Shown one piece after another: positions 1-64,000 of a stretch of DNA of 64,000 nucleotides. This stretch comes from Alphaproteobacteria bacterium (GTDB lineage Bacteria; Pseudomonadota; Alphaproteobacteria; Micavibrionales; Micavibrionaceae), in assembly GCA_050633285.1 (NCBI GenBank), contig JBOEGG010000001.1, forward strand, positions 456,134-520,133. Direction: 5' to 3'. The position numbers and the translations under genes are program-made. A model generated the notes under the pieces. That model searched no databases. It was given only the letters and a program-made list of their open reading frames with translations, and was not told where the DNA came from. Within the stretch, counting starts at the first letter, position 1, and every line of letters begins with the position of its first letter.

Positions 1-1212
1 GCTGTTTTGATGCTCTGTTTGTTTTATATACTCATATTGCCCTGAAACCCAGAGATTTCTATTGAGTTTATAAAGAAGTTCCATTTCCGCGCCCATGCGT
101 TTCAAATCTCTATCCGCATTACCTTTATAATCCCGCAAGAGATATGATGCAGAAGGCTCTATAAATATATTAGGGGCAAACTCATAAACAGCAGATGCGC
201 TAATTTTAGTATCGATACTTGATGAAATGTTATTCAACGTTGATTCCTCAATACTGCGTTCAGCGTTTAAAGTAAGAGCCATAAGAGTTGAGGGCTCCCA
301 TGTAAGGTTAAGAGCATATAGAAAATCATTGATACTATCGAAACGATTATCATCTAAATTACGCCTTACATAAGCAGCGCGTACCGTAGATCGTAACAAG
401 CTAGAGGATGGTGTAAGATTTAAGCCAAGCCCTGTAATAAAGCTTTGTGATGATCTTTCGAATCCATTATCATCAATTTTCTGATCGTATCGTATCTTTT
501 GAAAGCCGGTATATAAAAATGGAGATAAAGGCAACTCGCGTGAGAGTCCGATGGTTGCCGAAGTTCCAAATTGGTTTCTGTTTCTGTCATTGTTATTGAC
601 GAAGGCTGTTTCAGTTCTGTTGTCTTCAAATGTATTGCGTTTAAAAGAGTTGCTTAAGGATGCGTCAATGGTTGCCCCTTTATAATCTAGTCCTGCCCCA
701 ATATTGAGTTCGTTGTTCTTTGTGGGCTCAACTACGCCACGATCATCGGGGCTGGATCGGCGGGAATGGCCTCTGTTATAACTCACTGAAAGTGGAGCCG
801 TTATGTCTCGTGATATATCAACTCTTCCGTTTATACTTGCGGAATAGTCAAAGTAATTTTCATCTTCTATATCGACATACCGCCCGTTCTCAGCAGTCAG
901 GGATGCAGAAAAAAAGTGTCTTGAGAAATCAGAGCGCACCTCTATTGCGGGTCTTACGATGTGTAATGTATCTGCGATTTCATCGGATTGGGTGGAGTAT
1001 AAATTATCCGTATGCTCAATGACATTATCCAGATCGGCATGAAAGATAAATCCGGCAAAGCGTGTGCCGGCGGGGTCATAATCCGGATTACGCCTTGTGA
1101 GAACAGAGAGCTCTTGCTCACGCTCGGCCAAGCTCGCCGTTTGCGCGGATATGGTGCAAACAGGGAGGCTGAGCGCTGTAAACGCGCAAATGGAAAAAAG
1201 ACGATATTTCAT
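1..1212 (-). CDS. Outer-membrane beta-barrel protein (BBP2/porin-like), C-terminus beyond window start
   Basis: Uninterrupted minus-strand frame with ATG at 1212 (alternative ATG 1245); the ORF track omits it because no stop lies in the window. N-terminus MKYRLFSICAFTALSLPVCTISA|QTAS is a Sec signal peptide. Body is alternating amphipathic, Gly/Asn/Tyr/Ser-rich beta-strand sequence typical of OM barrels. Family call is a guess. Confidence 0.55.
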   Translation of the reverse strand, partial: MKYRLFSICAFTALSLPVCTISAQTASLAEREQELSVLTRRNPDYDPAGTRFAGFIFHADLDNVIEHTDNLYSTQSDEIADTLHIVRPAIEVRSDFSRHFFSASLTAENGRYVDIEDENYFDYSASINGRVDISRDITAPLSVSYNRGHSRRSSPDDRGVVEPTKNNELNIGAGLDYKGATIDASLSNSFKRNTFEDNRTETAFVNNNDRNRNQFGTSATIGLSRELPLSPFLYTGFQKIRYDQKIDDNGFERSSQSFITGLGLNLTPSSSLLRSTVRAAYVRRNLDDNRFDSINDFLYALNLTWEPSTLMALTLNAERSIEESTLNNISSSIDTKISASAVYEFAPNIFIEPSASYLLRDYKGNADRDLKRMGAEMELLYKLNRNLWVSGQYEYIKQTEHQNS

Positions 1213-1284
1213 ATCGTTTCGGTGCTTGTGTGAATTGAAAAACATTTAGATAGAATCGGGCGAAAACCCATGTCTATAATTTTA

Positions 1285-2049
1285 TTACTTTTCTTGTGAA
1301 ATGTCCACAGTTCTGTACGTGATACAGGAAAGAATATGCTTCCCGTGCCAACCATTTGGCTTGTATATCCCGAATTTTAGATAAGGAGCTTTGTGGTCGT
1401 TATAGCTATTCGCGCCTTCATATGTGTGTGTAGGGCCATCGGCAATAGTGGTTTTTAAAACACCATTATCCTGATGGGTGAGGTTGGCTATAATCTGTAT
1501 AGGGATCCACTGATTTTGTTCATAGGAATAGTTTTGAAAAATTTCCCGAGATTGAATGCTGCTATTTTCTTCGGCGCAATGATATCCACTCGTCTTCGAT
1601 ATGGCGGTCTTATCCCATCTGTTAAACATGCGTAAATTGCCCTTATATGCCTCTAAGGATACCGGAGGGCATCTCCAATTCTCTGATGTGTCAGGGGGGG
1701 AGTGAATTTGAAAAATACTCATCCATCTATCTGCTTTGTTGACGTTATGGCTGATTTTCATGTCGTAAGAAATTTGTGCCACAAAAGGACGTTTTTGAAA
1801 GGGTTTTATAACAATTTCACATCTTTTTTGATTTGATGCCTTGTGAAGGCAGACGGAAAGCTCCGCTGAATGAGGGGCATCTATGACTTGGAAACTCTGT
1901 TGTGGGCATTCAATTTGTATCTGGCTGGCCGGTATACCAAAAAAACGAGCGAGATTCTGGATATCTGCGGCATTGGTAGAAGCGAGAGAGTTGGGAATAT
2001 ATAAAACGCTATTCAAACAAAGCGCAAAAAGAAATATTCTAAAAAACAT
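1285..2049 (-). CDS. Secreted polysaccharide-lyase-fold protein (alginate lyase 2 / PL7-like)
   Basis: Signal peptide MFFRIFLFALCLNSVLYIPNSLA. QIH motif (WMSIFQIHSPPD) and YxKxGxY motif (YLKFGIYKPNGW) match two of the three PL7 signature blocks. Confidence 0.4.
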   Translation of the reverse strand: MFFRIFLFALCLNSVLYIPNSLASTNAADIQNLARFFGIPASQIQIECPQQSFQVIDAPHSAELSVCLHKASNQKRCEIVIKPFQKRPFVAQISYDMKISHNVNKADRWMSIFQIHSPPDTSENWRCPPVSLEAYKGNLRMFNRWDKTAISKTSGYHCAEENSSIQSREIFQNYSYEQNQWIPIQIIANLTHQDNGVLKTTIADGPTHTYEGANSYNDHKAPYLKFGIYKPNGWHGKHILSCITYRTVDISQEK

Positions 2050-2250
2050 GGATGACCCTTACATGAGAAGGAATGATTGAATATAGTGGCAGGCAATAGA
2101 TAAAACATCAATATATTGTGCTTAAATCTTTCGGGAAATATAACAAGGTATTGATATATAATGAAAATATATATTTTGTTGATTTATTGTAAAGATTCGC
2201 ATTATTATTTTTCATAACTTTTTGTGTGTTTAAATTTAGGGGAAAACGAT

Positions 2251-4395
2251 ATGACTACAACTAATGTTGAAGGTACGCCTACCTTCATATCTGAAAATAT
2301 TATTAATCCATATACAGGCGAGATATTACCGCTATTGGGAACGTATTACATTAACGATACGCATGTGGATGGCGGTGCGGGTACAAGCGATGTACTTTCG
2401 GGCTCACCACTTAATCAATATTATCGTTTGGTCGATGCTGCTGGTGATTTATTGATAGAGAATATTGAATTCATTTTCCCTGGCTCCGGTAATGATATTG
2501 TCAATATTGCCAGCACGACACATGTTCTGGGTGATATGATTATTGCGACGGCTGGCGGTGACGACATCGTTTGGTCGAATTCCGGTAATGACATTATAGA
2601 CGGTAGCCTTGGCAATGATATTCTGCACGGCGGTCCGGGGCATGACACGATTACCGGTGGTGATGATAATGATATTATTACCGGTGGTCAGGGTGATGAT
2701 AATATTAATGGCGGCTCCGGAGTAGATGTTGCCATATATACTGGTGCGTTTGCTAATTATACGATTGCAGATAATGCGGGCACACTTACTGTAACGGATA
2801 ATGTTGGTACAGACGGTGTGGATACGGTCAACGCAGTTGAAACGCTGGTCTTTGTCGATGGTCTGTATCAGGGAGGCGTGTTCGTTCCCAATGTACCAGC
2901 CACGAATGACAAACCTGTCCTTGGAAAGGATAGCACGACTGTTGATGAGGACGGTTCTGTTATCATCAATGTCTTGGCAAATGATAGTGATCCTGATGGG
3001 GATGCGTTAAGTGTCACATCTGTAGGCGGAGTAAATCATGGTGTCGCTGTAATTAATACGGATGGTACAATTACATATACGCCAAATGCAGATTTTTTCG
3101 GTGAGGAGAGTTTTTATTATACTGTCACGGATGCGCGTGGTGAAACTGCAACGCAGCGCGTAAATGTTACAATTGATCCGGTGGCAGATGATCCGGAACC
3201 AAATGTAGGACCTGTCTTGCGTAAAGATAATGTCACTGTTGATGAAAATGATTCTGTTGTGATTGATGTTCTCGCCAATGATAGTGATCAAAACGGCGAT
3301 ACTCTTGAAATTGTACAAGCCTGGGGCGCTAACAACGGTAGCATTGTTGTGAATGCGGATAACACAATTACATATACACCGAACGCGGGCTATAATGGAT
3401 CGGAGAGTTTTTATTATCAGGCATCTGATGGAAATGGCGGTTTATCAACGCAGATTGTGAATGTGAGTATAGCCGCAGTTATTACTGCGCCGGATGCAGA
3501 CCTTGTATCTCTTGATCTCGGAGCGGCATCTTTGTCATCTTATTCTAATCAAGATAATACGCCAACCGGTGCGGGAGCATCAGAAGCACAATTATCTTTG
3601 GCAGGAAACAGTTGGAAGGTGGTTGATCTTCCATCCGGATATACAACAACAGAATATAGTGTTTTACGTTTTGATTTCAGCTCTAACACGCAAGGCGAAA
3701 TCCACGGTATAGGATTGGACACAGATAATGACCACACGACCGGTGATCGGTTGGTACAGGTATACGGAACGCAAAATTGGGGGCAAGATGGTCCTGATTA
3801 CGCTGGTGATGGTTCTGTGCAGGGGTTTGATATCTTGTTGAGTGATTATTACAATGTTGGTGAAACCTATACGCAGCTTGTCTTTGTGAATGATGATGAT
3901 GCGAATAGTAACGCAGATAGCTTGTTTGAAAATGTTTCTTTTTATGAGCTGGGTGATGATGCATCGCAAACCATGGTAAGTGGTGATGGAAGTCAACAAA
4001 TATTCGGTCTGGGTGGGGATGATATCCTTTATGCAGGCGATGATAATGATATCCTTTATGGCGGTGAAGGCGCCGATGTTCTGCACGGTGAAGGCGGTGC
4101 CGATATGTTTGTGTTTGAATTTGATAGTTTCTTTGCCGTTGATGAAATCGCAGATTTTAATACCTCAGAGGACGACAGCATCAATATTTCTTATCTGTTA
4201 GAGGGCTATGATCCTGTTACGGATGCAATTGCAGATTTTGTCCAAATTACGGATAATGGCGTTGATTCGGTATTGTCGGTTGATGTGGATGGTGGTGCAG
4301 ATAATTTTGTTCAGATTGCTACAATAACAGGCGCAACTGGCCTGAGTGATGAGGATGCTCTGGAAGCTGCAGGGAATTTGATTACCGTGATCTAG
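2251..4395 (+). CDS. Type I secretion substrate: RTX-repeat / cadherin-like repeat adhesin
   Basis: ATG 2251 with AGGGGA RBS (the track start at 2224 is GTG). N- and C-terminal GGxGxD nonapeptides (GGDDIVWSNSGNDIIDGSLGNDILHGGPGHDTITGGDDNDIITGGQGDDNINGG; GLGGDDILYAGDDNDILYGGEGADVLHGEGGADMFVF). Two ~95-aa cadherin/VCBS-type modules (VLANDSDPDGDALSVT...ITYTPNADFFGEESFYYTVTD). C-terminal DxxxDxIxxxx/VDGG segment typical of T1SS C-terminal secretion signals. No cleavable signal peptide. Confidence 0.75.
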   Translation: MTTTNVEGTPTFISENIINPYTGEILPLLGTYYINDTHVDGGAGTSDVLSGSPLNQYYRLVDAAGDLLIENIEFIFPGSGNDIVNIASTTHVLGDMIIATAGGDDIVWSNSGNDIIDGSLGNDILHGGPGHDTITGGDDNDIITGGQGDDNINGGSGVDVAIYTGAFANYTIADNAGTLTVTDNVGTDGVDTVNAVETLVFVDGLYQGGVFVPNVPATNDKPVLGKDSTTVDEDGSVIINVLANDSDPDGDALSVTSVGGVNHGVAVINTDGTITYTPNADFFGEESFYYTVTDARGETATQRVNVTIDPVADDPEPNVGPVLRKDNVTVDENDSVVIDVLANDSDQNGDTLEIVQAWGANNGSIVVNADNTITYTPNAGYNGSESFYYQASDGNGGLSTQIVNVSIAAVITAPDADLVSLDLGAASLSSYSNQDNTPTGAGASEAQLSLAGNSWKVVDLPSGYTTTEYSVLRFDFSSNTQGEIHGIGLDTDNDHTTGDRLVQVYGTQNWGQDGPDYAGDGSVQGFDILLSDYYNVGETYTQLVFVNDDDANSNADSLFENVSFYELGDDASQTMVSGDGSQQIFGLGGDDILYAGDDNDILYGGEGADVLHGEGGADMFVFEFDSFFAVDEIADFNTSEDDSINISYLLEGYDPVTDAIADFVQITDNGVDSVLSVDVDGGADNFVQIATITGATGLSDEDALEAAGNLITVI

Positions 4396-4414
4396 GTCAA
4401 AAGAATAAGAGAGA

Positions 4415-4442
4415 GGCCGGGCATTATGTCCGGCTTTTTTTA
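4415..4442 (+). terminator. Rho-independent terminator after the RTX adhesin gene
   Basis: GCCGG-gcattatgt-CCGGC hairpin followed by T9 run. Confidence 0.6.
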
Positions 4443-4514
4443 TTTTAAGGTGACAAAAATTATACGCTAGGCTATATCCCTACACTTTATAAATATAGGA
4501 AAGGGGACGGTATC

Positions 4515-4706
4515 ATGACAATAAAACGTAAAATCACAATAGGTGTTGTCGCGTTTTTTATATATCTGCTCAGTACAATTCCTGTTGGCTTGTTCCTGTA
4601 TTCATTAAAAACAGAATCTGGTTTAAATGTTTTCTCAAAAACAGGATTTCACAGTTATGTCTACTGCTTACAAGAGCAGGTTGAGGCAATCGGAAGTCAA
4701 AAGTAA
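4515..4706 (+). CDS. Small single-TM hypothetical protein (63 aa)
   Basis: AGGGGA RBS 8 nt upstream of the ATG; one hydrophobic helix (IGVVAFFIYLLSTIPVGLFLY); sits in the 413-bp gap between the two adhesin genes. Confidence 0.3.
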   Translation: MTIKRKITIGVVAFFIYLLSTIPVGLFLYSLKTESGLNVFSKTGFHSYVYCLQEQVEAIGSQK

Positions 4707-4807
4707 ACTGTGCTTTTAAAAAGTTTAGTATTTCCTATAGATTTTTTCCTTTTCATACACTAGTACTTCTTGCCGCGTGAATACGTATAAACGGGAAGGT
4801 TTGAAAC

Positions 4808-6412
4808 ATGATAAAGGTAAGTCAAAATATTAGCACGGTATTTGGTTTATTCGCTGCTGTCGCAGTAACAACAACAGCGAATGCAAATGAGAGGCCGGTT
4901 CTCGGCAAAGACAGCGCACGTGTTGATGAAGATCAATCCGTCGAAATTAACGTCCTTTCCAATGATAATGATCCTGATGGCGATGCCTTAAGAATTACAT
5001 CTGTAGAAGGGCTAACCAATGGGGTTGCCACCATTAACGCGCTGGAAAATCGTATCACATATACGCCCAATCCCGATTATAATGGTACGGAGAGCTTTTT
5101 ATATCGTGTGACCGATGATAACGGTGGCAATGCAGTACAACGGGTTAACGTTACAATTGACGCAGTTGAAGATGAGGTTGAGCCAAATTTAAGGCCGACA
5201 CTGGGAAAAGATAATGTCTCTTTGATAGAAGGGGAGACACGTCAGATTAATGTTCTATCCAATGATTCTGATCCGAATGGTGATGCACTTAGCGTAACCC
5301 AAGCATGGTCCGCGACGCATGGTACGACTACGGTGAATGCGGATAATACAATTACATATACGCCTGATGCGGGCTATTTTGGTGCTGACTCTTTTTATTA
5401 TCAGGCGAGCGATAATAGAGGCGGTCTGGCAACACAGGTTGTGAACGTCTCCATTGAGGAAGTCGCGAACCGACGCCCGAAGTTGGGTAAAGATAGTGCA
5501 CTATTAAGTGAAAACACAACGGTAAGGTTGAATGTCCTGTCCAATGATTCTGACCCTGATGGTGATGCGCTTAGCGTAACCCAAGCATGGTCTGCGACGC
5601 ATGGTACGACTACGGTAAATGCGGATAATACGATTACATATACGCCAGATGAAGATTATTTTGGTAATGACGCTTTTTATTATCAGGTAAGTGATGATAA
5701 TGGTGGTTTGGCAACGCAGGTCGTGAGTGTATCAATTGCAGAAGTTGATGATGGGCCGGATCCAAACAATCTTCCTCCCGTTGCTGTCAGGGATGATTTT
5801 ACGGTTGATGAGGATACAGTGACGGAACTGGATGTTTTGTTAAATGATAGTGATCCGAATAATGATTATCTAACTGTTGTCTCATTCACTGCGCCATCAC
5901 ATGGCGACCTTGAAATGGAGATTAAAGAAAATAATACGATCTGGTATCGGCCAAACGCAGAATATAATGGTCGGGATAGCTTTACTTACACGGTCAGTGA
6001 CGGGCAGGGAGCAGAAACAACGCAGACTGTTACTCTACATGTGCAACCGGATGTATCGGAAAACGCAAAGCATATATACTTCGCTATGCAGGCTTGTAAT
6101 ACAGGTGGTTGTTCGGTGAAATCAAATGAAGTGACAAAATATATGGATGGCCCGAAAATAACGCTTGGCTGGGATCAGCCAACGCGCCTTGAGAACGGGC
6201 AATGTATAGATGAAAATACGCAAGTGACCAGTTATGTATTGAATATGGGTGTAGAGCAAGGTGTGCATGGTGCAACTGATTTATGGTCTTTAGAATCTGT
6301 GCATGTGGATTGTGAGCCGACTGGTCGTCGTGATGAGCAGTGCGATGTTGATATCATGAGATGCACAGAAGAAGATTATTATGTCGAAGGATTCATTACG
6401 GATTTTGAATAG
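4808..6412 (+). CDS. Secreted cadherin-like repeat protein (4 tandem modules + Cys-rich C-terminal domain)
   Basis: GGAAGG RBS. Signal peptide MIKVSQNISTVFGLFAAVAVTTTANA. Four ~95-aa modules each with NVLSNDSDP(D/N)GDALSVT and ITYTP(D)xxYxGxDSFYYQxSD motifs. C-terminal 120 aa has 8 Cys. Confidence 0.75.
   Translation: MIKVSQNISTVFGLFAAVAVTTTANANERPVLGKDSARVDEDQSVEINVLSNDNDPDGDALRITSVEGLTNGVATINALENRITYTPNPDYNGTESFLYRVTDDNGGNAVQRVNVTIDAVEDEVEPNLRPTLGKDNVSLIEGETRQINVLSNDSDPNGDALSVTQAWSATHGTTTVNADNTITYTPDAGYFGADSFYYQASDNRGGLATQVVNVSIEEVANRRPKLGKDSALLSENTTVRLNVLSNDSDPDGDALSVTQAWSATHGTTTVNADNTITYTPDEDYFGNDAFYYQVSDDNGGLATQVVSVSIAEVDDGPDPNNLPPVAVRDDFTVDEDTVTELDVLLNDSDPNNDYLTVVSFTAPSHGDLEMEIKENNTIWYRPNAEYNGRDSFTYTVSDGQGAETTQTVTLHVQPDVSENAKHIYFAMQACNTGGCSVKSNEVTKYMDGPKITLGWDQPTRLENGQCIDENTQVTSYVLNMGVEQGVHGATDLWSLESVHVDCEPTGRRDEQCDVDIMRCTEEDYYVEGFITDFE
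5281..5740 (+). repeat. Intragenic direct repeat (~180 bp unit at 5281-5460 and 5561-5740, ~90% identical)
   Basis: DNA compared directly. Both copies encode SVTQAWSATHGTTTVNADNTITYTPD..FYYQ.SD..GGLATQVV.VSI.EV. Confidence 0.8.
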
Positions 6413-6493
6413 TATTCTTGCCTATTTTATATAGTGTTGAGTTAGGATTCTATGTTTGATTCCTGACTCTTGTGCATTTTTTTTAAAATGATT

Positions 6494-6512
6494 TTAGAAT
6501 TAGAATTCTCTA
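6494..6512. promoter_or_regulatory. Imperfect palindrome TTAGAATTAGAATTCTCTA in giant-adhesin upstream region (candidate operator)
   Basis: Core AGAATTCT is a perfect palindrome with extended imperfect arms, about 250 bp upstream of the 6757 start. Confidence 0.2.
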
Positions 6513-6756
6513 AATCAAAAGGGCTACACTCTGTTTCCCGATACACTTGCATTTCCGCATCATAAAAAGGTTACATTTTCCTTAATATTTTGTTGTTTTT
6601 TCGAAGAGAAAGGGCGTATATTCCATCCTTATTACTAGAATGCGACACAGAATATATCTGGTGCGCTGCACAAGTTAGGGACAACTTGGCATCGTGCGGG
6701 GGCATTACTCGTAACAGATAATTAAGAATTTGAGCGTAAAGAGCAAGGATAAGACG

Positions 6757-9700
6757 ATGGGTAAATATGTAGCAACACGCAATAAAGTACAATGTACACG
6801 AGCGGCAAACATAACAAAAGGTCTTTCTAAGGCATTAATGTCGACAACAGCCTTTATGGCAGCGGCTCTTTTAATGCCGATGAACGCGGATGCACAAGAT
6901 GCAACGCCGACACATTCTTGGGATTATGATACGGTTCTGGACGGTAATGTGAGTAAGGATCTAACAATTCCGAACGTAACCGATATTACAGTTACAAACG
7001 GTAATGGTTATGTTGAAGGTAATGCAGATATTTACAATGGTCATACAGTGAACGTTACTGGTGATAGCGGCAGCACATTTGCATACCGTGATAATCGCGC
7101 AGATATTCAATCTACATTGGATGGTGATCTGAATTCTAATATGCAGATTGTTATTATCGATAAGGATGGTTTGTTTTTCACTGAGAATTCCAGTGTTGAT
7201 GTGCAAAGCTTAATCGCCACTTCAGGAAAGATTAGTGTCTCTGATATTATGGATAACGGAGATTTAACGATCAAAAATATCGCGAATGGCGGTGAAATTG
7301 TTCTGGATGGAACGATTACGGTTGCTGAAGCTGGTCTTGCGGCATTTGTATCCCCATTTGTAACCAACAGTGGCGTTATTAATGCAAAGCTTGGTAATGT
7401 TGTCATGGCGTCTGGTAAGAAGGTGACGCTTGACATGTATGGTGACGGCCTTGTTGAGGTTACTGTTAAGGGTGAACTGAATGACGCTCTTTTAAGTAAT
7501 GAAGGTTCAATTAATGCAGAAGGCGGTACAGTACAGATTACTGCGAAGGCCGCAAAAGATACAATTGATAACGTTATCAATAACACGGGTATTATCACGG
7601 CATCTTCTGCAACAGTTTCAGGCGGTAAAATTATTCTGTCCGGTGGTAAAAACGGAACAGTCAATAACAGCGGCTCAATTGAAACATCTGCGGGTGGTTC
7701 GGTTGATATATCAGGTGAGCGTTTCGTACAAGAGGGTGCACCTCCTGTACCTTCGTCAAAGCCGGCATTAAGCCCATCTATTAATACGGGTGGTGGTAAT
7801 GTGAATATCGCGACAAGCGGAAATGTTGAAATCTACGCAGGCGAAATTAATGCCGAAGGCGGAAATATTGACATCGATAATGGCGGTGTTTTCACTTCTG
7901 TCGCAAATACTTTAAAAACAAATGGTACAGGCACAATTGACCTGAATCAGAATCAAGATGATACACCTGTCCCAACTGCACAAATTCTTGCATTGATTGA
8001 GCCGGCTGCTCAGGGAATCCAAGGCGCAATTGATGCGATTGATAACACAGGTACAGGCGAAAATACAATTAATGTAGGCGCGGGCACATTCAATGAATCT
8101 GTTAGTGTGGATCATGCAAATATCGTTCTAAATGGCGCAAATGCAGGTACAGCAGGCTATTCTAATGCGCGTGGTGATGAAACAATCATTAATCCGAATT
8201 CTCCGGGATTCCATGTAACTGCGGATAATGTGACAGTTGATGGGTTTACCGTTACTGGTGGTGATCCTGGCATTCATGTAGATCACGCACAAAATGCATC
8301 AATTTTGAACAATGTAGTAACCGGAAGTACAACACACGGTATCCATTTCAATCGTGCTCATAATAGTACTGCACAGGGTAACAGCATAGATTCTGTTACT
8401 GAATCAGGTATCTTTGTAGAAAGAAGTAATAATACTGATATTGGTGGTCTTGCATCGGGTGAAGGTAATGAAATTGATGGTGCATGGACAGGTATTCGCA
8501 CCAGTGATAGTAACGACATATCCATTATCGGAAACGATATAAGTAATATCACAGGAACAGACCGTTTCGCTGACGGTATCCATGTGTTTGGTGGTGCTAG
8601 TGTAGATGTCTCTAATAACCGTATTGATACGACGAACGATGAAGGTGTTTATGCAAGCTTTACCCGTGGAAACCTAACAATTACGGACAACGTTATAACA
8701 AATGTTGGTCTTGCAACACCTGACATTGGTAATGGGGTTGAGCTGATCTACACGAAAGGTAATGCGAATGTGTCAGGTAATAAGATTACGGGCACAGAAC
8801 ATGCAGGTGTTTTAATTAAAGAGACGAATACTTCTGGTGGCTCTTTTGTTGTTGATGATAATAGAATTAAGAACACTGGTGCGTCCGGTATTGATATCGA
8901 TAAGAAAGCTGCGAGCGTTTCAGGTAATACAATATCCAATGCTGGCAAACACGGTATTGATGTAGATGCATCATCTAATGTTGTCATCGCGGGTAATGAT
9001 CTGTCTGACATTACCGAAATCGGTATTTTTCTAGACGATAGTGATAATGCTGTTATCGGTGGTACGACTGCTGCTGATGCAAATAAAATTAATCGTGCAT
9101 GGACAGGTATCCGTGTAAATGACGCTAACGAAGCAGATATCATAGGCAACAATATTAAAAACATCACAGGAACAGACCGTTTCGCTGATGGTATCCATGT
9201 GAATGGCGGTGCTAATGTTGAGATTTCTCATAACAAGATTAAGAATACGAATGACGAAGGTGTATATGTAAGTTTTGCACGCGGTCACATTGTTATTGAT
9301 GACAACACAATCACGAATGCTGGTCTTGCGACTGCCGATATCGGTAATGGGGTTGAGCTAATTGCGATGAAAGGCTCAGCAGAAATTACAAACAATGATA
9401 TTAATGGCGCTGAGTTTGCCGGTATCTTGCAAAAAGGTTGGAGAGGAAGTGGCTCTCTTCTTGTTGCAGGGAATGATGTAGAGAACGCACAATTTGGTGT
9501 TCGTATTGATGAAGGTATCGATGGTCGTCGTGTTGATATTCTGGACAATGATTTAAAAGCGGATGATGTTGGCGTTCTTGTAACTGGTGGCATCACAAAT
9601 GGTGCACATTTGCAGATAGGCCAACTGTTCGACGGCAACACTATCAAATCTAAGGGAGATGGTGTCCGCATTGAAGGTGGCGTAGACGATTCTGACGTAT

Positions 9701-12700
9701 TTATCGTGGCAAACAAAATTACCGGCCGTGCTGACGGTATCCATGTGGATGGCGATGTTACAGATTCCATATTCGGCATTGGTCTGAATAGTATCAAGGG
9801 TATCAATGATGACGGTATCGACTTTGAGGGTAATGTAGAAGATAGCCTGGTCGCGATTGTTTTGAATAAAAGCATAGAAGGCGGTCATGATGGTATTGAG
9901 TTTGAAAACACAATCCGTGGTGAGGATACAGTTGTTGCGATTGCCTTGAATAAAGAAATCAAAGGTGGTTCTCGCGGTATTCGTTTCGGTGATAGTGCCG
10001 ATGACGCAGCCGTAGAAGATGGCGCGACAGTCGCCATAGCATATAACGGTAAGATCAAAGGAAAGAATAACGACGCAATTCAATTTGATGCGGAAGTTAA
10101 CGACTCAACAGTTACAATAACCAATAATAAGAACATTATCGGTGGCGATGATGGTATTGAGTTTGATGAGAAGGTAACAAATTCAACAATCACAATCGCG
10201 TCAAATGATATTGAGGCAGATGATGATGGTATCGATTTCGACTCCGGTGTATCTGGTGGCTCTGTTGAAATTACCGATAATACAATTGACGCTGGGGACG
10301 CAGGTATCGAGTTTGATGCAGGTAGCCCGGCAATCTTTGGCGCGTCTGTTTTGATCTCCGAAAATGATATTTACTCTGAAGATGGTCATGGTATTGCTGT
10401 AAATGGTGACATCACAGATTCATTGGTACGTATCATTGACAATATTTCAATTGATGGCGCAGAAGACGGTATTCATGTCGCGGGTGAAATCGAAGATGAA
10501 TCAAATGTGATTATTGCACGTAATGATGAAATCTATGCAGAGTATGGTCATGCAATTGCCCTGAATGATGGTGTTGATGATTCAACTGTACGCATTATTG
10601 ATAACGGCACGATTGACGGTGGCGATAATGGTATTAACATTGAGGGAGGCCTTGATGAAGCGACCGTTGTTATTGCCCGTAATGCAGATATTTTTGCCGA
10701 AGATGGTCATGGTATCGCAGTACATAGTGACGTGTCTGATACAGACCTGCGTATCATTGATAACACATCGATTGATGGTGGCACAGACGGTGTTCATGTC
10801 CATGGCGCACTGAGAAGTGGATCAACAATCACGATTGCACGTAATAGTAATGTTACAGGTCTTGATGATGATGGTATTGAGGTCGTAAATACAGGATTTG
10901 GTAAAAATGCAGATGTTCGCATCGCACGTAACCATGTCCATCACACAGGTGATGATGGTATCATAGTGCGTAATGTCAAGGGCGTAGATGTTGTTCATAA
11001 CACTGTTCATGACACAGACGGTAATGGTATTAAGGTTTCTCGTAGTGCATACGCAGACATCATTAATAATGATGTAACGCGCGCTGGTGATGACGGTATC
11101 GATGTAGAATATAGCTATAACGTTGATATTCTCCTCAACACAGTGAAGCGTTCCGGCGATGACGGTATAGATGTTGAAAACAGCACAAGCGCCGATATCC
11201 GCGGTAATGATGTTTCTAAATCACGTGGTGATGGTATTGAGGTAACAAATAGTGCCTATACAGATATCATTAACAACCGCGTTCGTTTCTCTGGTGATGA
11301 CGGTATCGATGTAGATCGTAGTTTCGCAGTAGACATCAAACGTAATTCTGTTTTCGTAACAGGTGGTAACGGTATTGAAGTTACCAATAGCCGTTATGCA
11401 GATATTATCCGTAACAACGTTGCCTTTGCGGGTGATGACGGCATCGATGTTGGTTATTCATCTTTCGCAGATGTAAACGGTAATAATGTTTATCGTGCAC
11501 GTGGCGATGGTATTGAGATCACAGGCGGCTACGGCGTAGATGTTAAAGGTAACGACATCTATAGTTCCGGCGATGATGGTATTGATATTGAGCACAGTAA
11601 CGGTGCAGAGATTGCCTATAACTATGTGACAGGATCACGCGTTAACGGTATCGAAGTATCAGATAGTAACGGCGTTGATATTACAGATAACGGTATATTC
11701 TTCTCAGGTAATAATGGGATTGATGTTCGTTATGGTGGCGATATAAATGTTCGTCGTAACTTTATCCGCTTCTCACGCAATGATGGTATTCATGCAGAAG
11801 GCATTTATGGATATGGCGCATCGTTTACACGTTCTAACGGCGGTAATGGCGGAATTGATATTGTAAACAACAATATTCGTTTCTCTGGTGATGATGGCAT
11901 TGATGTTGAAGGCAGCAATGATGTAAATATTCGTCGTAATCTTATCCGCGATTCACGTGATGACGGTATTGACGTATCATACAGCTATGATGTCGATATT
12001 ATAAATAATCGTATTATCCGTTCTGGTGATAATGGCATCGAAGTGCGCGGTGGTGGTGACATCAATATCCGTCGTAACTTTATCCGTCGTTCCGGCAGTG
12101 ATGGTATCCATGCCGAAAATGTATATGGCGGTGGAATACCCACGATCTCTATGAGTAGAGACGGGACCGAAGGTGGCTTATATATCGTGAATAACGATGT
12201 TCGTTTCTCTGGTGATGATGGTATAGAAGTGCAAAATAGCAGTTCTGCAAAAATCAAACGCAACACAATTAGCGATTCTGAAGATGATGGTATCTCATCA
12301 CGTTATAATGGCAGTGTTGTGATTGCGCGCAACGAAGTGGATGAATCAGGCGATGATGGTATCTATGTTGTTGGCGGTGGATTTAAAGGGCCGCAAATCT
12401 TTGCATTGTCTGATGAGCTGCAAGAGCAACCAAAAGTTCGTTTTTACGGTTCTTCTGCGGTCATCCGTGGGAACACAGTAACAAACTCTGGTGGTGACGG
12501 TGTTCACACAAACAATATTGATAATCTGAGAATTGTTAACAATAATGTGAGTGATAGCTTTGAGCATGGTGTTTACGTATCCGGTGCATATAACGGATAT
12601 GTGAAATTTCAGGGCAATACATTAACTGATAACGGACATTTGAGCGATTCTGCCGCGGCACGTTTTGAAAGTGGCGATATCGATATGAGCAATCTGGATA

Positions 12701-13467
12701 ACCCAAATACATTTATCAATACATCAGGCTTGCCTGCTGTTGCGATGCAGTTTGATGATATTTCAGGCGGTGTATTCCCATCAGACGCAATCCTTTTGAA
12801 TGACGGGCCGTCTTTCATGGGTGGTAATGGTCTTCGTATCGTTGGTGAAACTCTAGGCTCAACCATCTTTGATGGTTACACACCGGAAGATAGCTTCTAT
12901 GTTCGCTTCGAAGATGGCTCTATACTTGACCCATTAACAGGCGCGCCAATTGTGATTGATGCAATGGATGTATCATTTGATGGTCTTGTGCCAAACACGT
13001 TTGCAGGTGGTGTATTACCGGCTCCTGTCTTTGATTTCATCGAAGAGCGTCTTTTTGATGCAGATGATGAAACGCAAGATGGACGCGGTCAGATATTTAT
13101 CGGAACACGTGCTCAAAACACGCAAGGACCGGCAAATTTCCAAGATTTCCTTCCTGAGAGTGAAGCGGCAAGCAGAACAAGTAATGGTGCGAGCCTTGTG
13201 ATTACAGGCCTGCCATCTGTTAATGGCTTTGGCGCAGATGCTCTGAATAATATTGCACCAAATGCAGGTGGAGAAGGAAATGAGAACCCTGAGGATCTTG
13301 CTAATATTGATCCGGCAGCCGGTGGTGAAGAGCAGTCTCCATCACAAGTAACATGTATGGGTGACGCTGTAGGCGCGCTTGAAAGCGGCTCTGTATCATA
13401 TAGTTTTGGTGGTTCATTTGAGGATAGCATCGCAGGAACCTCTTCCTGTGCAAGCGCAGATTTATAA
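6757..13467 (+). CDS. Giant secreted adhesin-like protein: TPS/FHA-like N-terminal domain + extensive right-handed parallel beta-helix (PbH1/NosD-type) repeats
   Basis: ATG 6757 with AAGGA RBS (the track uses TTG 6730). 46-aa extended signal peptide (…TTAFMAAALLMPMNADA|QD). Residues ~60-330 resemble the hemagglutination-activity/TPS domain (GDLNSNMQIVIIDKDGLFFTENSSVDVQSLIATSG; GGEIVLDGTITVAEAGLAAFV…GNVVMASGKKVTLDMYGDGLVEV). About 60 copies of a 22-23-aa unit N.V..SGDDGIDV..S..VDI. follow, and the protein ends in a Gly/Ser/acid-rich tail. Confidence 0.7.
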   Translation: MGKYVATRNKVQCTRAANITKGLSKALMSTTAFMAAALLMPMNADAQDATPTHSWDYDTVLDGNVSKDLTIPNVTDITVTNGNGYVEGNADIYNGHTVNVTGDSGSTFAYRDNRADIQSTLDGDLNSNMQIVIIDKDGLFFTENSSVDVQSLIATSGKISVSDIMDNGDLTIKNIANGGEIVLDGTITVAEAGLAAFVSPFVTNSGVINAKLGNVVMASGKKVTLDMYGDGLVEVTVKGELNDALLSNEGSINAEGGTVQITAKAAKDTIDNVINNTGIITASSATVSGGKIILSGGKNGTVNNSGSIETSAGGSVDISGERFVQEGAPPVPSSKPALSPSINTGGGNVNIATSGNVEIYAGEINAEGGNIDIDNGGVFTSVANTLKTNGTGTIDLNQNQDDTPVPTAQILALIEPAAQGIQGAIDAIDNTGTGENTINVGAGTFNESVSVDHANIVLNGANAGTAGYSNARGDETIINPNSPGFHVTADNVTVDGFTVTGGDPGIHVDHAQNASILNNVVTGSTTHGIHFNRAHNSTAQGNSIDSVTESGIFVERSNNTDIGGLASGEGNEIDGAWTGIRTSDSNDISIIGNDISNITGTDRFADGIHVFGGASVDVSNNRIDTTNDEGVYASFTRGNLTITDNVITNVGLATPDIGNGVELIYTKGNANVSGNKITGTEHAGVLIKETNTSGGSFVVDDNRIKNTGASGIDIDKKAASVSGNTISNAGKHGIDVDASSNVVIAGNDLSDITEIGIFLDDSDNAVIGGTTAADANKINRAWTGIRVNDANEADIIGNNIKNITGTDRFADGIHVNGGANVEISHNKIKNTNDEGVYVSFARGHIVIDDNTITNAGLATADIGNGVELIAMKGSAEITNNDINGAEFAGILQKGWRGSGSLLVAGNDVENAQFGVRIDEGIDGRRVDILDNDLKADDVGVLVTGGITNGAHLQIGQLFDGNTIKSKGDGVRIEGGVDDSDVFIVANKITGRADGIHVDGDVTDSIFGIGLNSIKGINDDGIDFEGNVEDSLVAIVLNKSIEGGHDGIEFENTIRGEDTVVAIALNKEIKGGSRGIRFGDSADDAAVEDGATVAIAYNGKIKGKNNDAIQFDAEVNDSTVTITNNKNIIGGDDGIEFDEKVTNSTITIASNDIEADDDGIDFDSGVSGGSVEITDNTIDAGDAGIEFDAGSPAIFGASVLISENDIYSEDGHGIAVNGDITDSLVRIIDNISIDGAEDGIHVAGEIEDESNVIIARNDEIYAEYGHAIALNDGVDDSTVRIIDNGTIDGGDNGINIEGGLDEATVVIARNADIFAEDGHGIAVHSDVSDTDLRIIDNTSIDGGTDGVHVHGALRSGSTITIARNSNVTGLDDDGIEVVNTGFGKNADVRIARNHVHHTGDDGIIVRNVKGVDVVHNTVHDTDGNGIKVSRSAYADIINNDVTRAGDDGIDVEYSYNVDILLNTVKRSGDDGIDVENSTSADIRGNDVSKSRGDGIEVTNSAYTDIINNRVRFSGDDGIDVDRSFAVDIKRNSVFVTGGNGIEVTNSRYADIIRNNVAFAGDDGIDVGYSSFADVNGNNVYRARGDGIEITGGYGVDVKGNDIYSSGDDGIDIEHSNGAEIAYNYVTGSRVNGIEVSDSNGVDITDNGIFFSGNNGIDVRYGGDINVRRNFIRFSRNDGIHAEGIYGYGASFTRSNGGNGGIDIVNNNIRFSGDDGIDVEGSNDVNIRRNLIRDSRDDGIDVSYSYDVDIINNRIIRSGDNGIEVRGGGDINIRRNFIRRSGSDGIHAENVYGGGIPTISMSRDGTEGGLYIVNNDVRFSGDDGIEVQNSSSAKIKRNTISDSEDDGISSRYNGSVVIARNEVDESGDDGIYVVGGGFKGPQIFALSDELQEQPKVRFYGSSAVIRGNTVTNSGGDGVHTNNIDNLRIVNNNVSDSFEHGVYVSGAYNGYVKFQGNTLTDNGHLSDSAAARFESGDIDMSNLDNPNTFINTSGLPAVAMQFDDISGGVFPSDAILLNDGPSFMGGNGLRIVGETLGSTIFDGYTPEDSFYVRFEDGSILDPLTGAPIVIDAMDVSFDGLVPNTFAGGVLPAPVFDFIEERLFDADDETQDGRGQIFIGTRAQNTQGPANFQDFLPESEAASRTSNGASLVITGLPSVNGFGADALNNIAPNAGGEGNENPEDLANIDPAAGGEEQSPSQVTCMGDAVGALESGSVSYSFGGSFEDSIAGTSSCASADL
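8440..9430 (+). repeat. Intragenic segmental duplication (~330 bp units at ~8461-8790 and ~9061-9390)
   Basis: DNA is near-identical; both encode …AWTGIR..D.N…I.GN.I.NITGTDRFADGIHV.GGA.V…NDEGVY.SF.RG…GLAT.DIGNGVELI…. Confidence 0.75.
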
Positions 13468-13696
13468 AATTAAGCCCTCGTTAAACTTTTTCAGTTATTG
13501 ATATGAATGAAGCTCTGATCATTAGGTTGGAGCTTTATTCTGTTATTACGTATAGTTTTCGTATATAAAAAACTTGCGTCATAATAGTATAATGCGTCTA
13601 TGATAAGAAAATTTTTAAATAACAGGGGGTTGCACTCACGTTATTTTCTGTCAGAATAAGGCGTTGGTGTTGGTAATAGAGTTTAAGGTATAGAAT

Positions 13697-14317
13697 ATGT
13701 ATCACGACGATAATTGGAACGAAGTCCACGGGGATGAGCTAGCAGGGTTTTTGGATAAAATTAATCCAATAGACGGTAAATACCGTACATCACCCAACAG
13801 CACACAAGTTGCGTGGCGTACATTGCCATTTTATGAGAGTGTGGCATTGATCCGGGTTAAAGATCCGAATTGGGTTAATAAAAGAATGACAATCTACTAT
13901 TTAACGGATCAGGGAAATCTCTTCCGTTTGAATGGAACATCTCCTCCGATTCATGAGGTGAATAGTAAAGCACCAATCAAAATTAACGAAGATAACGTTA
14001 TCGAATATCTGAAGTTTTTCTGTTTCTTCGTTCGTGGAGATGAAGGGCCGTTTTATATTTCTGAAGATATGTCTGATCCGAACTTGCCAACAGATATGGA
14101 TGCGACAACGCGTTCTGTGATTGAAGGTACAATTCGTCCATCAAGCTTTGAAGGTATGAATGAGCAGGGGCATTTCTTATGTGATGCAGTTGTTTATTAT
14201 TCAAATGCACTATTTATTGCGAATTTTGCAGTACAGCAAAGTGGTATGATTGAGATGCTGAATGATGAACCAATCGCAGGCGATTTAGGATCAAAGGTAG
14301 AAACACCAATTGCATAG
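13697..14317 (+). CDS. Hypothetical cytoplasmic protein (206 aa), orphan downstream of giant adhesin
   Basis: No signal peptide or TM; no motif I recognise; followed by a bidirectional terminator. Confidence 0.5.
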   Translation: MYHDDNWNEVHGDELAGFLDKINPIDGKYRTSPNSTQVAWRTLPFYESVALIRVKDPNWVNKRMTIYYLTDQGNLFRLNGTSPPIHEVNSKAPIKINEDNVIEYLKFFCFFVRGDEGPFYISEDMSDPNLPTDMDATTRSVIEGTIRPSSFEGMNEQGHFLCDAVVYYSNALFIANFAVQQSGMIEMLNDEPIAGDLGSKVETPIA

Positions 14318-14344
14318 AGTTTAGGTGTGTTCTGATAAAAGAAA

Positions 14345-14369
14345 GAGGCCGTCTGAACGGCCTTTTTTG
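14345..14369. terminator. Bidirectional rho-independent terminator between convergent genes
   Basis: GGCCG-tctgaa-CGGCC hairpin, T6 on plus strand, A-run on the other side. Confidence 0.6.
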
Positions 14370-14404
14370 TTGTCTGTATTTTGCCGCCGGTATAGGGAGT
14401 GCGA

Positions 14405-14743
14405 TTATAATGCGTCTTTACCCGTTTCGCCCGTACGAATGCGCACGGCTTTTTCAAGTTCATAGACAAAAATTTTGCCATCGCCGATGCGTCCTGTTTC
14501 TGCGGCACTTTGGATTACCTGCACAACTTTTTCTTCCAATTCGTCCGCAATCGCGACCTCAATTTTGACTTTCGGTAGAAAGCTTACGGAAAAATCAGCG
14601 GTATGATAATTTTGCGTTTGTCCTTTTTGACGGCCAAAGCCTTTTACTTCTGTTGCCGTTAAACCTTCGATCCCTAAATCCATTAAGGCTTCGCGGACAT
14701 CATCAAGTTTAAAAGGCTTTATCACGGCCATGATCATTTTCAT
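14405..14743 (-). CDS. glnB: Nitrogen regulatory protein P-II
   Basis: MAVIKPFKLDDVREAL…GLTATEVKGFGRQKGQTQNYH…GDGKIFV…; canonical P-II sequence including the T-loop Tyr. Confidence 0.9.
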   Translation of the reverse strand: MKMIMAVIKPFKLDDVREALMDLGIEGLTATEVKGFGRQKGQTQNYHTADFSVSFLPKVKIEVAIADELEEKVVQVIQSAAETGRIGDGKIFVYELEKAVRIRTGETGKDAL

Positions 14744-14848
14744 AAGGTACTATCCCTTCACCCTAAATTTGGTTTCACTTTATTATGTGGCTGACGTATA
14801 AAGTTATACGAATTGCATTTATTTTCAAGGAAACATTTTTAGTAAGGA

Positions 14849-16048
14849 ATGGTTATGGCAGATGCAAAAAAATATGACGTTGTGATTGTGGGTGGTGGGT
14901 TGTCCGGCTTATCACTTTCTTGTCTGTTAGGCAGTGTAAAAGGCCTGAAAGTCGCGTGTATCGACCGTGAACCGTTTGAACGCCACTTAACAAATGATGA
15001 GCGAACGACGGCTATTTCCTATGGTTCTGCGCAAATCTTGAAACGTGCATCTGTATGGGATGATATCGTAAGCGCGGGCTGCCCGATTGAAAATATTGAA
15101 ATTCTGGACGGACATAGCCCGATGCTTCTACAGTTTTTGAGCGAGGAAGTGCAGGGAAAAGCGTTCGGGTGGATCCTATCAAATACACATATCCGTAAAT
15201 GCTTGATGAAAAGAATAGAAGAGCTTGAGAATGTTGATCATATGGCACCGGCCAAGGTTGATGATTTCGAAGTATCGGACGCTTATGTCGATGTGATGTT
15301 AGAGGGCGGAGAAGTATTGCGCGCCTCTCTTGTTATCGGCGCGGATGGGCGCGGCTCATCTGTACGAGATTTCATGGATGTAGATATACGCTCATGGAAC
15401 TATAATCAAACGGCTGTTGTATGCTATATCGCACATGAAAACCCACATGATAATAAGGCGGTGGAACATTTTTGGCCGGAGGGGCCGTTTGCAATTCTGC
15501 CGATGAAACCTCGCGAAGGGAATGTTAATTGTTCTTCTTTGGTTTTCACAGAGCACGGACGTAAACGTGATTCTTTAATGAAATTAAGTGATGATGAGTT
15601 CCTTGAACAAGTGCGCGCCCGTTTCCCTGAGAGCTATGGACAAATAGAGATCATCAACAATAAGCGTATGGCTTTTCCTTTATCCTTGGTGCATGCGGCG
15701 GAATATATCGCTCCACGGATGGTCTTGGTCGCAGATGCTGCGCATGGGATACATCCGATTGCCGGACAGGGGCTGAACCTTGGTTTTCGCGATTTGGGAG
15801 TGCTTGCAGAGTTGGTTGAGCGCGCCGTACACGAAAATATGGATGTTGGCTCGTCTGCTCTATTACAAGCATATCAGACAAAGCGCAGGCCTGATAATAT
15901 GGCAATGGTTGCGGTGACAGACGGGCTTGTACGGTTATTTTCGAATAATGTGCCACCTGTTAAATTCATGCGTAGAATGGGACTGAAAACAGTTGCACGT
16001 TTGGCTCCGGCAAAGCGTTTCTTTATGCGTCGCGCAATGGGGGAGTAA
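14849..16048 (+). CDS. FAD-dependent ubiquinone-biosynthesis hydroxylase (UbiH/UbiF/Coq6 family)
   Basis: N-terminal YDVVIVGGGLSGLSL Rossmann motif; GADGRGSSVR and C-terminal DAAHGIHPIAGQGLNLGFRD flavin monooxygenase motifs. Confidence 0.8.
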   Translation: MVMADAKKYDVVIVGGGLSGLSLSCLLGSVKGLKVACIDREPFERHLTNDERTTAISYGSAQILKRASVWDDIVSAGCPIENIEILDGHSPMLLQFLSEEVQGKAFGWILSNTHIRKCLMKRIEELENVDHMAPAKVDDFEVSDAYVDVMLEGGEVLRASLVIGADGRGSSVRDFMDVDIRSWNYNQTAVVCYIAHENPHDNKAVEHFWPEGPFAILPMKPREGNVNCSSLVFTEHGRKRDSLMKLSDDEFLEQVRARFPESYGQIEIINNKRMAFPLSLVHAAEYIAPRMVLVADAAHGIHPIAGQGLNLGFRDLGVLAELVERAVHENMDVGSSALLQAYQTKRRPDNMAMVAVTDGLVRLFSNNVPPVKFMRRMGLKTVARLAPAKRFFMRRAMGE

Positions 16049-16076
16049 TTTTTACGATAAAATCTGAGTCTTTAAT

Positions 16077-16105
16077 TTGACATCAGGTGGATAACTAGTT
16101 ATAAA
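16077..16105 (+). promoter_or_regulatory. Consensus sigma70 promoter (TTGACA-N17-TATAAA) upstream of rpmH
   Basis: Read directly from the sequence. The spacer contains GGTGGATAA, an 8/9 match to a DnaA box. Confidence 0.5.
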
Positions 16106-16195
16106 CTCCCATTCTTAGGTAAGAATAAAGATTATAAAAGTGCCCTATCGCTTTATGTTGTTTATAAGGTACTGACAATAAGAAGGTAGAAATCA

Positions 16196-16330
16196 ATGAA
16201 ACGTACATTCCAACCAAGTCGTATTGTTCGCGCGCGTCGTCACGGTTTCCGTTCACGCATGGCAACTAAAAATGGCCGTCAGGTTCTTGCACGTCGTCGT
16301 GCAAAAGGCCGTAAAGCCTTAAGTGCATAA
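16196..16330 (+). CDS. rpmH: 50S ribosomal protein L34
   Basis: [44 protein letters not shown] (44 aa). Under the 60-aa cutoff of the track; translated by hand. Confidence 0.95.
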
Positions 16331-16335
16331 GACCA

Positions 16336-16746
16336 ATGCATGCAAGTAAGCAGCAGCTGGCGGCTTTAACAATGCTGACAGCGCGTTCTGACTTTCTGGC
16401 AATACAAAAACATGGAAAAAGATGGACTTCACGCGGGCTTGTATTACAGGTCCGCGAAAATGATGTTGGGATCATTCGTGTCGGCTATACAGTGACAAAA
16501 AGGGTTGATAAGCGCGCGGTAGTACGTAACCGTATTAAAAGGCGTTTACGCTCGATCGCGGCAGATATACTGCCACTTAAGGCGAAAGTAGGGTATGACT
16601 ATATCCTAGTTGGCCGTGCCTCTACTAATACGTATCCGTATAAACAGCTTATGGCAGATCTGAAATGGTGCCTAAAGAGAACGGAATGTTATAATATTCC
16701 GCCAGATACACAAGAGCCTGCATCACAGGGCGTGAGCGATGGTTAA
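16336..16746 (+). CDS. rnpA: Ribonuclease P protein component
   Basis: Basic RnpA sequence (VTKRVDKRAVVRNRIKRRLR); conserved position after rpmH. Confidence 0.85.
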   Translation: MHASKQQLAALTMLTARSDFLAIQKHGKRWTSRGLVLQVRENDVGIIRVGYTVTKRVDKRAVVRNRIKRRLRSIAADILPLKAKVGYDYILVGRASTNTYPYKQLMADLKWCLKRTECYNIPPDTQEPASQGVSDG

Positions 16747-16990
16747 AATATTACAATTTTTTATCCGCATTTACAGTTTTTTGGTTTCCCCTTGGCTTGG
16801 ACGAAATTGCAGGTTTTCTCCAACATGCTCATGCTATGCTCAACAAGCACTTGATAAACATGGATTTTTTAAAGGTGTTTTTTTAGCGATACGGCGTATT
16901 TTAAGTTGCCAGCCATGGAGCAAAAAAAAATGGGATGATCCTGTGCCCGAACGGTTTGCGTGGAGCGATATCTTAGGGTATAAACGCTAG
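16739..16990 (+). CDS. yidD: Membrane protein insertion efficiency factor YidD
   Basis: RFSPTCSCYAQQAL…GVFLAIRRILSCQPW motif; overlaps the rnpA stop. Contains an A9 homopolymer at 16921-16929. Confidence 0.85.
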   Translation: MVKILQFFIRIYSFLVSPWLGRNCRFSPTCSCYAQQALDKHGFFKGVFLAIRRILSCQPWSKKKWDDPVPERFAWSDILGYKR

Positions 16991-17050
16991 CGGTAGCTTA
17001 AAATGCGGTAGATAAACTAAAGAATAACAGAAAATAAAGAGTTCAAAGAT

Positions 17051-18973
17051 ATGAAGAATGACAATAAAGAACAGATGCACCCCGAAGATACGCGCAATCT
17101 GATTATTTTTATGCTGCTTTCCGTGGCATTGTGGTTCTTGTATGACACCTATGTTATTACGCCCCAAACACAAGCAATGAAACAAGCGGAGCAGGCACGC
17201 GCCGAATTGATTGAAAAAGAGCCGGAGTTGCTACAGGTAAAGCCTGTTGCACGCACTGATGCGATTGCAAGTACTGAGCGTATTACACTCGAGAATGATG
17301 AAATATTTGGCAGTATTTCTCTACAAGGCGGACGCATTGATGATGTTAGTCTGTCTTCTTATTACCTAACATTGGAAAAAGAAGAGCACATTGCATTATT
17401 AAGCCCAAAAAATTCCAAACAATCCAAATATGTCGATTATGGCTGGGTATCTACCGATAAAGCCTTACGTTTACCGGGAGAGAATACACAATGGGAAATT
17501 GCAGGTAATAAAAACTTACGCCCGAATGCGCCGGTCATTCTGTTTTGGGACAACGGTCAGGGGCTACGGTTTGAACGAACAATATCTCTGGATGAGGAAT
17601 ATCTCTTTACTATTAAGCAGGCCGTTTATAATAAGTCCGGAAAAGATGTAACATTATATCCATATGCCCTTGTATCACAAACTGGTATCCCCGGGGATTA
17701 CGTGAATTCTTGGCTCGCACATGAGGGGCCTATGGGCTTCATTGCGGGGGAATTGCAGGAAGTTGATTATTCGGCAATGCAAAAAGAGCCGACCCAAACG
17801 ATTGAGTCAACACGCGGATGGATTGGGGTATCTGAAAAATATTGGCTGACTGCTCTCATACCGACACAAGATAACATGGCAAAATACCGCTTTAAGTATA
17901 ATCATGATCTTATTAATAAAAAGCGTAGTAAGTTCCAAACGGATTATACAGGTTCGGCAATTGTGATTGCAAACGGCGCTCAGGCAGAAAATAGTTATTC
18001 CTTATATGTTGGAACGAAAAAAGTTTTGACGTTGGAGGCTTATACCAAAAAGCTAGGGGTCGATAATTTTGATCTGGCTGTCGATTTTGGTTGGTTCTGG
18101 TTCTTCACATACCCATTCTTTTTGGCTCTGCATTATTTAGGGCTTGCAGTTGGTAATATGGGGGTTGCGATTATTATCCTGACGGCAATTTTAAGAACTG
18201 CAGTGTTCCCGTTGACAAACATTTCTTACAAGTCTTTTGCGAAAATGAAAGTTGTGACACCGCAAGTCGCAGAGCTACGTGACCATCATGGAGATGATAA
18301 GGCGGCATTACAAACAGCGATTATGGAACTCTATCAAAAAGAGGGCGTAAATCCATTATCAGGGTGCTTGCCTATTTTGATACAAATTCCAATTTTCTTT
18401 GCATTTTATAAGATCTTATTTTCAACAATTGAAATTAGACACGCACCGTTCTTTGGGTGGATAGAAGATTTATCCGCACGCGATCCGACATCAATATTTA
18501 ACTTGTTTGGTGCGTTGCCTTATGAAGTGCCAAGCTTCCTTATGATTGGTGTGTGGCCGTGTTTAATGTTGATTGCGATGTTGTTGCAAAAAAAGCTAAA
18601 CCCACCACCACAAGATAAATTACAGCGCGATATGATGAATATATTCCCGTTCTTTATCACTGCTGTTATGGCTAGCTTTGCATCAGGTCTTGTAATCTAC
18701 TGGACGTTCAGTGCCGCGCTATCTGTGATACAACAAGCAATCATTATGCGTTCTATGGGCGTGCCGATTTATATCTTCAATAAAGATAAGTTTGAACAGG
18801 TTGTCGAAGAGCAAGTAGAAAGTGGTCCGGATGTTCATCCACTTGTCGATATGGCAGAGGATGAAGCAGAAAAGGCGCTCTTTGGCGATGAGCAGCAAAG
18901 CGTTGTTCCGGCTGCGGATGAGGAAGTCACGCAAGTGAAACCACCAAAGCCTAAAAAGAAAAAGAAGAAGTAG
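17051..18973 (+). CDS. yidC: Membrane protein insertase YidC
   Basis: N-terminal TM, large periplasmic domain, conserved C-terminal five-TM core (…PILIQIPIFFAFYKIL…), polylysine tail KPPKPKKKKKK. Confidence 0.9.
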   Translation: MKNDNKEQMHPEDTRNLIIFMLLSVALWFLYDTYVITPQTQAMKQAEQARAELIEKEPELLQVKPVARTDAIASTERITLENDEIFGSISLQGGRIDDVSLSSYYLTLEKEEHIALLSPKNSKQSKYVDYGWVSTDKALRLPGENTQWEIAGNKNLRPNAPVILFWDNGQGLRFERTISLDEEYLFTIKQAVYNKSGKDVTLYPYALVSQTGIPGDYVNSWLAHEGPMGFIAGELQEVDYSAMQKEPTQTIESTRGWIGVSEKYWLTALIPTQDNMAKYRFKYNHDLINKKRSKFQTDYTGSAIVIANGAQAENSYSLYVGTKKVLTLEAYTKKLGVDNFDLAVDFGWFWFFTYPFFLALHYLGLAVGNMGVAIIILTAILRTAVFPLTNISYKSFAKMKVVTPQVAELRDHHGDDKAALQTAIMELYQKEGVNPLSGCLPILIQIPIFFAFYKILFSTIEIRHAPFFGWIEDLSARDPTSIFNLFGALPYEVPSFLMIGVWPCLMLIAMLLQKKLNPPPQDKLQRDMMNIFPFFITAVMASFASGLVIYWTFSAALSVIQQAIIMRSMGVPIYIFNKDKFEQVVEEQVESGPDVHPLVDMAEDEAEKALFGDEQQSVVPAADEEVTQVKPPKPKKKKKK

Positions 18974-18978
18974 TAACG

Positions 18979-19629
18979 ATGTCTGATGATGAATTCACAC
19001 CAGCCGAAATAGAAAGCGCGCGTAAGCTGTTCGCAGGAACGTGTGAATTTATGTTGGGTGTAGCTGCACTAAAGCAGCTACCTGATGCACAAATGCCGGA
19101 GATTGCATTTGCTGGACGTTCTAATGTTGGTAAATCGTCTTTATTGAACGCGCTGACCGGACATAATGCGCTGGCGCGTACCTCTAATACGCCGGGGCGT
19201 ACGCAAGAGCTCAATTATTTTAATCTTGGTAATCAACTTTATATGGTTGATATGCCGGGCTACGGATATGCAAAAGTATCGAAAGAAAAAGTAGCTGCTT
19301 GGACAAGGTTGATCTTTTCGTATCTACGCGGTCGTCCAACGCTACGATGCGTTTTTATTTTAATTGATGCGCGACATGGCTTGAAACCCTCGGATATTGA
19401 GCTTATGAAAATGTTAGACGAAGCAGCGGTATCCTATCGTGTTATCCTGACCAAAACGGATAAGGTTAAGGATCAGGATCTTGAGAAGCAAAGCACAAAG
19501 ATAATCGATACGCTAAAGACACATGCGGCGGCCTATCCGGAAATTATGTATACCAGTAGTGTAAAAGGGTACGGTATCCCTGAGTTACGCGCATTCTTGG
19601 CATCATATGGCGTTAACGGCTCTCGATAA
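18979..19629 (+). CDS. engB: Ribosome biogenesis GTP-binding protein YihA/EngB
   Basis: FAGRSNVGKSSLLNALTG P-loop, DMPGYGYA, TKTDK motifs. Confidence 0.9.
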   Translation: MSDDEFTPAEIESARKLFAGTCEFMLGVAALKQLPDAQMPEIAFAGRSNVGKSSLLNALTGHNALARTSNTPGRTQELNYFNLGNQLYMVDMPGYGYAKVSKEKVAAWTRLIFSYLRGRPTLRCVFILIDARHGLKPSDIELMKMLDEAAVSYRVILTKTDKVKDQDLEKQSTKIIDTLKTHAAAYPEIMYTSSVKGYGIPELRAFLASYGVNGSR

Positions 19630-20305
19630 TCGTGTAAAAGCTGTAAGATGTTTGCACGTCATTGCTAACACATAGGGATACATATCCTTCGCACGCTGCG
19701 CAGTTCGCAATATTCAGGTCGGAATTAGTGCCACTATCAACCAGAAAAGTGCTCATGCTTCCTGAAAGTGCGGGGATAGATGTATTTCCTGTGATCCTTT
19801 GATTAATAGTTTCGCATAGTGGGCGTGAAATTTGATAGGCGCTTAAGATAACATCCTGTGCATTTGTCGGTGTCCATTCCACATTGTTAAATCGCCCTAA
19901 ATACCATCCGGCAGGTGGTGTAGCGGCAACTTGTAGTACGGTATCCGCCGGTAAAGTCTGCGGGTTTAACCCTCCACCTTGCGGATGAAAAACTTTGTGA
20001 ATGTGAGGCGCGCTACTATATCCGCTCTCTGCGGGTTGCACAAAGATAAGGTCGTCTGCATCACTTCCCGAAAATCTCATCTGCTCAATTGATGATGTTG
20101 CCTGCGCGCTATAGGTGATGAGTTGTAGGGCATAGAGGTCAATTTCTGCTCTATCAATTTCACGTGTGCCTGTGTTTTGTACCTGTCGGGTCAGGGTAAA
20201 GCCAAGCGCAGCAAATAACACAATCGCAATAAGAACGTAAATGAGTGCATTACCATTTTGAGAGAGATTTACGCGCATAAGATGTTCTCTTTTTGTTTTC
20301 ATCAA
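19613..20305 (-). CDS. Hypothetical membrane-anchored protein (230 aa)
   Basis: Single N-terminal TM (ALIYVLIAIVLFAALGFTL), Ser/Thr-rich periplasmic part with 4 Cys; no recognisable domain. 3' end overlaps the engB stop. Confidence 0.5.
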   Translation of the reverse strand: MMKTKREHLMRVNLSQNGNALIYVLIAIVLFAALGFTLTRQVQNTGTREIDRAEIDLYALQLITYSAQATSSIEQMRFSGSDADDLIFVQPAESGYSSAPHIHKVFHPQGGGLNPQTLPADTVLQVAATPPAGWYLGRFNNVEWTPTNAQDVILSAYQISRPLCETINQRITGNTSIPALSGSMSTFLVDSGTNSDLNIANCAACEGYVSLCVSNDVQTSYSFYTIIESR

Positions 20306-20381
20306 GGTGGAATTGATTTATGCTATGATTCTATCAAAATAATTGATTCTTTGTAAGAGGATCTGAAAGTTAAGGAAATCT

Positions 20382-21767
20382 GTGATGGAAATCATTTCTG
20401 CTGTTGTTGCATTTATCACTGGCGGAGCAATTGGTGCTTTGGTGAGCGCATTTGTTTTAAAAAACAAGCAACTGGAAAATGAAAAAGGCTTCACCCAAAA
20501 ACAACAGGAAATAATTGCCGAAAATGCCACTTTGGAGGCACGCTCCACGCAATATAAAGACATGGCAGATGAGTTAGAGATAGAGAATAAAGCCTTGAGC
20601 GAAGATCTCCAAAAAGTGAGAGAGCAAAATGTACGTCAAAAAGCAGAAAATGAATCCTTTGAAAGGGAGCTTGAGAAAAACAAACAAGACCTTCAAAAAA
20701 TGGAAGAAGTTCTCATTGGTAAATTTGAGAACCTCTCTAATAAAATTTTTGACGAGAAGAACGAGACATTTAAAAAGCAATCCCAAGATAGTTTAGGCGC
20801 TTTATTAACGCCATTGCGTGAAAAGCTGCATGAGTTTGAAAACAAAGTGAATGAATCCTTTGGTAATCAGGCCAAAGAGCAGTTTTCTTTAAAAGAGCAA
20901 ATCAAGAATATCGTAGAAACAAGTGAGACAATGAGATTGGAAACCAAAAATCTTACAAACGCCTTGAAAGGAGATAATAAAGCGCAAGGTGATTGGGGTG
21001 AGGTGATACTTGAAAAAATCTTGGAAGACTCTGGCCTGCGTAAGGGCGATGATTATTCTGTGCAGGGCGGTGGTATGAATTTGCGTGATGAAGACGGTAT
21101 ATTACAAAAGCCGGATGTGATCGTGAACTTACCAGAAAACAAACATGTTATTATCGATTCAAAAGTATCTCTTACACATTATGAGCGTTTCTTCTCAGAA
21201 GAGAGTGAAGAGGCGCGCCCGTTGCACTTAAAACAATTCCTATCATCGGTACGTAAACATATTGGTGATCTGGAACAGCGCCGCTATCAGGATACAGAAA
21301 AACTCGGTACACCTGACTTTGTGTTGATGTTTATCCCTATTGAGCCCGCATATATGCTTGCTGTACAAGAAGATAAAGACCTTCAAAACTATGCGTGGAA
21401 TAAAAAAGTGATTCTGGTTTGCCCAACCACCCTGTTTGCAACACTGCGCACAGTCGCATCTGTATGGCGCTTGGAGTTGCAAAACAAAAATTCACAGGAA
21501 ATCGCAAAGCAAGGTGGGCAGCTCTATGATAAAATAGAGGGGTTTGTAAAGGATATGCAGGCCATGGGGAAGCAACTTGATACTGTTGGTAAAACATATG
21601 GCGCAGCCATGAATAAACTGTCCGATGGAAAAGGAAATATTCTAGGTCGTACAGAGAAGTTAAAAGAGCTCGGTGCAAAAGCATCTAAGGCTTTACCGCA
21701 GGAATTATTGGATACCGGAAGTACCGTTGTGGAAAATCGCGATCAGGATGAAGATCAGGCTGCTTGA
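20382..21767 (+). CDS. rmuC: DNA recombination protein RmuC
   Basis: N-terminal TM, long coiled coil (EN/KQ-rich), C-terminal RmuC domain (…FVLMFIPIEPAYMLAV…VILVCPTTLFATLRTVA…). Confidence 0.8.
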   Translation: MMEIISAVVAFITGGAIGALVSAFVLKNKQLENEKGFTQKQQEIIAENATLEARSTQYKDMADELEIENKALSEDLQKVREQNVRQKAENESFERELEKNKQDLQKMEEVLIGKFENLSNKIFDEKNETFKKQSQDSLGALLTPLREKLHEFENKVNESFGNQAKEQFSLKEQIKNIVETSETMRLETKNLTNALKGDNKAQGDWGEVILEKILEDSGLRKGDDYSVQGGGMNLRDEDGILQKPDVIVNLPENKHVIIDSKVSLTHYERFFSEESEEARPLHLKQFLSSVRKHIGDLEQRRYQDTEKLGTPDFVLMFIPIEPAYMLAVQEDKDLQNYAWNKKVILVCPTTLFATLRTVASVWRLELQNKNSQEIAKQGGQLYDKIEGFVKDMQAMGKQLDTVGKTYGAAMNKLSDGKGNILGRTEKLKELGAKASKALPQELLDTGSTVVENRDQDEDQAA

Positions 21768-21832
21768 GACATTATTAAAAGAAGGCCGCCGCTGACTTGA
21801 CCGCAAATCCAAAACCCAGTATCACTACCGCC

Positions 21833-22354
21833 ATGACAGATTATAAAATTATTACAGTACCGCATGCGACATTAAAAGAGACAGCTCAACCAGTTGATCG
21901 GGTTGATGATGTAATTCGCAAGCAAATGGATGGAATGCTGAGCGCTATGTATGATGCGCCGGGCATTGGTTTGGCTGCCAATCAGGTTGATTTACTCAAT
22001 CGAGTGTTGGTTATGGATCTTTCTAAACGTGATGAAGAGGAAGAGGCCAATCCAATCTGTATGGCCAATCCCGAAATCATCTATGAATCCGAAGAAATGA
22101 GCGCGATGGAAGAGGGGTGTTTATCAATCCCGAAACAATACGCGGAAGTAGAACGTCCGGCAATCGTGCGGGTGAAATATCTGGATTATAATGGTAAAGA
22201 GGCCGAACTGAAAGCCGAGGGCTTACTGTCGCATTGCGTACAACATGAAATAGATCATTTAAATGGTGTGTTGTTTATTGATTACCTCTCCAGTTTAAAA
22301 CGCAAAATGATTTTGAAAAAAGTACAAAAACTCCAAAAGCAGAATTTATTATAG
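21833..22354 (+). CDS. def: Peptide deformylase
   Basis: GIGLAANQV, EGCLSIP, HEIDHLNG motifs; start moved to MTDYKIITVP. Confidence 0.9.
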   Translation: MTDYKIITVPHATLKETAQPVDRVDDVIRKQMDGMLSAMYDAPGIGLAANQVDLLNRVLVMDLSKRDEEEEANPICMANPEIIYESEEMSAMEEGCLSIPKQYAEVERPAIVRVKYLDYNGKEAELKAEGLLSHCVQHEIDHLNGVLFIDYLSSLKRKMILKKVQKLQKQNLL

Positions 22355-22363
22355 AGAGGCTCT

Positions 22364-23329
22364 ATGGGCACGCCGCTTCGCATTGTATTTATGGGTACGC
22401 CGGACTTCGCTGCTGTGGCGTTAAAGGCACTGATGAGTGCACCATACGAAATTGTATGTGCCTACTCACAACCTCCACGTCCAAAGGGGCGCGGTCATAA
22501 GGTACAAAAATCTCCCGTGCATGAATTGGCCGAGGCGAATGGCATTCCAGTTTACACACCGAATAGTTTAAAAGATAAAGATGCACAAGAGCAGTTTACC
22601 GCGCATAAGGCGGACATTGCAATTGTTGCTGCTTATGGTTTGCTGTTGCCTCAGGATATATTGGATGCGCCCAAACATGGGTGTTTGAATATTCATGGCT
22701 CTTTATTACCACGTTGGCGCGGGGCATCCCCAATACAGCGCGCGATCTGGTCCGGCGATGAAAAATCAGGCATTACAATCATGCAAATGGATAAAGGGCT
22801 TGATACAGGGGATATGATTGCAAAGTCGGAAATCACTCTGAGCGCGGATATGACCTCTACGAAATTGCATGATGCTCTTGCAGATATGGGCGCGCAATTA
22901 ACAGTGCAGGTGCTTAATGATTTGTGCACGAACGGCCAGTTAAATGCAGAAAAACAAGATAATGACTTGGCGACTTATGCGCACCTTCTGAAAAAGTCAG
23001 ATGGACAGGTGGATTGGCAGTCACCTGCATTGGAAATTGATCGTCAAATTCGGGCGTTAAACCCATGGCCGGGTGTCTGGGCGGAAATTCAAGGGAAACG
23101 TTTTAAGATACATGAAGCATCTTTGGCGGATGTTGAATATCCGAACTATGCCGGTGCATTATGTGATGAAGGGCTAAAGCCGGGCGCTGTTCTGAATAAA
23201 AATGGCTTGATGTTGTGCGGTGTAAAAACTGTTTTAAAATTGCACAAAATTCAGCCGGAAGGCAAGAAGCCAATGGATTTCACATCCGCAGTAAATGGCG
23301 GGTATATTGATGAGCAGAAGATCTTTTAA
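22364..23329 (+). CDS. fmt: Methionyl-tRNA formyltransferase
   Basis: LRIVFMGTPDFA…; HGSLLPRWRGASPIQ formyltransferase motif; follows def. Confidence 0.9.
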   Translation: MGTPLRIVFMGTPDFAAVALKALMSAPYEIVCAYSQPPRPKGRGHKVQKSPVHELAEANGIPVYTPNSLKDKDAQEQFTAHKADIAIVAAYGLLLPQDILDAPKHGCLNIHGSLLPRWRGASPIQRAIWSGDEKSGITIMQMDKGLDTGDMIAKSEITLSADMTSTKLHDALADMGAQLTVQVLNDLCTNGQLNAEKQDNDLATYAHLLKKSDGQVDWQSPALEIDRQIRALNPWPGVWAEIQGKRFKIHEASLADVEYPNYAGALCDEGLKPGAVLNKNGLMLCGVKTVLKLHKIQPEGKKPMDFTSAVNGGYIDEQKIF

Positions 23330-23398
23330 TTCTATGCTGCGCTTGGGCTTGTAACTCGTTTCAATATATTGCGCAGCATGGTGCCATTATGGGCAAAA

Positions 23399-24169
23399 AT
23401 GATGATAAAAAAATATAAATTAACAATAGAATATATGGGAAACGGTTTCCATGGTTGGCAACGTCAACCGGACGTTCCGTCGATTCAGCAATCTATCGAA
23501 GAGGCAATTTTTAAATTCTGCGCGCAAGACGTTGATGTTGTGGTCGCAGGGCGTACAGATGCAGGTGTGCACGCGCGTGGACAAGTTGCACATGTCGATT
23601 TTATGCCGTTTAAGAATCCGATGGACGAGTTTGCAATTATGAAGGCTATAAACGCACATCTCAGACCCAGATCAATTAGTATATTACAGGTAGAGCACGT
23701 AGAAGAGGATTTTCATGCGCGTTTCTCTGCCACTAATAAGTTATATCAATATCGCGTGATTAACCGTCATTCTTTTTTAACCGTTGAGCGTGAACGCGTT
23801 TGGCATATTCAAAAAAAGCTTAATATTGATGCTATGCGTGAGGGTGCAAAATACTTGCTTGGCAAACATGATTTTACGACTTTCCGCGATTCTGAATGTC
23901 AGGCAAATTCACCTATACGAACGCTTGATAGGTTGGATATCATGGTGAGAAATTATGACGCATGTGGCGGTCTGGATCTGACCTTTGAAACAGAAGGGAA
24001 GTCTTTCCTTCATCATCAGGTGCGCAATATGGTTGGGACATTATCTCTGGTCGGATTAGGAAAGTGGCAGCCACAGGATATAAAAACGGCGTTGGAGCAG
24101 ACAGATAGAACAAAGGGTGGGCCAACTGCACCTCCTGATGGGTTATATTTGGTGCGGGTAGATTATTGA
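23399..24169 (+). CDS. truA: tRNA pseudouridine(38-40) synthase
   Basis: KLTIEYMGNGFHGWQRQ…VAGRTDAGVHARGQVAHVD catalytic Asp motif. The track ORF starts at 23369; I moved the start. Confidence 0.85.
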   Translation: MMIKKYKLTIEYMGNGFHGWQRQPDVPSIQQSIEEAIFKFCAQDVDVVVAGRTDAGVHARGQVAHVDFMPFKNPMDEFAIMKAINAHLRPRSISILQVEHVEEDFHARFSATNKLYQYRVINRHSFLTVERERVWHIQKKLNIDAMREGAKYLLGKHDFTTFRDSECQANSPIRTLDRLDIMVRNYDACGGLDLTFETEGKSFLHHQVRNMVGTLSLVGLGKWQPQDIKTALEQTDRTKGGPTAPPDGLYLVRVDY

Positions 24170-24477
24170 TGGAATTGATTGGGTGTTATCGCATATCCGT
24201 TTATGTTCCCGCTGATGTGTTGAAGAGCTTCATTGCAAAGGTTAGTCCGCAAATTCCGTCCTTTTTAGGGAATTATGATCATGTGTGTTGGTGGAGCGAT
24301 CAGGGGAGCGAACAATATCGCCATAAGCACGGCGAAAAGATAGAGTGTAACCCTTCGCACCGTGTTGAAATAATCGTGCCGCAAAATGATGAAGAACTAC
24401 AAAAATTTATTGAAGACGTAATTCATCCATGGGAAGAACCCGTAATAACGTTCAGCACGCAAAAGATTGTAGGGTAA
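24166..24477 (+). CDS. Hypothetical protein (103 aa), overlaps truA stop
   Basis: ATGA overlap with the truA stop; no motif recognised. Confidence 0.4.
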   Translation: MMELIGCYRISVYVPADVLKSFIAKVSPQIPSFLGNYDHVCWWSDQGSEQYRHKHGEKIECNPSHRVEIIVPQNDEELQKFIEDVIHPWEEPVITFSTQKIVG

Positions 24478-24500
24478 TTGAGTTAAGAGAGCTAATCTCT

Positions 24501-24677
24501 TTACATATCGAGTGTATCAGGAACGTTCCAAGATACATCATTTTGATTATGTTCGGGCTTAGGCGCGACTGTTGTATCAGATGTTTGTGCAAACAGTCCG
24601 CCAAAGAACGCCTGCGTATCTGTATCGATATTCGCAGAAGATGTTCCGAATAAACTTGTTTTCTTTGCTGCTTGCAT
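24501..24677 (-). CDS. Possible small protein (58 aa) MQAAKKTSLFGTSSANIDTDTQAFFGGLFAQ…
   Basis: Hand-translated; below the ORF-track cutoff; AAGG just upstream; occupies an otherwise empty 315-bp gap. Confidence 0.2.
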   Translation of the reverse strand: MQAAKKTSLFGTSSANIDTDTQAFFGGLFAQTSDTTVAPKPEHNQNDVSWNVPDTLDM

Positions 24678-24791
24678 TTTAAAGCGCCTTTTTTACATTA
24701 CTCATTGGCAAATACCAAATATATGTACTGTATGTCAATAAATTTACCATATATGTCGCATTTTTACAAAAATACGTGGTTTTCAACGCGT

Positions 24792-25928
24792 TTAATCAAA
24801 ATAAATCTCTAACATCCGTGTGAATATTTTTGTGAGATCTTCGAGATCTTGAACCGATGCATTCTCATTGATTTGGTGGATCGTCGCGTTAATACCGCCA
24901 AATTCTACAACCGGACAATAACGTGATACAAACCGCGCATCTGATGTACCGCCATTTGTTGTAAATTCCGGTGTCTTTCCGGTGATATCCTGTACTGCTT
25001 TGCGCGCAACCTCTGACCAGTCCCCCGGTTTTGTAAGGAAGCTTTCCGCGCCACAAACCAGATTAAGCGTATACTCATAACCGCAGCTATTAATAATTTC
25101 ATGAATTTTGGTGGATAGCGTATCGCTGCGCCAATGATCGTTAAATCGGATATTGAATTTTGCACTGCCACTATCAGGGATAACATTATCAGCCGTATTT
25201 CCGACATCAATTGTTGTAATTTCAAGGTTCGTGGGTGGAAAAAACTCGCTCCCTGTATCAAGTGTCGTATTGGTTAAAGCATCTAAAATTTTGACCAAAC
25301 GCGGCATCGGATTGTCTGCCAAATGTTGGTAGGCAACATGCCCTTGTTTCCCTGAAACATTTAAACGACCGGTAAGAGAGCCGCGTCGCCCGATTTTAAT
25401 TTCTTGTCCTAAATGATCGGGATTTGTCGGCTCACCAATTAATGCCACATCGGGAATATGACCGTTGGCCTCCATCCATTCTAAAACCTTGATTGTTCCG
25501 TTAATCGCAGGGCCTTCTTCATCGCCTGTAATCAGAAGACTGATTGAGCCCTTAGGTTTATGCTCAGAAAGGTAATGTGAAACTGCGGCTGTAAATGCGG
25601 CAACAGACCCCTTCATATCACTTGCACCCCGACCATATAAAACGCCATCTTCAATATGCGGATTAAACGGGCCGTATGTCCATGCGTCTTCTGGCCCCGG
25701 CGGGACAACATCTGTATGCCCGGCATAGCAAATATGTGGCGCGCCCGTGCCTAAACGTGCAAAAAGATTTGGAACATGATCGTCCCCTTCGCCAAAATCA
25801 AGGCGGTGGCATTCAAAACCGAGCGCACTAAGCTGCTCTGCCAGATAAACAAGTGCGCCTTCGTCCTTGGGTGTTACCGAAGGGCAGGCGATTAATTTTT
25901 GGGTGAGTTCAATTACGTCATATGTCAT
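24792..25928 (-). CDS. dapE: Succinyl-diaminopimelate desuccinylase
   Basis: LIACPSVTP, HTDVVP, GASDMKG M20 peptidase motifs; dap context. Confidence 0.9.
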   Translation of the reverse strand: MTYDVIELTQKLIACPSVTPKDEGALVYLAEQLSALGFECHRLDFGEGDDHVPNLFARLGTGAPHICYAGHTDVVPPGPEDAWTYGPFNPHIEDGVLYGRGASDMKGSVAAFTAAVSHYLSEHKPKGSISLLITGDEEGPAINGTIKVLEWMEANGHIPDVALIGEPTNPDHLGQEIKIGRRGSLTGRLNVSGKQGHVAYQHLADNPMPRLVKILDALTNTTLDTGSEFFPPTNLEITTIDVGNTADNVIPDSGSAKFNIRFNDHWRSDTLSTKIHEIINSCGYEYTLNLVCGAESFLTKPGDWSEVARKAVQDITGKTPEFTTNGGTSDARFVSRYCPVVEFGGINATIHQINENASVQDLEDLTKIFTRMLEIYFD

Positions 25929-26917
25929 GTTGCCAGAGTGTATTCATCAAAATCGGAATTGTCACTACCCAATCCGCGTTCATGATATTTTTCAGGTAAG
26001 TCATTTGTGACTTTAAGCTCAGGATGGCGATCCCATACACGTCTGGCTGCAACGATATAAGGGTCAAGGCCAAGCGGTAATTTCAGTCCCTTGGCTGTCA
26101 GGTCTTTATTTTCAATGGTAAGAGGCTTACCAAGATCTTCGGCATGTTTGTCATGACGGTTAATATTGGTGACTTTCCCTATCGCTTTTTCCAAAGTTTT
26201 ATAAACTTCCCTTTGGGATGGGTAATTTTCAGAGAGGTTTGCTATATAGTCACTAAGCTGAATTTGAATTTTAACATTGTAATCAACAGCTCTTTGATCG
26301 GATAAACCACCAATAATAGTGGCGGCATTTTGTAGATTATCAAATAATTTAGCTAAGCCTGCATTCTGTGTTTGTCGGAGGGCAACAGAGTATGTGTGTT
26401 TATTCGGATATTCGGGTTTTGGCTCTCCGCCATAATGCATGGATATTTTGTCAAACTCATGAAGTAAGCGTTTCATACCATCATCAGGTTGGTGTCCATG
26501 GATAAAGAGACGGTCATTAAGTTGTTGTGGATTTACGTTATAATCTTCACCAAGGTCATGACTGAAAATTACCCCAAGAACACCTGCCGGATCATCAATG
26601 TGAAGGCCATCTTCTGCGCAACTAATCATATAAACAGCTTGGGAAATTTCATGCAGGGCAGATGGGGTTGTTCCGTCTTTTCGGAATTTACCATCTTTCT
26701 TTTCTAGTAAAAAATCAAGGATAGCATCTTCTCTATGAAATCCTTGCTCATTTAGCCACGTCTTAAGGTATGCGACAAGATAATCAAAATTCTGATTAAC
26801 ATCTTCTTCTGTGTCAAACATCCCTGCTTCGCATAAGCGCTCATGCAAGGGTCTGTCCAGATGGGTTATCTGGCTCAGTGCGGAGTCCTTATTTTGAGAA
26901 AACATATCTTTAATCAT
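25925..26917 (-). CDS. Hypothetical protein with HD-like motif (H…HD), between dapD and dapE
   Basis: ALHEISQAVYMIS…(36 aa)…SHDLGED resembles HD phosphohydrolase motifs I/II. Stop overlaps the dapE start (ATGA). Confidence 0.45.
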   Translation of the reverse strand: MIKDMFSQNKDSALSQITHLDRPLHERLCEAGMFDTEEDVNQNFDYLVAYLKTWLNEQGFHREDAILDFLLEKKDGKFRKDGTTPSALHEISQAVYMISCAEDGLHIDDPAGVLGVIFSHDLGEDYNVNPQQLNDRLFIHGHQPDDGMKRLLHEFDKISMHYGGEPKPEYPNKHTYSVALRQTQNAGLAKLFDNLQNAATIIGGLSDQRAVDYNVKIQIQLSDYIANLSENYPSQREVYKTLEKAIGKVTNINRHDKHAEDLGKPLTIENKDLTAKGLKLPLGLDPYIVAARRVWDRHPELKVTNDLPEKYHERGLGSDNSDFDEYTLAT

Positions 26918-27022
26918 AGTCTTCGGCTAATCCATGCTTGCATTTACCACGCGTTTTATAGCAGTGGTATAAAAAGATCAAGAAATATGTAAACTATTAG
27001 GGTGTGCTAATGTATGTATATC

Positions 27023-27871
27023 TTAATCACGAAGCAATTCATTAACGCCTGTTTTGCTGCGTGTTCGTTCATCAACACGTTTCACGATAACTGCACAAGC
27101 AAGGTTCGGCCCCGGTGTACCATCAGGCAATGGCTTACCCGGCAATGTGCCCGGAACAACAACAGAATATGCAGGAACACGCCCTTGGAATATTTCGCCT
27201 GTTGTGCGGTCAATAATTTTGGTTGATGCACCAAGGAAAACACCCATAGAGATAACAGCGCCCGTTTCAATAACCATACCTTCGGCAACTTCTGAACGTG
27301 CGCCAACGAAAACATTATCTTCAATAATCACCGGTTCTGCCTGAAGAGGTTCAAGTACACCGCCAATACCAACACCGCCGGAAATGTGACAATTTGCACC
27401 AACTTGTGCGCATGATCCAACTGTTGACCATGTGTCAATCATTGTGCCTTCGCCAACATATGCACCAACATTCAAGAAACATGGCATAAGAACCGCGTTT
27501 GGAGCAACATAGGAAGAGTGACGAACGATAGAGTCAGGAACTGCGCGGAAGCCTGCCTTTTTAAATTCTTTTTCGCCCCATCCGACAAACTTGCTATCAA
27601 CTTTGTCATACCAGTTTGCCATACCCGGGCCACCGGAAATAATCTGGTTTTCATTTAAACGGAAAGAAAGAAGAACGGCTTTTTTAAGCCACTGATGCAC
27701 AACCCAACCATTATCAGACGGGCTGGCAACACGTAATGTCCCGTTATCAAGAAGAGCAAGAGCTTGTGTAACCGCGTCGCGTTGTTCGCCTTGCGTATCT
27801 GTACTTATAGAATCACGACCATCCCATGCAGCGTCGATTGTTTTTTGTAGATGTGCGTAAGTATCAGCCAT
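27023..27871 (-). CDS. dapD: 2,3,4,5-tetrahydropyridine-2,6-dicarboxylate N-succinyltransferase
   Basis: Hexapeptide-repeat (LbH) sequence with a DapD-like N-terminal domain; start set at MADTYAHLQ with a purine-rich RBS. Confidence 0.85.
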
Positions 27872-27923
27872 GATCTCTCTCTTCTTTTTATGCATAAATA
27901 AAACAAACTCGTTGCAATTCAAC

Positions 27924-28925
27924 ATGAAGAGCGTTCAAAATCAAGCGATGATGAAACAAAAGTCCGTAAAAAATCAATCGCGCTGTACAATCGAGTGGAG
28001 CACCGCACCGCAAAGTCAATGGCTTGCGGGCATTGAACGTGTGAAAAATGCGAATTTATTACAATCATTTGATTACGGGGTAACTCTGGCGCGCTTGAAT
28101 AATCAGCGATTGCGTTATGGCGTAATTTCTATTGAGGGAACATCTGTGGGTTTGGTTCAAATTCTGGAAATCGGGATTTTAAAAAACACAATCCATGCTG
28201 TGATTTTGGATCGTGGGCCTATTTGGTTTGAGGGGCATGGCTCTTTAGATGACTTCAAACAATTTTTGGAATGTCTCTCTCGGGAGTTCCCTAAGCGAAT
28301 TGGACGGCGTATTCGCTTTATTCCTGAAGTTGAAAGCACGCAAAGCGTTAAAACACTCCTACAGGAATATGGTTATAAGCCTGCATCACAAAAGGGTTAT
28401 CAGACAATTTGGCTAGATCTGCGATCATCGTTGGAAGAGCTGCGCACAAATCTGAAGTCTAAATGGCGTAATATGTTGCGCAAGGCGGAAAAGCAAGGGC
28501 TGGAAGTTGTCTGGAGTGATGAGGGGAAAAACTTTTCATGGCTCATGACAAATTACGAACGAGATAAAAGGGATAAGGGCTATGATGGTGCGTCCCTTAA
28601 AACACTGGTGGCTATGGCGGGGCAATTCTCCCGTGGGAAAAACATGCTGATTGGAACTGCGTTATTGGATAATGAACCAATCGCCGCTATTATGCTGCTA
28701 AATCATGGCAAAGCTTCGACGTATCAGATTGGCTATACATCCGAGACAGGACGTCAAAAATGCGCGCATCATTTGTTGTTATGGAGTGCGCTTCAGGAAT
28801 TAAAGGAAAGAGGTATCAATGATTTCGATTTGGGGGGCGTCAATGGCGAAAGCGCAAAAGGCGTCAAAACCTTCAAAGAAGGCATGGGAGGCAGGCTCTA
28901 TGAAACGCCCGGGCTCTATCATTAA
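27924..28925 (+). CDS. FemAB-like / GNAT-fold acyltransferase-family protein
   Basis: FemABX-type layout; divergent from dapD. Start uncertain (ATG 27924, 27948 or 27951). Confidence 0.45.
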
Positions 28926-29787
28926 ATCTCTTTATATCGGTGCATTTATGGGCGCATTACTCTTTTCTGTGCCTGTTTCTGCAGAAGAAGAGCAAAAAAA
29001 GGCAGATAAAAACGCATTTCACTATCAAAAAATGAATTTTGACGTATATGCGGGTGGTGTTCACGCCGTAAATGCGAATATGGAGATGGATTTTCGTGAA
29101 AAAGGACGATATTCCATGATTTTTGGTGCAAAAACGCGTGGGCTTCTTGGCTCTCTTGCACCGTGGGAAGGAACATTTGAGTCTGAAGGTTGGGCATTTA
29201 AGGATGGTCGCCGTGTACCAGAACTTCATGAATCCGTTGCAATGTGGCGCGATGAGCGCGAAGTGAAGAGCTATAATTATTCCAAAGATGGTGGGTTTCA
29301 GGATTTAACTGTCTTGTATAAACACAAAAAACCTAAGAAAAAAATCCCTGATGAAGAACTGACAAAAGGCACAACAGATGCACTAACGGCCACGATATTG
29401 GTGATGGAACATGTCTCCGATGGTGGGAAATGTGAGGGCGAGAATGAGGTTTATGATGGTAAGCGTCGTTATAAACTTATCTTCCGTCATACACAGTTCG
29501 TAATGCTTAAGAAGAATAGGTACAGTGCCTATAGTGGTCCTGCTGCCGAATGTACGGTAGAGGTAGAGCCTGTTGCGGGAGCATGGCATAAAAAGCCACG
29601 TGGTTGGCTTTCCATTCAGGAGCAGGGGCGTGATCGTGGTATGATGCCAACTGTCTGGCTTGCACAAGTTGTCGAAAATGCAGTTGTCGTGCCAGTCCGT
29701 GTGCGTGTAAAAACGGCATACGGCACGTTATTTATGCATATGAACCGTTATGAAAGCGGCGATACGATCCTAAAATCTGAAAAATAA
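28900..29787 (+). CDS. Secreted hypothetical protein (DUF3108-like)
   Basis: GGGAGG RBS; signal peptide [28 protein letters not shown]; 26-nt overlap with the upstream gene. Confidence 0.5.
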   Translation: MKRPGSIIKSLYIGAFMGALLFSVPVSAEEEQKKADKNAFHYQKMNFDVYAGGVHAVNANMEMDFREKGRYSMIFGAKTRGLLGSLAPWEGTFESEGWAFKDGRRVPELHESVAMWRDEREVKSYNYSKDGGFQDLTVLYKHKKPKKKIPDEELTKGTTDALTATILVMEHVSDGGKCEGENEVYDGKRRYKLIFRHTQFVMLKKNRYSAYSGPAAECTVEVEPVAGAWHKKPRGWLSIQEQGRDRGMMPTVWLAQVVENAVVVPVRVRVKTAYGTLFMHMNRYESGDTILKSEK

Positions 29788-29883
29788 GCAGTTCCGTAAT
29801 ACCCTCTTACAAAAACTTATTGCCTTTGCTAAGCTAGGGGAATAAATACACATTTGTGCAAATAAAAAGAAACGAAGTAATTC

Positions 29884-31230
29884 ATGACAAAGAGTAATCC
29901 ATTAGCCGTTATTATCCTCGCTGCCGGTAAAGGTACGCGTATGAAATCGGATAAACCGAAAGTCATGCATGAGGTTCTTGGCTTGCCGATGGTAAACTGG
30001 ATTTTAAAATCGGTTGAGAAGCTTTCTCCCGATGAAGTGTGTGTGGTTGTCGGAAAAGATATGGATGATTTGGTTGAGGCCGTAGAACCACATCAAACAG
30101 TTGTGCAGGAAAAGCAAACCGGAACAGGCAGTGCGCTGCAATGTGCTCTTGAACAGCTAAAAGATTTTTCAGGCGATATATTGGTTTTACTTGGTGATAC
30201 ACCATTAATTTCTGTTGAAACAATGCAAGGGTTAATCGCCGCGCGTCATACCGATGATAAAACAGCTATTTCTGTGTTAGGGGTGGAGCTTGAGAACCCA
30301 ACAGGCTATGGGCGTTTGTTATTAAGTCAAGATGGAAGCCTAAAAGGAATCCGTGAGGAAAAAGACGCCAGTGATGAAGAGCGTAAAATTCGTATCGTAA
30401 ATACCGGCGCATTTTGCTTGGACGCAGATGGTGCGAAAAGTTGGGTGAATGAGCTGGGTAATACAAACGCACAAGGCGAATATTATATTACTGATCTTCC
30501 TGAAATTGCGCAGAAGAAAGATGGTTTGAAAACATCTGTAGCCGTTACATATAATCCGGCCGAGGTACAAGGGTGCAATACTCGTCTTGATCTCGCAGAA
30601 ATCGAAGCAAATGCGCAAAAGAAGCTACGTGAGGAATCTATTCTAAGCGGTGTGATTATGCAGGATCCACAGACCGTATATTTACACCATGATACGGTGA
30701 TTGGTGAGGGCACGTTGATTGAACCGAATGTGTATTTCGGTAAGAGTGTTACAATAGGTGAAAACGTGCATATTAAAGCCTTCTGTCATTTCGAAGGTGC
30801 AGTGATAAAGAATAACGCCATTGTCGGGCCATTTGCACGACTGCGCCCCGGTACAAATATCGGGCAGGATGTGCGTATCGGTAATTTTGTTGAAATTAAA
30901 AAATCACAAATTGGCGACCGCAGCAAAATATCTCACCTTGGTTATGTAGGTGATACGATCATGGGTGATGATGTTAATTTCAGCTGTGGTGCGATTACTG
31001 TTAATTATGATGGTTTCCAAAAACACCAAACGGTGATTGGCAAAGGTGTGATGGTTGGCAGTAATGTAAATCTTGTCGCGCCTGTAACATTGGATGATGG
31101 CGCATTTATTGCGGCCGGATCAACAATTACCACAGATGTACCGGCTGATGCTCTGTCAGTAGAGCGCGGTAAGGCTGAAGTACGTGCAGGGTGGGCGGTT
31201 GAATACCGCAAGCGTAAAGCAGACAAATAA
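29884..31230 (+). CDS. glmU: Bifunctional UDP-N-acetylglucosamine pyrophosphorylase / glucosamine-1-phosphate N-acetyltransferase
   Basis: LAAGKGTRMKS nucleotidyltransferase motif; C-terminal hexapeptide LbH domain. Confidence 0.9.
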   Translation: MTKSNPLAVIILAAGKGTRMKSDKPKVMHEVLGLPMVNWILKSVEKLSPDEVCVVVGKDMDDLVEAVEPHQTVVQEKQTGTGSALQCALEQLKDFSGDILVLLGDTPLISVETMQGLIAARHTDDKTAISVLGVELENPTGYGRLLLSQDGSLKGIREEKDASDEERKIRIVNTGAFCLDADGAKSWVNELGNTNAQGEYYITDLPEIAQKKDGLKTSVAVTYNPAEVQGCNTRLDLAEIEANAQKKLREESILSGVIMQDPQTVYLHHDTVIGEGTLIEPNVYFGKSVTIGENVHIKAFCHFEGAVIKNNAIVGPFARLRPGTNIGQDVRIGNFVEIKKSQIGDRSKISHLGYVGDTIMGDDVNFSCGAITVNYDGFQKHQTVIGKGVMVGSNVNLVAPVTLDDGAFIAAGSTITTDVPADALSVERGKAEVRAGWAVEYRKRKADK

Positions 31231-31328
31231 TACGTTCTGTCAATCAGGTCTTCCTTATTTCTCTTGACAATCAAGGCGCGAAACTGAATATATTGCCATA
31301 ATATTTTTTTAGGGTGGTAACGCCCTGT

Positions 31329-32672
31329 ATGCTTTACTTTATGATGGAGATTTTTGTGGATTTGAATATAGAACTGATTGTTGTTGGCTTTATTGGGTTA
31401 ATTATCCTTACGGTTTTTCTCGCGTTTCTTTTGCGCCGCGTTGTGCCAACGAATGAAGTGCATATTGTTCAATCCAGAAAAGCGACCAGATCTTACGGTA
31501 AGGATACGAAAAACGGAAATACATATTATGAATGGCCAACATGGATACCTATTTTTGGTATTACAAAGATCGGTATGCCGATGTCTGTCTTCGATGTGCA
31601 GCTTGAAGCATATGAAGCCTATGATGTCGGTCGCGTTCCTTTTGTTGTTGATATCGTTGCATTCTTCCGTATCGCAGACAGTAACCTTGCGGCGCAACGT
31701 GTAGAAAGTTTTCAGGATTTAGAGAGTCAGCTCCGTTCAATCGTTCAGGGTGCTGTGCGTACTATCCTCGCATCTCATGATATTGATAAAATTATGCTAG
31801 AGCGTAGCGTTTATGGTGAACAATTTACCGAGGCTGTGAGCAACCAGTTAACCAGCTGGGGTGTTGTGCCGGTTAAGAACATTGAGTTGATGGATATCCG
31901 TGATGCTTTTGACAATCGTGTCATTCATAACATCATGGAAAAGAAAAAGTCCCTGATTGAAATGCAAAGTCGTGTCGAAGTCGCAGATAATATTAAGAAC
32001 GCTGAGGTCGCGGAGATCGAAGCACGTCGTGAACGCGATGTTAAAGATCAACAAGCCTTACAAATTGTTGGAGAACGTACTGCGGAAAAGGATCAGGCCG
32101 TCGGTATCGCAAATGAAAGAGCCGCTCAGGATATTACAGAGCAACAACGCGTCACAAAAGAAAAAGAGATGGCCGTCGTGCAAGTAAATGATGTTCAGCG
32201 CGCAGAAATTACGCGTGAGATGAACATCGTTAAGGCAGATGAAGACAAGCAAGCAATGGTTTTACGTGCACAAGGTGATCTGGAAGCGAAAAAGCGCGAA
32301 GCAGAAGGTATCGCGGTTGAAGGTAACGCACGCGCAGATGCAGAGCGCGCAATGCAGTTGGCCCCTGTAGAAGCGCAAATTGTTCTGGCAAAAGAAATCG
32401 GTAGCAATGCAGGATATCAGGATTACTTGGTTACAATTCGCGCCGTTGAAGCGAACGAAATTGTAGGCGTTGAACAGGCGCAAGCACTGACGGCGGCAGA
32501 TTTGAAGGTTATCACAAATGCAGGCGATCCTGTGGGCGGCGTATCCAAGATGATGGATTTATTCTCTGCCAAGGGTGGTACAGAAGTGGCCGCAATGTTC
32601 GAAGCTCTCGGTCAGTCTGAACAAGGTCAGGCTCTGTTTGATAAATTCGGTATTAAGCGCGAGAAAGATTAA
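31329..32672 (+). CDS. Flotillin-like SPFH/band-7 protein
   Basis: N-terminal TM, SPFH domain, long EA-rich coiled coil; AGGGTGG RBS before ATG 31329. Confidence 0.75.
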   Translation: MLYFMMEIFVDLNIELIVVGFIGLIILTVFLAFLLRRVVPTNEVHIVQSRKATRSYGKDTKNGNTYYEWPTWIPIFGITKIGMPMSVFDVQLEAYEAYDVGRVPFVVDIVAFFRIADSNLAAQRVESFQDLESQLRSIVQGAVRTILASHDIDKIMLERSVYGEQFTEAVSNQLTSWGVVPVKNIELMDIRDAFDNRVIHNIMEKKKSLIEMQSRVEVADNIKNAEVAEIEARRERDVKDQQALQIVGERTAEKDQAVGIANERAAQDITEQQRVTKEKEMAVVQVNDVQRAEITREMNIVKADEDKQAMVLRAQGDLEAKKREAEGIAVEGNARADAERAMQLAPVEAQIVLAKEIGSNAGYQDYLVTIRAVEANEIVGVEQAQALTAADLKVITNAGDPVGGVSKMMDLFSAKGGTEVAAMFEALGQSEQGQALFDKFGIKREKD

Positions 32673-32697
32673 AGTGCGAAACGCCAAGCTGGAGAAT

Positions 32698-32722
32698 TAG
32701 GCCTCGTTTGAGGCCTTTTTTT
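32698..32722 (+). terminator. Rho-independent terminator
   Basis: AGGCCTC-gtttg-AGGCCT followed by T7. Confidence 0.6.
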
Positions 32723-32833
32723 ATAGATACTTGTAGATATCTGTCATTTTGAAACATTCCGTAAAACTTCGTGATTTGAGTTTTCCTGATTTTGAATTAG
32801 GATGCACCGCATCGTGTTTAGGAGAAATATTAT

Positions 32834-34663
32834 ATGTGCGGAATTTTTGGAATTATCGGTGAACAACAAGTTGCCCCTTTATTGCTTGAGGGGTTAAAGC
32901 GTCTTGAGTATCGTGGATATGACTCTTCTGGCATTGCATCTCTTTCTAATGGTCATATTGAACGCCGCCGCGCCGAGGGAAAGTTAGTTAACCTTGTGAA
33001 GAAGGTGGACGAAACACCGCTTGCCGGGACAGTTGGTATCGGGCACACACGCTGGGCGACACATGGTTTACCGAATGAGCGTAACGCTCATCCGCATGCA
33101 ACAGATAAAGTTGCTGTTGTTCATAATGGTATCATCGAAAATTATGCTGCATTAAAATCTGAGCTGGAGCAATCGGGCGTATGTTTTGAAACTGAAACAG
33201 ATACAGAAGTTATCGTGCATTTGGTCACACGCCTTTTAGGTGAGGGGCATGAGCCTGTTGCCGCCGCGAATGCGGCTATGGATCAATTAGAAGGCGCATT
33301 TGCGCTTGTCATGATCTTTGCCGGGCATCATGATTTAATGGTTGGTTGTCGCCAAGGTACCCCGCTTGCGGTTGGCTATGGTGAGGGTGAAATGTTCGTC
33401 GCCTCGGACTCATACTCCCTTGCACCACTCACAAAGAAGATATGCTTTTTAGAAGATGGTGACCGTATCACTGTGTCACGTGATACAGTAGAAATTTACG
33501 ATAAGGATAAGCATCCGCAAAAACGTGATGTGCGTATAACTGAGCAATCCGGCGCCGCCACTGGCAAGGGCGAATATAAGCACTTTATGCTCAAAGAAAT
33601 ATATGAGCAGCCTGCCGTTATCGGTGAAACGTTGAACTCTTATGTGAATGCTTCAACAGGAAAAATAACAATTCCGGATGACATTTTAAACACACTTATT
33701 GCCGCGCCGCGCCTGACATTGGTGGCATGCGGTACGGCATATTATGCGTGTATGGTCGCAAAATACTGGTTCGAGCAGATTGCACGAATCCCATGTGAAA
33801 TAGATGTGGCGAGTGAGTTTAGATACCGCGAAGCACCTATGCCTGAGGGCGGCGTTGCTGTCTTCATATCTCAATCGGGTGAAACGCTCGATACATTGGA
33901 AGCCCTGCGTTATTGTAAACGTGAAGGTCAACAAATCCTCTCTATTGTTAATACGATCGAAAGTACGATTGAGCGGGAATCAGATTTTGTACTGCATACT
34001 TTGGCGGGGCCGGAGATTGGTGTTGCATCCACTAAAGCCTTCACAACACAGATCACAACATTAGCCTGTATTGCGTTGGCATCTGCACGTAAAAAAGGGT
34101 CTATAACGAAAGAAGTAGAGCAAGAAATGGCCGAAGCTCTGCGCCATGTTCCAACAATTGCTGCGGATATATTGCAACATGATGAGGCAATCCGTACAAT
34201 CGCTAAAGATGTTGCGGAAGCACGTGATGTCTTATATTTGGGGCGCGGTAGCCTATATCCGATCGCTCTAGAAGGTGCGCTCAAGCTCAAAGAGATATCC
34301 TACATCCATGCCGAGGGTTATGCATCCGGTGAAATGAAACATGGGCCGATTGCATTAATTGATGACTCTGTTCCTGTTGTTGTGATCGCACCGGAAAATG
34401 ATCCTATGTTTGAAAAAAATGTTTCGAACATTCAGGAAACTGTTGCACGTGGTGGTAAGGTATTCTTGATCTCAGATGAAAAAGGTGCGCTCGCATTGAA
34501 AGATCAATCAACATGGAGCGTGGCAACAGGTGCAGTGCATCCGTTTGTTGCGCCGATCTTGTATTCTATACCGGTGCAGCTTCTCTCATATCACGTTGCA
34601 GTGTTAAAAGGGACTGATGTCGATCAGCCAAGAAATCTCGCGAAATCTGTGACAGTAGAATAA
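32834..34663 (+). CDS. glmS: Glutamine--fructose-6-phosphate aminotransferase
   Basis: MCGIFGIIG N-terminal nucleophile; two SIS domains; C-terminal …KSVTVE. Confidence 0.95.
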   Translation: MCGIFGIIGEQQVAPLLLEGLKRLEYRGYDSSGIASLSNGHIERRRAEGKLVNLVKKVDETPLAGTVGIGHTRWATHGLPNERNAHPHATDKVAVVHNGIIENYAALKSELEQSGVCFETETDTEVIVHLVTRLLGEGHEPVAAANAAMDQLEGAFALVMIFAGHHDLMVGCRQGTPLAVGYGEGEMFVASDSYSLAPLTKKICFLEDGDRITVSRDTVEIYDKDKHPQKRDVRITEQSGAATGKGEYKHFMLKEIYEQPAVIGETLNSYVNASTGKITIPDDILNTLIAAPRLTLVACGTAYYACMVAKYWFEQIARIPCEIDVASEFRYREAPMPEGGVAVFISQSGETLDTLEALRYCKREGQQILSIVNTIESTIERESDFVLHTLAGPEIGVASTKAFTTQITTLACIALASARKKGSITKEVEQEMAEALRHVPTIAADILQHDEAIRTIAKDVAEARDVLYLGRGSLYPIALEGALKLKEISYIHAEGYASGEMKHGPIALIDDSVPVVVIAPENDPMFEKNVSNIQETVARGGKVFLISDEKGALALKDQSTWSVATGAVHPFVAPILYSIPVQLLSYHVAVLKGTDVDQPRNLAKSVTVE

Positions 34664-34787
34664 TATTTTGTAGTCAAAACATACTCACGTGCACAAAAAT
34701 ACAGGTGTTAACCCGATTTCTATCTGGTTTTCATATGTTTATGTGGTAATGTTTACACTGAATTATTTTCGTGTGTGTGAGGTTAAA

Positions 34788-35615
34788 ATGAAAAAATTGC
34801 TGCAAGCTTCGGTTATTGGTCTTCTGTCTTTATCTGTTTCAACGGCACTTTACGCCAAGAGTGATGATGCACCCGCAAAAGATCATGGATCAGATCATAA
34901 ACAAGAAAAAGCATCTGATACGCATGCAGGTCATGGTGAAATCCATTGGGAATATGATGGCATTGGCGGCCCGAAAAACTGGGGAAAGATTAAAGGGGAA
35001 TACCGCGCATGTCGTTTGGGTAAATTCCAATCTCCTGTTGACCTGAAAGAAACAATTGATGCAGACCTCCCAACACTTGCAATTGATTACAAACCTGTCC
35101 CGCTTACGATTTTAAATAACGGCCATACCGTGCAGGTGAATTACAAACCCGGCAGCACTATGATGGTCGATGGTCAGGTTTTTAATTTGCTGCAATTTCA
35201 TTTCCATACACCAAGTGAACATACGATAAATGGTAAATCATTTGATATGGAATTGCATTTTGTCCATGCAACGAAGGATGGTCGTCTGGGGGTTCTTGGT
35301 GTGATGATCGAAGAAGGTGCATATAACCCGGCAGCACAAAGAATATGGAATCATATGCCAATGCATAAGGCAGATGCAGTGACGCATAAGGGGGTATCAC
35401 TCGACGTTTCGGGCTTGTTGCCAGAGAAAAGGGAATATTTCCGCCTTATGGGATCCTTAACTACTCCACCCTGTAGTGAGGGGGTGAATTGGCATGTTCT
35501 TGCAAAGCCTATTGAATTTTCTGCAAAACAGATTAAAAAGTTCCAACAGGCATTTTCCATGAATGCTCGTCCCGTTCAACCCATCAATTCACGTTTAATC
35601 GTGAAAGATGACTAA
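34788..35615 (+). CDS. Alpha-class carbonic anhydrase, secreted
   Basis: Signal peptide MKKLLQASVIGLLSLSVSTALYA; HWEYDG.GGP.NWG; QFHFHTPSEH…ELHFVH zinc ligands. Confidence 0.85.
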   Translation: MKKLLQASVIGLLSLSVSTALYAKSDDAPAKDHGSDHKQEKASDTHAGHGEIHWEYDGIGGPKNWGKIKGEYRACRLGKFQSPVDLKETIDADLPTLAIDYKPVPLTILNNGHTVQVNYKPGSTMMVDGQVFNLLQFHFHTPSEHTINGKSFDMELHFVHATKDGRLGVLGVMIEEGAYNPAAQRIWNHMPMHKADAVTHKGVSLDVSGLLPEKREYFRLMGSLTTPPCSEGVNWHVLAKPIEFSAKQIKKFQQAFSMNARPVQPINSRLIVKDD

Positions 35616-35683
35616 CCACATAATAATATGCTAATATGATGCTTACTGTGTAGGTATCAACATCTTACATTAGGAGAAACAGA

Positions 35684-37456
35684 ATGTTTCGTAACATTAC
35701 CATCAAACAAAAAGTGATATTTCAATCGGTATCCGGCATAGCTGTCGCGATTCTTCTCGCCGCATTGGGGCTTTATGCCTTAAGTGCCATAGGGGAAAAA
35801 ATGAAGGGTGTTGTTAATGAAGATATCCCTTTAACCAACGCGGTTATGAACATCACACTGCATCAGCTTGAACAGGAAATACATTATGAACGCGCGGCGC
35901 ATTACGCCGAACTACGCCATGATGTAGATAAAAAAGTCGCTGCAAAAGCTCAGAAATATTATGAGGAAGAAAAAGCTGCATTCTTAAAATTAACAACTCA
36001 GGTTGATAATGAGATTCATGAGGCTGAAATATTAACGCAAGAAATTCTCGATCATAATGTTGGTAATGAAAAGATTATCAAAGAATTTACGCATGTTTTA
36101 GATGTTCTGGTTGGGATTGAGCATGAACATAAAGAATTTGATGAACACGTAATTGAAATCTTCACCGCATTTGAAAACGGGAACATCCTGACAGTTGAAA
36201 AACTATCTGAAAAAATTAAACAAGAAGAGCATGATCTTGAAGAACATTTGACAGGATTGTTGAAAGAGCTTGAAATTTTCACAGAAACTGCGGCGCATGA
36301 GGCAGAGAAATTGGAAATGGGTATGTTCCAGTTGCTTGTTACCGTTACTATTATTGCTGCGGCAAGTGCGGCCGTTCTTGCTTACTTACTTGTCCGCTCC
36401 ATTATCGGGCCGTTGGCCTCTATACAAAATTCAATGGTTTCTATGTCCGAAGGTGATTTGGAGACAGAAGTGCCGCAGGCAAAGAATGAAGATGAGATCG
36501 CCGCAATGGCGCGTGCGCTTGAGGTCTTCCGTGAGCAGTCTTTGAAAGCCAGAACTCTGGAAGAGGAGCGTATTAAGTCGGAAGAGCGTGCAGAAGAAGA
36601 AAAGCGTCTTGCGATGATTGAGCTTGCAGAAAGCTTTGATACACAAGTTGGTAGTTTGATTGGCTCTCTGTCCGCTGCTTCGACTGAGCTAGAAGCTACT
36701 GCCGAGGGTATGAAGCAAGTCGCAGATGAAACTAATATGTCTGGGCAAACTGTTGCTTCATCATCAGAGCAGGCAAGCATGAACGTGAATACTGTTGCTG
36801 CGGCGATGGAGGAAATGTCTGCAAGTGCTGCTGAAATTGCACAGCAAGTAACCTTGGCAAAAGGGAAGTCGAACGATACTGCAACGAATGCAAATAGCGC
36901 AAACGATACAGTAAGTAACCTGAATACACTGGTTGAGAATATTGGAGAGGTCGTTGGCTCTATTCAAGATATCGCCGAACAGACCAACCTTCTTGCCTTG
37001 AATGCAACAATCGAGGCTGCGCGCGCAGGTGAAGCGGGTAAAGGCTTTGCCGTTGTTGCGGATGAGGTTAAATCTCTGGCAACAGAAACCAGTAAAAAGA
37101 CCGAAGAGATCAATACTCAGATTGCAGATATTCAGGTCGCGACACGCGAATCTGTTTCTGCGATGGAGCGTATTATTGGTAATATTTCGGAAATTGATGA
37201 ATCGGTTACAACCGTGTCTGCCGCAGTGGAAGAGCAAAATGCAACAACGAGTGAAATCACCCGTAGCGTTGCAGAAGCTTCACAAGGATCTCAACAGGTA
37301 TCCCAGATTATTGTTGATGTGCAACGTGGCGCACAGCAAACGGGTGACTCTGCAGATACTGTCCTAACCGCAGCCAGAGAAGTAGCGCAGCTTTCAGAAA
37401 CTCTGAAAGGCTCGGTCGATGGCTTCTTGGATAATATCCGAAATGGCAACAATTGA
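35684..37456 (+). CDS. Methyl-accepting chemotaxis protein
   Basis: Two TMs, HAMP, conserved MCP signalling hairpin (…[35 protein letters not shown]…). Confidence 0.9.
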
Positions 37457-37494
37457 TTTGATGGCCTAGAGAGCCATAAGTAAATAATTCTAAA

Positions 37495-37518
37495 GCCTGG
37501 CGGTTGTCAGGCTTTTTT
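37495..37518 (+). terminator. Rho-independent terminator after the MCP gene
   Basis: GCCTG-gcggttgt-CAGGC followed by T6. Confidence 0.55.
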
Positions 37519-37632
37519 ATGTCCGATGTTATATCTGGTAAAAGGGAAGGAGAGTGGTGCGGTTATTATCAAGCACGCAAAATAAAAGCCCCTGAACAGG
37601 AGCTTGTAATTTTTTATCTTTAAAAGAAAACG

Positions 37633-37707
37633 TGGAGCGAGTGAAGAGATTCGAACTCTCGGCCCCAACCTTGGCAAGGTTGTGCTCTACCCCTGAGCTA
37701 CACTCGC
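37633..37707 (-). tRNA. tRNA-Gly (anticodon GCC)
   Basis: Hand-folded: acceptor GCGAGTG/CACTCGC, D-arm GCTC…GAGC, anticodon stem CAACC/GGTTG with loop TTGCCAA, T-arm GAGAG-TTCGAAT-CTCTT, encoded CCA. Confidence 0.9.
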
Positions 37708-37771
37708 GCTACACGGTGAAAGGGAATATATATAATTCAGAATGAAATGCAAGTATAAAAAGGAACTTTTT

Positions 37772-38059
37772 TTAAAATAGATTTCCGACCTGAACAAGCG
37801 GAACTTTATATCCGATTGGCTCATGATCGGGGAATAATGAATAGATCATAATATTCGGTGTGCTTTCGACCGGTTGAGTCATATTCTCCGGAATTTCGAA
37901 ATGCATTAACTCATCGCTTGGCTCTTCTTCGTTATTGTAAACAAGCATGAACAGACGCTGATCGCGATAATACTCGACCCGACAAATAATATCGGGAAGC
38001 GGCGTATCACTAACAAGCATCACACCTCCATCATGTAGAAGGCCAAGTTCAATATTCAT
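37772..38059 (-). CDS. Small acidic hypothetical protein (95 aa), downstream member of coupled pair
   Basis: ATG lies 1 nt after the stop of the upstream ORF (TAA-C-ATG); no known motif. Confidence 0.4.
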   Translation of the reverse strand: MNIELGLLHDGGVMLVSDTPLPDIICRVEYYRDQRLFMLVYNNEEEPSDELMHFEIPENMTQPVESTPNIMIYSLFPDHEPIGYKVPLVQVGNLF

Positions 38060-38060
38060 G

Positions 38061-38348
38061 TTAAGTTAAGCCCAAAGAGTTGTCGTAATTCGTTTCAGGT
38101 GAAGCCACTTCAAGGGTTTCTTCCACCACCTGCGCATCCGGCATAGAATCTGTAAATTCTCCTGCGATAACACTTTCCGACCCCGGCATATTGCCAAACA
38201 CTGATAATGTCTCATATCCGCCGGCCAGAGAGTCCATAACGGCTTGATTGTCTAGCAACGCTACACCGTTATCTTCTAAATTTTTAATAAGTTCACTTGC
38301 TTCCACTATTTTGCCCCACAAAAAATAAACGCAATAACATTCTGACAT
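38061..38348 (-). CDS. Small acidic hypothetical protein (95 aa), upstream member of coupled pair
   Basis: Same size as its partner; acidic; no known motif; start may be an internal Met. Confidence 0.35.
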   Translation of the reverse strand: MSECYCVYFLWGKIVEASELIKNLEDNGVALLDNQAVMDSLAGGYETLSVFGNMPGSESVIAGEFTDSMPDAQVVEETLEVASPETNYDNSLGLT

Positions 38349-38493
38349 ATAAATATTAACAATTCCTTATATAAAACACTTTTAATAAAAAAGCAAATTT
38401 TTTGCCATAATACCTGTACGAAAGGATGTATTCGCCTAATCTTTTGTATAGTTAACTCTGGTTATTACTGCGGTAATCAAGTAATTTGCGTGT

Positions 38494-39021
38494 ATGAGTG
38501 AGAATATAGACCTACCAACCACCCAAAAGGATCTCCTGAAAATTTTAGAGAAACAGGGGGTTGCTTATAAACTTTACGAGCACGAACCGATCTTTACAGT
38601 AGAGCAGGGCCAGCCCTTAAAAAAATCTATACCGGGTGTGCATTGTCGTAACCTGTTTTTACGGGATAAAAAGAAGCGCATGTTTTTGATTACGGCTGCG
38701 AATGAAACCAAAATAGATTTGAAAAAACTTTCATCTGTTTTGGATTGCGGGCGTTTGTCTTTTGGGTCTGCGGAACGCTTGTGGGATAATCTGGGTATTA
38801 GACAGGGATCGGTTAATCCGTTTTGTATTATGAATGATAAACAGGGGCAGGTGCGCATTATCCTCGATAAATATATGATGGAACAGGAAATCATGAATGT
38901 TCATCCAATGGATAATGCTTTCACCGTTGGTTTAAGCCCCCTAGACCTGACCCGTTTTATCGAGAGTACAGATCATAAGGCAGAAATTTTTGATTTATCT
39001 ATGGCCGCGCCTGACGCGTAA
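38494..39021 (+). CDS. YbaK/ProX-family aminoacyl-tRNA deacylase
   Basis: …HCRNLFLRDKKKRMFLITAANETKIDLKKLS…GSVNPF…. Confidence 0.7.
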   Translation: MSENIDLPTTQKDLLKILEKQGVAYKLYEHEPIFTVEQGQPLKKSIPGVHCRNLFLRDKKKRMFLITAANETKIDLKKLSSVLDCGRLSFGSAERLWDNLGIRQGSVNPFCIMNDKQGQVRIILDKYMMEQEIMNVHPMDNAFTVGLSPLDLTRFIESTDHKAEIFDLSMAAPDA

Positions 39022-39096
39022 TTCTTTTGCTTTTCCATGTACTTTGTTTTAGTCTGCGCGACATATAGAAATAGTGCATAGAACACGGAGACACTT

Positions 39097-40035
39097 ATGC
39101 TTATAGGTAGCCAGCCGCCATCAGGCGGACAACCGCAATCTGCGACACAGAATGCAGATATTATCTTTGATGTGACCGCACAAGATTTTGAACAACGCGT
39201 TATGATGGCCTCTATGCAGATGCCTGTCATCGTTGATTTTTGGGCACCATGGTGCGGCCCGTGTAAGCAGCTCATGCCTGTTCTTGAAAAAGTTGTGAAC
39301 GCGGCAGGCGGGCAAGTGTTATTGGCCAAGGTTAATTTGGATGAGAATCCCGAACTCGCACAGGCTTTGCGTGTGCAATCTGTGCCTGCTGTTTTCGGGT
39401 TTTTCCAAGGACAGCCCGTAGATGCATTTATGGGCGTGCAGCCTGAAAGTAAGATTAACGAGTTCGTTCAAAAGCTTCTATCAATGTCAAAAGGTGCACA
39501 TCCTGATGCTATTGATATTCCCGAAGCGTTAAAAGGTGCGGCACAAACATTTGATGAAGGTGATGTTCAAACAGCCCACGCAATCTATGCCCAAATATTA
39601 CAGCAAGATACTTTAAACGCGGATGCTTTTGCAGGGATGATTAAATGCTTTATCGCAGTGGAGCAGTTTGAACAGGCAGAGGCACTTGTTCAAAACGTAC
39701 CTGATGAAATTGCAAAGACACCTGCCTTTGCGCAAGTGCGTAGTGCGCTTGAACTGGCACAGGTTAAACCCGCAGGACCGGTTGATGAATTACAGGCAAA
39801 GATTGATGCCGATGAAAACGACCATCAGGCACGCATTGATCTGGCGCAGGCACTATTCTCTGCTGGTCAAAGGGAAGAGGCTACACAAGCTTTATTGGAT
39901 TCTATTACCCTCGATCAGGAATGGAATGAAGGCGCCGCGCGTCAGGAGTTGTTGAAATTATTTGAAGCAATGGGGCATGCCGATCCTGTGACATTAAAGG
40001 CAAGACGCAAACTTTCCTCTCTTCTTTTTTCTTAA
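39097..40035 (+). CDS. Thioredoxin-domain co-chaperone (YbbN/CnoX-like: Trx + TPR)
   Basis: WAPWCGPCK active site, then a TPR-like helical C-terminal half. Confidence 0.8.
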   Translation: MLIGSQPPSGGQPQSATQNADIIFDVTAQDFEQRVMMASMQMPVIVDFWAPWCGPCKQLMPVLEKVVNAAGGQVLLAKVNLDENPELAQALRVQSVPAVFGFFQGQPVDAFMGVQPESKINEFVQKLLSMSKGAHPDAIDIPEALKGAAQTFDEGDVQTAHAIYAQILQQDTLNADAFAGMIKCFIAVEQFEQAEALVQNVPDEIAKTPAFAQVRSALELAQVKPAGPVDELQAKIDADENDHQARIDLAQALFSAGQREEATQALLDSITLDQEWNEGAARQELLKLFEAMGHADPVTLKARRKLSSLLFS

Positions 40036-40053
40036 AAAGGGTGCAATTAAGTA

Positions 40054-40281
40054 ATGGTTGAAGACAATAATATACAAGAAGATGGCCTGACAAAAATATG
40101 GTTGGCCGATGCAGATGCGAACGTGACCCAAGAATGTGAACGCGGTGTGACAACACAATGTATTATGGCAGAGGTGCGGGGAACACGGCTACATGAAGAT
40201 GCGGTCATTGATGCCCCCTCAAATGGTGCAGAAGGCGACGTTGGTATCTACCGTGTTATGTTAGATGAGAATACATTATAA
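40054..40281 (+). CDS. Hypothetical small protein (75 aa)
   Basis: ORF only; fills the gap between the thioredoxin-like gene and trm112. Confidence 0.25.
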   Translation: MVEDNNIQEDGLTKIWLADADANVTQECERGVTTQCIMAEVRGTRLHEDAVIDAPSNGAEGDVGIYRVMLDENTL

Positions 40282-40331
40282 GAGTACTCTCGCGATTTTG
40301 TTTTGAAATGAAGATTAGTGTAGGATGAATT

Positions 40332-40514
40332 ATGGTTGTTGAAATAGATCCAAAATTATTGGAAATCCTTGTATGCCCTGTAACAAAGTCACCGTTGACG
40401 TATGATAAAAAGGCGCAAGAGTTAATTTCAGAACAAGCAAAGCTAGCATATCCGATCCGTGATGGTATTCCGATCATGTTGGTTGATGAAGCGCGTAAAT
40501 TGGAACAAGCGTAA
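40332..40514 (+). CDS. Trm112-family protein
   Basis: [14 protein letters not shown]…[12 protein letters not shown]; the complete Trm112 signature. Confidence 0.85.
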
Positions 40515-40526
40515 AGGACGTAAAAG

Positions 40527-40778
40527 ATGAGCGTTAAAGACGTAGGACTTGGCGGTACAGTATGGATAAGGGCAGCGCAGGAAAAAAAGCCTGCTGTTCC
40601 TAAGCCTGCTAAAACTGAGGCTGGCAATAAAAAGCCGGGTTCAGATGATCCTTCGCGTGAGACGAGCGACTATTCTGAAGAAAAACAAGCCGAAGCACAC
40701 ACATATCGTTTTGATAAAGATGGTGCGCAGCCTGATGAGCCTGAGAATATAGGCTCAAACATTGACTTAGACATATAA
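40527..40778 (+). CDS. Hypothetical low-complexity protein (83 aa)
   Basis: AAGGA RBS; Lys/Pro/acidic-rich, likely disordered. Confidence 0.35.
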   Translation: MSVKDVGLGGTVWIRAAQEKKPAVPKPAKTEAGNKKPGSDDPSRETSDYSEEKQAEAHTYRFDKDGAQPDEPENIGSNIDLDI

Positions 40779-40812
40779 AATACGTTAGAAAGATTTTATG
40801 AACACGAAGCCA

Positions 40813-40857
40813 ATGAACACATTACTGCTTCTAAACATTCTCCTTATACACCCCTGA
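40813..40857 (+). CDS. Leucine-rich leader peptide MNTLLLLNILLIHP (leu attenuator)
   Basis: 14 codons, 6 of them Leu (TTA CTG CTT CTA…CTC CTT), ending in TGA inside a hairpin-forming region about 120 bp upstream of leuA. Confidence 0.55.
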   Translation: MNTLLLLNILLIHP

Positions 40858-40910
40858 GCGGTGTATGAGGCATTTTATATGCCTGCGCTACAGGGGTTTC
40901 ATAATTATCC
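40851..40910 (+). promoter_or_regulatory. Attenuator hairpin(s) downstream of leu leader peptide
   Basis: Outer stem CCCCTG(40851-56)/CAGGGG(40891-96). Inner stems ACACC…GGTGT and AGGCAT-tttat-ATGCCT. Followed by TTTCATAATTAT. Confidence 0.45.
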
Positions 40911-40976
40911 AAACATTGAAAAATATAGTCGCATAAGTTAGAAAATCTGTGCGCTTAAGCGAATAAATAAGGAATT

Positions 40977-42560
40977 TTGGCCATGAGTAGAGCCTACGAT
41001 ATTGTAAAGAACGATCCAAACCGCGTTATCATTTTTGATACGACCCTAAGAGATGGGGAGCAGTCCCCCGGTTGCGCCATGAATTTGGAACAAAAGCTTA
41101 AAATGGCGAGTATTCTGGATGAGCTTGGTGTTGATGTGATTGAGGCTGGCTTTCCTGTGGCATCCCCCGGCGATTTTGAGGCGGTAAACGAAATTGCAAA
41201 GCTTGTTAAGAACGCGACTGTTTGTGGTTTGTCGCGTGCGAAAAAGGGTGACATTGAGGCATCTGGTGAGGCAATAAAGCCGGCAGAGTCAAAACGTATC
41301 CATACCTTTATCTCAACCTCTCCATTACATATGAAGTATAAGCTTCAAATGTCTCCTGAAGATGTCCTTGAATCAGTTAAGGAAAGCGTCACATTTGCCC
41401 GTAATTTCACTGATGATGTGGAATGGAGTGCAGAGGACGGATCGCGTACAGAGGATGATTTTTTGTGCTTGTGTGTAGAAGCTGCGATTAATGCAGGCGC
41501 ACGCACGATCAATTTCCCTGATACGGTTGGTTATGCTTTACCTGATGAATTTGCGGCAAAAATCGCAATGATGATGGAACGTGTACCGAATATCGATCAG
41601 GCGATCATCTCAACCCACTGCCATAATGATCTCGGCGTTGCGGTTGCGAACTCTTTGGCAGGCGTCACGGCAGGGGCACGTCAGATTGAATGTACGGTTA
41701 ACGGTATTGGTGAGCGTGCAGGAAATGCGGCGCTTGAAGAGGTGATTATGGCCTTGCGTACACGCGCAGACTTGATGCCCTACACAAATAATATTGAAAC
41801 AACCAATATTACCAAGGCGTCCCGTACCTTGTCTGGTATTACAGGGTTTTCTGTTCAGCCAAACAAAGCCATTGTCGGTGCGAATGCGTTTGCTCATGCA
41901 AGTGGTATTCATCAGGATGGTATGCTTAAAAATGCGAACACGTATGAGATCATGACTCCCGAAAGTGTAGGCTTGAGCGAAAGTAAATTGGTGATGAGCA
42001 AGCACTCAGGCCGTCATGCTTTTCGTGAGAAGTTGAAGGAGTTGGGCTTTGAACTGGGTGATAACGCTCTTAACGATGCATTTGCACGTTTTAAAAACTT
42101 GGCTGATCGTAAAAAAGAAGTCTATGAAGACGATTTAATCGCGCTTGTCGAGGATGAAATCGTGAGTGAAAATGATAGTATCCAATTTGTATCCTTACAG
42201 GTACAAGCAGGAACATCAGGTCCACAAACCGCAGATCTGTGTTTAAGTATTGATGGTGAAGAAAAATGCGCAAAGGTCGAAGGAAACGGCCCTGTCGATG
42301 CGATATTTAAGGCAATCCGTGAAATTCAAGCACATCCGGACGCGTCTTTGCAGCTCTATCAGGTGCATGCCGTCACAGGCGGAACAGACGCGCAAGCCGA
42401 GGTAACAGTACGTTTAGAGGAAAATGGCAAGACCATTAACGGATCAGGGGCGGACGCAGATACGTTGGTCGCGAGTGCACGTGCTTATGTTCATGCGTTG
42501 AATAAGCTGCTAGCCAAGCGCGATACCTTTAATCCGCAAACAGGCGATATCGCGGTGTAA
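40977..42560 (+). CDS. leuA: 2-isopropylmalate synthase
   Basis: VIIFDTTLRDGEQSPG; HCHNDLG; C-terminal LeuA regulatory domain. Confidence 0.9.
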   Translation: MAMSRAYDIVKNDPNRVIIFDTTLRDGEQSPGCAMNLEQKLKMASILDELGVDVIEAGFPVASPGDFEAVNEIAKLVKNATVCGLSRAKKGDIEASGEAIKPAESKRIHTFISTSPLHMKYKLQMSPEDVLESVKESVTFARNFTDDVEWSAEDGSRTEDDFLCLCVEAAINAGARTINFPDTVGYALPDEFAAKIAMMMERVPNIDQAIISTHCHNDLGVAVANSLAGVTAGARQIECTVNGIGERAGNAALEEVIMALRTRADLMPYTNNIETTNITKASRTLSGITGFSVQPNKAIVGANAFAHASGIHQDGMLKNANTYEIMTPESVGLSESKLVMSKHSGRHAFREKLKELGFELGDNALNDAFARFKNLADRKKEVYEDDLIALVEDEIVSENDSIQFVSLQVQAGTSGPQTADLCLSIDGEEKCAKVEGNGPVDAIFKAIREIQAHPDASLQLYQVHAVTGGTDAQAEVTVRLEENGKTINGSGADADTLVASARAYVHALNKLLAKRDTFNPQTGDIAV

Positions 42561-42570
42561 AGGAGAAAAA

Positions 42571-42789
42571 ATGTTCCAGATTGGAGACAAGGTAATTGTT
42601 TCTAAAGACGGTGGTTGGAAAAATGATTGTTCAGGTGTTATTTGTAGTGCACCTGAGCCAATAGACACGTTGAAAGGGCCTGAGAATTTTTACTGGGTTA
42701 GGTTTGATCAACCAGAGCAAGATGTAAATGGGGATGATGAATATATAAAGGCACAAGTTTTAAGTTGCTATATTTATGTATATAATTGA
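42571..42789 (+). CDS. Hypothetical small protein (72 aa)
   Basis: Perfect AAGGAG RBS 7 nt upstream of the ATG; follows leuA. Confidence 0.5.
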   Translation: MFQIGDKVIVSKDGGWKNDCSGVICSAPEPIDTLKGPENFYWVRFDQPEQDVNGDDEYIKAQVLSCYIYVYN

Positions 42790-43406
42790 ATACTCTCAAA
42801 CACATCCTCAAACATTTCCGTCGTTAAGCGCCCTGTATTGGTGTTATAGCGAGAGCAGTGATAGCTATCTATCAGGATAAGGCCATCGCCCAAATCGTGG
42901 CGTGCATTATGCGCAAATTTAAAGGCAGATTGTTTGTGTCCTGTGGCTTTTAGAACGGCATTGTGGGAAACAAGGCCGAGGCTTAACAGGATTTTGAGGT
43001 TCGGCATAGTTGCCATCTCGGTTTTTAGAAATTGTAAGCAGGTATTAATCTCATCTCCGGTAACTTTATTCTGTGGCGGAACACATTTAACCGCATTTGT
43101 GATACGCGCATTGATAAGCTCTAATCCATCATCTTTATGTGCTTTATATTCACCTGTGGCATACCCGAATTTAAGCAATGTACCGTAAAGTAAATCACCG
43201 GCATAATCGCCGGTAAATGGTCGGCCTGAGAAATTCGCCCCTTTCAATCCGGGGGCAAGTCCGACAACAAGTAATGCTGCATCTTGCGGGCCAAAGGATG
43301 GCACGGGCGCATTATATTTATCAGGAAACTTTACGCGGTTCTCATCGATAAAGGATTTGAGCCGTGGGCACAAAGAGCAGTCAAGTTCTGGAAGTAATTC
43401 AAACAT
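42774..43406 (-). CDS. Uracil-DNA glycosylase, family 4
   Basis: CSLCPRL…; GLAPGLKGANFSGRPFTGD.G; C-terminal HPS-like motif. Confidence 0.8.
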   Translation of the reverse strand: MFELLPELDCSLCPRLKSFIDENRVKFPDKYNAPVPSFGPQDAALLVVGLAPGLKGANFSGRPFTGDYAGDLLYGTLLKFGYATGEYKAHKDDGLELINARITNAVKCVPPQNKVTGDEINTCLQFLKTEMATMPNLKILLSLGLVSHNAVLKATGHKQSAFKFAHNARHDLGDGLILIDSYHCSRYNTNTGRLTTEMFEDVFESIQLYT

Positions 43407-43446
43407 GGTGTGATGATGGCAAAAACTGTCTGTTCGTCAAGCGATT

Positions 43447-44088
43447 TTAGCTTGCCTTACGATTTTCCACCATATCTTCATCCTCGATCTCGTCATCAAA
43501 GTCATCTTGCTCATCTTCTGCAAAATAGGCATCACGCTGAATATGTGGTGCAAGTTCGTTTAAATCTAGGAAGTGATCTGCTTGACGACGTAAATCATCG
43601 GATACCATAGGAGGGGTGGACTTTAATGTACTGACAACAGTAACGCGAACACCTTTGCGCTGTACTGCTTCTAATAAACGGCGGAAATCTCCGTCTCCTG
43701 AAAATAATATAATATGGTCAACATTATCGGCCATTTCCATCATATCAATGGCAAGCTCGATATCCATATTGCCTTTTATACGTTTACGTCCTTGCCCGTC
43801 TGTAAATTCTTTGGTCGGCTTTGTGACCATGGAATAGCCATTGTAATCCAACCAATCAACAAGCGGGCGGATCGGAGAGTATTCCTGATCTTCAATCAGT
43901 GCGGTATAATAAAAAGCGCGCACGAGACGTCCGTGTCTGGCGATACACTCAAGTAAGAGTTTATAATCAATATCAAAATCAAGTGCACGAGCTGCCGAGT
44001 ATAGGTTAGAGCCGTCAATAAAGATGGCAACTTTTTCTTCTGTGTAAAACGGGGTACTTTTGATCATGTTGAGTGCGTCGCGCGGCAT
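43447..44088 (-). CDS. NYN/LabA-like domain protein
   Basis: VAIFIDGSNLY…; acidic residues consistent with a PIN-like fold; acidic C-terminal tail. Confidence 0.75.
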   Translation of the reverse strand: MPRDALNMIKSTPFYTEEKVAIFIDGSNLYSAARALDFDIDYKLLLECIARHGRLVRAFYYTALIEDQEYSPIRPLVDWLDYNGYSMVTKPTKEFTDGQGRKRIKGNMDIELAIDMMEMADNVDHIILFSGDGDFRRLLEAVQRKGVRVTVVSTLKSTPPMVSDDLRRQADHFLDLNELAPHIQRDAYFAEDEQDDFDDEIEDEDMVENRKAS

Positions 44089-44338
44089 GGTGTAATCCTA
44101 GGTATACTTGAGTATGTTTCGGGAGTAATATATCGATTATTTGATCTATGTAAAATATAATATTAGATTTATTTGATATATACGCATGATAACCTCGGAA
44201 AGCAACATGAGTTTTATTATGCAAGCGATTTTTTTATGATGCAGCGCCCAATTCCATTATGTCCTTGCATTTCTTATTCTTTGGCACTATAAACGCAAAT
44301 ATTCAGAAATTGTATCATTTGAAAATAAAGGCATTAAT

Positions 44339-44743
44339 ATGGCACGCGTTACAGTAGAAGATTGTATTGATAAAGTTCAAAACCGTTTCGAACTTGTGAT
44401 GGTAGCAGCGCAACGCGCACGCAAAATTGGCTCCGGTGCGGCAATCACCGTTGAGCGTGATAATGATAAAAAGACAGTTATTTCTTTACGTGAAATCGCA
44501 GGTGAAACTGTTGAAGTGCCTGTACTGAAAGAAGAAATGATCAATAGTTACCAACGTTTCCTTCCTCATGATGCAGAAGATGATGCAATTGATCTTATGG
44601 ATGGTGAAAAGGAATGGGGCGAAATTTCCGAAGGTGCACCGGCAGAGGGTATCTATGCAGAGGAAGAAGCTGGTTCTTCTTCTGATGAGAAATCAACGAG
44701 TTCTACTGAAGAGCCTTCTTTAGGCGATATCGCAGGCGTTTAA
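44339..44743 (+). CDS. rpoZ: DNA-directed RNA polymerase subunit omega
   Basis: [30 protein letters not shown]; acidic C-terminal extension. Confidence 0.9.
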
Positions 44744-44782
44744 GACCTGTAGAATTATCATTAAAAAATACGTTTTGAAAAT

Positions 44783-44807
44783 GCCGGGAATTTTTCCGGC
44801 TTTTTTT
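44783..44807 (+). terminator. Rho-independent terminator after rpoZ
   Basis: GCCGG-gaattttt-CCGGC followed by T7. Confidence 0.6.
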
Positions 44808-44934
44808 ATGGGCGAATCTTATCTGGCTTGCATTTCACTTCTAAATGGGAGAGTGCGCTAAAAATGTCTTTGACAAATTATATATTTCCATTATTCTAGA
44901 AATATAGACACATTAAAATTAAATGAGGTAAGGT

Positions 44935-45291
44935 ATGGATATTCAAAATGCGCTTATAGCATTTGATGCGCTATCGCAGGAAACGCGATTGAGGGCATTT
45001 AGTACATTGGTAACGGCTGGATCAGCAGGATTACCTGCGGGTGCATTGAGTGAGGCATTGGGTACACCGCATAATACGATGTCTTTTCACCTTAATCATT
45101 TGTCAAATGCGGGCATAGTGACCTCACGGCGTGAGGGGCGTTCCATTATTTATACGGCTAATTTTGAAATGATGCGTGATCTTATTGGTTTTATGGTCAA
45201 GGATTGTTGCAATGTTGAATTTGCAAGTATCCGTAAAGATGAAGAAAGATGTTGCTCTATCATTGAATTGAAAGAGGGCGAGGCTACATAA
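44935..45291 (+). CDS. ArsR/SmtB-family transcriptional regulator
   Basis: Winged HTH (…LSEALGTPHNTMSFHLNHLSNAGIV…) with C-terminal Cys cluster (KDCCN…ERCCS). Confidence 0.8.
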   Translation: MDIQNALIAFDALSQETRLRAFSTLVTAGSAGLPAGALSEALGTPHNTMSFHLNHLSNAGIVTSRREGRSIIYTANFEMMRDLIGFMVKDCCNVEFASIRKDEERCCSIIELKEGEAT

Positions 45292-46262
45292 TGTTGAATA
45301 TTATATCAAATTTCGTATCAAGTCCTGAGACGCAAATTATGCTATGGAATAGTGCGCAAATGTTCGTGCACCTCTTTCTCGAATTAACCATCCTCTTTCT
45401 TGTGATCAGCTATATCGTAGCGCTAATAAATCAAAAACTACCCAAGGATCAAATTCAAAAATTGTTAGGGGCACGTAAAGGACGCGGTTATTTCATGGCT
45501 GCCGGTCTGGGGGCAATTACACCATTTTGCAGTTGTTCGACAATTCCTATGTTAGTTGGTCTGTTAAAGGCGCGTGCAGGGTTTGGCCCGACTATGACGT
45601 TTTTATTTACGTCTCCGCTTTTAAATCCAATTGTGATAGCGCTTTTTATACCCGTCTTGGGAGCACAGGTGACGTTATGGTATGCAGTCCTCGCACTTGT
45701 AACATCTATTGTCGCGGGTGCTACATTAGAGTATTTGGGTTTTGATCGTTTTATTAAGAAAGAATTGTTGGGAGAAAAGCCGTCGACATGTCAGAGTTCT
45801 TGTGGCACTGAAACAGAAACGGCCTGTAGCAGCCAAGAAAAAAACGAGGTATCAATATGGCGTAAAGCATGGCAAGAAAGCTGGTCATTGTTTCTACCTA
45901 TGTTGCCTTATATGACTATTGCAATGTTGATTGGTGCTTTTGTGCATGGGTTTGTACCGGCAGATTTTTTCACAGATATCGCGAGTTCTGATAACCCACT
46001 TGCCGTACCTGCTGCGGCGTTGGTTGGAATTCCCCTTTATATACGTGTAACTGCTTTATTACCTCTTGTGAGCTCATTCATGGCCAAAGGTGTAAGTATC
46101 GGCGCGATTATAGCATTGATTATCGGGAGTGGTGGTGCAAGCATACCTGAAGTTATCTTATTGAGACGTTTATTCTACTGGCCTTTGTTAGCGTCCTTCC
46201 TTGGTGTTATCTTCAGTATGGCTATCCTCGGTGGCTTTGCGTTTAACCACTTTTTTTCTTGA
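45291..46262 (+). CDS. ArsP/DUF318-family permease
   Basis: Polytopic membrane protein with the signature TPFCSCS(TIP) motif; start overlaps the arsR stop. Confidence 0.7.
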   Translation: MLNIISNFVSSPETQIMLWNSAQMFVHLFLELTILFLVISYIVALINQKLPKDQIQKLLGARKGRGYFMAAGLGAITPFCSCSTIPMLVGLLKARAGFGPTMTFLFTSPLLNPIVIALFIPVLGAQVTLWYAVLALVTSIVAGATLEYLGFDRFIKKELLGEKPSTCQSSCGTETETACSSQEKNEVSIWRKAWQESWSLFLPMLPYMTIAMLIGAFVHGFVPADFFTDIASSDNPLAVPAAALVGIPLYIRVTALLPLVSSFMAKGVSIGAIIALIIGSGGASIPEVILLRRLFYWPLLASFLGVIFSMAILGGFAFNHFFS

Positions 46263-46380
46263 GAGGGACACGTCCGAAAAAAGACTGATTGTTGTTAATT
46301 AAAAATCAATTGGTTACCCCGGATAAACATGTTAGCTTTAAAGAAAATGATGCAATGCAACGGGTGAATGACAGGCGCAT

Positions 46381-48540
46381 ATGGGGCAGTTAGAAACACT
46401 TCTTGAAACAATTGAAAGTTATCAGCCGGACTTTGAACCCGATATAGTGGTGAAGGCTTATAACTTTGCAAAAGAAAAACATGAGGGGCAGTTTCGCTCT
46501 TCTGGTGAACCATATTACACGCACCCTGTAGAGGTCTCGCAAATTCTCGCCGATATGAGTATGGATGTAACAACGATTGTTACGGCCATTCTTCACGATA
46601 CGGTTGAAGATACTGACGCCACATTAGAGGATTTGGAAGAACAATTTGGTAAAGTTGTTGCTGACCTTGTAAACGGGGTGAGTAAACTTACACGGATTGA
46701 AAGTCAAACAGTAGAAGGTAAGCAAGCGGAAAATTTCCGTAAACTGCTCCTTGCTATGTCCGAGGATATCCGTGTTCTTTTGGTGAAATTGGCTGATCGC
46801 CTTCATAATATGAGCACGCTTAACGGTATTAAAAAACCGGAAAAGCGCCGTAGAATATCATTGGAAACTTTGGAAATATACGCGCCACTGGCGGAACGTA
46901 TCGGCGTACATAGAATTAAAGAACAACTCGAAGATTTATGTTTTGAGCAAATTAATCCTGAGGCGCGAGAAAGTATTTCTAATCGTCTGGATTATTTACG
47001 CAAAGAAGGCGGCGCAGTTGTAGAGGCAATTATCAGTGAGTTAAAAGCCCTGATTGATGATGCTAGCATTGAATTAGATATCGCCGGACGTGAAAAAACG
47101 CGTTATTCCATTTGGAAAAAGATGCAGCGTAAAAATGTCGCATTTGAACAATTATCTGATATTATGGCCTTCCGAATAATGGTGGACTCATTAGAGGAAT
47201 GTTATATCGTCCTTGGTATTATTCATGGCAAATACCATAGTGTCCCCGGGCGTTTTAAAGACTACATTTCGACACCGAAGCCCAACGGTTATAAATCGAT
47301 CCACACAACGGTCATGGGTCCTCGCCGTCAACGTATTGAAATACAAATTAGAACGCATGATATGCATAGCGAAGCCGAACTGGGTGTCGCTGCACATTGG
47401 GCGTATAAAGGCGGCGCACAGCCGACAGAGCGCGATGTCACGAAATATCGTTGGCTGCGTGAGCTTCTGGACATATTGGAACAAGAACAAAAGCCGGAAG
47501 ATTTTTGGGAAAATACAAAATTAGAGCTTTTTCAAGATCAGGCTTATGTCTTTACACCAAAGGGCGATTTGATTGAGCTACCAAATGGAGCAACACCCGT
47601 AGACTTTGCTTATGCCATTCATTCTGATATTGGCGATAAGTGTGTCGGTGCAAAAATAAACGGACGAATTGCACCATTGAACTCGCGTCTTGTTAATGGC
47701 GATCAGGTGGATGTCATTACCGCAAAAACGCAAAACCCTTCACCAACATGGGAACGTTTTGTTGTCACGGGTAAGGCCAGATCACACATCCGAAAATTTA
47801 TCCGTAATCAACAGCGCGATGAATTTGTGCTGCTCGGTAAAGCCATGCTTCAAAAGGTTTTCCGTCAAGAGGGCTATGATTTTTCTGAAAAAGCAATCGC
47901 CAGTGTAAAGGATAATTTCCGCGCAGAAGATAGTGATGATATATACGCAAATATTGGCTCAGGTGTTTTGGTTGCGCGTGATGTGTTTAAGGTCATTTTC
48001 CCAAGTCACCAAAGCCAGATTGTAAAGCGTCCGTCCGAGGATATGGATCAGGCAGTGATGGTGCGCCGCCCCGATGAAGCAGATCGGCCTGTCCCGATTA
48101 AGGGGCTTATCCCCGGTATGGCGATGCATTTTGCCAGATGTTGTCACCCTTTACCCGGAGATCGCATTGTCGGGATTGTCATAACAGGAAAAGGCGTTAC
48201 GATCCATACAATTGATTGTGAGACCTTGGAAACATTCGCGGACACACCAGAGCGTTGGCTTGATGTTGCATGGGGTGATAAAATTGGCGAAAATGCAGAG
48301 TCTCACGTTGGTCGTTTATCTGTGACAATTGAAAATGCCGCCGGAGCCCTTGGAACGCTTTCAACTGTGATAGGCCGAAATGGTGGGAATATTACAAATC
48401 TGAAAATTACCAGCCGTTCACTCGATTTTTGGGAAATGATGTTGGATGTTTATGTATCGGATACAAAACATTTGAATAATATTATGGCCGCTTTGCGCGC
48501 TACACCAACTATCATTTCTGTTGAGCGTGCCCGCGGATAA
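46381..48540 (+). CDS. Bifunctional (p)ppGpp synthetase/hydrolase (RelA/SpoT homologue)
   Basis: HD hydrolase (HDTVEDT), synthetase, TGS and ACT domains in RSH order. Confidence 0.9.
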   Translation: MGQLETLLETIESYQPDFEPDIVVKAYNFAKEKHEGQFRSSGEPYYTHPVEVSQILADMSMDVTTIVTAILHDTVEDTDATLEDLEEQFGKVVADLVNGVSKLTRIESQTVEGKQAENFRKLLLAMSEDIRVLLVKLADRLHNMSTLNGIKKPEKRRRISLETLEIYAPLAERIGVHRIKEQLEDLCFEQINPEARESISNRLDYLRKEGGAVVEAIISELKALIDDASIELDIAGREKTRYSIWKKMQRKNVAFEQLSDIMAFRIMVDSLEECYIVLGIIHGKYHSVPGRFKDYISTPKPNGYKSIHTTVMGPRRQRIEIQIRTHDMHSEAELGVAAHWAYKGGAQPTERDVTKYRWLRELLDILEQEQKPEDFWENTKLELFQDQAYVFTPKGDLIELPNGATPVDFAYAIHSDIGDKCVGAKINGRIAPLNSRLVNGDQVDVITAKTQNPSPTWERFVVTGKARSHIRKFIRNQQRDEFVLLGKAMLQKVFRQEGYDFSEKAIASVKDNFRAEDSDDIYANIGSGVLVARDVFKVIFPSHQSQIVKRPSEDMDQAVMVRRPDEADRPVPIKGLIPGMAMHFARCCHPLPGDRIVGIVITGKGVTIHTIDCETLETFADTPERWLDVAWGDKIGENAESHVGRLSVTIENAAGALGTLSTVIGRNGGNITNLKITSRSLDFWEMMLDVYVSDTKHLNNIMAALRATPTIISVERARG

Positions 48541-48547
48541 ATTAAAA

Positions 48548-48585
48548 CAGGCTCTATATATCAAGCCTGCTTTCTTATTTTTAAA
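48548..48585. terminator. Probable bidirectional terminator between rsh and apt
   Basis: CAGGCT-ctatatatca-AGCCTG followed by a T-rich run. Confidence 0.4.
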
Positions 48586-48599
48586 TATGGTTTTGGTTT

Positions 48600-49136
48600 T
48601 TATGCTGCGTTTGAGAATGGATCAAGGGGCGCTTGTAACAGGGCCGTAAAATCAAAATCCAGTTTTTCACGCCCACCGAGCTCATGTAATTCTATGATAC
48701 AGGTCGATAGCACAATTTCACCGCCGGCCTTTCGGATCAAATCCCCTGTAGCTTTCATCGTGCCGCCTGTAGCAAGAAGGTCGTCCATAATGGCAACGCG
48801 CGTACCCGCACTGATAAGGCATTCTTGGATTTCTACCGTGTCCGTTCCGTATTCTAACTCATAACTTTGCCCAAGTACTTTCCCAGGAAGTTTGCCCTTC
48901 TTACGTACCATACCAAACGGAAGACCAAGGTTTTGCGCAACAGGAACACCTGTTAGAAACCCACGGGACTCAATGCCAACAACCAAGTCAACGTTATTGT
49001 CTTTAACCAGTTGTGTCAGATCGTCGATTAATCCCTGCCATACATTAGGCTTTTTCAAAAGGGATTGTACATCATAAAAATTAATCCCTTCTTTGGGAAA
49101 GTTTGGAACAATATCAATATGTTGAAGTAAGCTCAT
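48600..49136 (-). CDS. apt: Adenine phosphoribosyltransferase
   Basis: PRTase motif IMDDLLATGGT; size and N-terminus typical of Apt. Confidence 0.9.
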   Translation of the reverse strand: MSLLQHIDIVPNFPKEGINFYDVQSLLKKPNVWQGLIDDLTQLVKDNNVDLVVGIESRGFLTGVPVAQNLGLPFGMVRKKGKLPGKVLGQSYELEYGTDTVEIQECLISAGTRVAIMDDLLATGGTMKATGDLIRKAGGEIVLSTCIIELHELGGREKLDFDFTALLQAPLDPFSNAA

Positions 49137-49231
49137 AAACGCGTCCTCGGTTTTTTGTAGTTTTTCTTTTACACATCATGGCAACACGTATAATGTGAAG
49201 CGGAATTGAAGTGAAAAGCAGTGTATCGGTA

Positions 49232-49795
49232 ATGTTCAAAAGGCGCAAACCTTTAACTCTCTGGCAGACATCTTGTGAACTATTCTGGCCATCTATGGGG
49301 TGGAAACGGGGGTTCCACTATGTGAAACACCGCTTGATCCGTTTGTCCGATTCTACACATAATATTGCACTCGGCCTTGCCATTGGTATGGGCGTTTCAT
49401 TTACACCAATATTAGGGACGCACTTTATACAGGCAGGTATTATTGCGCTTGCCCTGCGCGGCAATGTTTTCTCGGCCATGATCGGAACATTTGTTGGTAA
49501 TCCATGGACATTTCCGTTCTTTTGGTGGGGTGGGTTCTCATTGGGTGCCTTTATGTTTGAACTGTTCGGTATTACAGGTGCAGGTGTTTTGCCGGATGAC
49601 CTGACATTTCCAATTGTATGGGAAATGATTAAAACTGAGCCGATGACGCTATTTTTACCCTGGATGATGGGTGGATATTTTCTGGCGTTCGCCACAATAC
49701 CTTTTAGTTACCCTGTATATTTCTGTGTTGTAAAGGCGGCAAAAGTGGCGCGCATGAAGGCTGCTTCTGTCAGAAAGAAAAATACGCCGGAATAG
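49232..49795 (+). CDS. DUF2062-family membrane protein
   Basis: MFKRRKPLTLWQ… start typical of DUF2062 (the track used GTG 49211); three TM helices. Confidence 0.6.
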   Translation: MFKRRKPLTLWQTSCELFWPSMGWKRGFHYVKHRLIRLSDSTHNIALGLAIGMGVSFTPILGTHFIQAGIIALALRGNVFSAMIGTFVGNPWTFPFFWWGGFSLGAFMFELFGITGAGVLPDDLTFPIVWEMIKTEPMTLFLPWMMGGYFLAFATIPFSYPVYFCVVKAAKVARMKAASVRKKNTPE

Positions 49796-49806
49796 GAAAC
49801 CGAAAT

Positions 49807-50205
49807 ATGATTATTGGCATTGGAAATGATCTGGTTGATATCCGCCGAATTGAAAAAACACTCAAAACACATAAAGAACGTTTTATAACGCGCTGCTTTT
49901 CAAAAAGTGAGCAAGAGCAGCTTGCACAGCGTAAAGAAGATCAACGCGCAAGCTTTCTGGCGAAACGTTTTGCTGCGAAAGAGGCTTGTGTAAAGGCGTT
50001 AGGAAGCGGGTTTGTCGGTGATATTTACTTAAAAGATATTTCGGTAGAGCGTGATGATTTAGGAAAGCCTTCCCTAGTTTTGACAGGCGGTGCGTTAGAA
50101 CGGCTCATTGAATTATCGCCAAATAATTTAAAACCTCATTTACATTTAAGTTTGAGTGATGAGCCCCCATACGCGTCTGCATTTGTCATTTTAGAAGCCA
50201 GATGA
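49807..50205 (+). CDS. acpS: Holo-[acyl-carrier-protein] synthase
   Basis: MIIGIGNDLVDIRRIE…FAAKEA.KALG motifs. Confidence 0.9.
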   Translation: MIIGIGNDLVDIRRIEKTLKTHKERFITRCFSKSEQEQLAQRKEDQRASFLAKRFAAKEACVKALGSGFVGDIYLKDISVERDDLGKPSLVLTGGALERLIELSPNNLKPHLHLSLSDEPPYASAFVILEAR

Positions 50206-50284
50206 CTATGAGTTGTTTGTAAAGGCAGGCGACGCGGCATTCTTTGCTGGATTTTATGACTTTTTTAGGATAAACCCATTCACT

Positions 50285-51118
50285 ATGACAGAAAATAAAG
50301 AAAATATTGACGGTGATTCACAAGAGCAGGAGCAAGAAGAGCAACCTGTTTTACTTGAAAAAGGGGAAGTCAGTGAGTTTGTAAAAACTGCACTTTTGGC
50401 TATTGCGTTGGCATTGGTTATTCGCTCGGTCTTTATTGAGCCCTTTAACATTCCTTCAGGTTCGATGAAGCCGACTTTGCAAGTCGGTGATTATCTGTTT
50501 GTAAACAAACCTGCATATGGCTATAGCAGACATTCATTCCCCTTTGGCCTTGCCCCGATTGAAGGGCGTCTTTGGGAAGGTGAGCCACAGCGCGGTGACG
50601 TGATTGTCTTTTTTGTACCCAAAGAGAACCGTGATTATATTAAACGTGTAATCGGCTTGCCTGGTGATACAATTAAAATGCATCGTGGACGTTTATTCAT
50701 TAATGATACGATTGTTCCGCGTGAGTTATTGGGCCCTGTTGAGATGTTATCGGATGATCGTCAAACGCACCGCCCTGTGACGGAATATATTGAAACGCTT
50801 CCTGGTGGTATAAAGCATAGTATTTATGAAGAGAGCGACCACGAGCGGAAAGACACGACAGAATTATTTACTGTTCCTGATGGTCATTACTTTGTTATGG
50901 GTGACAATCGTGACAATTCTCAAGATAGTCGTTATACGGATCGTGTCGGTCCTGTTGCTGCCGAAAATATTATTGGTCGGGCAGATTTCTTGTTCTTTTC
51001 TACAAATGGTTATGCGCATTTGTTCGAATTTTGGAAATGGCCGTGGAGTATACGGTATGAGCGCTTATTCATGGATATTGATCCGACGCGTGATGCGGTA
51101 GAAGACAGCGCAGATTGA
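50285..51118 (+). CDS. lepB: Signal peptidase I
   Basis: GSMKPTL catalytic Ser, RVIGLPGD, GDNRDNSQDSRY boxes; start moved to MTENKENI. Confidence 0.9.
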   Translation: MTENKENIDGDSQEQEQEEQPVLLEKGEVSEFVKTALLAIALALVIRSVFIEPFNIPSGSMKPTLQVGDYLFVNKPAYGYSRHSFPFGLAPIEGRLWEGEPQRGDVIVFFVPKENRDYIKRVIGLPGDTIKMHRGRLFINDTIVPRELLGPVEMLSDDRQTHRPVTEYIETLPGGIKHSIYEESDHERKDTTELFTVPDGHYFVMGDNRDNSQDSRYTDRVGPVAAENIIGRADFLFFSTNGYAHLFEFWKWPWSIRYERLFMDIDPTRDAVEDSAD

Positions 51119-51138
51119 TTTACTGAAAGGGGCTTTTT

Positions 51139-51810
51139 ATGGTAAAGCCGTTAGAAAATCTAGAAAAACAAATTGGATATAGTTTTAAAAATCGGGATCT
51201 CCTCCGAGTCGCTTTAACACATTCTAGCACTGGCGAGAGTGAGAATTATGAGCGCCTTGAGTTTTTGGGTGATCGTGTTTTGGGGCTTGTTATTGCCTCT
51301 GTTTTATTTGAAAAATTCCCAGATGAAAAAGAAGGTGATATGGCAAAACGTCTCGCCGCTTTGGTACAGGGGCAAACACTCGCGGAATTATCTGCACGCA
51401 TATCATTGGGTGATTACATTAATTTTTCTGATGCTGAAAGAGATTCCGGCGGCGCGGAAAATGAACATATCTTGGCTGATGTGTATGAGTCTGTAATTGG
51501 CGCGATTTATCTGGATGGTGGGTTTGAGCCGTGTAGCAGGTTAATAAAAACACAATGGCAAGAGGCTCTTTACACAATGAAGAAGCCGCCGCAACATCCC
51601 AAAACTGCTATTCAAGAATGGGCACAGGGACAAGGTTTACCACTCCCTATTTATGATATTGTTGCTCAACATGGCCCTGACCATGCCCCCATATTCGAAG
51701 TGCGTTTGAGTGTAAAAGGGCATAAACCTGTACATGGGTCAGGAAAATCAAGAGCAGAAGCAGAAAAACTGGCCGCTGAAGGCTTTATGGAACACGTTAA
51801 GAAGAAATAA
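51139..51810 (+). CDS. rnc: Ribonuclease III
   Basis: ERLEFLGDRVL signature, dsRBD C-terminus. Confidence 0.95.
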   Translation: MVKPLENLEKQIGYSFKNRDLLRVALTHSSTGESENYERLEFLGDRVLGLVIASVLFEKFPDEKEGDMAKRLAALVQGQTLAELSARISLGDYINFSDAERDSGGAENEHILADVYESVIGAIYLDGGFEPCSRLIKTQWQEALYTMKKPPQHPKTAIQEWAQGQGLPLPIYDIVAQHGPDHAPIFEVRLSVKGHKPVHGSGKSRAEAEKLAAEGFMEHVKKK

Positions 51811-51822
51811 TTCAAAAAGAGT

Positions 51823-52749
51823 ATGAGAATGGATAATACAGAAATTCAGGCAGAAACACGGTGTGGATTTACCAGTGTCATTGGACTGCCAAATGCCGGA
51901 AAATCAACACTTATTAACCGTTTGGTTGGTTCGAAAGTTTCAATTGTATCGCGTAAAATACAAACAACACGAACACGTGTCTTGGGTATTGCACTGCATA
52001 AAGATACGCAGATTGTCTTAATTGACACACCGGGAATTTTTAAGCCTAAGAAAACTTTAGAAAAGGCAATGGTTACCGCTGCTCTTTCAAGTTTTGAGGA
52101 GGCTGATTATATTGTGCATCTGGTCGATGTCGCGATGAGAGATCCGGTTGAACAAAATAAAATGATATTGAAATCATTAGAGGGGCAAAAGAAAGTAATT
52201 CTTGCTCTTAATAAGATCGATAGAATTGAAAAAGAAAAACTATTAGATATCGCGCAGAGCTTTAACGAAGCATTCCCTTATTGTGCGACATTTATGATTA
52301 GTGCATTAAGTGGAAAGGGAACAGAAGGTCTTGCCGATTATTTGGCTGATGAAATGCCGGAAGGGATATGGATGTATCCCGAAGACCAAATCACAGATAT
52401 GCCAATGCGATTGATGGCGGCGGAGATTACCCGCGAAAAAATATATGACCAATTGCATCAGGAAATTCCATACTCTGTTTTTGTCGCGACTGAAAGTTGG
52501 GAAAACTTTGATAATGGTAGTGTCAAAATTTCACAAGTTGTTTACGTGCAAAAGGAAAGCCAAAAGGGAATTGTCCTCGGTAAAAGAGGCGCAAAGATTA
52601 AAAAGATCGGACAAGATGCCCGCGAAGAGCTGGAAGATATTATGGAGCGCCGTGTGCACTTAAAGCTTTTTGTTAAAGTTCAAGAGGATTGGGCTGAGCG
52701 CGTAGAAAATTACGAAATGTTTGGTTTGGATTTACCGAAAAATGTGTAA
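51823..52749 (+). CDS. era: GTPase Era
   Basis: GLPNAGKST, DTPG, NKID G-motifs; KH domain C-terminus. Confidence 0.95.
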   Translation: MRMDNTEIQAETRCGFTSVIGLPNAGKSTLINRLVGSKVSIVSRKIQTTRTRVLGIALHKDTQIVLIDTPGIFKPKKTLEKAMVTAALSSFEEADYIVHLVDVAMRDPVEQNKMILKSLEGQKKVILALNKIDRIEKEKLLDIAQSFNEAFPYCATFMISALSGKGTEGLADYLADEMPEGIWMYPEDQITDMPMRLMAAEITREKIYDQLHQEIPYSVFVATESWENFDNGSVKISQVVYVQKESQKGIVLGKRGAKIKKIGQDAREELEDIMERRVHLKLFVKVQEDWAERVENYEMFGLDLPKNV

Positions 52750-52785
52750 AGCCTAAAAACAAAAATCTCTATAAAAATTTTGCTT

Positions 52786-52794
52786 TGTGGATAA
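52786..52794. promoter_or_regulatory. Perfect DnaA box (TGTGGATAA = TTATCCACA) upstream of gcrA
   Basis: Exact 9-mer about 150 bp upstream of the gcrA start. Confidence 0.45.
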
Positions 52795-52946
52795 AGGTTT
52801 TTTTTTATACTTATCCAATGGCGAAAAAAAATGCTTCCTGTTAGATTAAGATCATCAAGTGACATTAGGAAAAACGCATTTAAAATCAGTTATTTAGACT
52901 GATCGGGTTTTCTCGTGGTATTTGCGATCTGGACGAGGAGGAATAA

Positions 52947-53459
52947 ATGAGTTGGACTGATGAACGCGTATCTTTATTAAAAAAGCTGTGGGGTGAAGGC
53001 CATACAGCGGCAGAAATTGCCAAGCAATTAGGCGGGGTTACACGTAACGCTGTGATTGGTAAGGCGCACCGTATGAAATTATCGGGGCGTGTTTCTCCTA
53101 TTCAGCAGAATAAAAAACCGGCTAATAAAAACGTTGAACGTAAGCCGGTATCTGAAAAGTTGAAAGTGGCCTCTACGTCTGAAAAGACAGTGCCTACTAA
53201 ATCAAAAGAAGCTGCACCTGCGCCTGTTAAATCAGACAAACTGTATTCTTTGATGGATCTAAAACCACGTATGTGCCGTTGGCCATGTGGTGATCCAAAG
53301 GAAGAAGAGTTTGGTTTCTGTGGTGATAATTCTATGGCAGGTCTTCCATATTGTGAAGAACATGCAAAGATGGCCTATCAGGCGGCAACACGTAATCGTA
53401 TCTTTAGTGGTAATGAGCGCGTAAAAGCAGAGCCACAGAAAAAAGCAGTAAACTCTTAA
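52947..53459 (+). CDS. gcrA: Cell-cycle regulator GcrA
   Basis: MSWTDERVSLLKKLWGEGHTAAEIAKQLGGVTRNAVIGKAHRM… GcrA N-terminal domain; conserved C-terminus. Confidence 0.9.
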   Translation: MSWTDERVSLLKKLWGEGHTAAEIAKQLGGVTRNAVIGKAHRMKLSGRVSPIQQNKKPANKNVERKPVSEKLKVASTSEKTVPTKSKEAAPAPVKSDKLYSLMDLKPRMCRWPCGDPKEEEFGFCGDNSMAGLPYCEEHAKMAYQAATRNRIFSGNERVKAEPQKKAVNS

Positions 53460-53488
53460 ATTAAGAGTATTGCTTTATAGAAAAAGAA

Positions 53489-53517
53489 AAGAGCCACGTG
53501 TATAGGCTCTTTTTTTG
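53489..53517. terminator. Bidirectional terminator between gcrA and the prepilin operon
   Basis: AGAGCC-acgtgtat-AGGCTCT followed by T7. Confidence 0.6.
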
Positions 53518-53536
53518 TGTCTTAATTTTCTTATGA

Positions 53537-54850
53537 TTATGGCGGTATCTGACAATTTGTTCCGTCTGCATCACAACACCTAATGCGCCCTAAATTTGAA
53601 AACCCGTTCATGAATTGCCCTGCAGGACAGCTTGTTCCTTGCACAGGTGTCCAGTCAACATCACGGCATAAAAGAGTATTTTCGTGAATTGCATAGGCAA
53701 CTTGTGTTGGGTTTGCACATCTCATGGCTGAAATGTCACCTGCCAATGCATCAGGATTGAGGCAGTCAACCGTCCCATCACTGCCATTTATACAATATTG
53801 TGTTCCTAATGTTGCGCCTTCTACACGTAAATTACCGGCAATATGAAGTTGATGGGTAGGAGCATCTGTGCCAACGCCTACATTCTCCAAGTTTGTGTTG
53901 TATAGCCATGTATCTGTACCTGCGGCTAAAGACTGTCTCCAAATTGGGACAAGGCCAGTGGATGCGTAGAACAGCATATCATCATAAAAATTTGCATTAT
54001 CTGCCATAGAGCGAAGTCCTTTAATATAAATGGCATCATTCGCATCGCAATTTTCAATTTCAAGCTGTATCCCTGCACCATTGACCCCGGGTGCCGGTAG
54101 GCTCGGAGGGGCGGGAGGGGGCAATACGCTCACTAAACAATTATCAACTTGCTCGCCTTGTTGGGTGTATCCGCCTCGTCCATTATCGCCATGGGATAAA
54201 AGGATATAATGAGCAGAGTCAGCTGGTGTCGTAAGGTTAATACGATTTTCATCCAGCACGCTAACAGCTCCGGTCCTGGGGTTGAACGGGTGATCTGTGT
54301 TGTGGATGTTGCTATCTGTCATATGTTCGGTAACGGCATAGGTAAAGAGTTGTCCATATCCATCTTTTTTATGTACTTCTCTATATGGTGTCGAAACAAC
54401 AGTGTCATACAGTGTTCTGAAAGGAATAACACCTTGTGTGACAACATCAATGACCCCATTCCCATCTCCGTCGCGGCTGAAACTGGGTGAGTTCTCATCA
54501 AAGCATGAGATGTTGAGTGGAACATTCGTGCAATGATCCGGGTCAAATCCACCTGCCGCAAAGGCACGGCAACGTTCTAAACCGTAATTAGCATTATTTG
54601 GCGAAAGCGTAGGATCGGCAGGACATGGATAACGTCCTTCAAGTACCCGAAACTCTCTTAAAGCAGCCTGTGTCATTTCGGCATTTTCAACAGTGGTGTC
54701 ATGTTTCACTGTAATACCATAAAGCTTTACAAATTGCGCAGCTGCGACCATAAAAACCCCGGAAATAACAAGGACTACAGCTATTTCCAACAGTGTAAAT
54801 CCATTATCTGGTGAAGATATACGATCTATTTTATTTCTAAGTTTTAACAT
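53537..54850 (-). CDS. Giant type IV prepilin-like protein (437 aa), third of three paralogues
   Basis: Leader MLKLRNKIDRISSPDNG|FTLLEIAVVLVISGVFMVAAAQF (Gly-1, Phe+1, Glu+5). Shared module motifs EGRYPCPADP, LLSHGDNGRGGYT, ENCDANDAIY. Cys-rich C-terminus ending …CQIPP. Confidence 0.75.
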   Translation of the reverse strand: MLKLRNKIDRISSPDNGFTLLEIAVVLVISGVFMVAAAQFVKLYGITVKHDTTVENAEMTQAALREFRVLEGRYPCPADPTLSPNNANYGLERCRAFAAGGFDPDHCTNVPLNISCFDENSPSFSRDGDGNGVIDVVTQGVIPFRTLYDTVVSTPYREVHKKDGYGQLFTYAVTEHMTDSNIHNTDHPFNPRTGAVSVLDENRINLTTPADSAHYILLSHGDNGRGGYTQQGEQVDNCLVSVLPPPAPPSLPAPGVNGAGIQLEIENCDANDAIYIKGLRSMADNANFYDDMLFYASTGLVPIWRQSLAAGTDTWLYNTNLENVGVGTDAPTHQLHIAGNLRVEGATLGTQYCINGSDGTVDCLNPDALAGDISAMRCANPTQVAYAIHENTLLCRDVDWTPVQGTSCPAGQFMNGFSNLGRIRCCDADGTNCQIPP

Positions 54851-54864
54851 AGTAATATCTCCTG

Positions 54865-57357
54865 CTATGGAATTTGCGGGCTACAAGAGCAATTTGTCCA
54901 TACATCAAAGTCACCGCTATCTCCGTAGTTCCAGCAATATTTTGTGGCTGAACTACCGCATGTACATTTGTGACCAACGCGCTTATTCGCGCCTCCTAGG
55001 GCGGAGCTTTCTGTTTGTGGTGCTCCGCTTGGGGCTTGCCACGCACATGGGTAACATTGTACTGATGTCTCTTCCCAATCAGCCTCCAATTCCCATGCTC
55101 CAGTTGCGCAATCCCATTCTTTTTCATAGAACACGCCCGGCCCGGCTAAGTTTTGCCCGGGGAACACATCATCACAATCTTTGTGTTCGGGTTCTGGTGG
55201 TGTGCTAGCATCACAAGAGCAAGATGGGATAGGAGCATATGGTACAGGCGGAGCGTAATATCCCGGATCGGGCAGGCCGCCACTTTGTGTTGCTGGGCAG
55301 ACCCAATCTTGCGTACTTAATGTTTGTACGCCAACCTCTGTTCCGCCCGGCCATGACCAATTATTCGTTTCGCCAAACGGACAAGATGATCTATTTACAA
55401 TTTGTGCGTTTGCGTCACATTGGCAGGCAGAGGCATCTACACTGTTTGGAATATTCCCTTGTTGCGGAACACCACCTACACAAGTAACGGGGTACACAAA
55501 ATGAACAGTCCCAGATAGGCCAGATGTTCCTGAAGTACCATTAACCTGATCATAATAGTCATTACATGTCATAGTATCGGGTGCCGTCGTTGGAACACAA
55601 CCACAGTTGGTTTCATCAACATACACATCACGCCAGTTATGACGGGTTTGCGGGCAATTATGTCTTTGGATGACAAAGGCATCACCACTTTGGCCGCTTG
55701 GGCAATTTCTTCTGTAAACACGGTAATCTTCACGACACCAGCAATCATGGTAATGATTATTATTGGATGCATCAGAGCCGGAATAGCTTGTTTCTGCACG
55801 CCAGTGGCCGCCATTGTTGGTCAGGTTTGATGTAAAGTTATTGTAATCATAGCCTTTTTCATGAACGCGATAACTGCTCCAGTTCCCGGCGTTGCATCGA
55901 TAGACATCACGAACGGTAGAACATGCTTGCACTGTGCGTGTTTCACTATTCATTGTATCGACAAACCCTTGGAACTCAGTGAGTGTTGTCATACCAACAG
56001 TATTGGATACGTAATAGCCATTATTATGATGCGTAATCGTGCGGCATTCACCAGAGAATGCGGTCTCTAATGTTCCACTTGGCGCATTATCCGTCAGTGT
56101 GTGATCGCTGCCGCCACATGTTCTTGCTAAATCTGTTGTTGCACACGGGGAGGGCGGCTCACCTGCGCAATCAATACGACCGCTTGAATCAATGGATTTA
56201 ATAGATTGACCATTCGGGCACGAGATAAATATTTCGTCTGTGCATCGGGCAGTTTTATTCTGAACGCCAGCTAAGAAATTATCTTGCCCGAGTCCACTAT
56301 CATAGCAACTGATGCCATGATTTGCTGTTGCGACTTGCTGTCTACCATTAGCCTCTACAGGCCCTAAGCTACCGGCAATAAGGGTCGGTTCAAAACAATC
56401 TGTAGCCGCAGTACCGCTACCGTTATCTTCGCAAAGATTATCAACGAAAAAATTATCTTCCGCTTTTACAAAACCGGTATCGGTTGAGGTCGGGGTAACT
56501 TTTAAAACAGATAGGGTTTCTTCTGTCGCAAGGTCGGTTGTTACACCGGCGCCAAGCGCAACACTATTTGTATTTTTCAGGTGAATATCTTCTGTTGGAT
56601 TATTCGCTGCATCGGCAATAAATTGCCATTCAGATGGCTGTACAGCACTATAGAAGAAAGTGCGGTCATCGTAATTATCTGCGATTTCTGCCGAAGTGTA
56701 GACGGTGTCTGTGTCACAATTTTCTTGCTCTTGTGTCGAGCCGTTTGTGCAGGCAAGGCCGACTACACCTGCTCTGCTCACGCCTCCTATTTTATTTGGC
56801 CCATGAGAGATAACAATAAAGTGAGCTGTGTCATCAACACCCAGAATAGAATCATTATTTAGATCGACAACTCCAATGCCACCTTGCGACATATTGAACG
56901 TGGTGGTATCCGTGAGCTCTCGTGTGACAGCATAATCAAAGCGCGATAGATAACGGTCAAAGACATCATTTTCTTGCAAATTTAGAGTTTTAAATGGGAT
57001 GTTACCGCTTAATACTTCTTTAGGTGCAATATTGCTGGCGTAGCGGCATATACCATTTGCACATGTGCCAAGTACAGGGTTGGTTGCGCAATCTTCGTGT
57101 CCGTATTCTACATCACCAGGGGCAGCAGAACTGGGAGATGGGCAGGGGTAACGACCATAAATAGAACGATATCCACCGATAGCATCTAAAACAAGGTCGA
57201 TCCGCTCTTCTGTATCTTCCCAATCTTTTTCAACTCTATATTGATGGTAGAGGGATGCAGCTGGCGCAATAACTAGCCCTATTAAAACCAGTGAAATTGC
57301 TATTTCAATAAGGGTAAATCCTGAAATATTCTTTTGTGTTTTTAAGGCACGGCGCAT
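54865..57357 (-). CDS. Giant type IV prepilin-like protein (830 aa), second of three paralogues
   Basis: Leader MRRALKTQKNISG|FTLIEIAISLVLIGLVIAPAASLY. YGRYPCPSPS, VISHGPNKIGG, ENCDTDTVY. About 45 Cys in the C-terminal 550 aa. Ends …CSPQIP. Confidence 0.75.
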   Translation of the reverse strand: MRRALKTQKNISGFTLIEIAISLVLIGLVIAPAASLYHQYRVEKDWEDTEERIDLVLDAIGGYRSIYGRYPCPSPSSAAPGDVEYGHEDCATNPVLGTCANGICRYASNIAPKEVLSGNIPFKTLNLQENDVFDRYLSRFDYAVTRELTDTTTFNMSQGGIGVVDLNNDSILGVDDTAHFIVISHGPNKIGGVSRAGVVGLACTNGSTQEQENCDTDTVYTSAEIADNYDDRTFFYSAVQPSEWQFIADAANNPTEDIHLKNTNSVALGAGVTTDLATEETLSVLKVTPTSTDTGFVKAEDNFFVDNLCEDNGSGTAATDCFEPTLIAGSLGPVEANGRQQVATANHGISCYDSGLGQDNFLAGVQNKTARCTDEIFISCPNGQSIKSIDSSGRIDCAGEPPSPCATTDLARTCGGSDHTLTDNAPSGTLETAFSGECRTITHHNNGYYVSNTVGMTTLTEFQGFVDTMNSETRTVQACSTVRDVYRCNAGNWSSYRVHEKGYDYNNFTSNLTNNGGHWRAETSYSGSDASNNNHYHDCWCREDYRVYRRNCPSGQSGDAFVIQRHNCPQTRHNWRDVYVDETNCGCVPTTAPDTMTCNDYYDQVNGTSGTSGLSGTVHFVYPVTCVGGVPQQGNIPNSVDASACQCDANAQIVNRSSCPFGETNNWSWPGGTEVGVQTLSTQDWVCPATQSGGLPDPGYYAPPVPYAPIPSCSCDASTPPEPEHKDCDDVFPGQNLAGPGVFYEKEWDCATGAWELEADWEETSVQCYPCAWQAPSGAPQTESSALGGANKRVGHKCTCGSSATKYCWNYGDSGDFDVWTNCSCSPQIP

Positions 57358-58634
57358 ATTAAATCTCCGTTTGCTTGAATTCCGGTGACGCGTTGGCCAT
57401 CGCCACAGTCAAATGTATGAATTTCGGTGGTGTCCACACGTAATTGAACATTGCCACTTATATTTTCGGGATGGCTACATTCAACACCACTGTTACGTAA
57501 GCGCATAACTGCGCGGTCTGTACCGTTTATCTGTGCACATTCCATAGAGGGCTCTGTTCCCGTTATTATTTCGGGGTCAAAGCAATCATTGGCATCAATG
57601 TCACATATCGTATCTGAAAGAACCCGCCCGTTCGTACCGGATGTGTTTTCCGTGCGGATATCTCCGTTGACGTGAATATCGAAATCCGGCTCTGTCATGT
57701 CTGGCCCTATCCCGATACGGTTTGCAAGTGTCATTACAAAGTCCTTGGATACGTATGCCGGGTTATCAGGGTGTTGAAACCATGTGTTTTCCGGAAGGGA
57801 GAGTTGCCCTAATGTAATATCATCAAAGAAAGTCGCGCCTGTCGCTTCTGAATAGGCGGAAGCTGCGGTGTTTCCTTGATCTTCATGAAGGAAAAATAAG
57901 TTATCAAAATCGCAATTCTCGTGGTCATATCCTGTTGATATACCGCCACAAGGGGCTGTCTGTGTACCGTTCTTTGTATAACCACCCAAAGCGCTTCGGC
58001 CTGTGGTGAAGATAAAGAAGTCGAAATTTGTACTACTGAGGTCGGGGACGCCGTCTTCTACTCCCAATGCTACTAAGGCGGGGTCATCGGGGGATAATAC
58101 CCTTACTTTTCCGGGGTCAGATGTGAATAGTGCGCTATCTGTTTGTTGGTGGGTTACCGCATAGATGAGCTTGTTACCCCAAAAATCTAAGGCTTCCTCT
58201 TGTGTGATATTAAGCTCAGCAAATGGAATTCCGCCAATAATAACGGCGCTGCTGTTATTCGAAGTTTTACATATCCCGCCTGCTGCTCGCCATCCGGGGT
58301 CGGAACAGAGGAGGATGCTGGCAAAATTGGCGCAATCGCCCGTATCGCCGAAATCTATATCGCCTGGTTTCTCTGTAAGATCTGTTGGGCAAGGGTAGGC
58401 GGCATTACCGCTCGCATAATATTGATTGATTGCTTCTCTTAAATTAACAAGAGAACCTTCATTCGACCGGTATGTCGTGGTTGCAATATCAAGTTTATAT
58501 GACTGAATAAGAGGAACAGTGATGAGGCCGAGTAATATTAGGCCTATAGCGACCTCAATCAAAGACAGACCCTTTTCCTCTTTTCGGAGAAGGGAGAATT
58601 TCGACTTTATATATAACGCAGTGTTTTTAAACAT
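57342..58634 (-). CDS. Giant type IV prepilin-like protein (430 aa), first of three paralogues
   Basis: Leader MFKNTALYIKSKFSLLRKEEKG|LSLIEVAIGLILLGLITVPL. NAAYPCPTDL, TTGRSALGGYT, ENCDFDNLF. Ends …ICAVP. Stop overlaps the downstream start by 16 nt. Confidence 0.75.
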   Translation of the reverse strand: MFKNTALYIKSKFSLLRKEEKGLSLIEVAIGLILLGLITVPLIQSYKLDIATTTYRSNEGSLVNLREAINQYYASGNAAYPCPTDLTEKPGDIDFGDTGDCANFASILLCSDPGWRAAGGICKTSNNSSAVIIGGIPFAELNITQEEALDFWGNKLIYAVTHQQTDSALFTSDPGKVRVLSPDDPALVALGVEDGVPDLSSTNFDFFIFTTGRSALGGYTKNGTQTAPCGGISTGYDHENCDFDNLFFLHEDQGNTAASAYSEATGATFFDDITLGQLSLPENTWFQHPDNPAYVSKDFVMTLANRIGIGPDMTEPDFDIHVNGDIRTENTSGTNGRVLSDTICDIDANDCFDPEIITGTEPSMECAQINGTDRAVMRLRNSGVECSHPENISGNVQLRVDTTEIHTFDCGDGQRVTGIQANGDLICAVP

Positions 58635-58738
58635 AATAATCCAAAATACAAAATATACCAGTTTGATATGTTAGCAGGGTTTTAGTTAAAATTTTATGAA
58701 AATTAAATACGGAGAACTTGGTAGCAATAGAAAGAGAG

Positions 58739-59251
58739 TTAGCCAATAACCTGCAAATCAACGGCTTCACGTCCTTTATCGACGAATTTTAACGTAACAC
58801 GAACGCGCTGGCCTGCTTCTAATTCGTCTAGTTCAAGCTTGTCTAAAAGAGTTTTGTGAATGAAAACGTCTTTCATGCCATCATCAGGGATAATAAACCC
58901 AAACCCTTTTTCCGGCTTATACCATTTTACAAGGCCACCCATTGTTGCCATACCGGTTTCTTCGTTTATTTCCGGAGCAGTGCTTAGCGCACCCTTGTCC
59001 AAAACTTCAAGGACTTCTTGAACCTGACGACCTTTATCACCATTACTGACTGTACATAATAATATTGCACCTTCGCCAATAGAGTGCAGCCCTGATTGCT
59101 GCAAGGTTGTAACATGTAGGAATGCATCATAACTTTCATCTTCGGGAACAACAAAGCCAAAGCCTTTAGTGCCATTGAACCATTTAAGGTGCATTTTAAC
59201 GGGAACGAGCTCATTTTGAGGAGAGGAATTTTGAACGGAATTTTGCAACAT
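58739..59251 (-). CDS. Tandem cold-shock-domain protein (2 CSDs)
   Basis: Two KWFN/KWYK.EKGFGFI…DVF.H motifs in one 170-aa protein; 105 bp upstream of the prepilin operon on the same strand. Confidence 0.85.
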   Translation of the reverse strand: MLQNSVQNSSPQNELVPVKMHLKWFNGTKGFGFVVPEDESYDAFLHVTTLQQSGLHSIGEGAILLCTVSNGDKGRQVQEVLEVLDKGALSTAPEINEETGMATMGGLVKWYKPEKGFGFIIPDDGMKDVFIHKTLLDKLELDELEAGQRVRVTLKFVDKGREAVDLQVIG

Positions 59252-59510
59252 TGGAACGCCTATTCAGTAGAATTACTTAAATTTTATTGCCCAAGAGGGC
59301 GGATGGAAAGATACGCAGAACTTACGTGAGGAGTACACACTTGTGGATATGTTGCACTATTTCTGTGGAAAAGTCTATGGGCTTTTTATGTATAAGTATT
59401 TTACATGCGTGGTTATGCGCTAAACCTATTGATGTTTATGCAGCATACTGTTTCCTGAATTGTGAATGAATGTGATATACTGGCTCCTTGATAGAGTGTG
59501 ATGAGGAACT

Positions 59511-61196
59511 ATGAACGATCAAGATTATCCGTGGCTAAAAGATTATCCGTCAGAAATTGAATGGGACGAGACCATTGAAACAAAGCCGGTTTTTGAGATG
59601 CTGCAAAATACGGCGCAACAATTCCCTTCACATCCTGCTTTTGATTTTCTTGGTAAGAAATATTCTTGGCAAGAAATACATGACCAAACATGTAAGCTTG
59701 CAAAAGGGCTTCAGGATCATGGCGTGACAAAAGGAATGAAGGTTGGAATATTTTTACCGAACTGTCCGTATTATCTGACCTCTTATTATGCAATTTTGAT
59801 GACAGGTGCAGTTGTTGTAAATTTAAACCCTCTCTATGCAGAAGAAGAACTCGTCCACCTAATAGAGGATAGTGAACTGGATTTGGTTATCACGCTCGAT
59901 CTGAAAATGCTATTCGAGAAGATGGAGAAAATGTTGCAGGCAACTAGGCTGCGTCATTTGATTATTTGTCCGTTTGTTGATGTGTTGCCGTTTCCGAAAA
60001 ATATGTTATTTCCTCTGGTGAAAAGGAAAGAGATTGCGAAAATTACAGGCAATAAACGGATATTATGGTTTAAAGACCTTATTGATAATAATGGTGATGT
60101 TGCACTGGCCGATATAAACCCGAAAGAAGACTTAGCTGTTTTGCAATATACGGGTGGTACAACAGGTGTGCCAAAGGGTGCAATGTTGACGCATCAAAAC
60201 ATCTACGCCAATACGTTACAGGCGCAAAAATGGTTTCATGTTGGTCTTGGGCAACATAAAATGCTTGGCGTTCTGCCATTTTTCCACGTATTTGCCATGA
60301 CTGCTGTTATGAATTTTAGTGTGATAAACGCGCTAGAGTTGATCGCATTACCGCGTTTTGACCTACATGATGCCTTAAAGCTCATCCATAAGAAAAAACC
60401 TCATTTCTTTCCTGCTGTCCCCGCGATTTATAGTGCAATTAATAATTCTCCGCTGCGGGATAAATATGATTTGTCATCATTAGAATATTGTTTATCCGGT
60501 GGAGCACCTTTGCCGGTGGAGGTGAAAAAGAAATTTGAAGAAAAAACAGGGTGTGTTGTGATTGAAGGGTACGGCTTAACGGAAAGCTCACCTGTGGCAT
60601 GCGCAAATCCTATTGATGGAGAAAACAGGGCTGGCACAATTGGTTTTCCATTCCCCGGAACGATTATTGAGATTATTGACCCTGAAGATAAAGAAACACA
60701 TATGCCAATTGGTGAGCGCGGCGAGCTTTGTATTCGTGGGCCTCAAGTTATGAAGGGGTATTGGAATAAACCGGATGCAACGGCCGACTGCTTGCGCACA
60801 ACGGGAGAGGGCGATTTCCGCCTGCATACCGGAGATATCGCCATTATGGCACAGGACGGGTATGTCGCAATTGTTGATCGTTTAAAAGATATGATAATCA
60901 CCAATGGCTATAATGTTTATCCGCGCAATGTCGAGGAGGCAATTTATAAGCATCCAAGTGTAGAGGAATGTATTGTTGCCGGTTTACCGGATGAGCATCG
61001 CGGTGAAATTGTAAAAGCGTGGATCAAGGTACGCGATGGACGTGAACTAACAGTCGAAGATTTAAAAGAATTCCTAAAGGATAAAATTTCTCCGATGGAA
61101 ATTCCAAAGCGCATAGAGTTCCGTACAGAACCCTTACCCAAAACTATGATCGGTAAGCTCAGCCGTAAAGATATTTTGGCGGAAGAACAGGAGTAA
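59511..61196 (+). CDS. Long-chain fatty-acid--CoA ligase (AMP-binding family)
   Basis: YTGGTTGVPKGAMLTH AMP-binding motif; GYGLTE; C-terminal PKT.IGK. Confidence 0.85.
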   Translation: MNDQDYPWLKDYPSEIEWDETIETKPVFEMLQNTAQQFPSHPAFDFLGKKYSWQEIHDQTCKLAKGLQDHGVTKGMKVGIFLPNCPYYLTSYYAILMTGAVVVNLNPLYAEEELVHLIEDSELDLVITLDLKMLFEKMEKMLQATRLRHLIICPFVDVLPFPKNMLFPLVKRKEIAKITGNKRILWFKDLIDNNGDVALADINPKEDLAVLQYTGGTTGVPKGAMLTHQNIYANTLQAQKWFHVGLGQHKMLGVLPFFHVFAMTAVMNFSVINALELIALPRFDLHDALKLIHKKKPHFFPAVPAIYSAINNSPLRDKYDLSSLEYCLSGGAPLPVEVKKKFEEKTGCVVIEGYGLTESSPVACANPIDGENRAGTIGFPFPGTIIEIIDPEDKETHMPIGERGELCIRGPQVMKGYWNKPDATADCLRTTGEGDFRLHTGDIAIMAQDGYVAIVDRLKDMIITNGYNVYPRNVEEAIYKHPSVEECIVAGLPDEHRGEIVKAWIKVRDGRELTVEDLKEFLKDKISPMEIPKRIEFRTEPLPKTMIGKLSRKDILAEEQE

Positions 61197-61202
61197 GGGA
61201 CG

Positions 61203-61757
61203 TTAAGCTCTGAGTGTTTCAAGGCACATTTCATAGATGTATTCCTGTGCGCATGTACCGTCAGGCCAGGTCGTACTGTTTGTGCCAATAAACGAAAATC
61301 CGTTCCTTAATATTGCGCGCTTTGATGGTTCGTTTCCTTCGCGATGTGCGATATGGAGCGTTTTCCATGGCGTATGTGATATGGAAAATTTTATGCGTTC
61401 TTCGTAAAATAAATCGGAATATTTGTTTCCTCTATATTCCGGCTCAATAAAGCTCATCGCCATAAGTCCTGTGTCGCCCTCTTGGCGTTCTCGCCAAGTG
61501 AAAACGGCGGTGATGCCGATTAGGTTTCCTTCGTGAAAGAGTCCGAGAACTCTTTTCCCATGGTTATCCAGCGTGCTCTGCCAATGTGCGCGAGGTTGCG
61601 CCATTGAATCATCCACCGTTTGTGAAAAATATTGTGGGTGTAAGGTGAGCGCCCTAATACGTACTTCTCTGAATATTTCCCAATCTTCGGGAATGAGTGT
61701 GCGGATTGTAACGTTACCCACGTAAAACGCCGCCGCATTTATTGGCAATGACATCAA
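61203..61757 (-). CDS. GNAT-family N-acetyltransferase
   Basis: GNAT fold; start overlaps the pheT 3' end by ~44 nt. Confidence 0.6.
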   Translation of the reverse strand: MMSLPINAAAFYVGNVTIRTLIPEDWEIFREVRIRALTLHPQYFSQTVDDSMAQPRAHWQSTLDNHGKRVLGLFHEGNLIGITAVFTWRERQEGDTGLMAMSFIEPEYRGNKYSDLFYEERIKFSISHTPWKTLHIAHREGNEPSKRAILRNGFSFIGTNSTTWPDGTCAQEYIYEMCLETLRA

Positions 61758-64000
61758 TCACATTATTCATGATTTCTTCAATTTTTTCATCCGTCAATGT
61801 CGTTTCAGTCGGTTGAATAGTAATATTCAGCGCAAGTGATTTATGACCGTCTTCTATGCCTTTACCGGCATAAACATCAAAAATTTCTGCATGCGTAATT
61901 AATTTCTTATCGGCGGATTTCGCCGCGCGTATGAGCGTAGCTGATTGAACATCCTCTTTAACAATAAATGCAAAATCCTTGGAAACGGCCTGCAAGCTTG
62001 CAAGTTTTAAGAGTGATCGTGCTGTCCCTTTTTTGCGTGGAGCAGGGATGTTTTCAAGGAAGACCTCAAAGCCTACAACGCTTGTTTTGATGTTCATTTC
62101 TTCTAAAATGGCGGGATGAATCTCACCAAATTGCGCGATGATGTTTTTACCAAGGCGTAAAACACCAGAGCGTCCCGGGTGATAGTAATTCGGAGCATCA
62201 TTGGAAATCTGCGCATTTGCGGCAGGCGCACCACATGCCTCTAAAACGGCTAAAACATCGGCTTTTGCGTCATATGCATCGACGGTGCGTTCACCTTCTG
62301 TCCAATGGCGTGTAGTTTTTTGACCTGCCCGAATACCTGCGGCCATATAATCTTGCCCGTTGGCTTTTGATGTACGGAAAATTGGCCCCACTTCGCATAA
62401 GGCAACATCGGGAAATCCGCGACTCTCATTACGTCCTGCTGCTTCGATTAAATTTGGCAAAATAGACGGGCGCATCTGATCCAATTCGGAACTGATCGGG
62501 TTGCTAAGTGTAAGGGCGGCGTTGTCATTTGACCCAAAGTGCTGCGCTAGTGGCTTTGGCATGAATGACCATGTAACACATTCATTCATACCTGCTGCTG
62601 CCATGGCCGCACGTGCTCTACGAGACCTGTTAAGATTCAATGTTTCCGCAGGTGCTGTGACGGCTTTATCCCCGCGTACAGAAACGGGCTCAATCTTGTC
62701 ATATCCATAGATGCGCGTGATTTCTTCGGTGAGGTCTGCTTTACCCTCAACATCACCACGCCAAGAAGGGGGGGTAACCTTATAAGGGGCAGTGTCACCA
62801 GAAACGATAAATCCTAATTTTTGTAAAACGGAAACTTGCTCGTTTTCTGCGACGTCAATACCGCAAAGTTTCTTTGTGTAGGCAGGATCAAAGTCAATTT
62901 CACGCTTCCACTGTGGCTCATCACCTGCTTTTACGACGTGGCTCACTTCTGTTTGTTCATCGCCGCACAGATCAAGTATTAAGCGCGTTGCAAGCTCAAT
63001 ACCTGTTTTTGTGAATTCAGGATCAACACCGCGGTCAAAACGGTATCGGGCATCACTTTGTACGCCCATATCACGTCCTGCGCGTGCAATGCGCATCGGT
63101 TCAAAATAGGCACATTCAACAAAAACATTGGTGGTGTTCTCATCGCAGCATGTTGATGTGCCACCAACAATACCACCAAGTCCGATAAGGCCGCTTTCAT
63201 CGGTAATACCGATCGCGCCTTCAACTGTATTATATGATTTATCGTTGAGTGCATCTAGTTCTTCGTCTTTGCGCGTTGCACGCACGATAATATCGCCCTT
63301 CAATTTGTCAGCATCAAAAACATGAAGCGGACGGCATTGGTCGAGGGTTAAAAGGTTCGTAATATCAACAAGCGTAGAAATAGGGCGCAATCCCACGGCT
63401 TTTAACATATTCTGCAACCAATCGGGCGATGGGCTGTTTTTTACATTTTTGATTAAACGGCCATAAAATAATTTACACCCATCATCTTCGATTTTTACAT
63501 TGATAGGGGAATCGAACGTACCTGTGTGCGCGCTTTCGTCCTGATCCTTTAATGTCCCCAAACCGGCGGCGGCCAAATCACGCGCAATACCGCGTACACC
63601 GGCACAATCTGCGCGGTTCGGTGTTAGGCCAATCTCAATTAACTTTTCATCTAAACCAAAAATATCGGAAATAGGCGTGCCAATGTCATGTTTGGCATCC
63701 ACATCGATGATGCCGTTATGTTCATCTGATAGGCACATTTCCTTTTCGGAAACCATCATACCATTTGACTCAACGCCACGAATTTTTGTCTTTTTTAACG
63801 TAACATCAAGCCCCGGAATATATGTCCCTGATGGCGCGAATATAACTTTCATGCCTGCTTGTGCATTTGGCGCACCACAAACAACCTGTGTAGTTCCGTC
63901 TTGCGTACGAACTTTACATACTTTCAGCTTATCCGCATCAGGGTGCTTTTCTGCTTCTTCCACATAGGCAACCTTAAACGGCGCGTATGCTGCGCCTTTA
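61714..64000 (-). CDS. pheT: Phenylalanine--tRNA ligase beta subunit, N-terminus beyond window end
   Basis: tRNA-binding domain (…EKHPDADKLKVCKV…), B3/4, B5 and FDX-ACB domains. The frame stays open upstream of the track's GTG at 63963 (…KGAAYAPFKVAYVEEAEK…), so the gene continues past position 64000. Confidence 0.9.
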   Translation of the reverse strand, partial: KGAAYAPFKVAYVEEAEKHPDADKLKVCKVRTQDGTTQVVCGAPNAQAGMKVIFAPSGTYIPGLDVTLKKTKIRGVESNGMMVSEKEMCLSDEHNGIIDVDAKHDIGTPISDIFGLDEKLIEIGLTPNRADCAGVRGIARDLAAAGLGTLKDQDESAHTGTFDSPINVKIEDDGCKLFYGRLIKNVKNSPSPDWLQNMLKAVGLRPISTLVDITNLLTLDQCRPLHVFDADKLKGDIIVRATRKDEELDALNDKSYNTVEGAIGITDESGLIGLGGIVGGTSTCCDENTTNVFVECAYFEPMRIARAGRDMGVQSDARYRFDRGVDPEFTKTGIELATRLILDLCGDEQTEVSHVVKAGDEPQWKREIDFDPAYTKKLCGIDVAENEQVSVLQKLGFIVSGDTAPYKVTPPSWRGDVEGKADLTEEITRIYGYDKIEPVSVRGDKAVTAPAETLNLNRSRRARAAMAAAGMNECVTWSFMPKPLAQHFGSNDNAALTLSNPISSELDQMRPSILPNLIEAAGRNESRGFPDVALCEVGPIFRTSKANGQDYMAAGIRAGQKTTRHWTEGERTVDAYDAKADVLAVLEACGAPAANAQISNDAPNYYHPGRSGVLRLGKNIIAQFGEIHPAILEEMNIKTSVVGFEVFLENIPAPRKKGTARSLLKLASLQAVSKDFAFIVKEDVQSATLIRAAKSADKKLITHAEIFDVYAGKGIEDGHKSLALNITIQPTETTLTDEKIEEIMNNVIDVIANKCGGVLRG

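What the first reader, a model, noticed from the sequence alone, without database searches (positions are those of the whole stretch)
1..14400. Adhesin island: T1SS RTX/cadherin adhesin, cadherin-repeat protein and 2,237-aa TPS-like beta-helix giant
About 14 kb are devoted to surface proteins. The set comprises an OM beta-barrel, a secreted PL7-like lyase-fold protein, a T1SS-signal RTX protein with two cadherin-like modules, a Sec-signal protein with four such modules, and a giant protein joining an FHA/TPS-like N-domain to roughly 60 PbH1 beta-helix coils. No T1SS ABC/MFP genes and no TpsB/Omp85 partner are present in the window, so the secretion routes are unresolved. The upstream OM barrel does not look like a POTRA-containing TpsB. 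The PbH1 (CASH-like) repeats suggest carbohydrate binding or cleavage, consistent with the adjacent lyase-like gene.
Basis: partly seen in the sequence, partly recalled or inferred. Interest (0 to 1): 0.6.

Follow-up and report, generated by a model that had tools for sequence, protein, structure and literature searches.

The report
Split two-partner adhesin locus with polysaccharide genes
The "adhesin island" is three ordinary units side by side in a Micavibrio-like bacterium: the start of a polysaccharide-export operon, two calcium-binding repeat proteins, and a giant fibre protein whose missing secretion partner lies about 10 kb outside the window.

Summary
They are not one adhesin island.

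1. The outer-membrane barrel (BBP2_2) and the lyase are the first two genes of a minus-strand Wzx/Wzy polysaccharide operon. An identical contig continues it upstream with a 188-aa export protein, Wzz/GNVR, Wzy and Wzx. The barrel is most likely the polysaccharide export pore, not a TpsB.

2. Two paralogous tandem-95 (cadherin-like) proteins follow. One is a type I secretion (T1SS) RTX substrate. The other has a Sec signal.

3. The 2,236-aa giant is a genuine but divergent TpsA. Pfam and NCBIfam miss its N-domain. The domain nevertheless hits the EtpA secretion domain (7e-22), and its model matches only TPS domains.

Relatives are nearly all Micavibrio-type genomes. In 15 of 15 relatives with the same downstream neighbours, tpsB sits divergently about 0.3-0.7 kb upstream of tpsA. 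Here tpsB exists about 16.6 kb upstream, outside the window. A 12-gene block (the polysaccharide cluster plus the two repeat proteins) has been inserted between the partners.

The T1SS genes remain unlocated. The components are of known kinds, and interest is modest.

The parts
1..1212 (-). First 404 codons of a 423-aa outer-membrane beta-barrel (BBP2_2). The gene ends 59 nt beyond the window start. It is the second gene of the polysaccharide operon and the probable partner pore of the adjacent short export (OPX) protein.
   Evidence: Pfam PF10082 3.5e-72. A weak EpsL hit of 40 bits against a cut-off of 275. The full gene and its neighbours are seen in the identical contig L085.
1285..2049 (-). 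254-aa polysaccharide lyase-family protein with a signal peptide. It is the first gene of the minus-strand operon.
   Evidence: PF14099 56.6 bits against a cut-off of 29.9; PL7 model 19.5 bits, below its cut-off. The same order lyase-barrel-Poly_export-Wzz occurs in L080 at 39%/33% identity. No PDB sequence hit.
2050..2250 (.). Divergent intergenic region between the polysaccharide operon and the RTX gene.
   Evidence: Gene coordinates. Promoter-like matches here are no more frequent than chance.
2251..4395 (+). 714-aa T1SS-type RTX protein. It has an N-terminal RTX block, two tandem-95 (cadherin-like) modules, an unassigned domain of about 150 aa, a second RTX block and a T1SS C-terminal domain.
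   Evidence: PF00353 7e-20, Big_9 3.7e-50, Cadherin_5 3.3e-41. tand_rpt_95 3.5e-41 and TIGR03661 31 bits against 17.6. The middle domain has no PDB hit.
4808..6412 (+). 534-aa Sec-signal protein with four tandem-95 modules and a Cys-rich C-terminal part of about 120 aa with no family. It is a paralogue of the RTX protein's modules.
   Evidence: Big_9 6.5e-97 in 4 stretches. tand_rpt_95 7.7e-74 in 4 stretches. DNA repeat families D1 and D5 link the two genes at 61-85% identity.
6757..13467 (+). tpsA: 2,236-aa two-partner-secretion exoprotein (alternative TTG start at 6730).
   Evidence: The identical 2,236-aa protein P0213 is in the representative library.
6757..6894 (+). Long N-terminal signal peptide, about 46 residues, ending ...PMNADA|QD.
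   Evidence: Read from the sequence; inference. No Pfam ESPR hit.
6907..7734 (+). Divergent TPS (secretion) domain. The canonical NPNGI motif reads DKDGL.
   Evidence: phmmer to PDB: EtpA 7.2e-22, HxuA 2.1e-8, HMW1 5.4e-4. AlphaFold pLDDT 85-96. The Foldseek top 9 hits are all TPS domains. Motif table.
8197..12654 (+). About 60 PbH1/NosD-type beta-helix coils in three blocks: two duplicated units of about 205 aa, coils of 26-28 aa, and coils of 23 aa with the motif GDDGIDV.
   Evidence: PF13229 1e-96, NosD 3.8e-59. TIGR03804. Coil listing. DNA copies are only 60-72% alike.
12652..13464 (+). Family-specific C-terminal domain of about 270 aa with two invariant Cys in the last 35 residues.
   Evidence: Alignment A3. 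It is found in 142 representative clusters out of 1.84 billion proteins. In the long hits (about 1,000-3,400 aa) it sits at or within a few residues of the C-terminus; many other hits are short, probably fragmentary, proteins. The AlphaFold model was unusable, pLDDT 47.
13505..13540 (+). Terminator-like hairpin after tpsA.
   Evidence: 16-pair stem. Pattern match only.
13697..14317 (+). 206-aa cytoplasmic-looking protein of unknown function. It is a core neighbour of the locus, not an adhesin.
   Evidence: 78-91% identical in 11 listed relatives and present directly downstream of tpsA in 15. No Pfam, NCBIfam or PDB hit.

Best explanation
The region is the junction of three units on the chromosome of a Micavibrio-type alphaproteobacterium.

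(1) Polysaccharide operon. It reads on the minus strand as lyase, BBP2_2 barrel, 188-aa Poly_export (short OPX) protein, 711-aa Wzz/GNVR co-polymerase, Wzy, Wzx, followed by glycosyltransferases. [quoted passage not shown] The periplasmic lyase trims or clears polymer.

(2) Two paralogous tandem-95 (cadherin-like) calcium-binding proteins. One leaves the cell through an unlinked type I system. The other crosses the inner membrane by Sec.

(3) The lineage's conserved TpsA. Sec exports it. Its divergent TPS domain is recognised by the POTRA domains of TpsB, and it is threaded through the TpsB barrel. Outside the cell it folds into a beta-helix fibre of about 60 coils carrying a conserved, disulfide-bearing C-terminal domain at its far end.

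The cognate tpsB is intact in a sibling record and still divergently oriented. It lies about 16.6 kb upstream because a 12-gene block (units 1 and 2) was inserted between tpsB and tpsA.

Shown: the gene content, the homologies, the synteny and the position of tpsB. Inferred: actual secretion, the pore role of the barrel, and function. The most likely function of the fibre and the repeat proteins is glycan-directed attachment, either to prey or other surfaces or to the cell's own polysaccharide.
For: TPS domain:
- Homologues of residues 56-472 nearly all carry PF05860.
- phmmer to EtpA 7e-22.
- The AlphaFold model plus Foldseek returns only TPS domains at E<=2e-4.

Family context:
- All 80 genome loci are uncultured MAGs. 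About 30 are labelled Micavibrio, about 10 Pseudobdellovibrionaceae or Bdellovibrionales, and most of the rest unclassified Alphaproteobacteria or Rhodospirillales.
- 62 of 80 have a divergent TpsB directly upstream.
- All 15 loci with the 206-aa gene directly downstream have it.
- The window shares downstream synteny with L008: p206 91%, ubiH-like 70%, then rnpA, yidD and yidC.

tpsB:
- L085 is 100% identical to window 1..11056.
- L095 overlaps L085 at 100% over 3,104 nt and carries POTRA_2+ShlB, followed by sulfotransferase and GT4 genes. These are orthologous to L008's at 64-67% identity and in the same order.
- An intact 575-aa copy is P0344.

Precedent for unlinked partners: the MAG holding the nearest TpsA relative (L005) keeps TpsB at the canonical site without TpsA.

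Polysaccharide operon:
- Gene content, and the same module order in L080.
- Short OPX proteins pair with adjacent beta-barrel pores (PMC9601211, PMC9603273).

T1SS substrates. Unlinked RTX substrates are the norm in M. aeruginosavorus (PMC3189940).
Against: - No secretion or localisation data exist.
- The TPS domain lacks the canonical NPNGI motif and fails the Pfam and NCBIfam models. This is true of the whole clade, including members with an adjacent TpsB.
- The tpsB copy in L095 contains 'nn' and a split gene call. Its integrity rests on a sibling record that differs by one residue, whose assembly I could not identify.
- The barrel's strand number and its homology to EpsX/WzpX were not tested.
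- T1SS genes were not found in the 64-kb window or in the 14 kb upstream.
- Function (adhesin, glycan-binding scaffold or enzyme) is not discriminated.
Confidence: 0.75

Rival explanations
1. The giant beta-helix protein, and perhaps the RTX and cadherin-like proteins, are functionally part of the polysaccharide system. They would act as a secreted polysaccharide-modifying enzyme (epimerase- or lyase-like CASH fold), or as a scaffold or lectin set that binds and organises the cell's own polymer, rather than as an adhesin for foreign surfaces.
For: - Polysaccharide genes flank this TpsA family in several independent contexts. Wzy_C is found in 18 loci, directly beside TpsB in about 14 of them, and sulfotransferase/GT4 genes occur in 5-8.
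- The orphan TpsA plus RTX pair in L005 sits inside a GT, UDPG_MGDP_dh and epimerase cluster.
- L006 lies between Wzz/GNVR, an acyltransferase and GT1 on one side and a pyruvyl transferase on the other.
- L001 has ManC, Wzy_C and UDPG_MGDP_dh.
- L080 has lyase-barrel-OPX-Wzz next to TpsA.
- NosD/PbH1 similarity.
- T1SS-secreted cadherin-like lectins bind the producer's own exopolysaccharide in Rhizobium (PMC5061743, PMC9298526).
Against: - Part of the adjacency may be inherited synteny, since housekeeping genes are equally conserved neighbours.
- The conserved parts of the giant are its two ends, while the beta-helix varies greatly in length and sequence. That fits a spacer stalk better than a catalytic core.
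- No catalytic motif was identified.
Confidence: 0.3
2. One reading: a single co-functional adhesin island in which the barrel, lyase, RTX protein, cadherin protein and giant were acquired and act together.
For: - The genes are contiguous and all products are extracytoplasmic.
- The block between tpsB and tpsA is lineage-specific and slightly AT-richer, 40.6-41.7% against 42.3-43.3% GC.
- An RTX homologue also neighbours the TpsA in L005.
Against: - The giant is not part of the variable block. It is at the conserved site with conserved flanks.
- The barrel and lyase belong to an operon that extends well beyond the window.
- There is no integrase, tRNA, IS or flanking repeat.
Confidence: 0.1
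3. After separation from tpsB, the giant is a non-secreted relic on its way to becoming a pseudogene.
For: The partners are 16.6 kb apart. The L095 copy of tpsB has an apparent frame break.
Against: - The 6.7-kb ORF is intact. Two other assemblies match the parts of it they cover: 100% to window 11056 and 99.98% to window 11667.
- The TPS and C-terminal domains keep the family's invariant residues.
- An intact 575-aa TpsB exists, and the break coincides with 'nn' and a spurious duplication.
- Unlinked pairs persist in a sister genome.
Confidence: 0.05

Closest known systems
Two-partner secretion (type Vb) adhesins: EtpA/EtpB of ETEC, HMW1/HMW1B of Haemophilus influenzae, FHA/FhaC of Bordetella
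   Same: It has an N-terminal signal peptide and a TPS beta-helix secretion domain (best PDB matches EtpA, HMW1, HxuA and FHA). It has a very long beta-helical passenger. Its Omp85-type partner carries POTRA_2 and ShlB domains.
   Different: - The TPS domain fails PF05860 and TIGR01901, and NPNGI is replaced by D-[K/R/Q]-[D/N]-G across the whole clade.
- The passenger is built of PbH1/NosD-type coils rather than FHA-type repeats.
- It has a family-specific C-terminal domain containing Cys.
- In this genome the partners are 16.6 kb apart rather than adjacent.
Composite short-OPX/beta-barrel polysaccharide translocons (Myxococcus xanthus EpsY/EpsX and WzaX/WzpX; Vibrio cholerae VpsN/VpsM), PMC9601211 and PMC9603273
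   Same: A Poly_export protein under 200 aa is encoded beside an outer-membrane barrel and a long Wzz/GNVR co-polymerase in a Wzx/Wzy cluster.
   Different: The barrel is a BBP2_2 family member with a weak EpsL hit. Homology to EpsX/WzpX and an 18-strand fold were not tested. A lyase gene heads the operon.
Rhizobium leguminosarum Rap proteins (cadherin-like CHDL lectins secreted by the PrsDE type I system), PMC5061743 and PMC9298526
   Same: These are calcium-dependent cadherin-like modules on a T1SS substrate encoded in an organism that makes an exopolysaccharide. Here the gene sits next to the polysaccharide operon.
   Different: The modules here are tandem-95/Big_9 type, and homology to the Ra/CHDL domain was not tested. 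The window protein also has RTX blocks and an extra middle domain. Its paralogue uses Sec, not T1SS. No binding data exist.
Micavibrio aeruginosavorus ARL-13 surface proteins (PMC3189940)
   Same: ARL-13 has six RTX 'hemolysin-related' T1SS substrates, only one of which lies next to T1SS genes. [quoted passage not shown] Expression index in attack/attachment phase is 0.1/6.1 and 0/7.7.
   Different: Orthology of GMV_2020/2021 to the window genes is inferred from size, adjacency and annotation only. The paper does not discuss a two-partner system. ARL-13 has 55% GC by my recollection, against about 43% here.

Membership tests
TpsA exoprotein (type Vb secretion) | N-terminal TPS secretion domain with the beta-helix fold | tested here: met
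   phmmer to EtpA 7.2e-22, HxuA 2.1e-8, HMW1 5.4e-4. Model pLDDT 85-96 for residues 60-335. The Foldseek top 9 hits are all TPS domains.
TpsA exoprotein (type Vb secretion) | Match to the curated family models PF05860 (Haemagg_act/TPS) or TIGR01901 | tested here: not met
   No hit even at E<=10 for residues 1-521. Most homologues at 35-55% identity do carry PF05860.
TpsA exoprotein (type Vb secretion) | Conserved NPNGI-type motif in the TPS domain | tested here: not met
   It reads IIDKDGLFF. The whole Micavibrio-type clade has D-x-[N/D]-G, including members with an adjacent TpsB.
TpsA exoprotein (type Vb secretion) | Cognate TpsB (POTRA plus ShlB/Omp85 barrel) in the genome | tested here: met
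   L095 overlaps the window's upstream contig at 100% and encodes POTRA_2+ShlB about 10-11.6 kb before the window start. An intact 575-aa form is P0344. It is 67% identical to L008 TpsB with conserved flanks.
TpsA exoprotein (type Vb secretion) | TpsB-dependent secretion | not testable with these tools
   Needs genetics or biochemistry.
T1SS RTX substrate | GGxGxD nonapeptide repeats and a C-terminal secretion domain, with no N-terminal signal peptide | tested here: met
   PF00353 7.1e-20 in 4 stretches. TIGR03661 31 bits against a cut-off of 17.6. The N-terminus MTTTNVEGTPTF... has no hydrophobic signal.
T1SS RTX substrate | ABC exporter, MFP and TolC-type partners | tested here: inconclusive
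   None in the 64-kb window or in the 14 kb upstream.
Composite OPX/beta-barrel polysaccharide translocon | A short Poly_export protein lacking an outer-membrane-spanning domain, encoded beside an outer-membrane barrel and a PCP | tested here: met
   188-aa Poly_export(+SLBB weak), 423-aa BBP2_2 barrel and 711-aa Wzz+GNVR are adjacent. The same trio occurs in L080.
Composite OPX/beta-barrel polysaccharide translocon | 18-stranded barrel homologous to EpsX/WzpX/AlgE | not tested
There is only the Pfam BBP2_2 hit and a weak EpsL hit.
Polysaccharide lyase (PF14099; PL7-like jelly roll) | Family model above threshold | tested here: met
   56.6 bits against 29.9. The PL7 model Alginate_lyase2 scores 19.5 bits, below its 29.7 cut-off. 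Catalytic residues and substrate were not tested.
Mobile genomic island | Integrase, tRNA or IS boundary, flanking repeats, deviant composition | tested here: not met
   The only tRNA is at 37633. No integrase was found among scanned ORFs. GC is 40.6-41.7% against 42.3-43.3%. Insertion relative to relatives is supported by synteny only.

The most novel reading that the evidence does not exclude
The TpsB/TpsA pair is a chromosomally fixed surface organelle found across Micavibrio-type genomes (62 of the 80 related loci carry it, mostly uncultured MAGs). It has a non-canonical TPS motif, a PbH1 beta-helix stalk and a conserved disulfide-bearing tip. It would serve either as the prey-attachment fibre of these epibiotic predators or as an anchor that couples the cell's own polysaccharide to the surface. 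Its repeated embedding in polysaccharide clusters, and the insertion of a whole cluster between the partners here, would then reflect a functional coupling between type Vb secretion and exopolysaccharide that has not been described.
Probability: 0.2. Interest if true: 0.6.

Novelty: new member of a known kind. Interest (0 to 1): 0.35.

Why it matters
How Micavibrio-type epibiotic predators hold on to prey is unknown. Published genome work stressed RTX proteins and pili, and I found no paper linking Micavibrio to two-partner secretion.

A conserved TpsB/TpsA pair with a giant beta-helix and a conserved tip domain is a concrete, testable candidate for that attachment step. In ARL-13 an adjacent pair of matching size is expressed in the attachment phase.

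There are two practical lessons for annotation. Curated TPS models miss this clade. And an "orphan" TpsA can have its partner many kilobases away.

Tried and rejected
Searches that gave nothing:
- Direct Pfam and NCBIfam detection of the TPS domain: no hit. Homology was established by other routes.
- Genome and metagenome scans with the barrel protein.
- A first alignment that was too diverse to use for the scan.
- Exact look-ups of the lyase and of the full giant: not on record.
- AlphaFold of the C-terminal domain: pLDDT 47, unusable, so no fold search was run on it.
- PDB sequence searches for the lyase, the 206-aa protein and the RTX middle domain.
- Rfam scan of 1..17000, to look for riboswitches in the long leaders: no hit.
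- Tandem-repeat finder on the giant: no near-identical DNA repeats.
- The promoter scan was uninformative: 48 found against 47.6 expected.
- The listing of cluster members returned no accessions with which to pick the right TpsB. Three look-ups hit other genomes before P0122 hit the right organism.

Ideas rejected:
- That the degenerate NPNGI motif marks TpsB-less orphans. The motif is clade-wide.
- That the BBP2_2 barrel substitutes for TpsB. It belongs to the OPX/PCP module.
- That this is a mobile island. No mobility genes were found.
Full report
**What is in the region**

ORF listing and translation give six genes in 1..14400.
- A minus-strand gene runs off the window start (1..1212).
- A 254-aa gene lies on the minus strand (1285..2049).
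- Four plus-strand genes follow: 2251..4395, 4808..6412, 6757..13467 (alternative TTG at 6730) and 13697..14317.

Pfam and NCBIfam assign them as follows.
- The first is a BBP2_2 outer-membrane barrel (3.5e-72).
- The second is a Polysacc_lyase (PF14099, 4.4e-15), with a sub-threshold PL7 hit.
- The third has RTX repeats, two tandem-95/Big_9/Cadherin_5 modules, and the T1SS C-terminal domain TIGR03661 above its cut-off.
- The fourth has four tandem-95 modules behind a Sec-type signal.
- The giant has Beta_helix (1e-96, 13 stretches) and NosD.
- The 206-aa protein matches nothing.

I counted about 58-62 coils of 22-30 residues between residues about 490 and 1975 of the giant. They fall into three blocks. 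At the DNA level the copies are only 60-85% alike.

**Is the N-domain a TPS domain?**

There is no PF05860 or TIGR01901 hit even at E<=10. Other evidence nevertheless shows it is one.
- Homologues of residues 56-472 almost all carry PF05860.
- The domain alone hits the PDB secretion domains of EtpA (7.2e-22), HxuA (2.1e-8) and HMW1 (5.4e-4).
- An AlphaFold model has pLDDT 85-96 over residues 60-335.
- Its nine best Foldseek matches in the PDB are all TPS domains: EtpA, HMW1, HxuA and FHA.

The canonical NPNGI motif reads DKDGL. This divergence is shared by the whole clade, including members with an adjacent TpsB. It is a family trait, not a sign of decay.

**Who carries this family, and how is it normally organised?**

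A scan of one genome per species returned 80 loci. All are uncultured MAGs. About 30 are labelled Micavibrio and about 10 Pseudobdellovibrionaceae or Bdellovibrionales. Most of the rest are unclassified Alphaproteobacteria or Rhodospirillales, with a few labelled otherwise. NCBI files Micavibrio under Bdellovibrionota, while the genome paper treats it as an alphaproteobacterium (PMC3189940).

In 62 of the 80 loci a POTRA_2+ShlB TpsB is transcribed divergently, roughly 0.3-0.7 kb upstream of tpsA.

The window's downstream genes are syntenic with the Micavibrio MAG chromosome L008. They are the 206-aa protein (91% identical), a ubiH-like monooxygenase (70%), rnpA, yidD and yidC. All 15 loci that have the 206-aa gene directly after tpsA also have tpsB directly before it. 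The window is the one exception. tblastn finds no tpsB remnant in it.

**Where is tpsB?**

An exact look-up of the 534-aa protein found contig L085, which is 100% identical to window 1..11056. It ends inside the giant's repeats, exactly where DNA repeat family D3 begins. L085 adds 5.2 kb upstream. That stretch holds the rest of the barrel, a 188-aa Poly_export protein, a 711-aa Wzz/GNVR protein, Wzy_C and a Wzx-type flippase, all on the minus strand.

A search with L008's TpsB, followed by look-ups, reached L095. L095 overlaps L085 at 100% over 3,104 nt.

In window orientation the order is:

GT4, GT4, sulfotransferase, LamG_3, tpsB (about -9.8 to -11.6 kb), GT2, WecG, GT2, GT4, Wzx, Wzy, Wzz, OPX, barrel, lyase | RTX, cadherin-like, tpsA, 206-aa gene, ubiH-like.

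The genes beyond tpsB (sulfotransferase and two GT4) are orthologous to L008's at 64-67% identity and in the same order. TpsB is 67% identical.

In L008 the two flanks enclose about 350 bp. Here they enclose about 16.6 kb and 12 genes. The parsimonious reading is an insertion between the divergent partners.

The L095 copy of tpsB has 'nn' and a spurious duplication that splits the gene call. A sibling record, P0344, is an intact 575 aa and differs by one residue.

Unlinked partners have a precedent. In the MAG that holds the closest TpsA relative (L005), TpsB stays at the canonical site next to the 206-aa gene while TpsA sits on another contig.

**The barrel and the lyase**

They head a Wzx/Wzy operon. 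The same order (lyase, barrel, Poly_export, Wzz) recurs in L080.

Short OPX proteins lacking an outer-membrane domain work with an adjacent beta-barrel pore and a long PCP (PMC9601211, PMC9603273). The gene trio here fits that pattern, so the barrel is best read as the polysaccharide pore. Strand number and homology to EpsX were not tested.

From general knowledge of systems such as alginate (AlgL), a periplasmic lyase in a polysaccharide operon typically clears or trims polymer. The substrate here is unknown.

**The two repeat proteins**

Their modules are paralogous, at 61-85% DNA identity. They are part of the inserted block and are absent from the nearest relatives at this site.

An RTX protein homologous to the N- and C-terminal parts of the window's RTX protein sits beside the orphan TpsA of L005, inside a glycosyltransferase cluster.

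No T1SS genes occur in the window or in the 14 kb upstream. In M. aeruginosavorus only one of six RTX substrates is linked to the T1SS genes.

T1SS-secreted cadherin-like lectins that bind the producer's own polysaccharide are known in Rhizobium. That is an analogy, not a tested membership.

**Function of the giant**

Across the family the TPS domain and a C-terminal domain of about 270 aa with two invariant cysteines are conserved. The stalk varies from about 1,000 to 3,400 residues in total protein length. Conserved ends with a variable stalk suit a fibre with a functional tip.

The family is repeatedly flanked by polysaccharide genes in independent contexts. A role tied to the cell's own polymer therefore stays a serious rival.

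In ARL-13, an adjacent 'putative hemagglutinin' and 'surface antigen' pair of matching sizes is expressed in the attachment phase and nearly silent in the attack phase. Most genes in that data set follow the same trend, and orthology was not checked by sequence.

**Verdict**

All components are of known kinds: type Vb, type I, and a Wzx/Wzy system with an OPX/barrel pore.

What is new:
- The TpsA clade is one that curated models miss.
- It is widespread among Micavibrio-type genomes and sits at a fixed chromosomal site in the subset that shares the window's downstream neighbours.
- This genome has a 16-kb polysaccharide/cadherin block wedged between tpsB and tpsA.

I found no paper linking Micavibrio with two-partner secretion. 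Interest is modest.

Noticed in passing
window 13697-14317: A 206-aa protein with no Pfam, NCBIfam or PDB match is 78-91% identical across Micavibrio-type genomes whose ubiH-like neighbour is only 57-70% identical. It stays at this site even where tpsA has moved away (L092). It is unusually conserved for an unknown protein.
   Followed up: partly
L092 6001-7731 and L005 9863-13852 (same MAG, CAYGSJ01): A sister genome has the reverse arrangement to the window. TpsB stays at the canonical site next to the 206-aa gene, while TpsA plus an RTX gene lie on another contig inside a glycosyltransferase cluster.
   Followed up: partly
window 53537-58634 (-): Two very large proteins with prepilin-type N-terminal methylation motifs (437 and 830 aa) are followed by a 430-aa protein with no family. 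They are oversized pilin or pseudopilin-like proteins, possibly relevant to surface contact.
   Followed up: no
window 34689-35615: A eukaryotic-type (alpha) carbonic anhydrase (PF00194, 8e-45) lies between glmS and a chemoreceptor gene.
   Followed up: no
window 11056/11057; L085 end: The 467-kb public contig of the same organism ends exactly where the 23-residue-coil DNA repeat family D3 begins. The giant gene breaks short-read assemblies and is mostly represented by fragments in the databases.
   Followed up: yes
L095 7560-7619 and 7976-7977: Runs of N sit in and before tpsB in the draft assembly. The 2-N site sits in a spurious duplication (ggcgcagatnnggcgcag) that splits the gene call into 94 + 493 aa. 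A sibling record is intact.
   Followed up: yes
L001 23-823, L004 16109-16885, and L011, L012, L014: SapC-family genes (known from the Campylobacter S-layer secretion locus) recur near members of this TpsA family.
   Followed up: no
window 27870-29787: A FemAB/GNAT-like acyltransferase gene overlaps a DUF3108 gene between dapD and glmU. This is an unusual pairing in a housekeeping stretch.
   Followed up: no
L095 9569-10303: A 244-aa Laminin_G_3 (concanavalin-like lectin) protein is encoded immediately beside tpsB in the window organism, between tpsB and the sulfotransferase. L008 has no counterpart there.
   Followed up: no

Follow-up and report, generated by a model that had tools for sequence, protein, structure and literature searches.

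Does the short, Leu-rich open reading frame (ORF) that precedes leuA in the window, which is the whole 64,000-nucleotide stretch of alphaproteobacterial DNA analysed here, belong to a leader-peptide attenuator, and if it does, is the output of that attenuator exerted on transcription or on translation? Leader-peptide attenuation is textbook material for enteric bacteria, and the regulation of leuA in alphaproteobacteria is poorly documented. A previous reading of this locus, made from the letters alone and hereafter called the sequence-only reading, had proposed ribosome-mediated transcription attenuation of leucine biosynthesis. We have re-examined the locus through comparison with related leuA loci, RNA folding and covariance models. 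The features on which the argument rests are collected in Table 1.

Table 1 Features of the leuA leader region, with coordinates of the window
Feature	Coordinates	Strand	Basis
Promoter P1: -35 TTGACT (40762-67), 18-nt spacer, -10 TAGAAA (40786-91)	40762..40791	+	Inferred from sequence
Leader ORF, 19 codons plus UGA, peptide MNTKPMNTLLLLNILLIHP	40798..40857	+	ATG 40798 aligns with the ATG of relatives
Leu cluster 1: UUA CUG CUU CUA, four different codons	40822..40833	+	3-5 Leu codons kept in the Micavibrio-like clade
Leu cluster 2 (CUC CUU) plus AU; contains the anti-SD UCCUUAU (40841-47), 5' strand of helix P0	40840..40847	+	Minimum free energy (MFE) structure, centroid, family co-variation
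Alternative hairpin A: CCUUAUACACC / GGUGUAUGAGG, 11 bp, 40842-52 : 40860-70	40842..40870	+	Folding, clade conservation
Hairpin H1: lower stem CCCCUGAGCG / CGCU(A)CAGGGG, upper stem AGGCAU / AUGCCU	40851..40896	+	Folding, covariance models
A/U-rich linker, 29 A, 21 U, 10 C, 10 G; holds promoter-like element P2 and small hairpin H2 (~40929-40962)	40897..40966	+	Composition count, folding
leuA Shine-Dalgarno (SD) region AUAAGGA, 3' strand of P0	40967..40973	+	Pairs with UCCUUAU 40841-47
leuA, 2-isopropylmalate synthase, 525 aa	40983..42560	+	Start picked by SD spacing and alignment of relatives

The leader ORF and its conservation

The window has a G+C content of 43%. Its leuA gene encodes a genuine 2-isopropylmalate synthase, which scores 847.6 bits with NCBIfam NF002087 (cut-off 729) and shares 87-89% identity with the LeuA proteins of uncultured Micavibrio-like alphaproteobacterial metagenome-assembled genomes. 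The 5' neighbours of the locus are a Trm112/YcaR-like gene and an 83-aa ORF, for which a family search gave no match. A Leu-rich leader ORF terminates within a strong hairpin approximately 125 nt 5' of leuA. The sequence-only reading had described this ORF as one of 14 codons, and a frame of that length does run from ATG 40813 to TGA 40855-57 (peptide MNTLLLLNILLIHP), but it is the 3' part of a 19-codon ORF and begins at an internal ATG. Because relatives carry only the ATG equivalent to 40798, five codons earlier, the leader start was assigned to that position. Six of the 19 leader codons specify Leu, four of them consecutively, and the run of four different Leu codons to which the sequence-only reading had drawn attention (40822-33) is present in the sequence.

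By a lax criterion, 36 Leu-rich short ORFs occur in the window as compared with approximately 16 in shuffles, and runs of at least four Leu are found at only two loci among the Leu-rich short ORFs of the window. A Leu-rich short ORF by itself is not statistically remarkable; the significance of this one comes from its position and its conservation. Micavibrio-like relatives carry a 16-21-codon ORF 5' of leuA whose peptide ends in ..LLLLN(I/L)LL(I/M)x(P/L)*, and its stop codon falls at one fixed point of the hairpin's 5' arm. The nucleotide sequences of these ORFs differ and their Leu codons vary synonymously, so that the conservation of the peptide upstream of leuA, which had been named as a check on the sequence-only reading, is indeed found. 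Of the three frames, the one with the Leu codons stays open longest at 57 of 78 non-redundant loci, and Leu accounts for 35% of its last 12 codons as opposed to 13% and 10% in the other two. Distant GC-rich relatives have a 5' flank of the form ...CUN CGA CUU Axx xxC CCC UGA, which gives a peptide ending in LRL(R/I/S)xP*. Judged by this codon-level comparison, the leader is a genuine conserved Leu-codon leader peptide ahead of leuA.

The geometry of promoter P1 places the predicted +1 on or beside the A of the leader ATG. When 23 loci were aligned ungapped and anchored on this ATG, CTTGAC was found to be conserved at -37..-32 and TTAaAaA at -13..-7, and none of the 23 has an SD ahead of the leader ATG (anti-SD duplex energies of +1.6 to -3.7 kcal/mol). 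Because the conserved promoter geometry would set +1 on the AUG, the leader ORF is probably leaderless in the window and in the Micavibrio-like clade.

Two mutually exclusive hairpins at the leader stop codon

The sequence-only reading had listed three overlapping stem-loops with an embedded stop codon. All of these pairings are present, but they make up two structures and not three: CCCCTG (40851-56)/CAGGGG (40891-96) and AGGCAT (40868-73)/ATGCCT (40879-84) are nested within hairpin H1 (folding energy -24.9 kcal/mol, z = -4.0), while ACACC/GGTGT is the inner part of hairpin A (-15.5 kcal/mol, z = -4.4) and is separate from H1. In H1 the leader UGA (40855-57) is part of the 5' arm, and in hairpin A it is part of the loop. 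Since both hairpins use 40851-70, they are mutually exclusive, and RNA folding bears out the alternative pairing that the sequence-only reading had supposed. The 5' arm of hairpin A consists of Leu codons 15-16 and the next codons, and its 3' arm, GGUGUAUGAGG, includes the SD-like sequence AUGAGG.

Hairpin A is conserved within the clade. Its topology is the MFE structure of the segment in 18 of 18 Micavibrio-clade loci, at -8 to -15 kcal/mol, and over these loci its inner stem varies and nonetheless pairs (ACACC/GGUGU, GCCC/GGGC, ACCC/GGGU, UCCC/GGGA). Across nine sequences, 84% of the cells of the hairpin A stem are paired, compared with 32-50% in slid controls. AUGAGG is invariant across the 18 clade loci and resembles both an SD and the leuA start region.

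H1 is conserved far more widely. A covariance model built from nine sequences (R1) gave 42 matches in 618 kb, all of them on the leuA strand and 35-185 nt 5' of leuA. With the second-round model (R2), the motif was found at 62 of 81 genome loci and 64 of 80 metagenome loci, i.e. at 126 of 161 alphaproteobacterial leuA loci, a count that leaves out Rhizobiales and Caulobacter. The other R2 hits were one weak match (E = 0.078) and reverse-strand echoes of the same palindromic hairpin. In the 42-sequence alignment, 99.6% of the H1 cells are paired, against 32-54% in slid controls, and compensatory changes occur in 10 of 16 pairs; this alignment was fitted to the model. The loci compared here are related by descent, which makes the statistics less than fully independent. 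The co-variation extends to the coding part of the stem. Stop codon variants UAG and UAA in the 5' arm are matched by changes in the 3' arm (UUAGGGG, UUAAGGG), and in relatives where CCC has become CUC (Pro to Leu), the partner G has become A. These co-changes indicate an RNA-pairing constraint on the base of H1.

A second small ORF in H1 (GAGG-N8-AUG, 40880) was considered and set aside, as it is not conserved: relatives have GUG or UGC in place of the AUG, and their stops vary. Inspection for a downstream "region 4" partner of the H1 3' arm gave nothing convincing.

Searches of Rfam returned no family match in the window, T-box included, and no Leu_leader match either at the gathering score or at E up to 10; 18 related representative loci likewise gave no family match, Leu_leader included. 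A literature search found no description of an alphaproteobacterial leuA leader. The survey of Vitreschak et al. 2004 reportedly covers attenuators in proteobacteria, and an earlier listing there is possible.

H1 as a candidate terminator

According to the classical account of transcription attenuation, H1 would be a Rho-independent terminator and A the antiterminator, with a ribosome stalled on cluster 1 allowing A to form and transcription to read through. Two mutually exclusive hairpins with regulatory codons just 5' of them speak for this account, and the spacing from cluster 1 to A is as in classical attenuators. The U/A-rich tract that had been noted approximately 70 bp before the leuA ribosome-binding site is present in the window (TTTCATAATTAT / UUUCAUAAUUAU / UUUCAUAA), about 70 nt before the SD, but it is only moderately U-rich, with four U in the first 8 nt. 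Such a tail, UUUCAUAAUUAU, could permit some termination, and a few relatives have better ones, e.g. UUAUUAUUUU in L088 and UUUCCCUUUU in L087. A terminator scan of the window, however, did not call H1 as a terminator, whereas genuine, canonical terminators in the same window (32699, 44783 and 37492) have T7 tracts. The tails in the closest relatives (AAAACUUCC in L001, AAUUUAAAAAA in L011 and AGUUAAAUCC in L002) are A-rich and without a U tract, and at least five U in the 8 nt after H1 were found at only 3 of 74 non-redundant loci, the median being 2. Furthermore, the 5' arm of the supposed terminator includes the leader stop codon, so that a terminating ribosome would melt H1, and the Leu_leader model finds no match here. 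On the composition of the tails in relatives and the geometry of the stop codon, we rejected H1 as a canonical terminator.

The general architecture of a ribosome-mediated attenuator, as put forward in the sequence-only reading, is thus retained, but its assignment to transcription is weakened by poor termination signals and by the stop inside H1, and we consider classical transcription attenuation unlikely to be the main mode of control. A weak contribution of termination may exist in the window, and termination may have been added in a few lineages, e.g. L088. The top terminator-like hit of the scan combined hairpin A with the U-rich loop of H1; this candidate was also rejected, since termination under starvation would have the wrong polarity and only about 10 of the 18 clade members have a U-rich tract after A.

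Pairing of the Leu codons with the leuA SD

Immediately 5' of H1, the second Leu cluster contains a sequence complementary to the leuA SD. The resulting helix, P0, comprises 7 bp (UCCUUAU:AUAAGGA, duplex energy -8.0 kcal/mol) and is present in both the MFE structure and the centroid of the whole predicted leader transcript, where it encloses H1 and the small hairpin H2.

For a family-level comparison, the 20 nt directly 5' of H1, which hold the last Leu-containing codons, were paired with the leuA initiation region of the same locus or of other loci. Cognate duplexes gave -12.58 kcal/mol against -9.32 kcal/mol for non-cognate ones in 38 non-redundant genome loci, a difference reached in 0 of 50,000 permutations; an independent set of 36 non-redundant metagenome loci gave -11.90 and -9.75 kcal/mol, again with 0 of 50,000 permutations. 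Cognate duplexes were also stronger than composition-preserving reversed controls and than those with an internal leuA segment (Wilcoxon p ~1e-6 to 2e-5). The duplex spans at least three nucleotides of the SD core in 69 of 74 loci. Co-variants of the helix include UCCUUAUCG/CGAUAAGGA in L014 and L017, CCUUCCC/GGGAAGG in L010, UCCUUCU/AGAAGGA in L018, L022 and L015, GGUCCUUCGA/UCGAAGGACC in L028 and L043, and CCUCCUCCUUAGC/GCUAAGAGGAG in L063. From these comparisons of loci, P0 is seen to co-vary at the level of the family.

Partition-function calculations, in which the Leu-codon region was masked in imitation of a stalled ribosome, predict on thermodynamic grounds only that the unpaired probability of the SD core in the window rises from 0.03 in the free leader to 0.82 with 40827-40854 masked. 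The mean over 38 loci is predicted to rise from 0.19 to 0.46 upon masking (p = 3e-8). Among 26 crudely predicted gene starts of the window, leuA included, the leuA value of 0.03 is the second lowest (median 0.30).

Individual helices vary in strength. That of the window is short and A/U-rich and takes 14th place of 38 among non-cognate partners, and those of the nearest relatives, L001 and L002, are weaker still. CUN Leu codons are by nature complementary to purine-rich SDs, and part of the P0 signal is generic.

A proposed model of translational attenuation

Taken at its most general, the element is very probably a conserved Leu-responsive leader-peptide attenuator of leuA. As to how it acts, we lean, with a little more than even confidence, towards a main output that is translational, the leuA SD being sequestered by the Leu codons; this output is preferred because P0 co-varies and no conserved terminator tail follows H1.

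In the proposed mechanism, P1 would initiate transcription at the AUG of the leaderless 19-codon leader ORF. When Leu-tRNA is ample, the ribosome would pass the six Leu codons, terminate at the UGA inside H1 and depart. H1 would then fold, and the freed Leu codons 15-16 (UCCUUAU) would pair with the leuA SD (AUAAGGA), so that P0, enclosing H1 and H2, would produce a compact structure in which leuA initiation is blocked. When Leu-tRNA is scarce, a ribosome stalled on or near cluster 2 would cover the anti-SD, and the SD would be open and leuA translated. If the ribosome stalled on cluster 1 instead, the anti-SD would be free and could be captured by the decoy AUGAGG in hairpin A, again with an open SD and translation of leuA. 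We read AUGAGG as a decoy partner able to hold the anti-SD; hairpin A may also serve as a pause hairpin that couples transcription with translation of the leader. A decoy role would need kinetics, because H1 together with P0 wins at equilibrium.

Viewed at equilibrium, a stall on cluster 1 would not open the SD, and this is the part of the model that needs kinetics.

Should the translational mechanism be correct, the design is a minimal one, in which the same nucleotides serve both as sensing codons and as the anti-SD.

A different fate for the untranslated RNA is envisaged by Rho-dependent attenuation or polarity, in which Rho would terminate transcription before or within leuA once the ribosome has left, and stalling or translation of leuA would prevent it. 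This reading accords with the lack of an intrinsic terminator, and Rho-dependent control has been suggested for terminator-less leaders (PMC1262725). Sequestration of the SD would moreover leave leuA untranslated and exposed to Rho, which makes Rho action a plausible secondary effect of the translational model. The linker, however, is neither C-rich nor G-poor (10 C and 10 G of 70 nt) and in most of the family spans only some 50 nt (median 53.5), a short stretch to accommodate a rut site; we rejected a Rho utilisation site in the linker as unfavourable in both composition and length. The comparative data contain no specific pointer to Rho, and Rho as the principal agent appears improbable.

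The least probable of the alternatives, and in our view a very improbable one, treats H1 together with its conserved flanks (CGACUUA...CCCCUGA...UCAGGGGA) as an RNA element that binds a protein or a ligand, with an ORF that is incidental in most lineages. In its favour, the base of H1 and the 5' flank are strongly conserved in primary sequence, more so than pairing requires, the in-frame ORF of GC-rich relatives is long with only 2-3 Leu codons near its end, and a protein factor was favoured by the authors who described the actinobacterial LEU element (PMC1262725). Against it, the frame, the nearby in-frame stop (even where UGA has become UGG) and the Leu enrichment are all conserved. In the Micavibrio-like clade the ORF is short and of fixed length, its AUG is positioned by the promoter and its Leu codons vary synonymously. 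The change of Pro to Leu upon stem co-variation shows that what is constrained at the base of H1 is RNA pairing, not a recognition sequence.

Relation to other leader elements

The translational model was compared with four known systems. The element shares with enterobacterial leuL (RF00512) a short ORF with four consecutive Leu codons immediately 5' of leuA, and alternative hairpins that here, too, would be read by a stalling ribosome, with low Leu-tRNA turning leuA on. It differs from leuL in that no Leu_leader covariance match is obtained even at E up to 10, there is no conserved U-tract terminator, the main hairpin contains the stop codon, the leader ORF is apparently leaderless and the Leu codons pair with the leuA SD.

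In ermC/cat-type translational attenuation, stalling of a ribosome within a short leader ORF rearranges mRNA pairing and so exposes a downstream SD. The principle is the same as that proposed here, where a stalled leader ribosome would render the downstream SD accessible. Stalling in ermC/cat-type systems is brought about by a drug and the nascent peptide and acts via a hairpin cascade, whereas the leuA leader is proposed to respond to uncharged tRNA-Leu by a stall that places the ribosome directly over the anti-SD.

We know of no description of SD sequestration by regulatory codons for rnTrpL of S. meliloti. The trpL of that organism is leaderless, with the small ORF at the 5' end of the biosynthetic mRNA (PMC10117765; PMC6614838), and the leuA leader resembles it as an alphaproteobacterial leader peptide, its own start probably being leaderless as judged from promoter geometry. 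S. meliloti rnTrpL differs in being a classical transcription attenuator with a terminator, and in sensing Trp codons.

In design the proposed mechanism resembles the actinobacterial LEU element, where consecutive Leu codons base-pair with the leuA SD and thereby close off a compact structure (Seliverstov et al. 2005, PMC1262725). By the published description, the two have in common an upstream ORF (uORF) with a Leu run, a base stem of Leu codons and SD, and no obvious terminator (PMC1262725); they belong to different phyla, and the likeness is one of described architecture. The LEU element encloses a pseudoknot or an alternative hairpin, while the alphaproteobacterial leader encloses a simple long hairpin with the stop inside. 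The authors doubted a ribosome-mediated mechanism for Streptomyces, and for the actinobacterial element they favoured a protein factor (PMC1262725); in contrast, the coding signal of the alphaproteobacterial leader is strong. If the translational mechanism holds, it would offer a testable explanation for the long-ambiguous actinobacterial element.

The most far-reaching form of the proposal is tentative, and we regard it as possible rather than probable in its entirety: the leader may represent a widespread alphaproteobacterial leuA riboregulator, uncatalogued in Rfam, in which the Leu codons of the uORF are the anti-SD and a Leu-starved ribosome would de-repress by occupancy, with the Micavibrio-like clade having added a decoy SD to give a three-state switch, and the design as a whole being convergent with the actinobacterial LEU element. 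The element is compact and sequence-defined, with more than 100 natural variants and clear covariation, and it suits an Rfam-type family. Genome annotation would gain a small ORF with a probable leaderless start, together with a cis-regulatory RNA. The locus also advises caution against labelling every "Leu leader plus hairpin" as a transcription terminator.

A promoter-like element downstream of H1

A second promoter-like element, P2, lies between H1 and the leuA SD (TTGAAA 40916-21, N17, TAGAAA 40939-44). Its 17-nt spacing is kept in seven of eight related loci despite divergent spacers; in L082, this spacing is obtained only with the alternative -10 TAAAAG, and the better hexamer TATAAA gives 15. 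If P2 is active, some leuA mRNA would be made without the anti-SD and would bypass the leader.

Leader start and promoter elements

A conserved CTTGAC-N17/18-TAnAnA element places +1 on the AUG of the Leu-codon-rich leader ORF upstream of leuA (window 40762-40800 and 23 related loci), and a search of the same regions for a Shine-Dalgarno sequence upstream of this AUG found none. Judged from its sequence, this ORF looks leaderless. A second, sigma-70-like element is predicted further downstream (see table). Its 17-nt spacing is retained at the leuA loci L001, L002, L005, L011, L081 and L083 of related alphaproteobacteria, with divergent spacers; at L082, taking TATAAA, the better hexamer, as the -10 gives 15 nt, and 17 nt is reached only if TAAAAG is used instead. 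In several relatives the inverted repeat GCGCGATAG...CTATGCGCGC encloses the second -10; this repeat could represent an operator or the small RNA hairpin H2. If the second element is active, leuA would have tandem promoters, one of them bypassing the leader.

Features of the leuA region and related loci
Feature	Position	Remarks
Bidirectional canonical terminator AAAGCCTGGCGGTTGTCAGGCTTT	window 37492-37515	T/A runs on both flanks
tRNA-Gly(GCC) gene	window 37633-37707 (minus strand)	adjoins terminator
Trm112/YcaR-like gene	window 40332-40514	precedes 83-aa ORF
83-aa ORF	window 40527-40778	between Trm112/YcaR-like gene and leuA leader
TTGAAA-N17-TAGAAA, sigma-70-like	window 40916-40964	between conserved hairpin H1 and leuA Shine-Dalgarno; predicted
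72-aa ORF	window 42571-42789	directly 3' of leuA, 11-nt gap
GC-rich example of motif	L064:2853-2930
GC-rich example of motif	L119:1108-1170

Flanking ORFs

NCBIfam searches with the 83-aa and 72-aa ORFs returned no match. The former, whose 3' end contains the leader promoter -35, looks like a lineage-specific insertion, because in relatives (e.g. L005, L013, L014, L017) the Trm112-like gene (C-terminus ...DEAR..) directly abuts the leader promoter. The 72-aa ORF may be co-transcribed with leuA.

Terminator-like signals and the motif in GC-rich genomes

The bidirectional terminator served as the reference for terminator appearance in this genome. In about 10 of the 18 Micavibrio-like loci, the apical loop of H1 (window 40874-40878) is U-rich (UUUAU, UUUUUA). 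Together with hairpin A, the mutually exclusive alternative to H1, this loop was the top-ranked terminator-like site in a terminator scan of 20 kb, and the combination resembles a hairpin-dependent pause signal. The leader and H1 motif also occurs in GC-rich alphaproteobacteria (L019-L160), where the 5' flank, CUN-CGA-CUU-A..CCCCUGA, is nearly invariant and encodes a peptide ending in LRLxxP*. Between the two Leu codons of this flank lies a conserved CGA Arg codon.

Follow-up and report, generated by a model that had tools for sequence, protein, structure and literature searches.

A conserved triad of large prepilin-like proteins in Micavibrio-like bacteria is a probable adhesive tip for a retractile pilus

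Introduction

Several described systems place enlarged or trimeric proteins at the end of a surface structure. Firstly, there are the modular pilins, such as S. sanguinis PilB and PilC, ETEC CofB and V. cholerae TcpB, of which CofB forms a trimer at the tip (PMC8179133). Secondly, the KilL, KilM and KilN Tips of the Kil (Tad) pilus of Myxococcus xanthus are heterotrimeric and disulfide-rich, include one large pilin, and are encoded apart from the machinery (PMC12075869). Thirdly, in Bdellovibrio, a capping-loop motif tops an obligately trimeric, intertwined beta-helix (PMC10769870).

Here, we analyse three genes, A, B and C, within a 64 kb stretch of DNA (the window) from an uncultured Micavibrio-like bacterium, which, judging by its relatives, is presumably a predator. 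The triad is best read as a variant of the known modular pilin tip complexes, and probably makes up the tip by which a retractile pilus adheres. The partner filament is most likely the retractile type IVa pilus (T4aP) of Micavibrio-like bacteria, and we assign a probability of roughly 0.55 to the reading in which A, B and C form a 1:1:1 minor-pilin tip complex of such a pilus, with an extension of B as the prey-binding head.

Results

An initial annotation of the window had described three minus-strand genes encoding proteins of 430, 830 and 437 aa, and these open reading frames were confirmed:

57342..58634, minus strand: gene A, 430-aa prepilin-like protein of the A lineage, 12 Cys (ORF with GLSLIE signal, Gly22)
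54865..57357, minus strand: gene B, 830-aa prepilin-like protein of the B lineage, 40 Cys (ORF)
53537..54850, minus strand: gene C, 437-aa prepilin-like protein of the C lineage, 14 Cys including 12 conserved ones (ORF)
53480..53516, no strand assigned: hairpin AGAGCC-N9-GGCTCT between the convergent gcrA and C, with an A-run and T6 on its flanks (read from the sequence)

The overlap of 16 nt between A and B was the same on remeasurement, and a gap of 14 nt separates B from C. A CSD gene lies just upstream of A, at a measured distance of 104 nt. The hairpin fits the proposal that gcrA and the operon share a bidirectional terminator; it was missed by a terminator scanner because the scanner's loop limit is 8 nt, and this loop has nine.

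Each protein begins with a class III signal, in which Gly is followed by F/L-S/T-L-I/L-E, and the hydrophobic alpha1-N:

58509..58634, minus strand: A, residues 1-42, MFKNTALYIKSKFSLLRKEEKG before and LSLIEVAIGLILLGLITVPL after the cleavage site
57259..57357, minus strand: B, residues 1-33, MRRALKTQKNISG before and FTLIEIAISLVLIGLVIAPA after the cleavage site
54737..54850, minus strand: C, residues 1-38, MLKLRNKIDRISSPDNG before and FTLLEIAVVLVISGVFMVAAAQF after the cleavage site

In all three, a short hydrophilic leader ends in Gly, and around 20 hydrophobic residues follow, with Glu at +5 (GLSLIE in A; GFTLIE after Gly13 in B; GFTLLE after Gly17 in C), a motif conserved through the 96-member family alignment. 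The Pfam N_methyl profile PF07963 (gathering score 21.2) was passed by B (23.9 bits) and C (25.7 bits), with A sub-threshold at 15.7 bits; likewise TIGR02532 (cut-off 16.3) was passed by C (25.8 bits) and B (17.3 bits), with A below it at 10.5 bits. Type IVa pilins and PulG were matched by the family profile along their alpha1 helix (E = 3e-11 to 6e-6), and the AF2 model of C (pLDDT 86) has an N-terminal helix of 52 residues. The predicted fold is pilin-like, a long alpha1 helix lying against a head of beta-sheet.

The three proteins are paralogous, as had been proposed, with pairwise BLASTP matches (E = 3e-19 to 1e-31) that are colinear over ~400 aa. Not every detail previously given for the shared module survived. 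The motifs YPCP and ENCDx(x)D occur in all three, while SHGxNxxGG is found in B and C and reads TTGRSALGG in A; YPCP lies ~57 residues past the cleavage site, where the long helix ends, rather than ~25 aa after the transmembrane segment. The CPxGQ...C motif, described as a Cys-knot-like ending of each protein, is C-terminal in C and, as CGDGQ, in A, but in B it is internal (residues 380-397), preceding a 430-aa extension; moreover, the Cys count of B is 40 rather than ~45. Pfam, NCBIfam and PHROGs recognised only the N-terminal methylation motif in these proteins, and profile searches found no match between the shared module and GspK or characterised minor-pilin families, which bears out the claim that the domain is uncharacterised. 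The module consists of a pilin domain followed by a tail-fibre/MAT-type capping-loop segment and a Cys-rich knob. Hence A, B and C conform to the definition of modular pilins by Raynaud et al. (2021), each having a pilin module (approximately residues 1-290), the fibre motif and the Cys-rich knob, to which B adds its extension. Two further elements are specific to single lineages:

54865..56160, minus strand: C-terminal extension specific to B, residues ~400-830, ~30 Cys, with CxC and CPxG patterns
54446..54475, minus strand: R-D-x-D-x-N-G-x-x-D loop of the C lineage, residues 126-135, a candidate Ca2+ site (family alignment)

No structural match was found for the 40-Cys head of B. The loop of C, in which R126, D127, D129, G132 and D135 vary little or not at all across the C family, may be a calcium site, and alignment found no such loop in A or B.

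Both A and C contain the capping-loop motif, V-G-G/N-pi-x-x-P-x-x-x-L on a beta-helix, of which B has a degenerate version:

57669..57722, minus strand: capping-loop motif in A, residues 305-322, NRIGIGPDMTEPDFDIHV (regular expression and alignment position)
56497..56577, minus strand: degenerate counterpart in B, residues ~261-287, KNTNSVALGAGVTTDLATEETLSVLKV (aligns with the motif of A and C)
53828..53899, minus strand: MAT-fibre/tail-fibre type capping-loop motif in C, residues 318-341, NTNLENVGVGTDAPTHQLHIAGNL (profile match to Bdellovibrio fibres)

At this position A orthologs read TRVGVGTTNPAESLEV and similar, while the counterpart in B lacks the Pro and has an AF2 confidence below 50; a clear motif is retained by some B orthologs (loci L033, L035 and L042). 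Positions 298-338 of the family profile matched Bd2133 (E = 8.7e-11, three copies), Bd3182 (7.6e-5), Bd2439 (1.1e-3) and Bd1334 (3e-3). Foldseek gave weak matches to the same Bdellovibrio fibres, PHROG tail-fibre matches were weak and located at residues 310-351 of C, and in the monomer AF2 models the confidence drops, or is poor, around the fibre motif.

In Micavibrio-like genomes, the small/large/small triad comprises three distinct lineages, with one member of each. Using lineage HMMs built on the first 400 aa only, the exact A-B-C order was found in 32 of 50 loci, 21 of which were outside the training set. The A lineage was recovered in 32 loci, with A orthologs 35-48% identical at syntenic loci, and the numbers of Cys (~12, 40 and ~12-14 for A, B and C) are conserved among relatives. 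These profiles indicate that A, B and C do not form a loose paralog family, but are separate lineages that have been retained together. The occurrence of one of each in a fixed order over 32 loci, with overlapping or abutting frames, argues for their stoichiometric co-use, and weighs against A, B and C being interchangeable adhesins for different targets, each forming a separate homotrimer at pilus tips. That arrangement would be in keeping with the homotrimeric nature of CofB and the MAT fibres, with C-terminal regions that are unlike one another in A, B and C, and with the extra copies at some loci (two triads in L015; two B genes each in L014 and L042). Nevertheless, the degenerate motif of B is a poor fit with self-trimerisation, and we consider this arrangement unlikely.

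The initial annotation had noted that no pilus machinery is encoded within the 64 kb window, and this was upheld: none was found by Pfam annotation of the ORFs, nor by tblastn with E. coli GspD-O, GspH-K included, or with Micavibrio-like PilD/PilT/secretin/Cpa/Tad probes, and the window has no other prepilin-, Flp- or TadE-type ORFs. Among 52 loci, the triad adjoins a Tad operon in eight and a T4aP cluster in four (L032, L035, L038 and L040), the window having neither; only housekeeping genes adjoin it in 18 loci, including the window. Beside the triad, the T4aP cluster encodes a secretin of the MshL type and a pair of PilT/PilU retraction ATPases. In L035, genes for PilD, two PilT/PilU (480 and 416 bits; the TIGR01420 cut-off is 319), the secretin, AraC and a 270-aa prepilin precede the triad on one strand. 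The gene order and sizes of this cluster are those of M. aeruginosavorus GMV_1530-1538, and in that cultured species the PilD-type peptidase and type IVa pilus machinery are encoded away from the putative triad counterpart. Hence the suggestion that the assembly machinery is encoded elsewhere is borne out by relatives, where prepilin peptidase and type IVa pilus genes are beside the triad in some and distant in M. aeruginosavorus. Neither the linked cluster nor the M. aeruginosavorus gene table contains ordinary small minor pilins, a role which the triad would fill.

Linkage to Tad operons raises the alternative that the triad is the tip of a Tad/Flp pilus, analogous to the Myxococcus Tips, rather than of a type IVa pilus. 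Seven loci have genes for a PF13629 'pilus formation' protein and a TPR protein after the triad, which then converges on TadC-TadB-CpaF-CpaE-CpaD-CpaC-CpaB, and in L023 the triad shares a strand with tadC and lies 1.3 kb downstream of it. The Myxococcus precedent, being a predator's disulfide-rich heterotrimer with one large pilin and separate clusters, and the position of flp among the most highly expressed attack-phase genes of M. aeruginosavorus, also lend this some weight. However, the GFTLxE signal is of the N_methyl type, like those of type IVa pilins and pseudopilins; the alpha1 helix has 52 residues, as in T4a/T2SS pilins; none of A, B or C matched TadE (PF07811) at E <= 1; and in M. 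aeruginosavorus the Tad locus is already equipped with a tadE-like gene and two neighbours, co-expressed with flp (GMV_527-529), and with a short leader peptidase of its own. A Tad/Flp tip is consequently improbable.

A considerably more doubtful possibility is that these proteins are type II secretion pseudopilins, replacing the GspG/H/K that Micavibrio annotation lacks, in hydrolase secretion without a surface pilus. The NCBI name 'type II secretion system protein' on some members, weak N-terminal matches to TIGR01710 (GspG), and the absence of GspC, G, H and K according to the 2011 Micavibrio genome paper are outweighed by GspG scores of 18-24 bits (best 23.9, N-terminal residues only) against a cut-off of 88.85, by the lack of NCBIfam matches at the level of GspH/I/J/K, and by the linked cluster having two PilT/PilU and an MshL-like secretin with no GspC/L/M. 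Nor is a short periplasmic pseudopilus easily squared with proteins that are 430-830 aa long and include a fibre motif and a 40-Cys head.

Finally, it is very improbable that the pilin-like N-terminus is simply an inner-membrane anchor for large periplasmic or envelope proteins that are not filament subunits, as might be supposed from machinery not being adjacent in the window or most loci, and from the low expression of the putative M. aeruginosavorus counterpart, given the conserved Gly-1 and Glu5, the full-length alpha1 with a pilin-like head, and the fact that the triad adjoins type IV filament loci in two independent ways.

Discussion

The reading of these proteins as modular pilins or pseudopilin tip adhesins, proposed in the initial annotation, is largely supported by their signal, paralogy, pilin-like fold and fibre motif, the conservation of the triad and its linkage to pilus clusters in relatives. 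Neither of the two observations that the initial annotation had named as refuting it was made: the shared module did not match GspK or a characterised minor-pilin domain, and relatives have the machinery. For a type IVa tip complex, the proposed mechanism would begin with the hydrophobic N-terminal helix inserting each protein into the inner membrane, where a PilD-type prepilin peptidase would be expected, from the class III signal, to cut after the conserved Gly. The periplasmic parts would fold with many disulfides, given their 12, 40 and 12-14 conserved Cys, and association of A, B and C at 1:1:1 would prime and cap the pilus. The complex may be held by the alpha1 helices and by the short segment homologous to the capping-loop/triple beta-helix element of trimeric tail-fibre-like MAT adhesins, leaving the 430-aa Cys-rich extension of B to project at the apex as a surface (prey) binding head, such that PilT-driven retraction would draw the cell onto its target. 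Points against this type IVa tip reading are the degenerate motif of B; Glu5 in all three proteins, in contrast to an apical GspK-type pseudopilin; the eight Tad-linked loci and the 18 with only housekeeping genes; and the weak expression, in both phases, of GMV_742-744, the putative counterpart in M. aeruginosavorus, whose orthology to the triad comes from annotation and size pattern only. In favour of it, the divergent family members GMV_902-904 are expressed in attack phase.

The triad resembles the T2SS GspI-GspJ-GspK tip and the T4aP FimU-PilVWX(-PilY1) complex in consisting of a few co-encoded minor pilins, one enlarged (as is GspK), those complexes being heteromeric caps that prime assembly. 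Unlike them, A, B and C fall far below the NCBIfam cut-offs, all have Glu5, are much larger, and no PilY1-like gene was seen adjoining the triad. With modular pilins (PMC8179133) the triad shares an N-terminal class III signal and pilin module, bulky C-terminal modules, a length exceeding 400 aa and a presumed adhesive tip location; it differs in that the extra modules have no InterPro/Pfam match, in comprising not one protein but a fixed 1:1:1 set of three different paralogs, and in having the tail-fibre/MAT capping-loop motif and the 40-Cys head of B.

Like the Kil Tips (PMC12075869), the triad consists of three minor pilins, including a large one whose distal domain has no known fold, with many predicted disulfides and clusters apart from the machinery, in what is likely also a predator; an interchangeable prey-recognition tip has been proposed for Kil. 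However, the Kil proteins are TadE/F/G homologs from Myxococcota, whereas A, B and C have a T4a/T2SS-type N_methyl signal with no TadE match, belong to the Alphaproteobacteria-like Micavibrio lineage, and are known from monomer models and sequence.

With the MAT fibres of Bdellovibrio bacteriovorus and S74-type phage tail fibres (PMC10769870), the common features are the capping-loop motif (...GNVGIGT..P...L.V.G...), variable distal domains and an association with predators. MAT proteins, which are ~1,000 aa in length, have a Sec signal and, at the N-terminus, a conserved domain of ~130 aa that is rich in beta structure, together with long trimeric stalks, several motif copies and an optional S74 chaperone, a set of features not found in A, B or C. 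Because the latter instead have a prepilin signal and pilin domain at the N-terminus, a single motif copy and no Peptidase_S74 by Pfam, they are not members of the MAT family, but have one module in common with it. A trimer-fibre motif is common to the Micavibrio-like triad and to the fibres with which Bdellovibrio, an unrelated predator, recognises prey.

A conserved triad of prepilin-like proteins

The window carries three adjacent prepilin-like genes, A, B and C (together, the triad), with a tandem cold-shock-domain (CSD) gene upstream.

53537-54850, minus strand: gene C, ORF of 437 aa
54865-57357, minus strand: gene B, ORF of 830 aa
57342-58634, minus strand: gene A, ORF of 430 aa
58739-59251, minus strand: tandem CSD gene, upstream of A and separated from it by 104 nt

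The initial annotation had correctly described these three ORFs, the 16 nt overlap between A and B (the gap between B and C being 14 nt), and the prepilin-type N-termini, each consisting of a basic leader ending in Gly, the sequence L/F-S/T-L-I/L-E, and a hydrophobic stretch. The Pfam N_methyl model scored above its gathering threshold in B and C, and below it in A (15.7 vs 21.2 bits). The proteins are paralogous, with colinear similarity over ~400 residues (pairwise BLASTP, E 3e-19 to 1e-31). Three motifs had been described as common to all of them: YPCP and ENCDx(x)D do occur in A, B and C, whereas SHGxNxxGG is found in B and C only. Similarly, the CPxGQ...C element is C-terminal in C and, as CGDGQ, in A, but not in B, where it lies at residues 380-397 and precedes a 430-residue extension. 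B contains 40 cysteines, rather than the ~45 originally counted. The predicted terminator shared by the convergent gcrA and C genes corresponds to a hairpin, AGAGCC-N9-GGCTCT, bordered by runs of A and T. The interval between the tandem CSD gene and A yielded no terminator-like site, and co-transcription of the two is possible. A functional link between the triad and the CSD gene is doubtful, with this synteny kept in 18 close loci and absent from divergent loci.

Searches of A, B and C against Pfam, NCBIfam and PHROGs returned nothing except the N-terminal methylation motif, and the sequence of B had no match in the PDB past alpha1. An identity with GspK or other characterised minor-pilin domains was rejected for want of a match. 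The AlphaFold2 model of C (mean pLDDT 86.4, from a 96-sequence alignment) comprises, in order, an N-terminal helix (residues 20-71), a mixed beta head, a low-confidence proline-rich loop, short strands, and a C-terminal cysteine-rich domain; Foldseek found no match to it in the PDB at E < 0.001. The model of B (mean pLDDT 73.6, with the extension mostly at 80-90 and the linker below 50) has the same pilin matches as that of C, and its extension matched nothing in the structure comparison. Self-comparison of this extension with hhalign gave only weak signals (best E ~5e-3, probability ~7%), and no repeat architecture is claimed. Twelve cysteines are kept in at least 84% of C-family members, which fits an oxidised, extracytoplasmic protein. 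Residues 126-135 of C (54446-54475) contain an R-D-x-D-x-N-G-x-x-D loop that is nearly invariant in the C lineage, and absent from A and B; the 1-3-5-9 spacing suggests an EF-hand-like calcium site. This C-specific DxDxNGxxD-type loop resembles the retraction-controlling calcium site of PilY1.

Relatives and host

Clustered homologs numbered 103 for C and 30 for B, almost all of them unnamed or with generic names. A scan of one genome per species found 52 loci, nearly all of them in MAGs that bear the label Micavibrio sp. or Alphaproteobacteria bacterium, with one distant match in cultured Micavibrio aeruginosavorus. An exhaustive phmmer search using C without its helix matched 2,198 cluster representatives at E <= 1e-3, 114 of them at E <= 1e-30. 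The top matches were nearly all 370-520 aa long, with the match starting past residue 60-80, hence their architecture is the same as that of C. One representative (P0187, 1,209 aa) has a C-type module at residues 838-1058 of a far longer protein, which could reflect a fusion or an artefact of gene calling.

Close relatives retain the strict order acyl-CoA synthetase, CSD-A-B-C, GcrA-Era, and the small/large/small set recurs across all loci, with ~12, 40 and 12 cysteines. HMMs of A, B and C, built from only the first 400 residues of orthologs in 11 training loci, found exactly A-B-C in that order at 32 of 50 loci (21 of the 32 being outside the training set); the exceptions were mostly contig-end truncations or strongly divergent. 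These three anciently-separated lineages, with one member of each in overlapping or abutting frames, argue for non-redundant, stoichiometric roles. Some loci vary in gene content. L015 has two complete triads in tandem (1323-11260), L042 has two B-type genes (5518-9980), and the two B genes of L014 (4818-9998), both of 843 aa, score identically with the HMM, which may reflect duplication or an assembly artefact. In L025, a complete Micavibrio chromosome, a 586-aa protein directly downstream of the triad (11249-13009, minus strand) has only a weak match to the BSD2 cysteine-rich domain.

Labels of Alcanivorax sp., Bdellovibrionales bacterium and Zetaproteobacteria bacterium were attached to loci with Micavibrio-type content (L008, L030, L047 and P0011). 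These are best explained by mis-binning, or by the NCBI taxonomy's placing of Micavibrio under Bdellovibrionales; that taxonomy files the genus under Bdellovibrionota, despite its alphaproteobacterial regulator GcrA. The GcrA synteny is identical in L008, the locus labelled Alcanivorax. The source of the window is therefore an uncultured Micavibrio-like alphaproteobacterium, which is presumably predatory, judging only from its relatives.

The probable partner filament

As initially noted, the window contains no pilus machinery. Pfam searches of its ORFs identified housekeeping genes (era, rnc, lepB, relA/spoT, yidC, rnpA, glmS, glmU, dapD/dapE, leuA and pheT) and an MCP, with RTX/cadherin-like and beta-helix giant proteins at the 5' end. 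Searching the window by tblastn with E. coli GspD-O, or with PilD/PilT/secretin and Cpa/Tad probes from related loci, found nothing, and there are no prepilin-type ORFs besides A, B and C, nor any Flp- or TadE-type ORFs. The 5' genes form a cluster of probable secreted adhesins and enzymes (1285-13467), resembling the "hemolysin-related" arsenal of M. aeruginosavorus:

1285-2049, minus strand: polysaccharide-lyase-like protein
2224-4395: Big_9/cadherin-like protein, 723 aa, with RTX repeats
4808-6412: protein with 4x Big_9/cadherin-like domains, 534 aa
6730-13467: protein with 12 right-handed beta-helix stretches, 2,245 aa

In four of the fetched loci (L032, L035, L038 and L040), the triad directly adjoins a type IVa pilus (T4aP)-type cluster. 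L035 encodes, on one strand, a TPR protein, PilD (A24_N_bact + Peptidase_A24), two ATPases, a secretin, two small proteins, AraC, a 270-aa prepilin and the triad; a cluster of the same type converges on the triad in L038 and L040, and the sequence of L032 starts at the end of the 270-aa prepilin gene. This prepilin is the probable major pilin, and is present beside the triad as two tandem copies in L038 (12596-14455) and L040 (12443-14229). Both ATPases belong to the PilT/PilU type IVa family (480 and 416 bits vs a curated cut-off of 319), and the secretin is closest to MshL. Therefore the cluster encodes a retractile T4aP, not a T2SS.

In eight other loci the triad instead lies beside a Tad operon, in two arrangements. 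A conserved pair of genes stands between them on the triad's strand in L033 (11406-12830), and also in L031, L034, L037, L041, L042 and L051, encoding a 199-aa PF13629 "pilus formation protein N-terminal region" protein and a TPR protein. Adjacency within 10 kb would be expected by chance in a few percent of cases, by a rough estimate assuming two ~12-kb loci in a ~2.4-Mb genome. With adjacency to type IV filament loci seen in two independent forms, a filament role is much likelier than coincidence. Between these machines, the T4aP is favoured over Tad as the triad's partner. Firstly, the N-termini carry an N_methyl (T4a/T2SS) signal and have no TadE match. Secondly, the alpha1 helix is full length. 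Thirdly, minor pilins are already present in the Tad locus, but the only ones in the T4aP cluster are those of the triad.

The earlier interpretation, of modular pilins or tip adhesins assembled by machinery encoded elsewhere, is both supported and sharpened. A, B and C are most likely minor pilins that form a 1:1:1 complex at the tip of a retractile T4aP, used for attachment to surfaces such as prey; we infer the hetero-trimerisation, tip location and prey binding.

A motif in common with Bdellovibrio fibres

When the C-family profile was compared with PDB sequences, its first 76 positions matched pilins, and positions 298-338 matched fibre proteins of Bdellovibrio bacteriovorus.

Fibre proteins matching C-family profile positions 298-338
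Bd2133: E = 8.7e-11
Bd3182: E = 7.6e-5
Bd2439: E = 1.1e-3
Bd1334: E = 3e-3

The C-family sequence NTNlGNVGvGTdtPtekLHvaGd aligns with three copies in Bd2133: SGNLGLGTAAPTSALHVE, TGLVGINTAAPLQKLHVENG and AGNVGIGATAPTAKLEVAG. This motif is the "capping loop" consensus at the edges of an intertwined trimeric beta-helix, also found in S74 phage tail fibres and MyRF (PMC10769870). Foldseek matches and PHROG tail-fibre matches, both weak, also map to this segment. Orthologs of A and C show the motif clearly; in most B orthologs, that of the window included, it is degenerate, though some retain it. A 2,307-aa cluster representative (P0247) has 24 separate stretches matching this segment of C, and is thus a giant fibre built of the repeat.

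Membership of the mosaic adhesive trimeric (MAT) fibre family was rejected, as only a module is common: the MAT N-terminal domain, stalk and S74 chaperone are all absent from A, B and C, which carry a single copy of the motif. Tentatively, with a probability of roughly three in ten, A, B and C may co-fold through a tail-fibre/MAT-type triple beta-helix into a heterotrimeric fibre at the T4aP tip, with the 40-cysteine, new-fold head setting prey recognition.

Possible counterparts and expression in M. aeruginosavorus

The gene table of M. aeruginosavorus ARL-13 (PMC3189940) includes a prepilin of 247 aa, GMV_1530, which is highly expressed and clustered with genes for a secretin, a 274-aa leader peptidase, two ATPases resembling PilT, and PilB- and PilC-like proteins. 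The Tad/Flp genes lie in another locus, which has tadE-like genes and a short peptidase of its own, and three prepilin genes in a row (GMV_742-744; 391, 692 and 377 aa) stand among housekeeping genes. These three mirror A, B and C in size. When a profile of divergent B-type proteins was used to look for homologs, it retrieved nothing new, nor any sequence named as M. aeruginosavorus, and so gave no sequence-level orthology to GMV_742-744. In L025 the neighbours of the triad are hemE-hemH-rho and mnmE rather than pyrD and pgsA, hence synteny provides no link to GMV_742-744 either. Expression of GMV_742-744 is weak in both phases, as would be compatible with minor pilins of low abundance.

A second trio from this family, shorter, more divergent and with few cysteines, is present in M. 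aeruginosavorus HCB189 (L052, 8659-14249), L049 and L050. Its mature proteins are ~416, 332 and 304 aa, and are followed by a 725-aa protein without a Pfam match. The region in L052 corresponds to ARL-13 GMV_901-904, the trio itself being GMV_902-904. Together with GMV_901 and GMV_905, these genes have their main expression in the attack phase, when prey is sought (20-62 vs 3-18), and GMV0902 and GMV0903 are listed among the highly expressed pilus genes (PMC3189940). One Micavibrio chromosome can hold both a full triad and the short array (L025 and L049).

Implications and comparison with known systems

Epibiotic predators such as Micavibrio are being explored as living antibiotics, and how they recognise their prey and hold on to it is not known. 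The triad offers a concrete and conserved candidate for the apparatus that contacts prey: it combines a pilin anchor, a trimer-fibre motif common to the Bdellovibrio prey-recognition fibres, and a large disulfide-rich head, that of B being without structural relatives. It would supply the minor-pilin set missing from the Micavibrio T4aP. The adhesin module in common with Bdellovibrio is unexpected. Were the co-folding model true, these would be the first type IV pilins to bear a tail-fibre trimerisation module, and the unrelated predators Micavibrio and Bdellovibrio would use one adhesin building block on different scaffolds. The triad would also extend the concept of a predatory pilus with dedicated, separately encoded tips, so far shown only for Myxococcus Tad pili.

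The literature that was searched does not describe this family, and databases annotate it only in generic terms. Modular pilins are an established class, with > 1,200 proteins in 264 architectures, among them the minor pilins of the CofB type, which trimerise at the tip (PMC8179133). The prey range of predatory Myxococcus is set by Tips, disulfide-rich heterotrimers of three Tad minor pilins; one member is large, with a distal domain of unknown fold, and the Tip clusters lie apart from the machinery genes (PMC12075869). By analogy, the triad would work like the CofB-type pilins and Myxococcus Tips, while being outside their families. Rather, it is distinguished from these modular pilins and Tips by its T4a-type signal, new extra modules, tail-fibre motif and 40-cysteine head.
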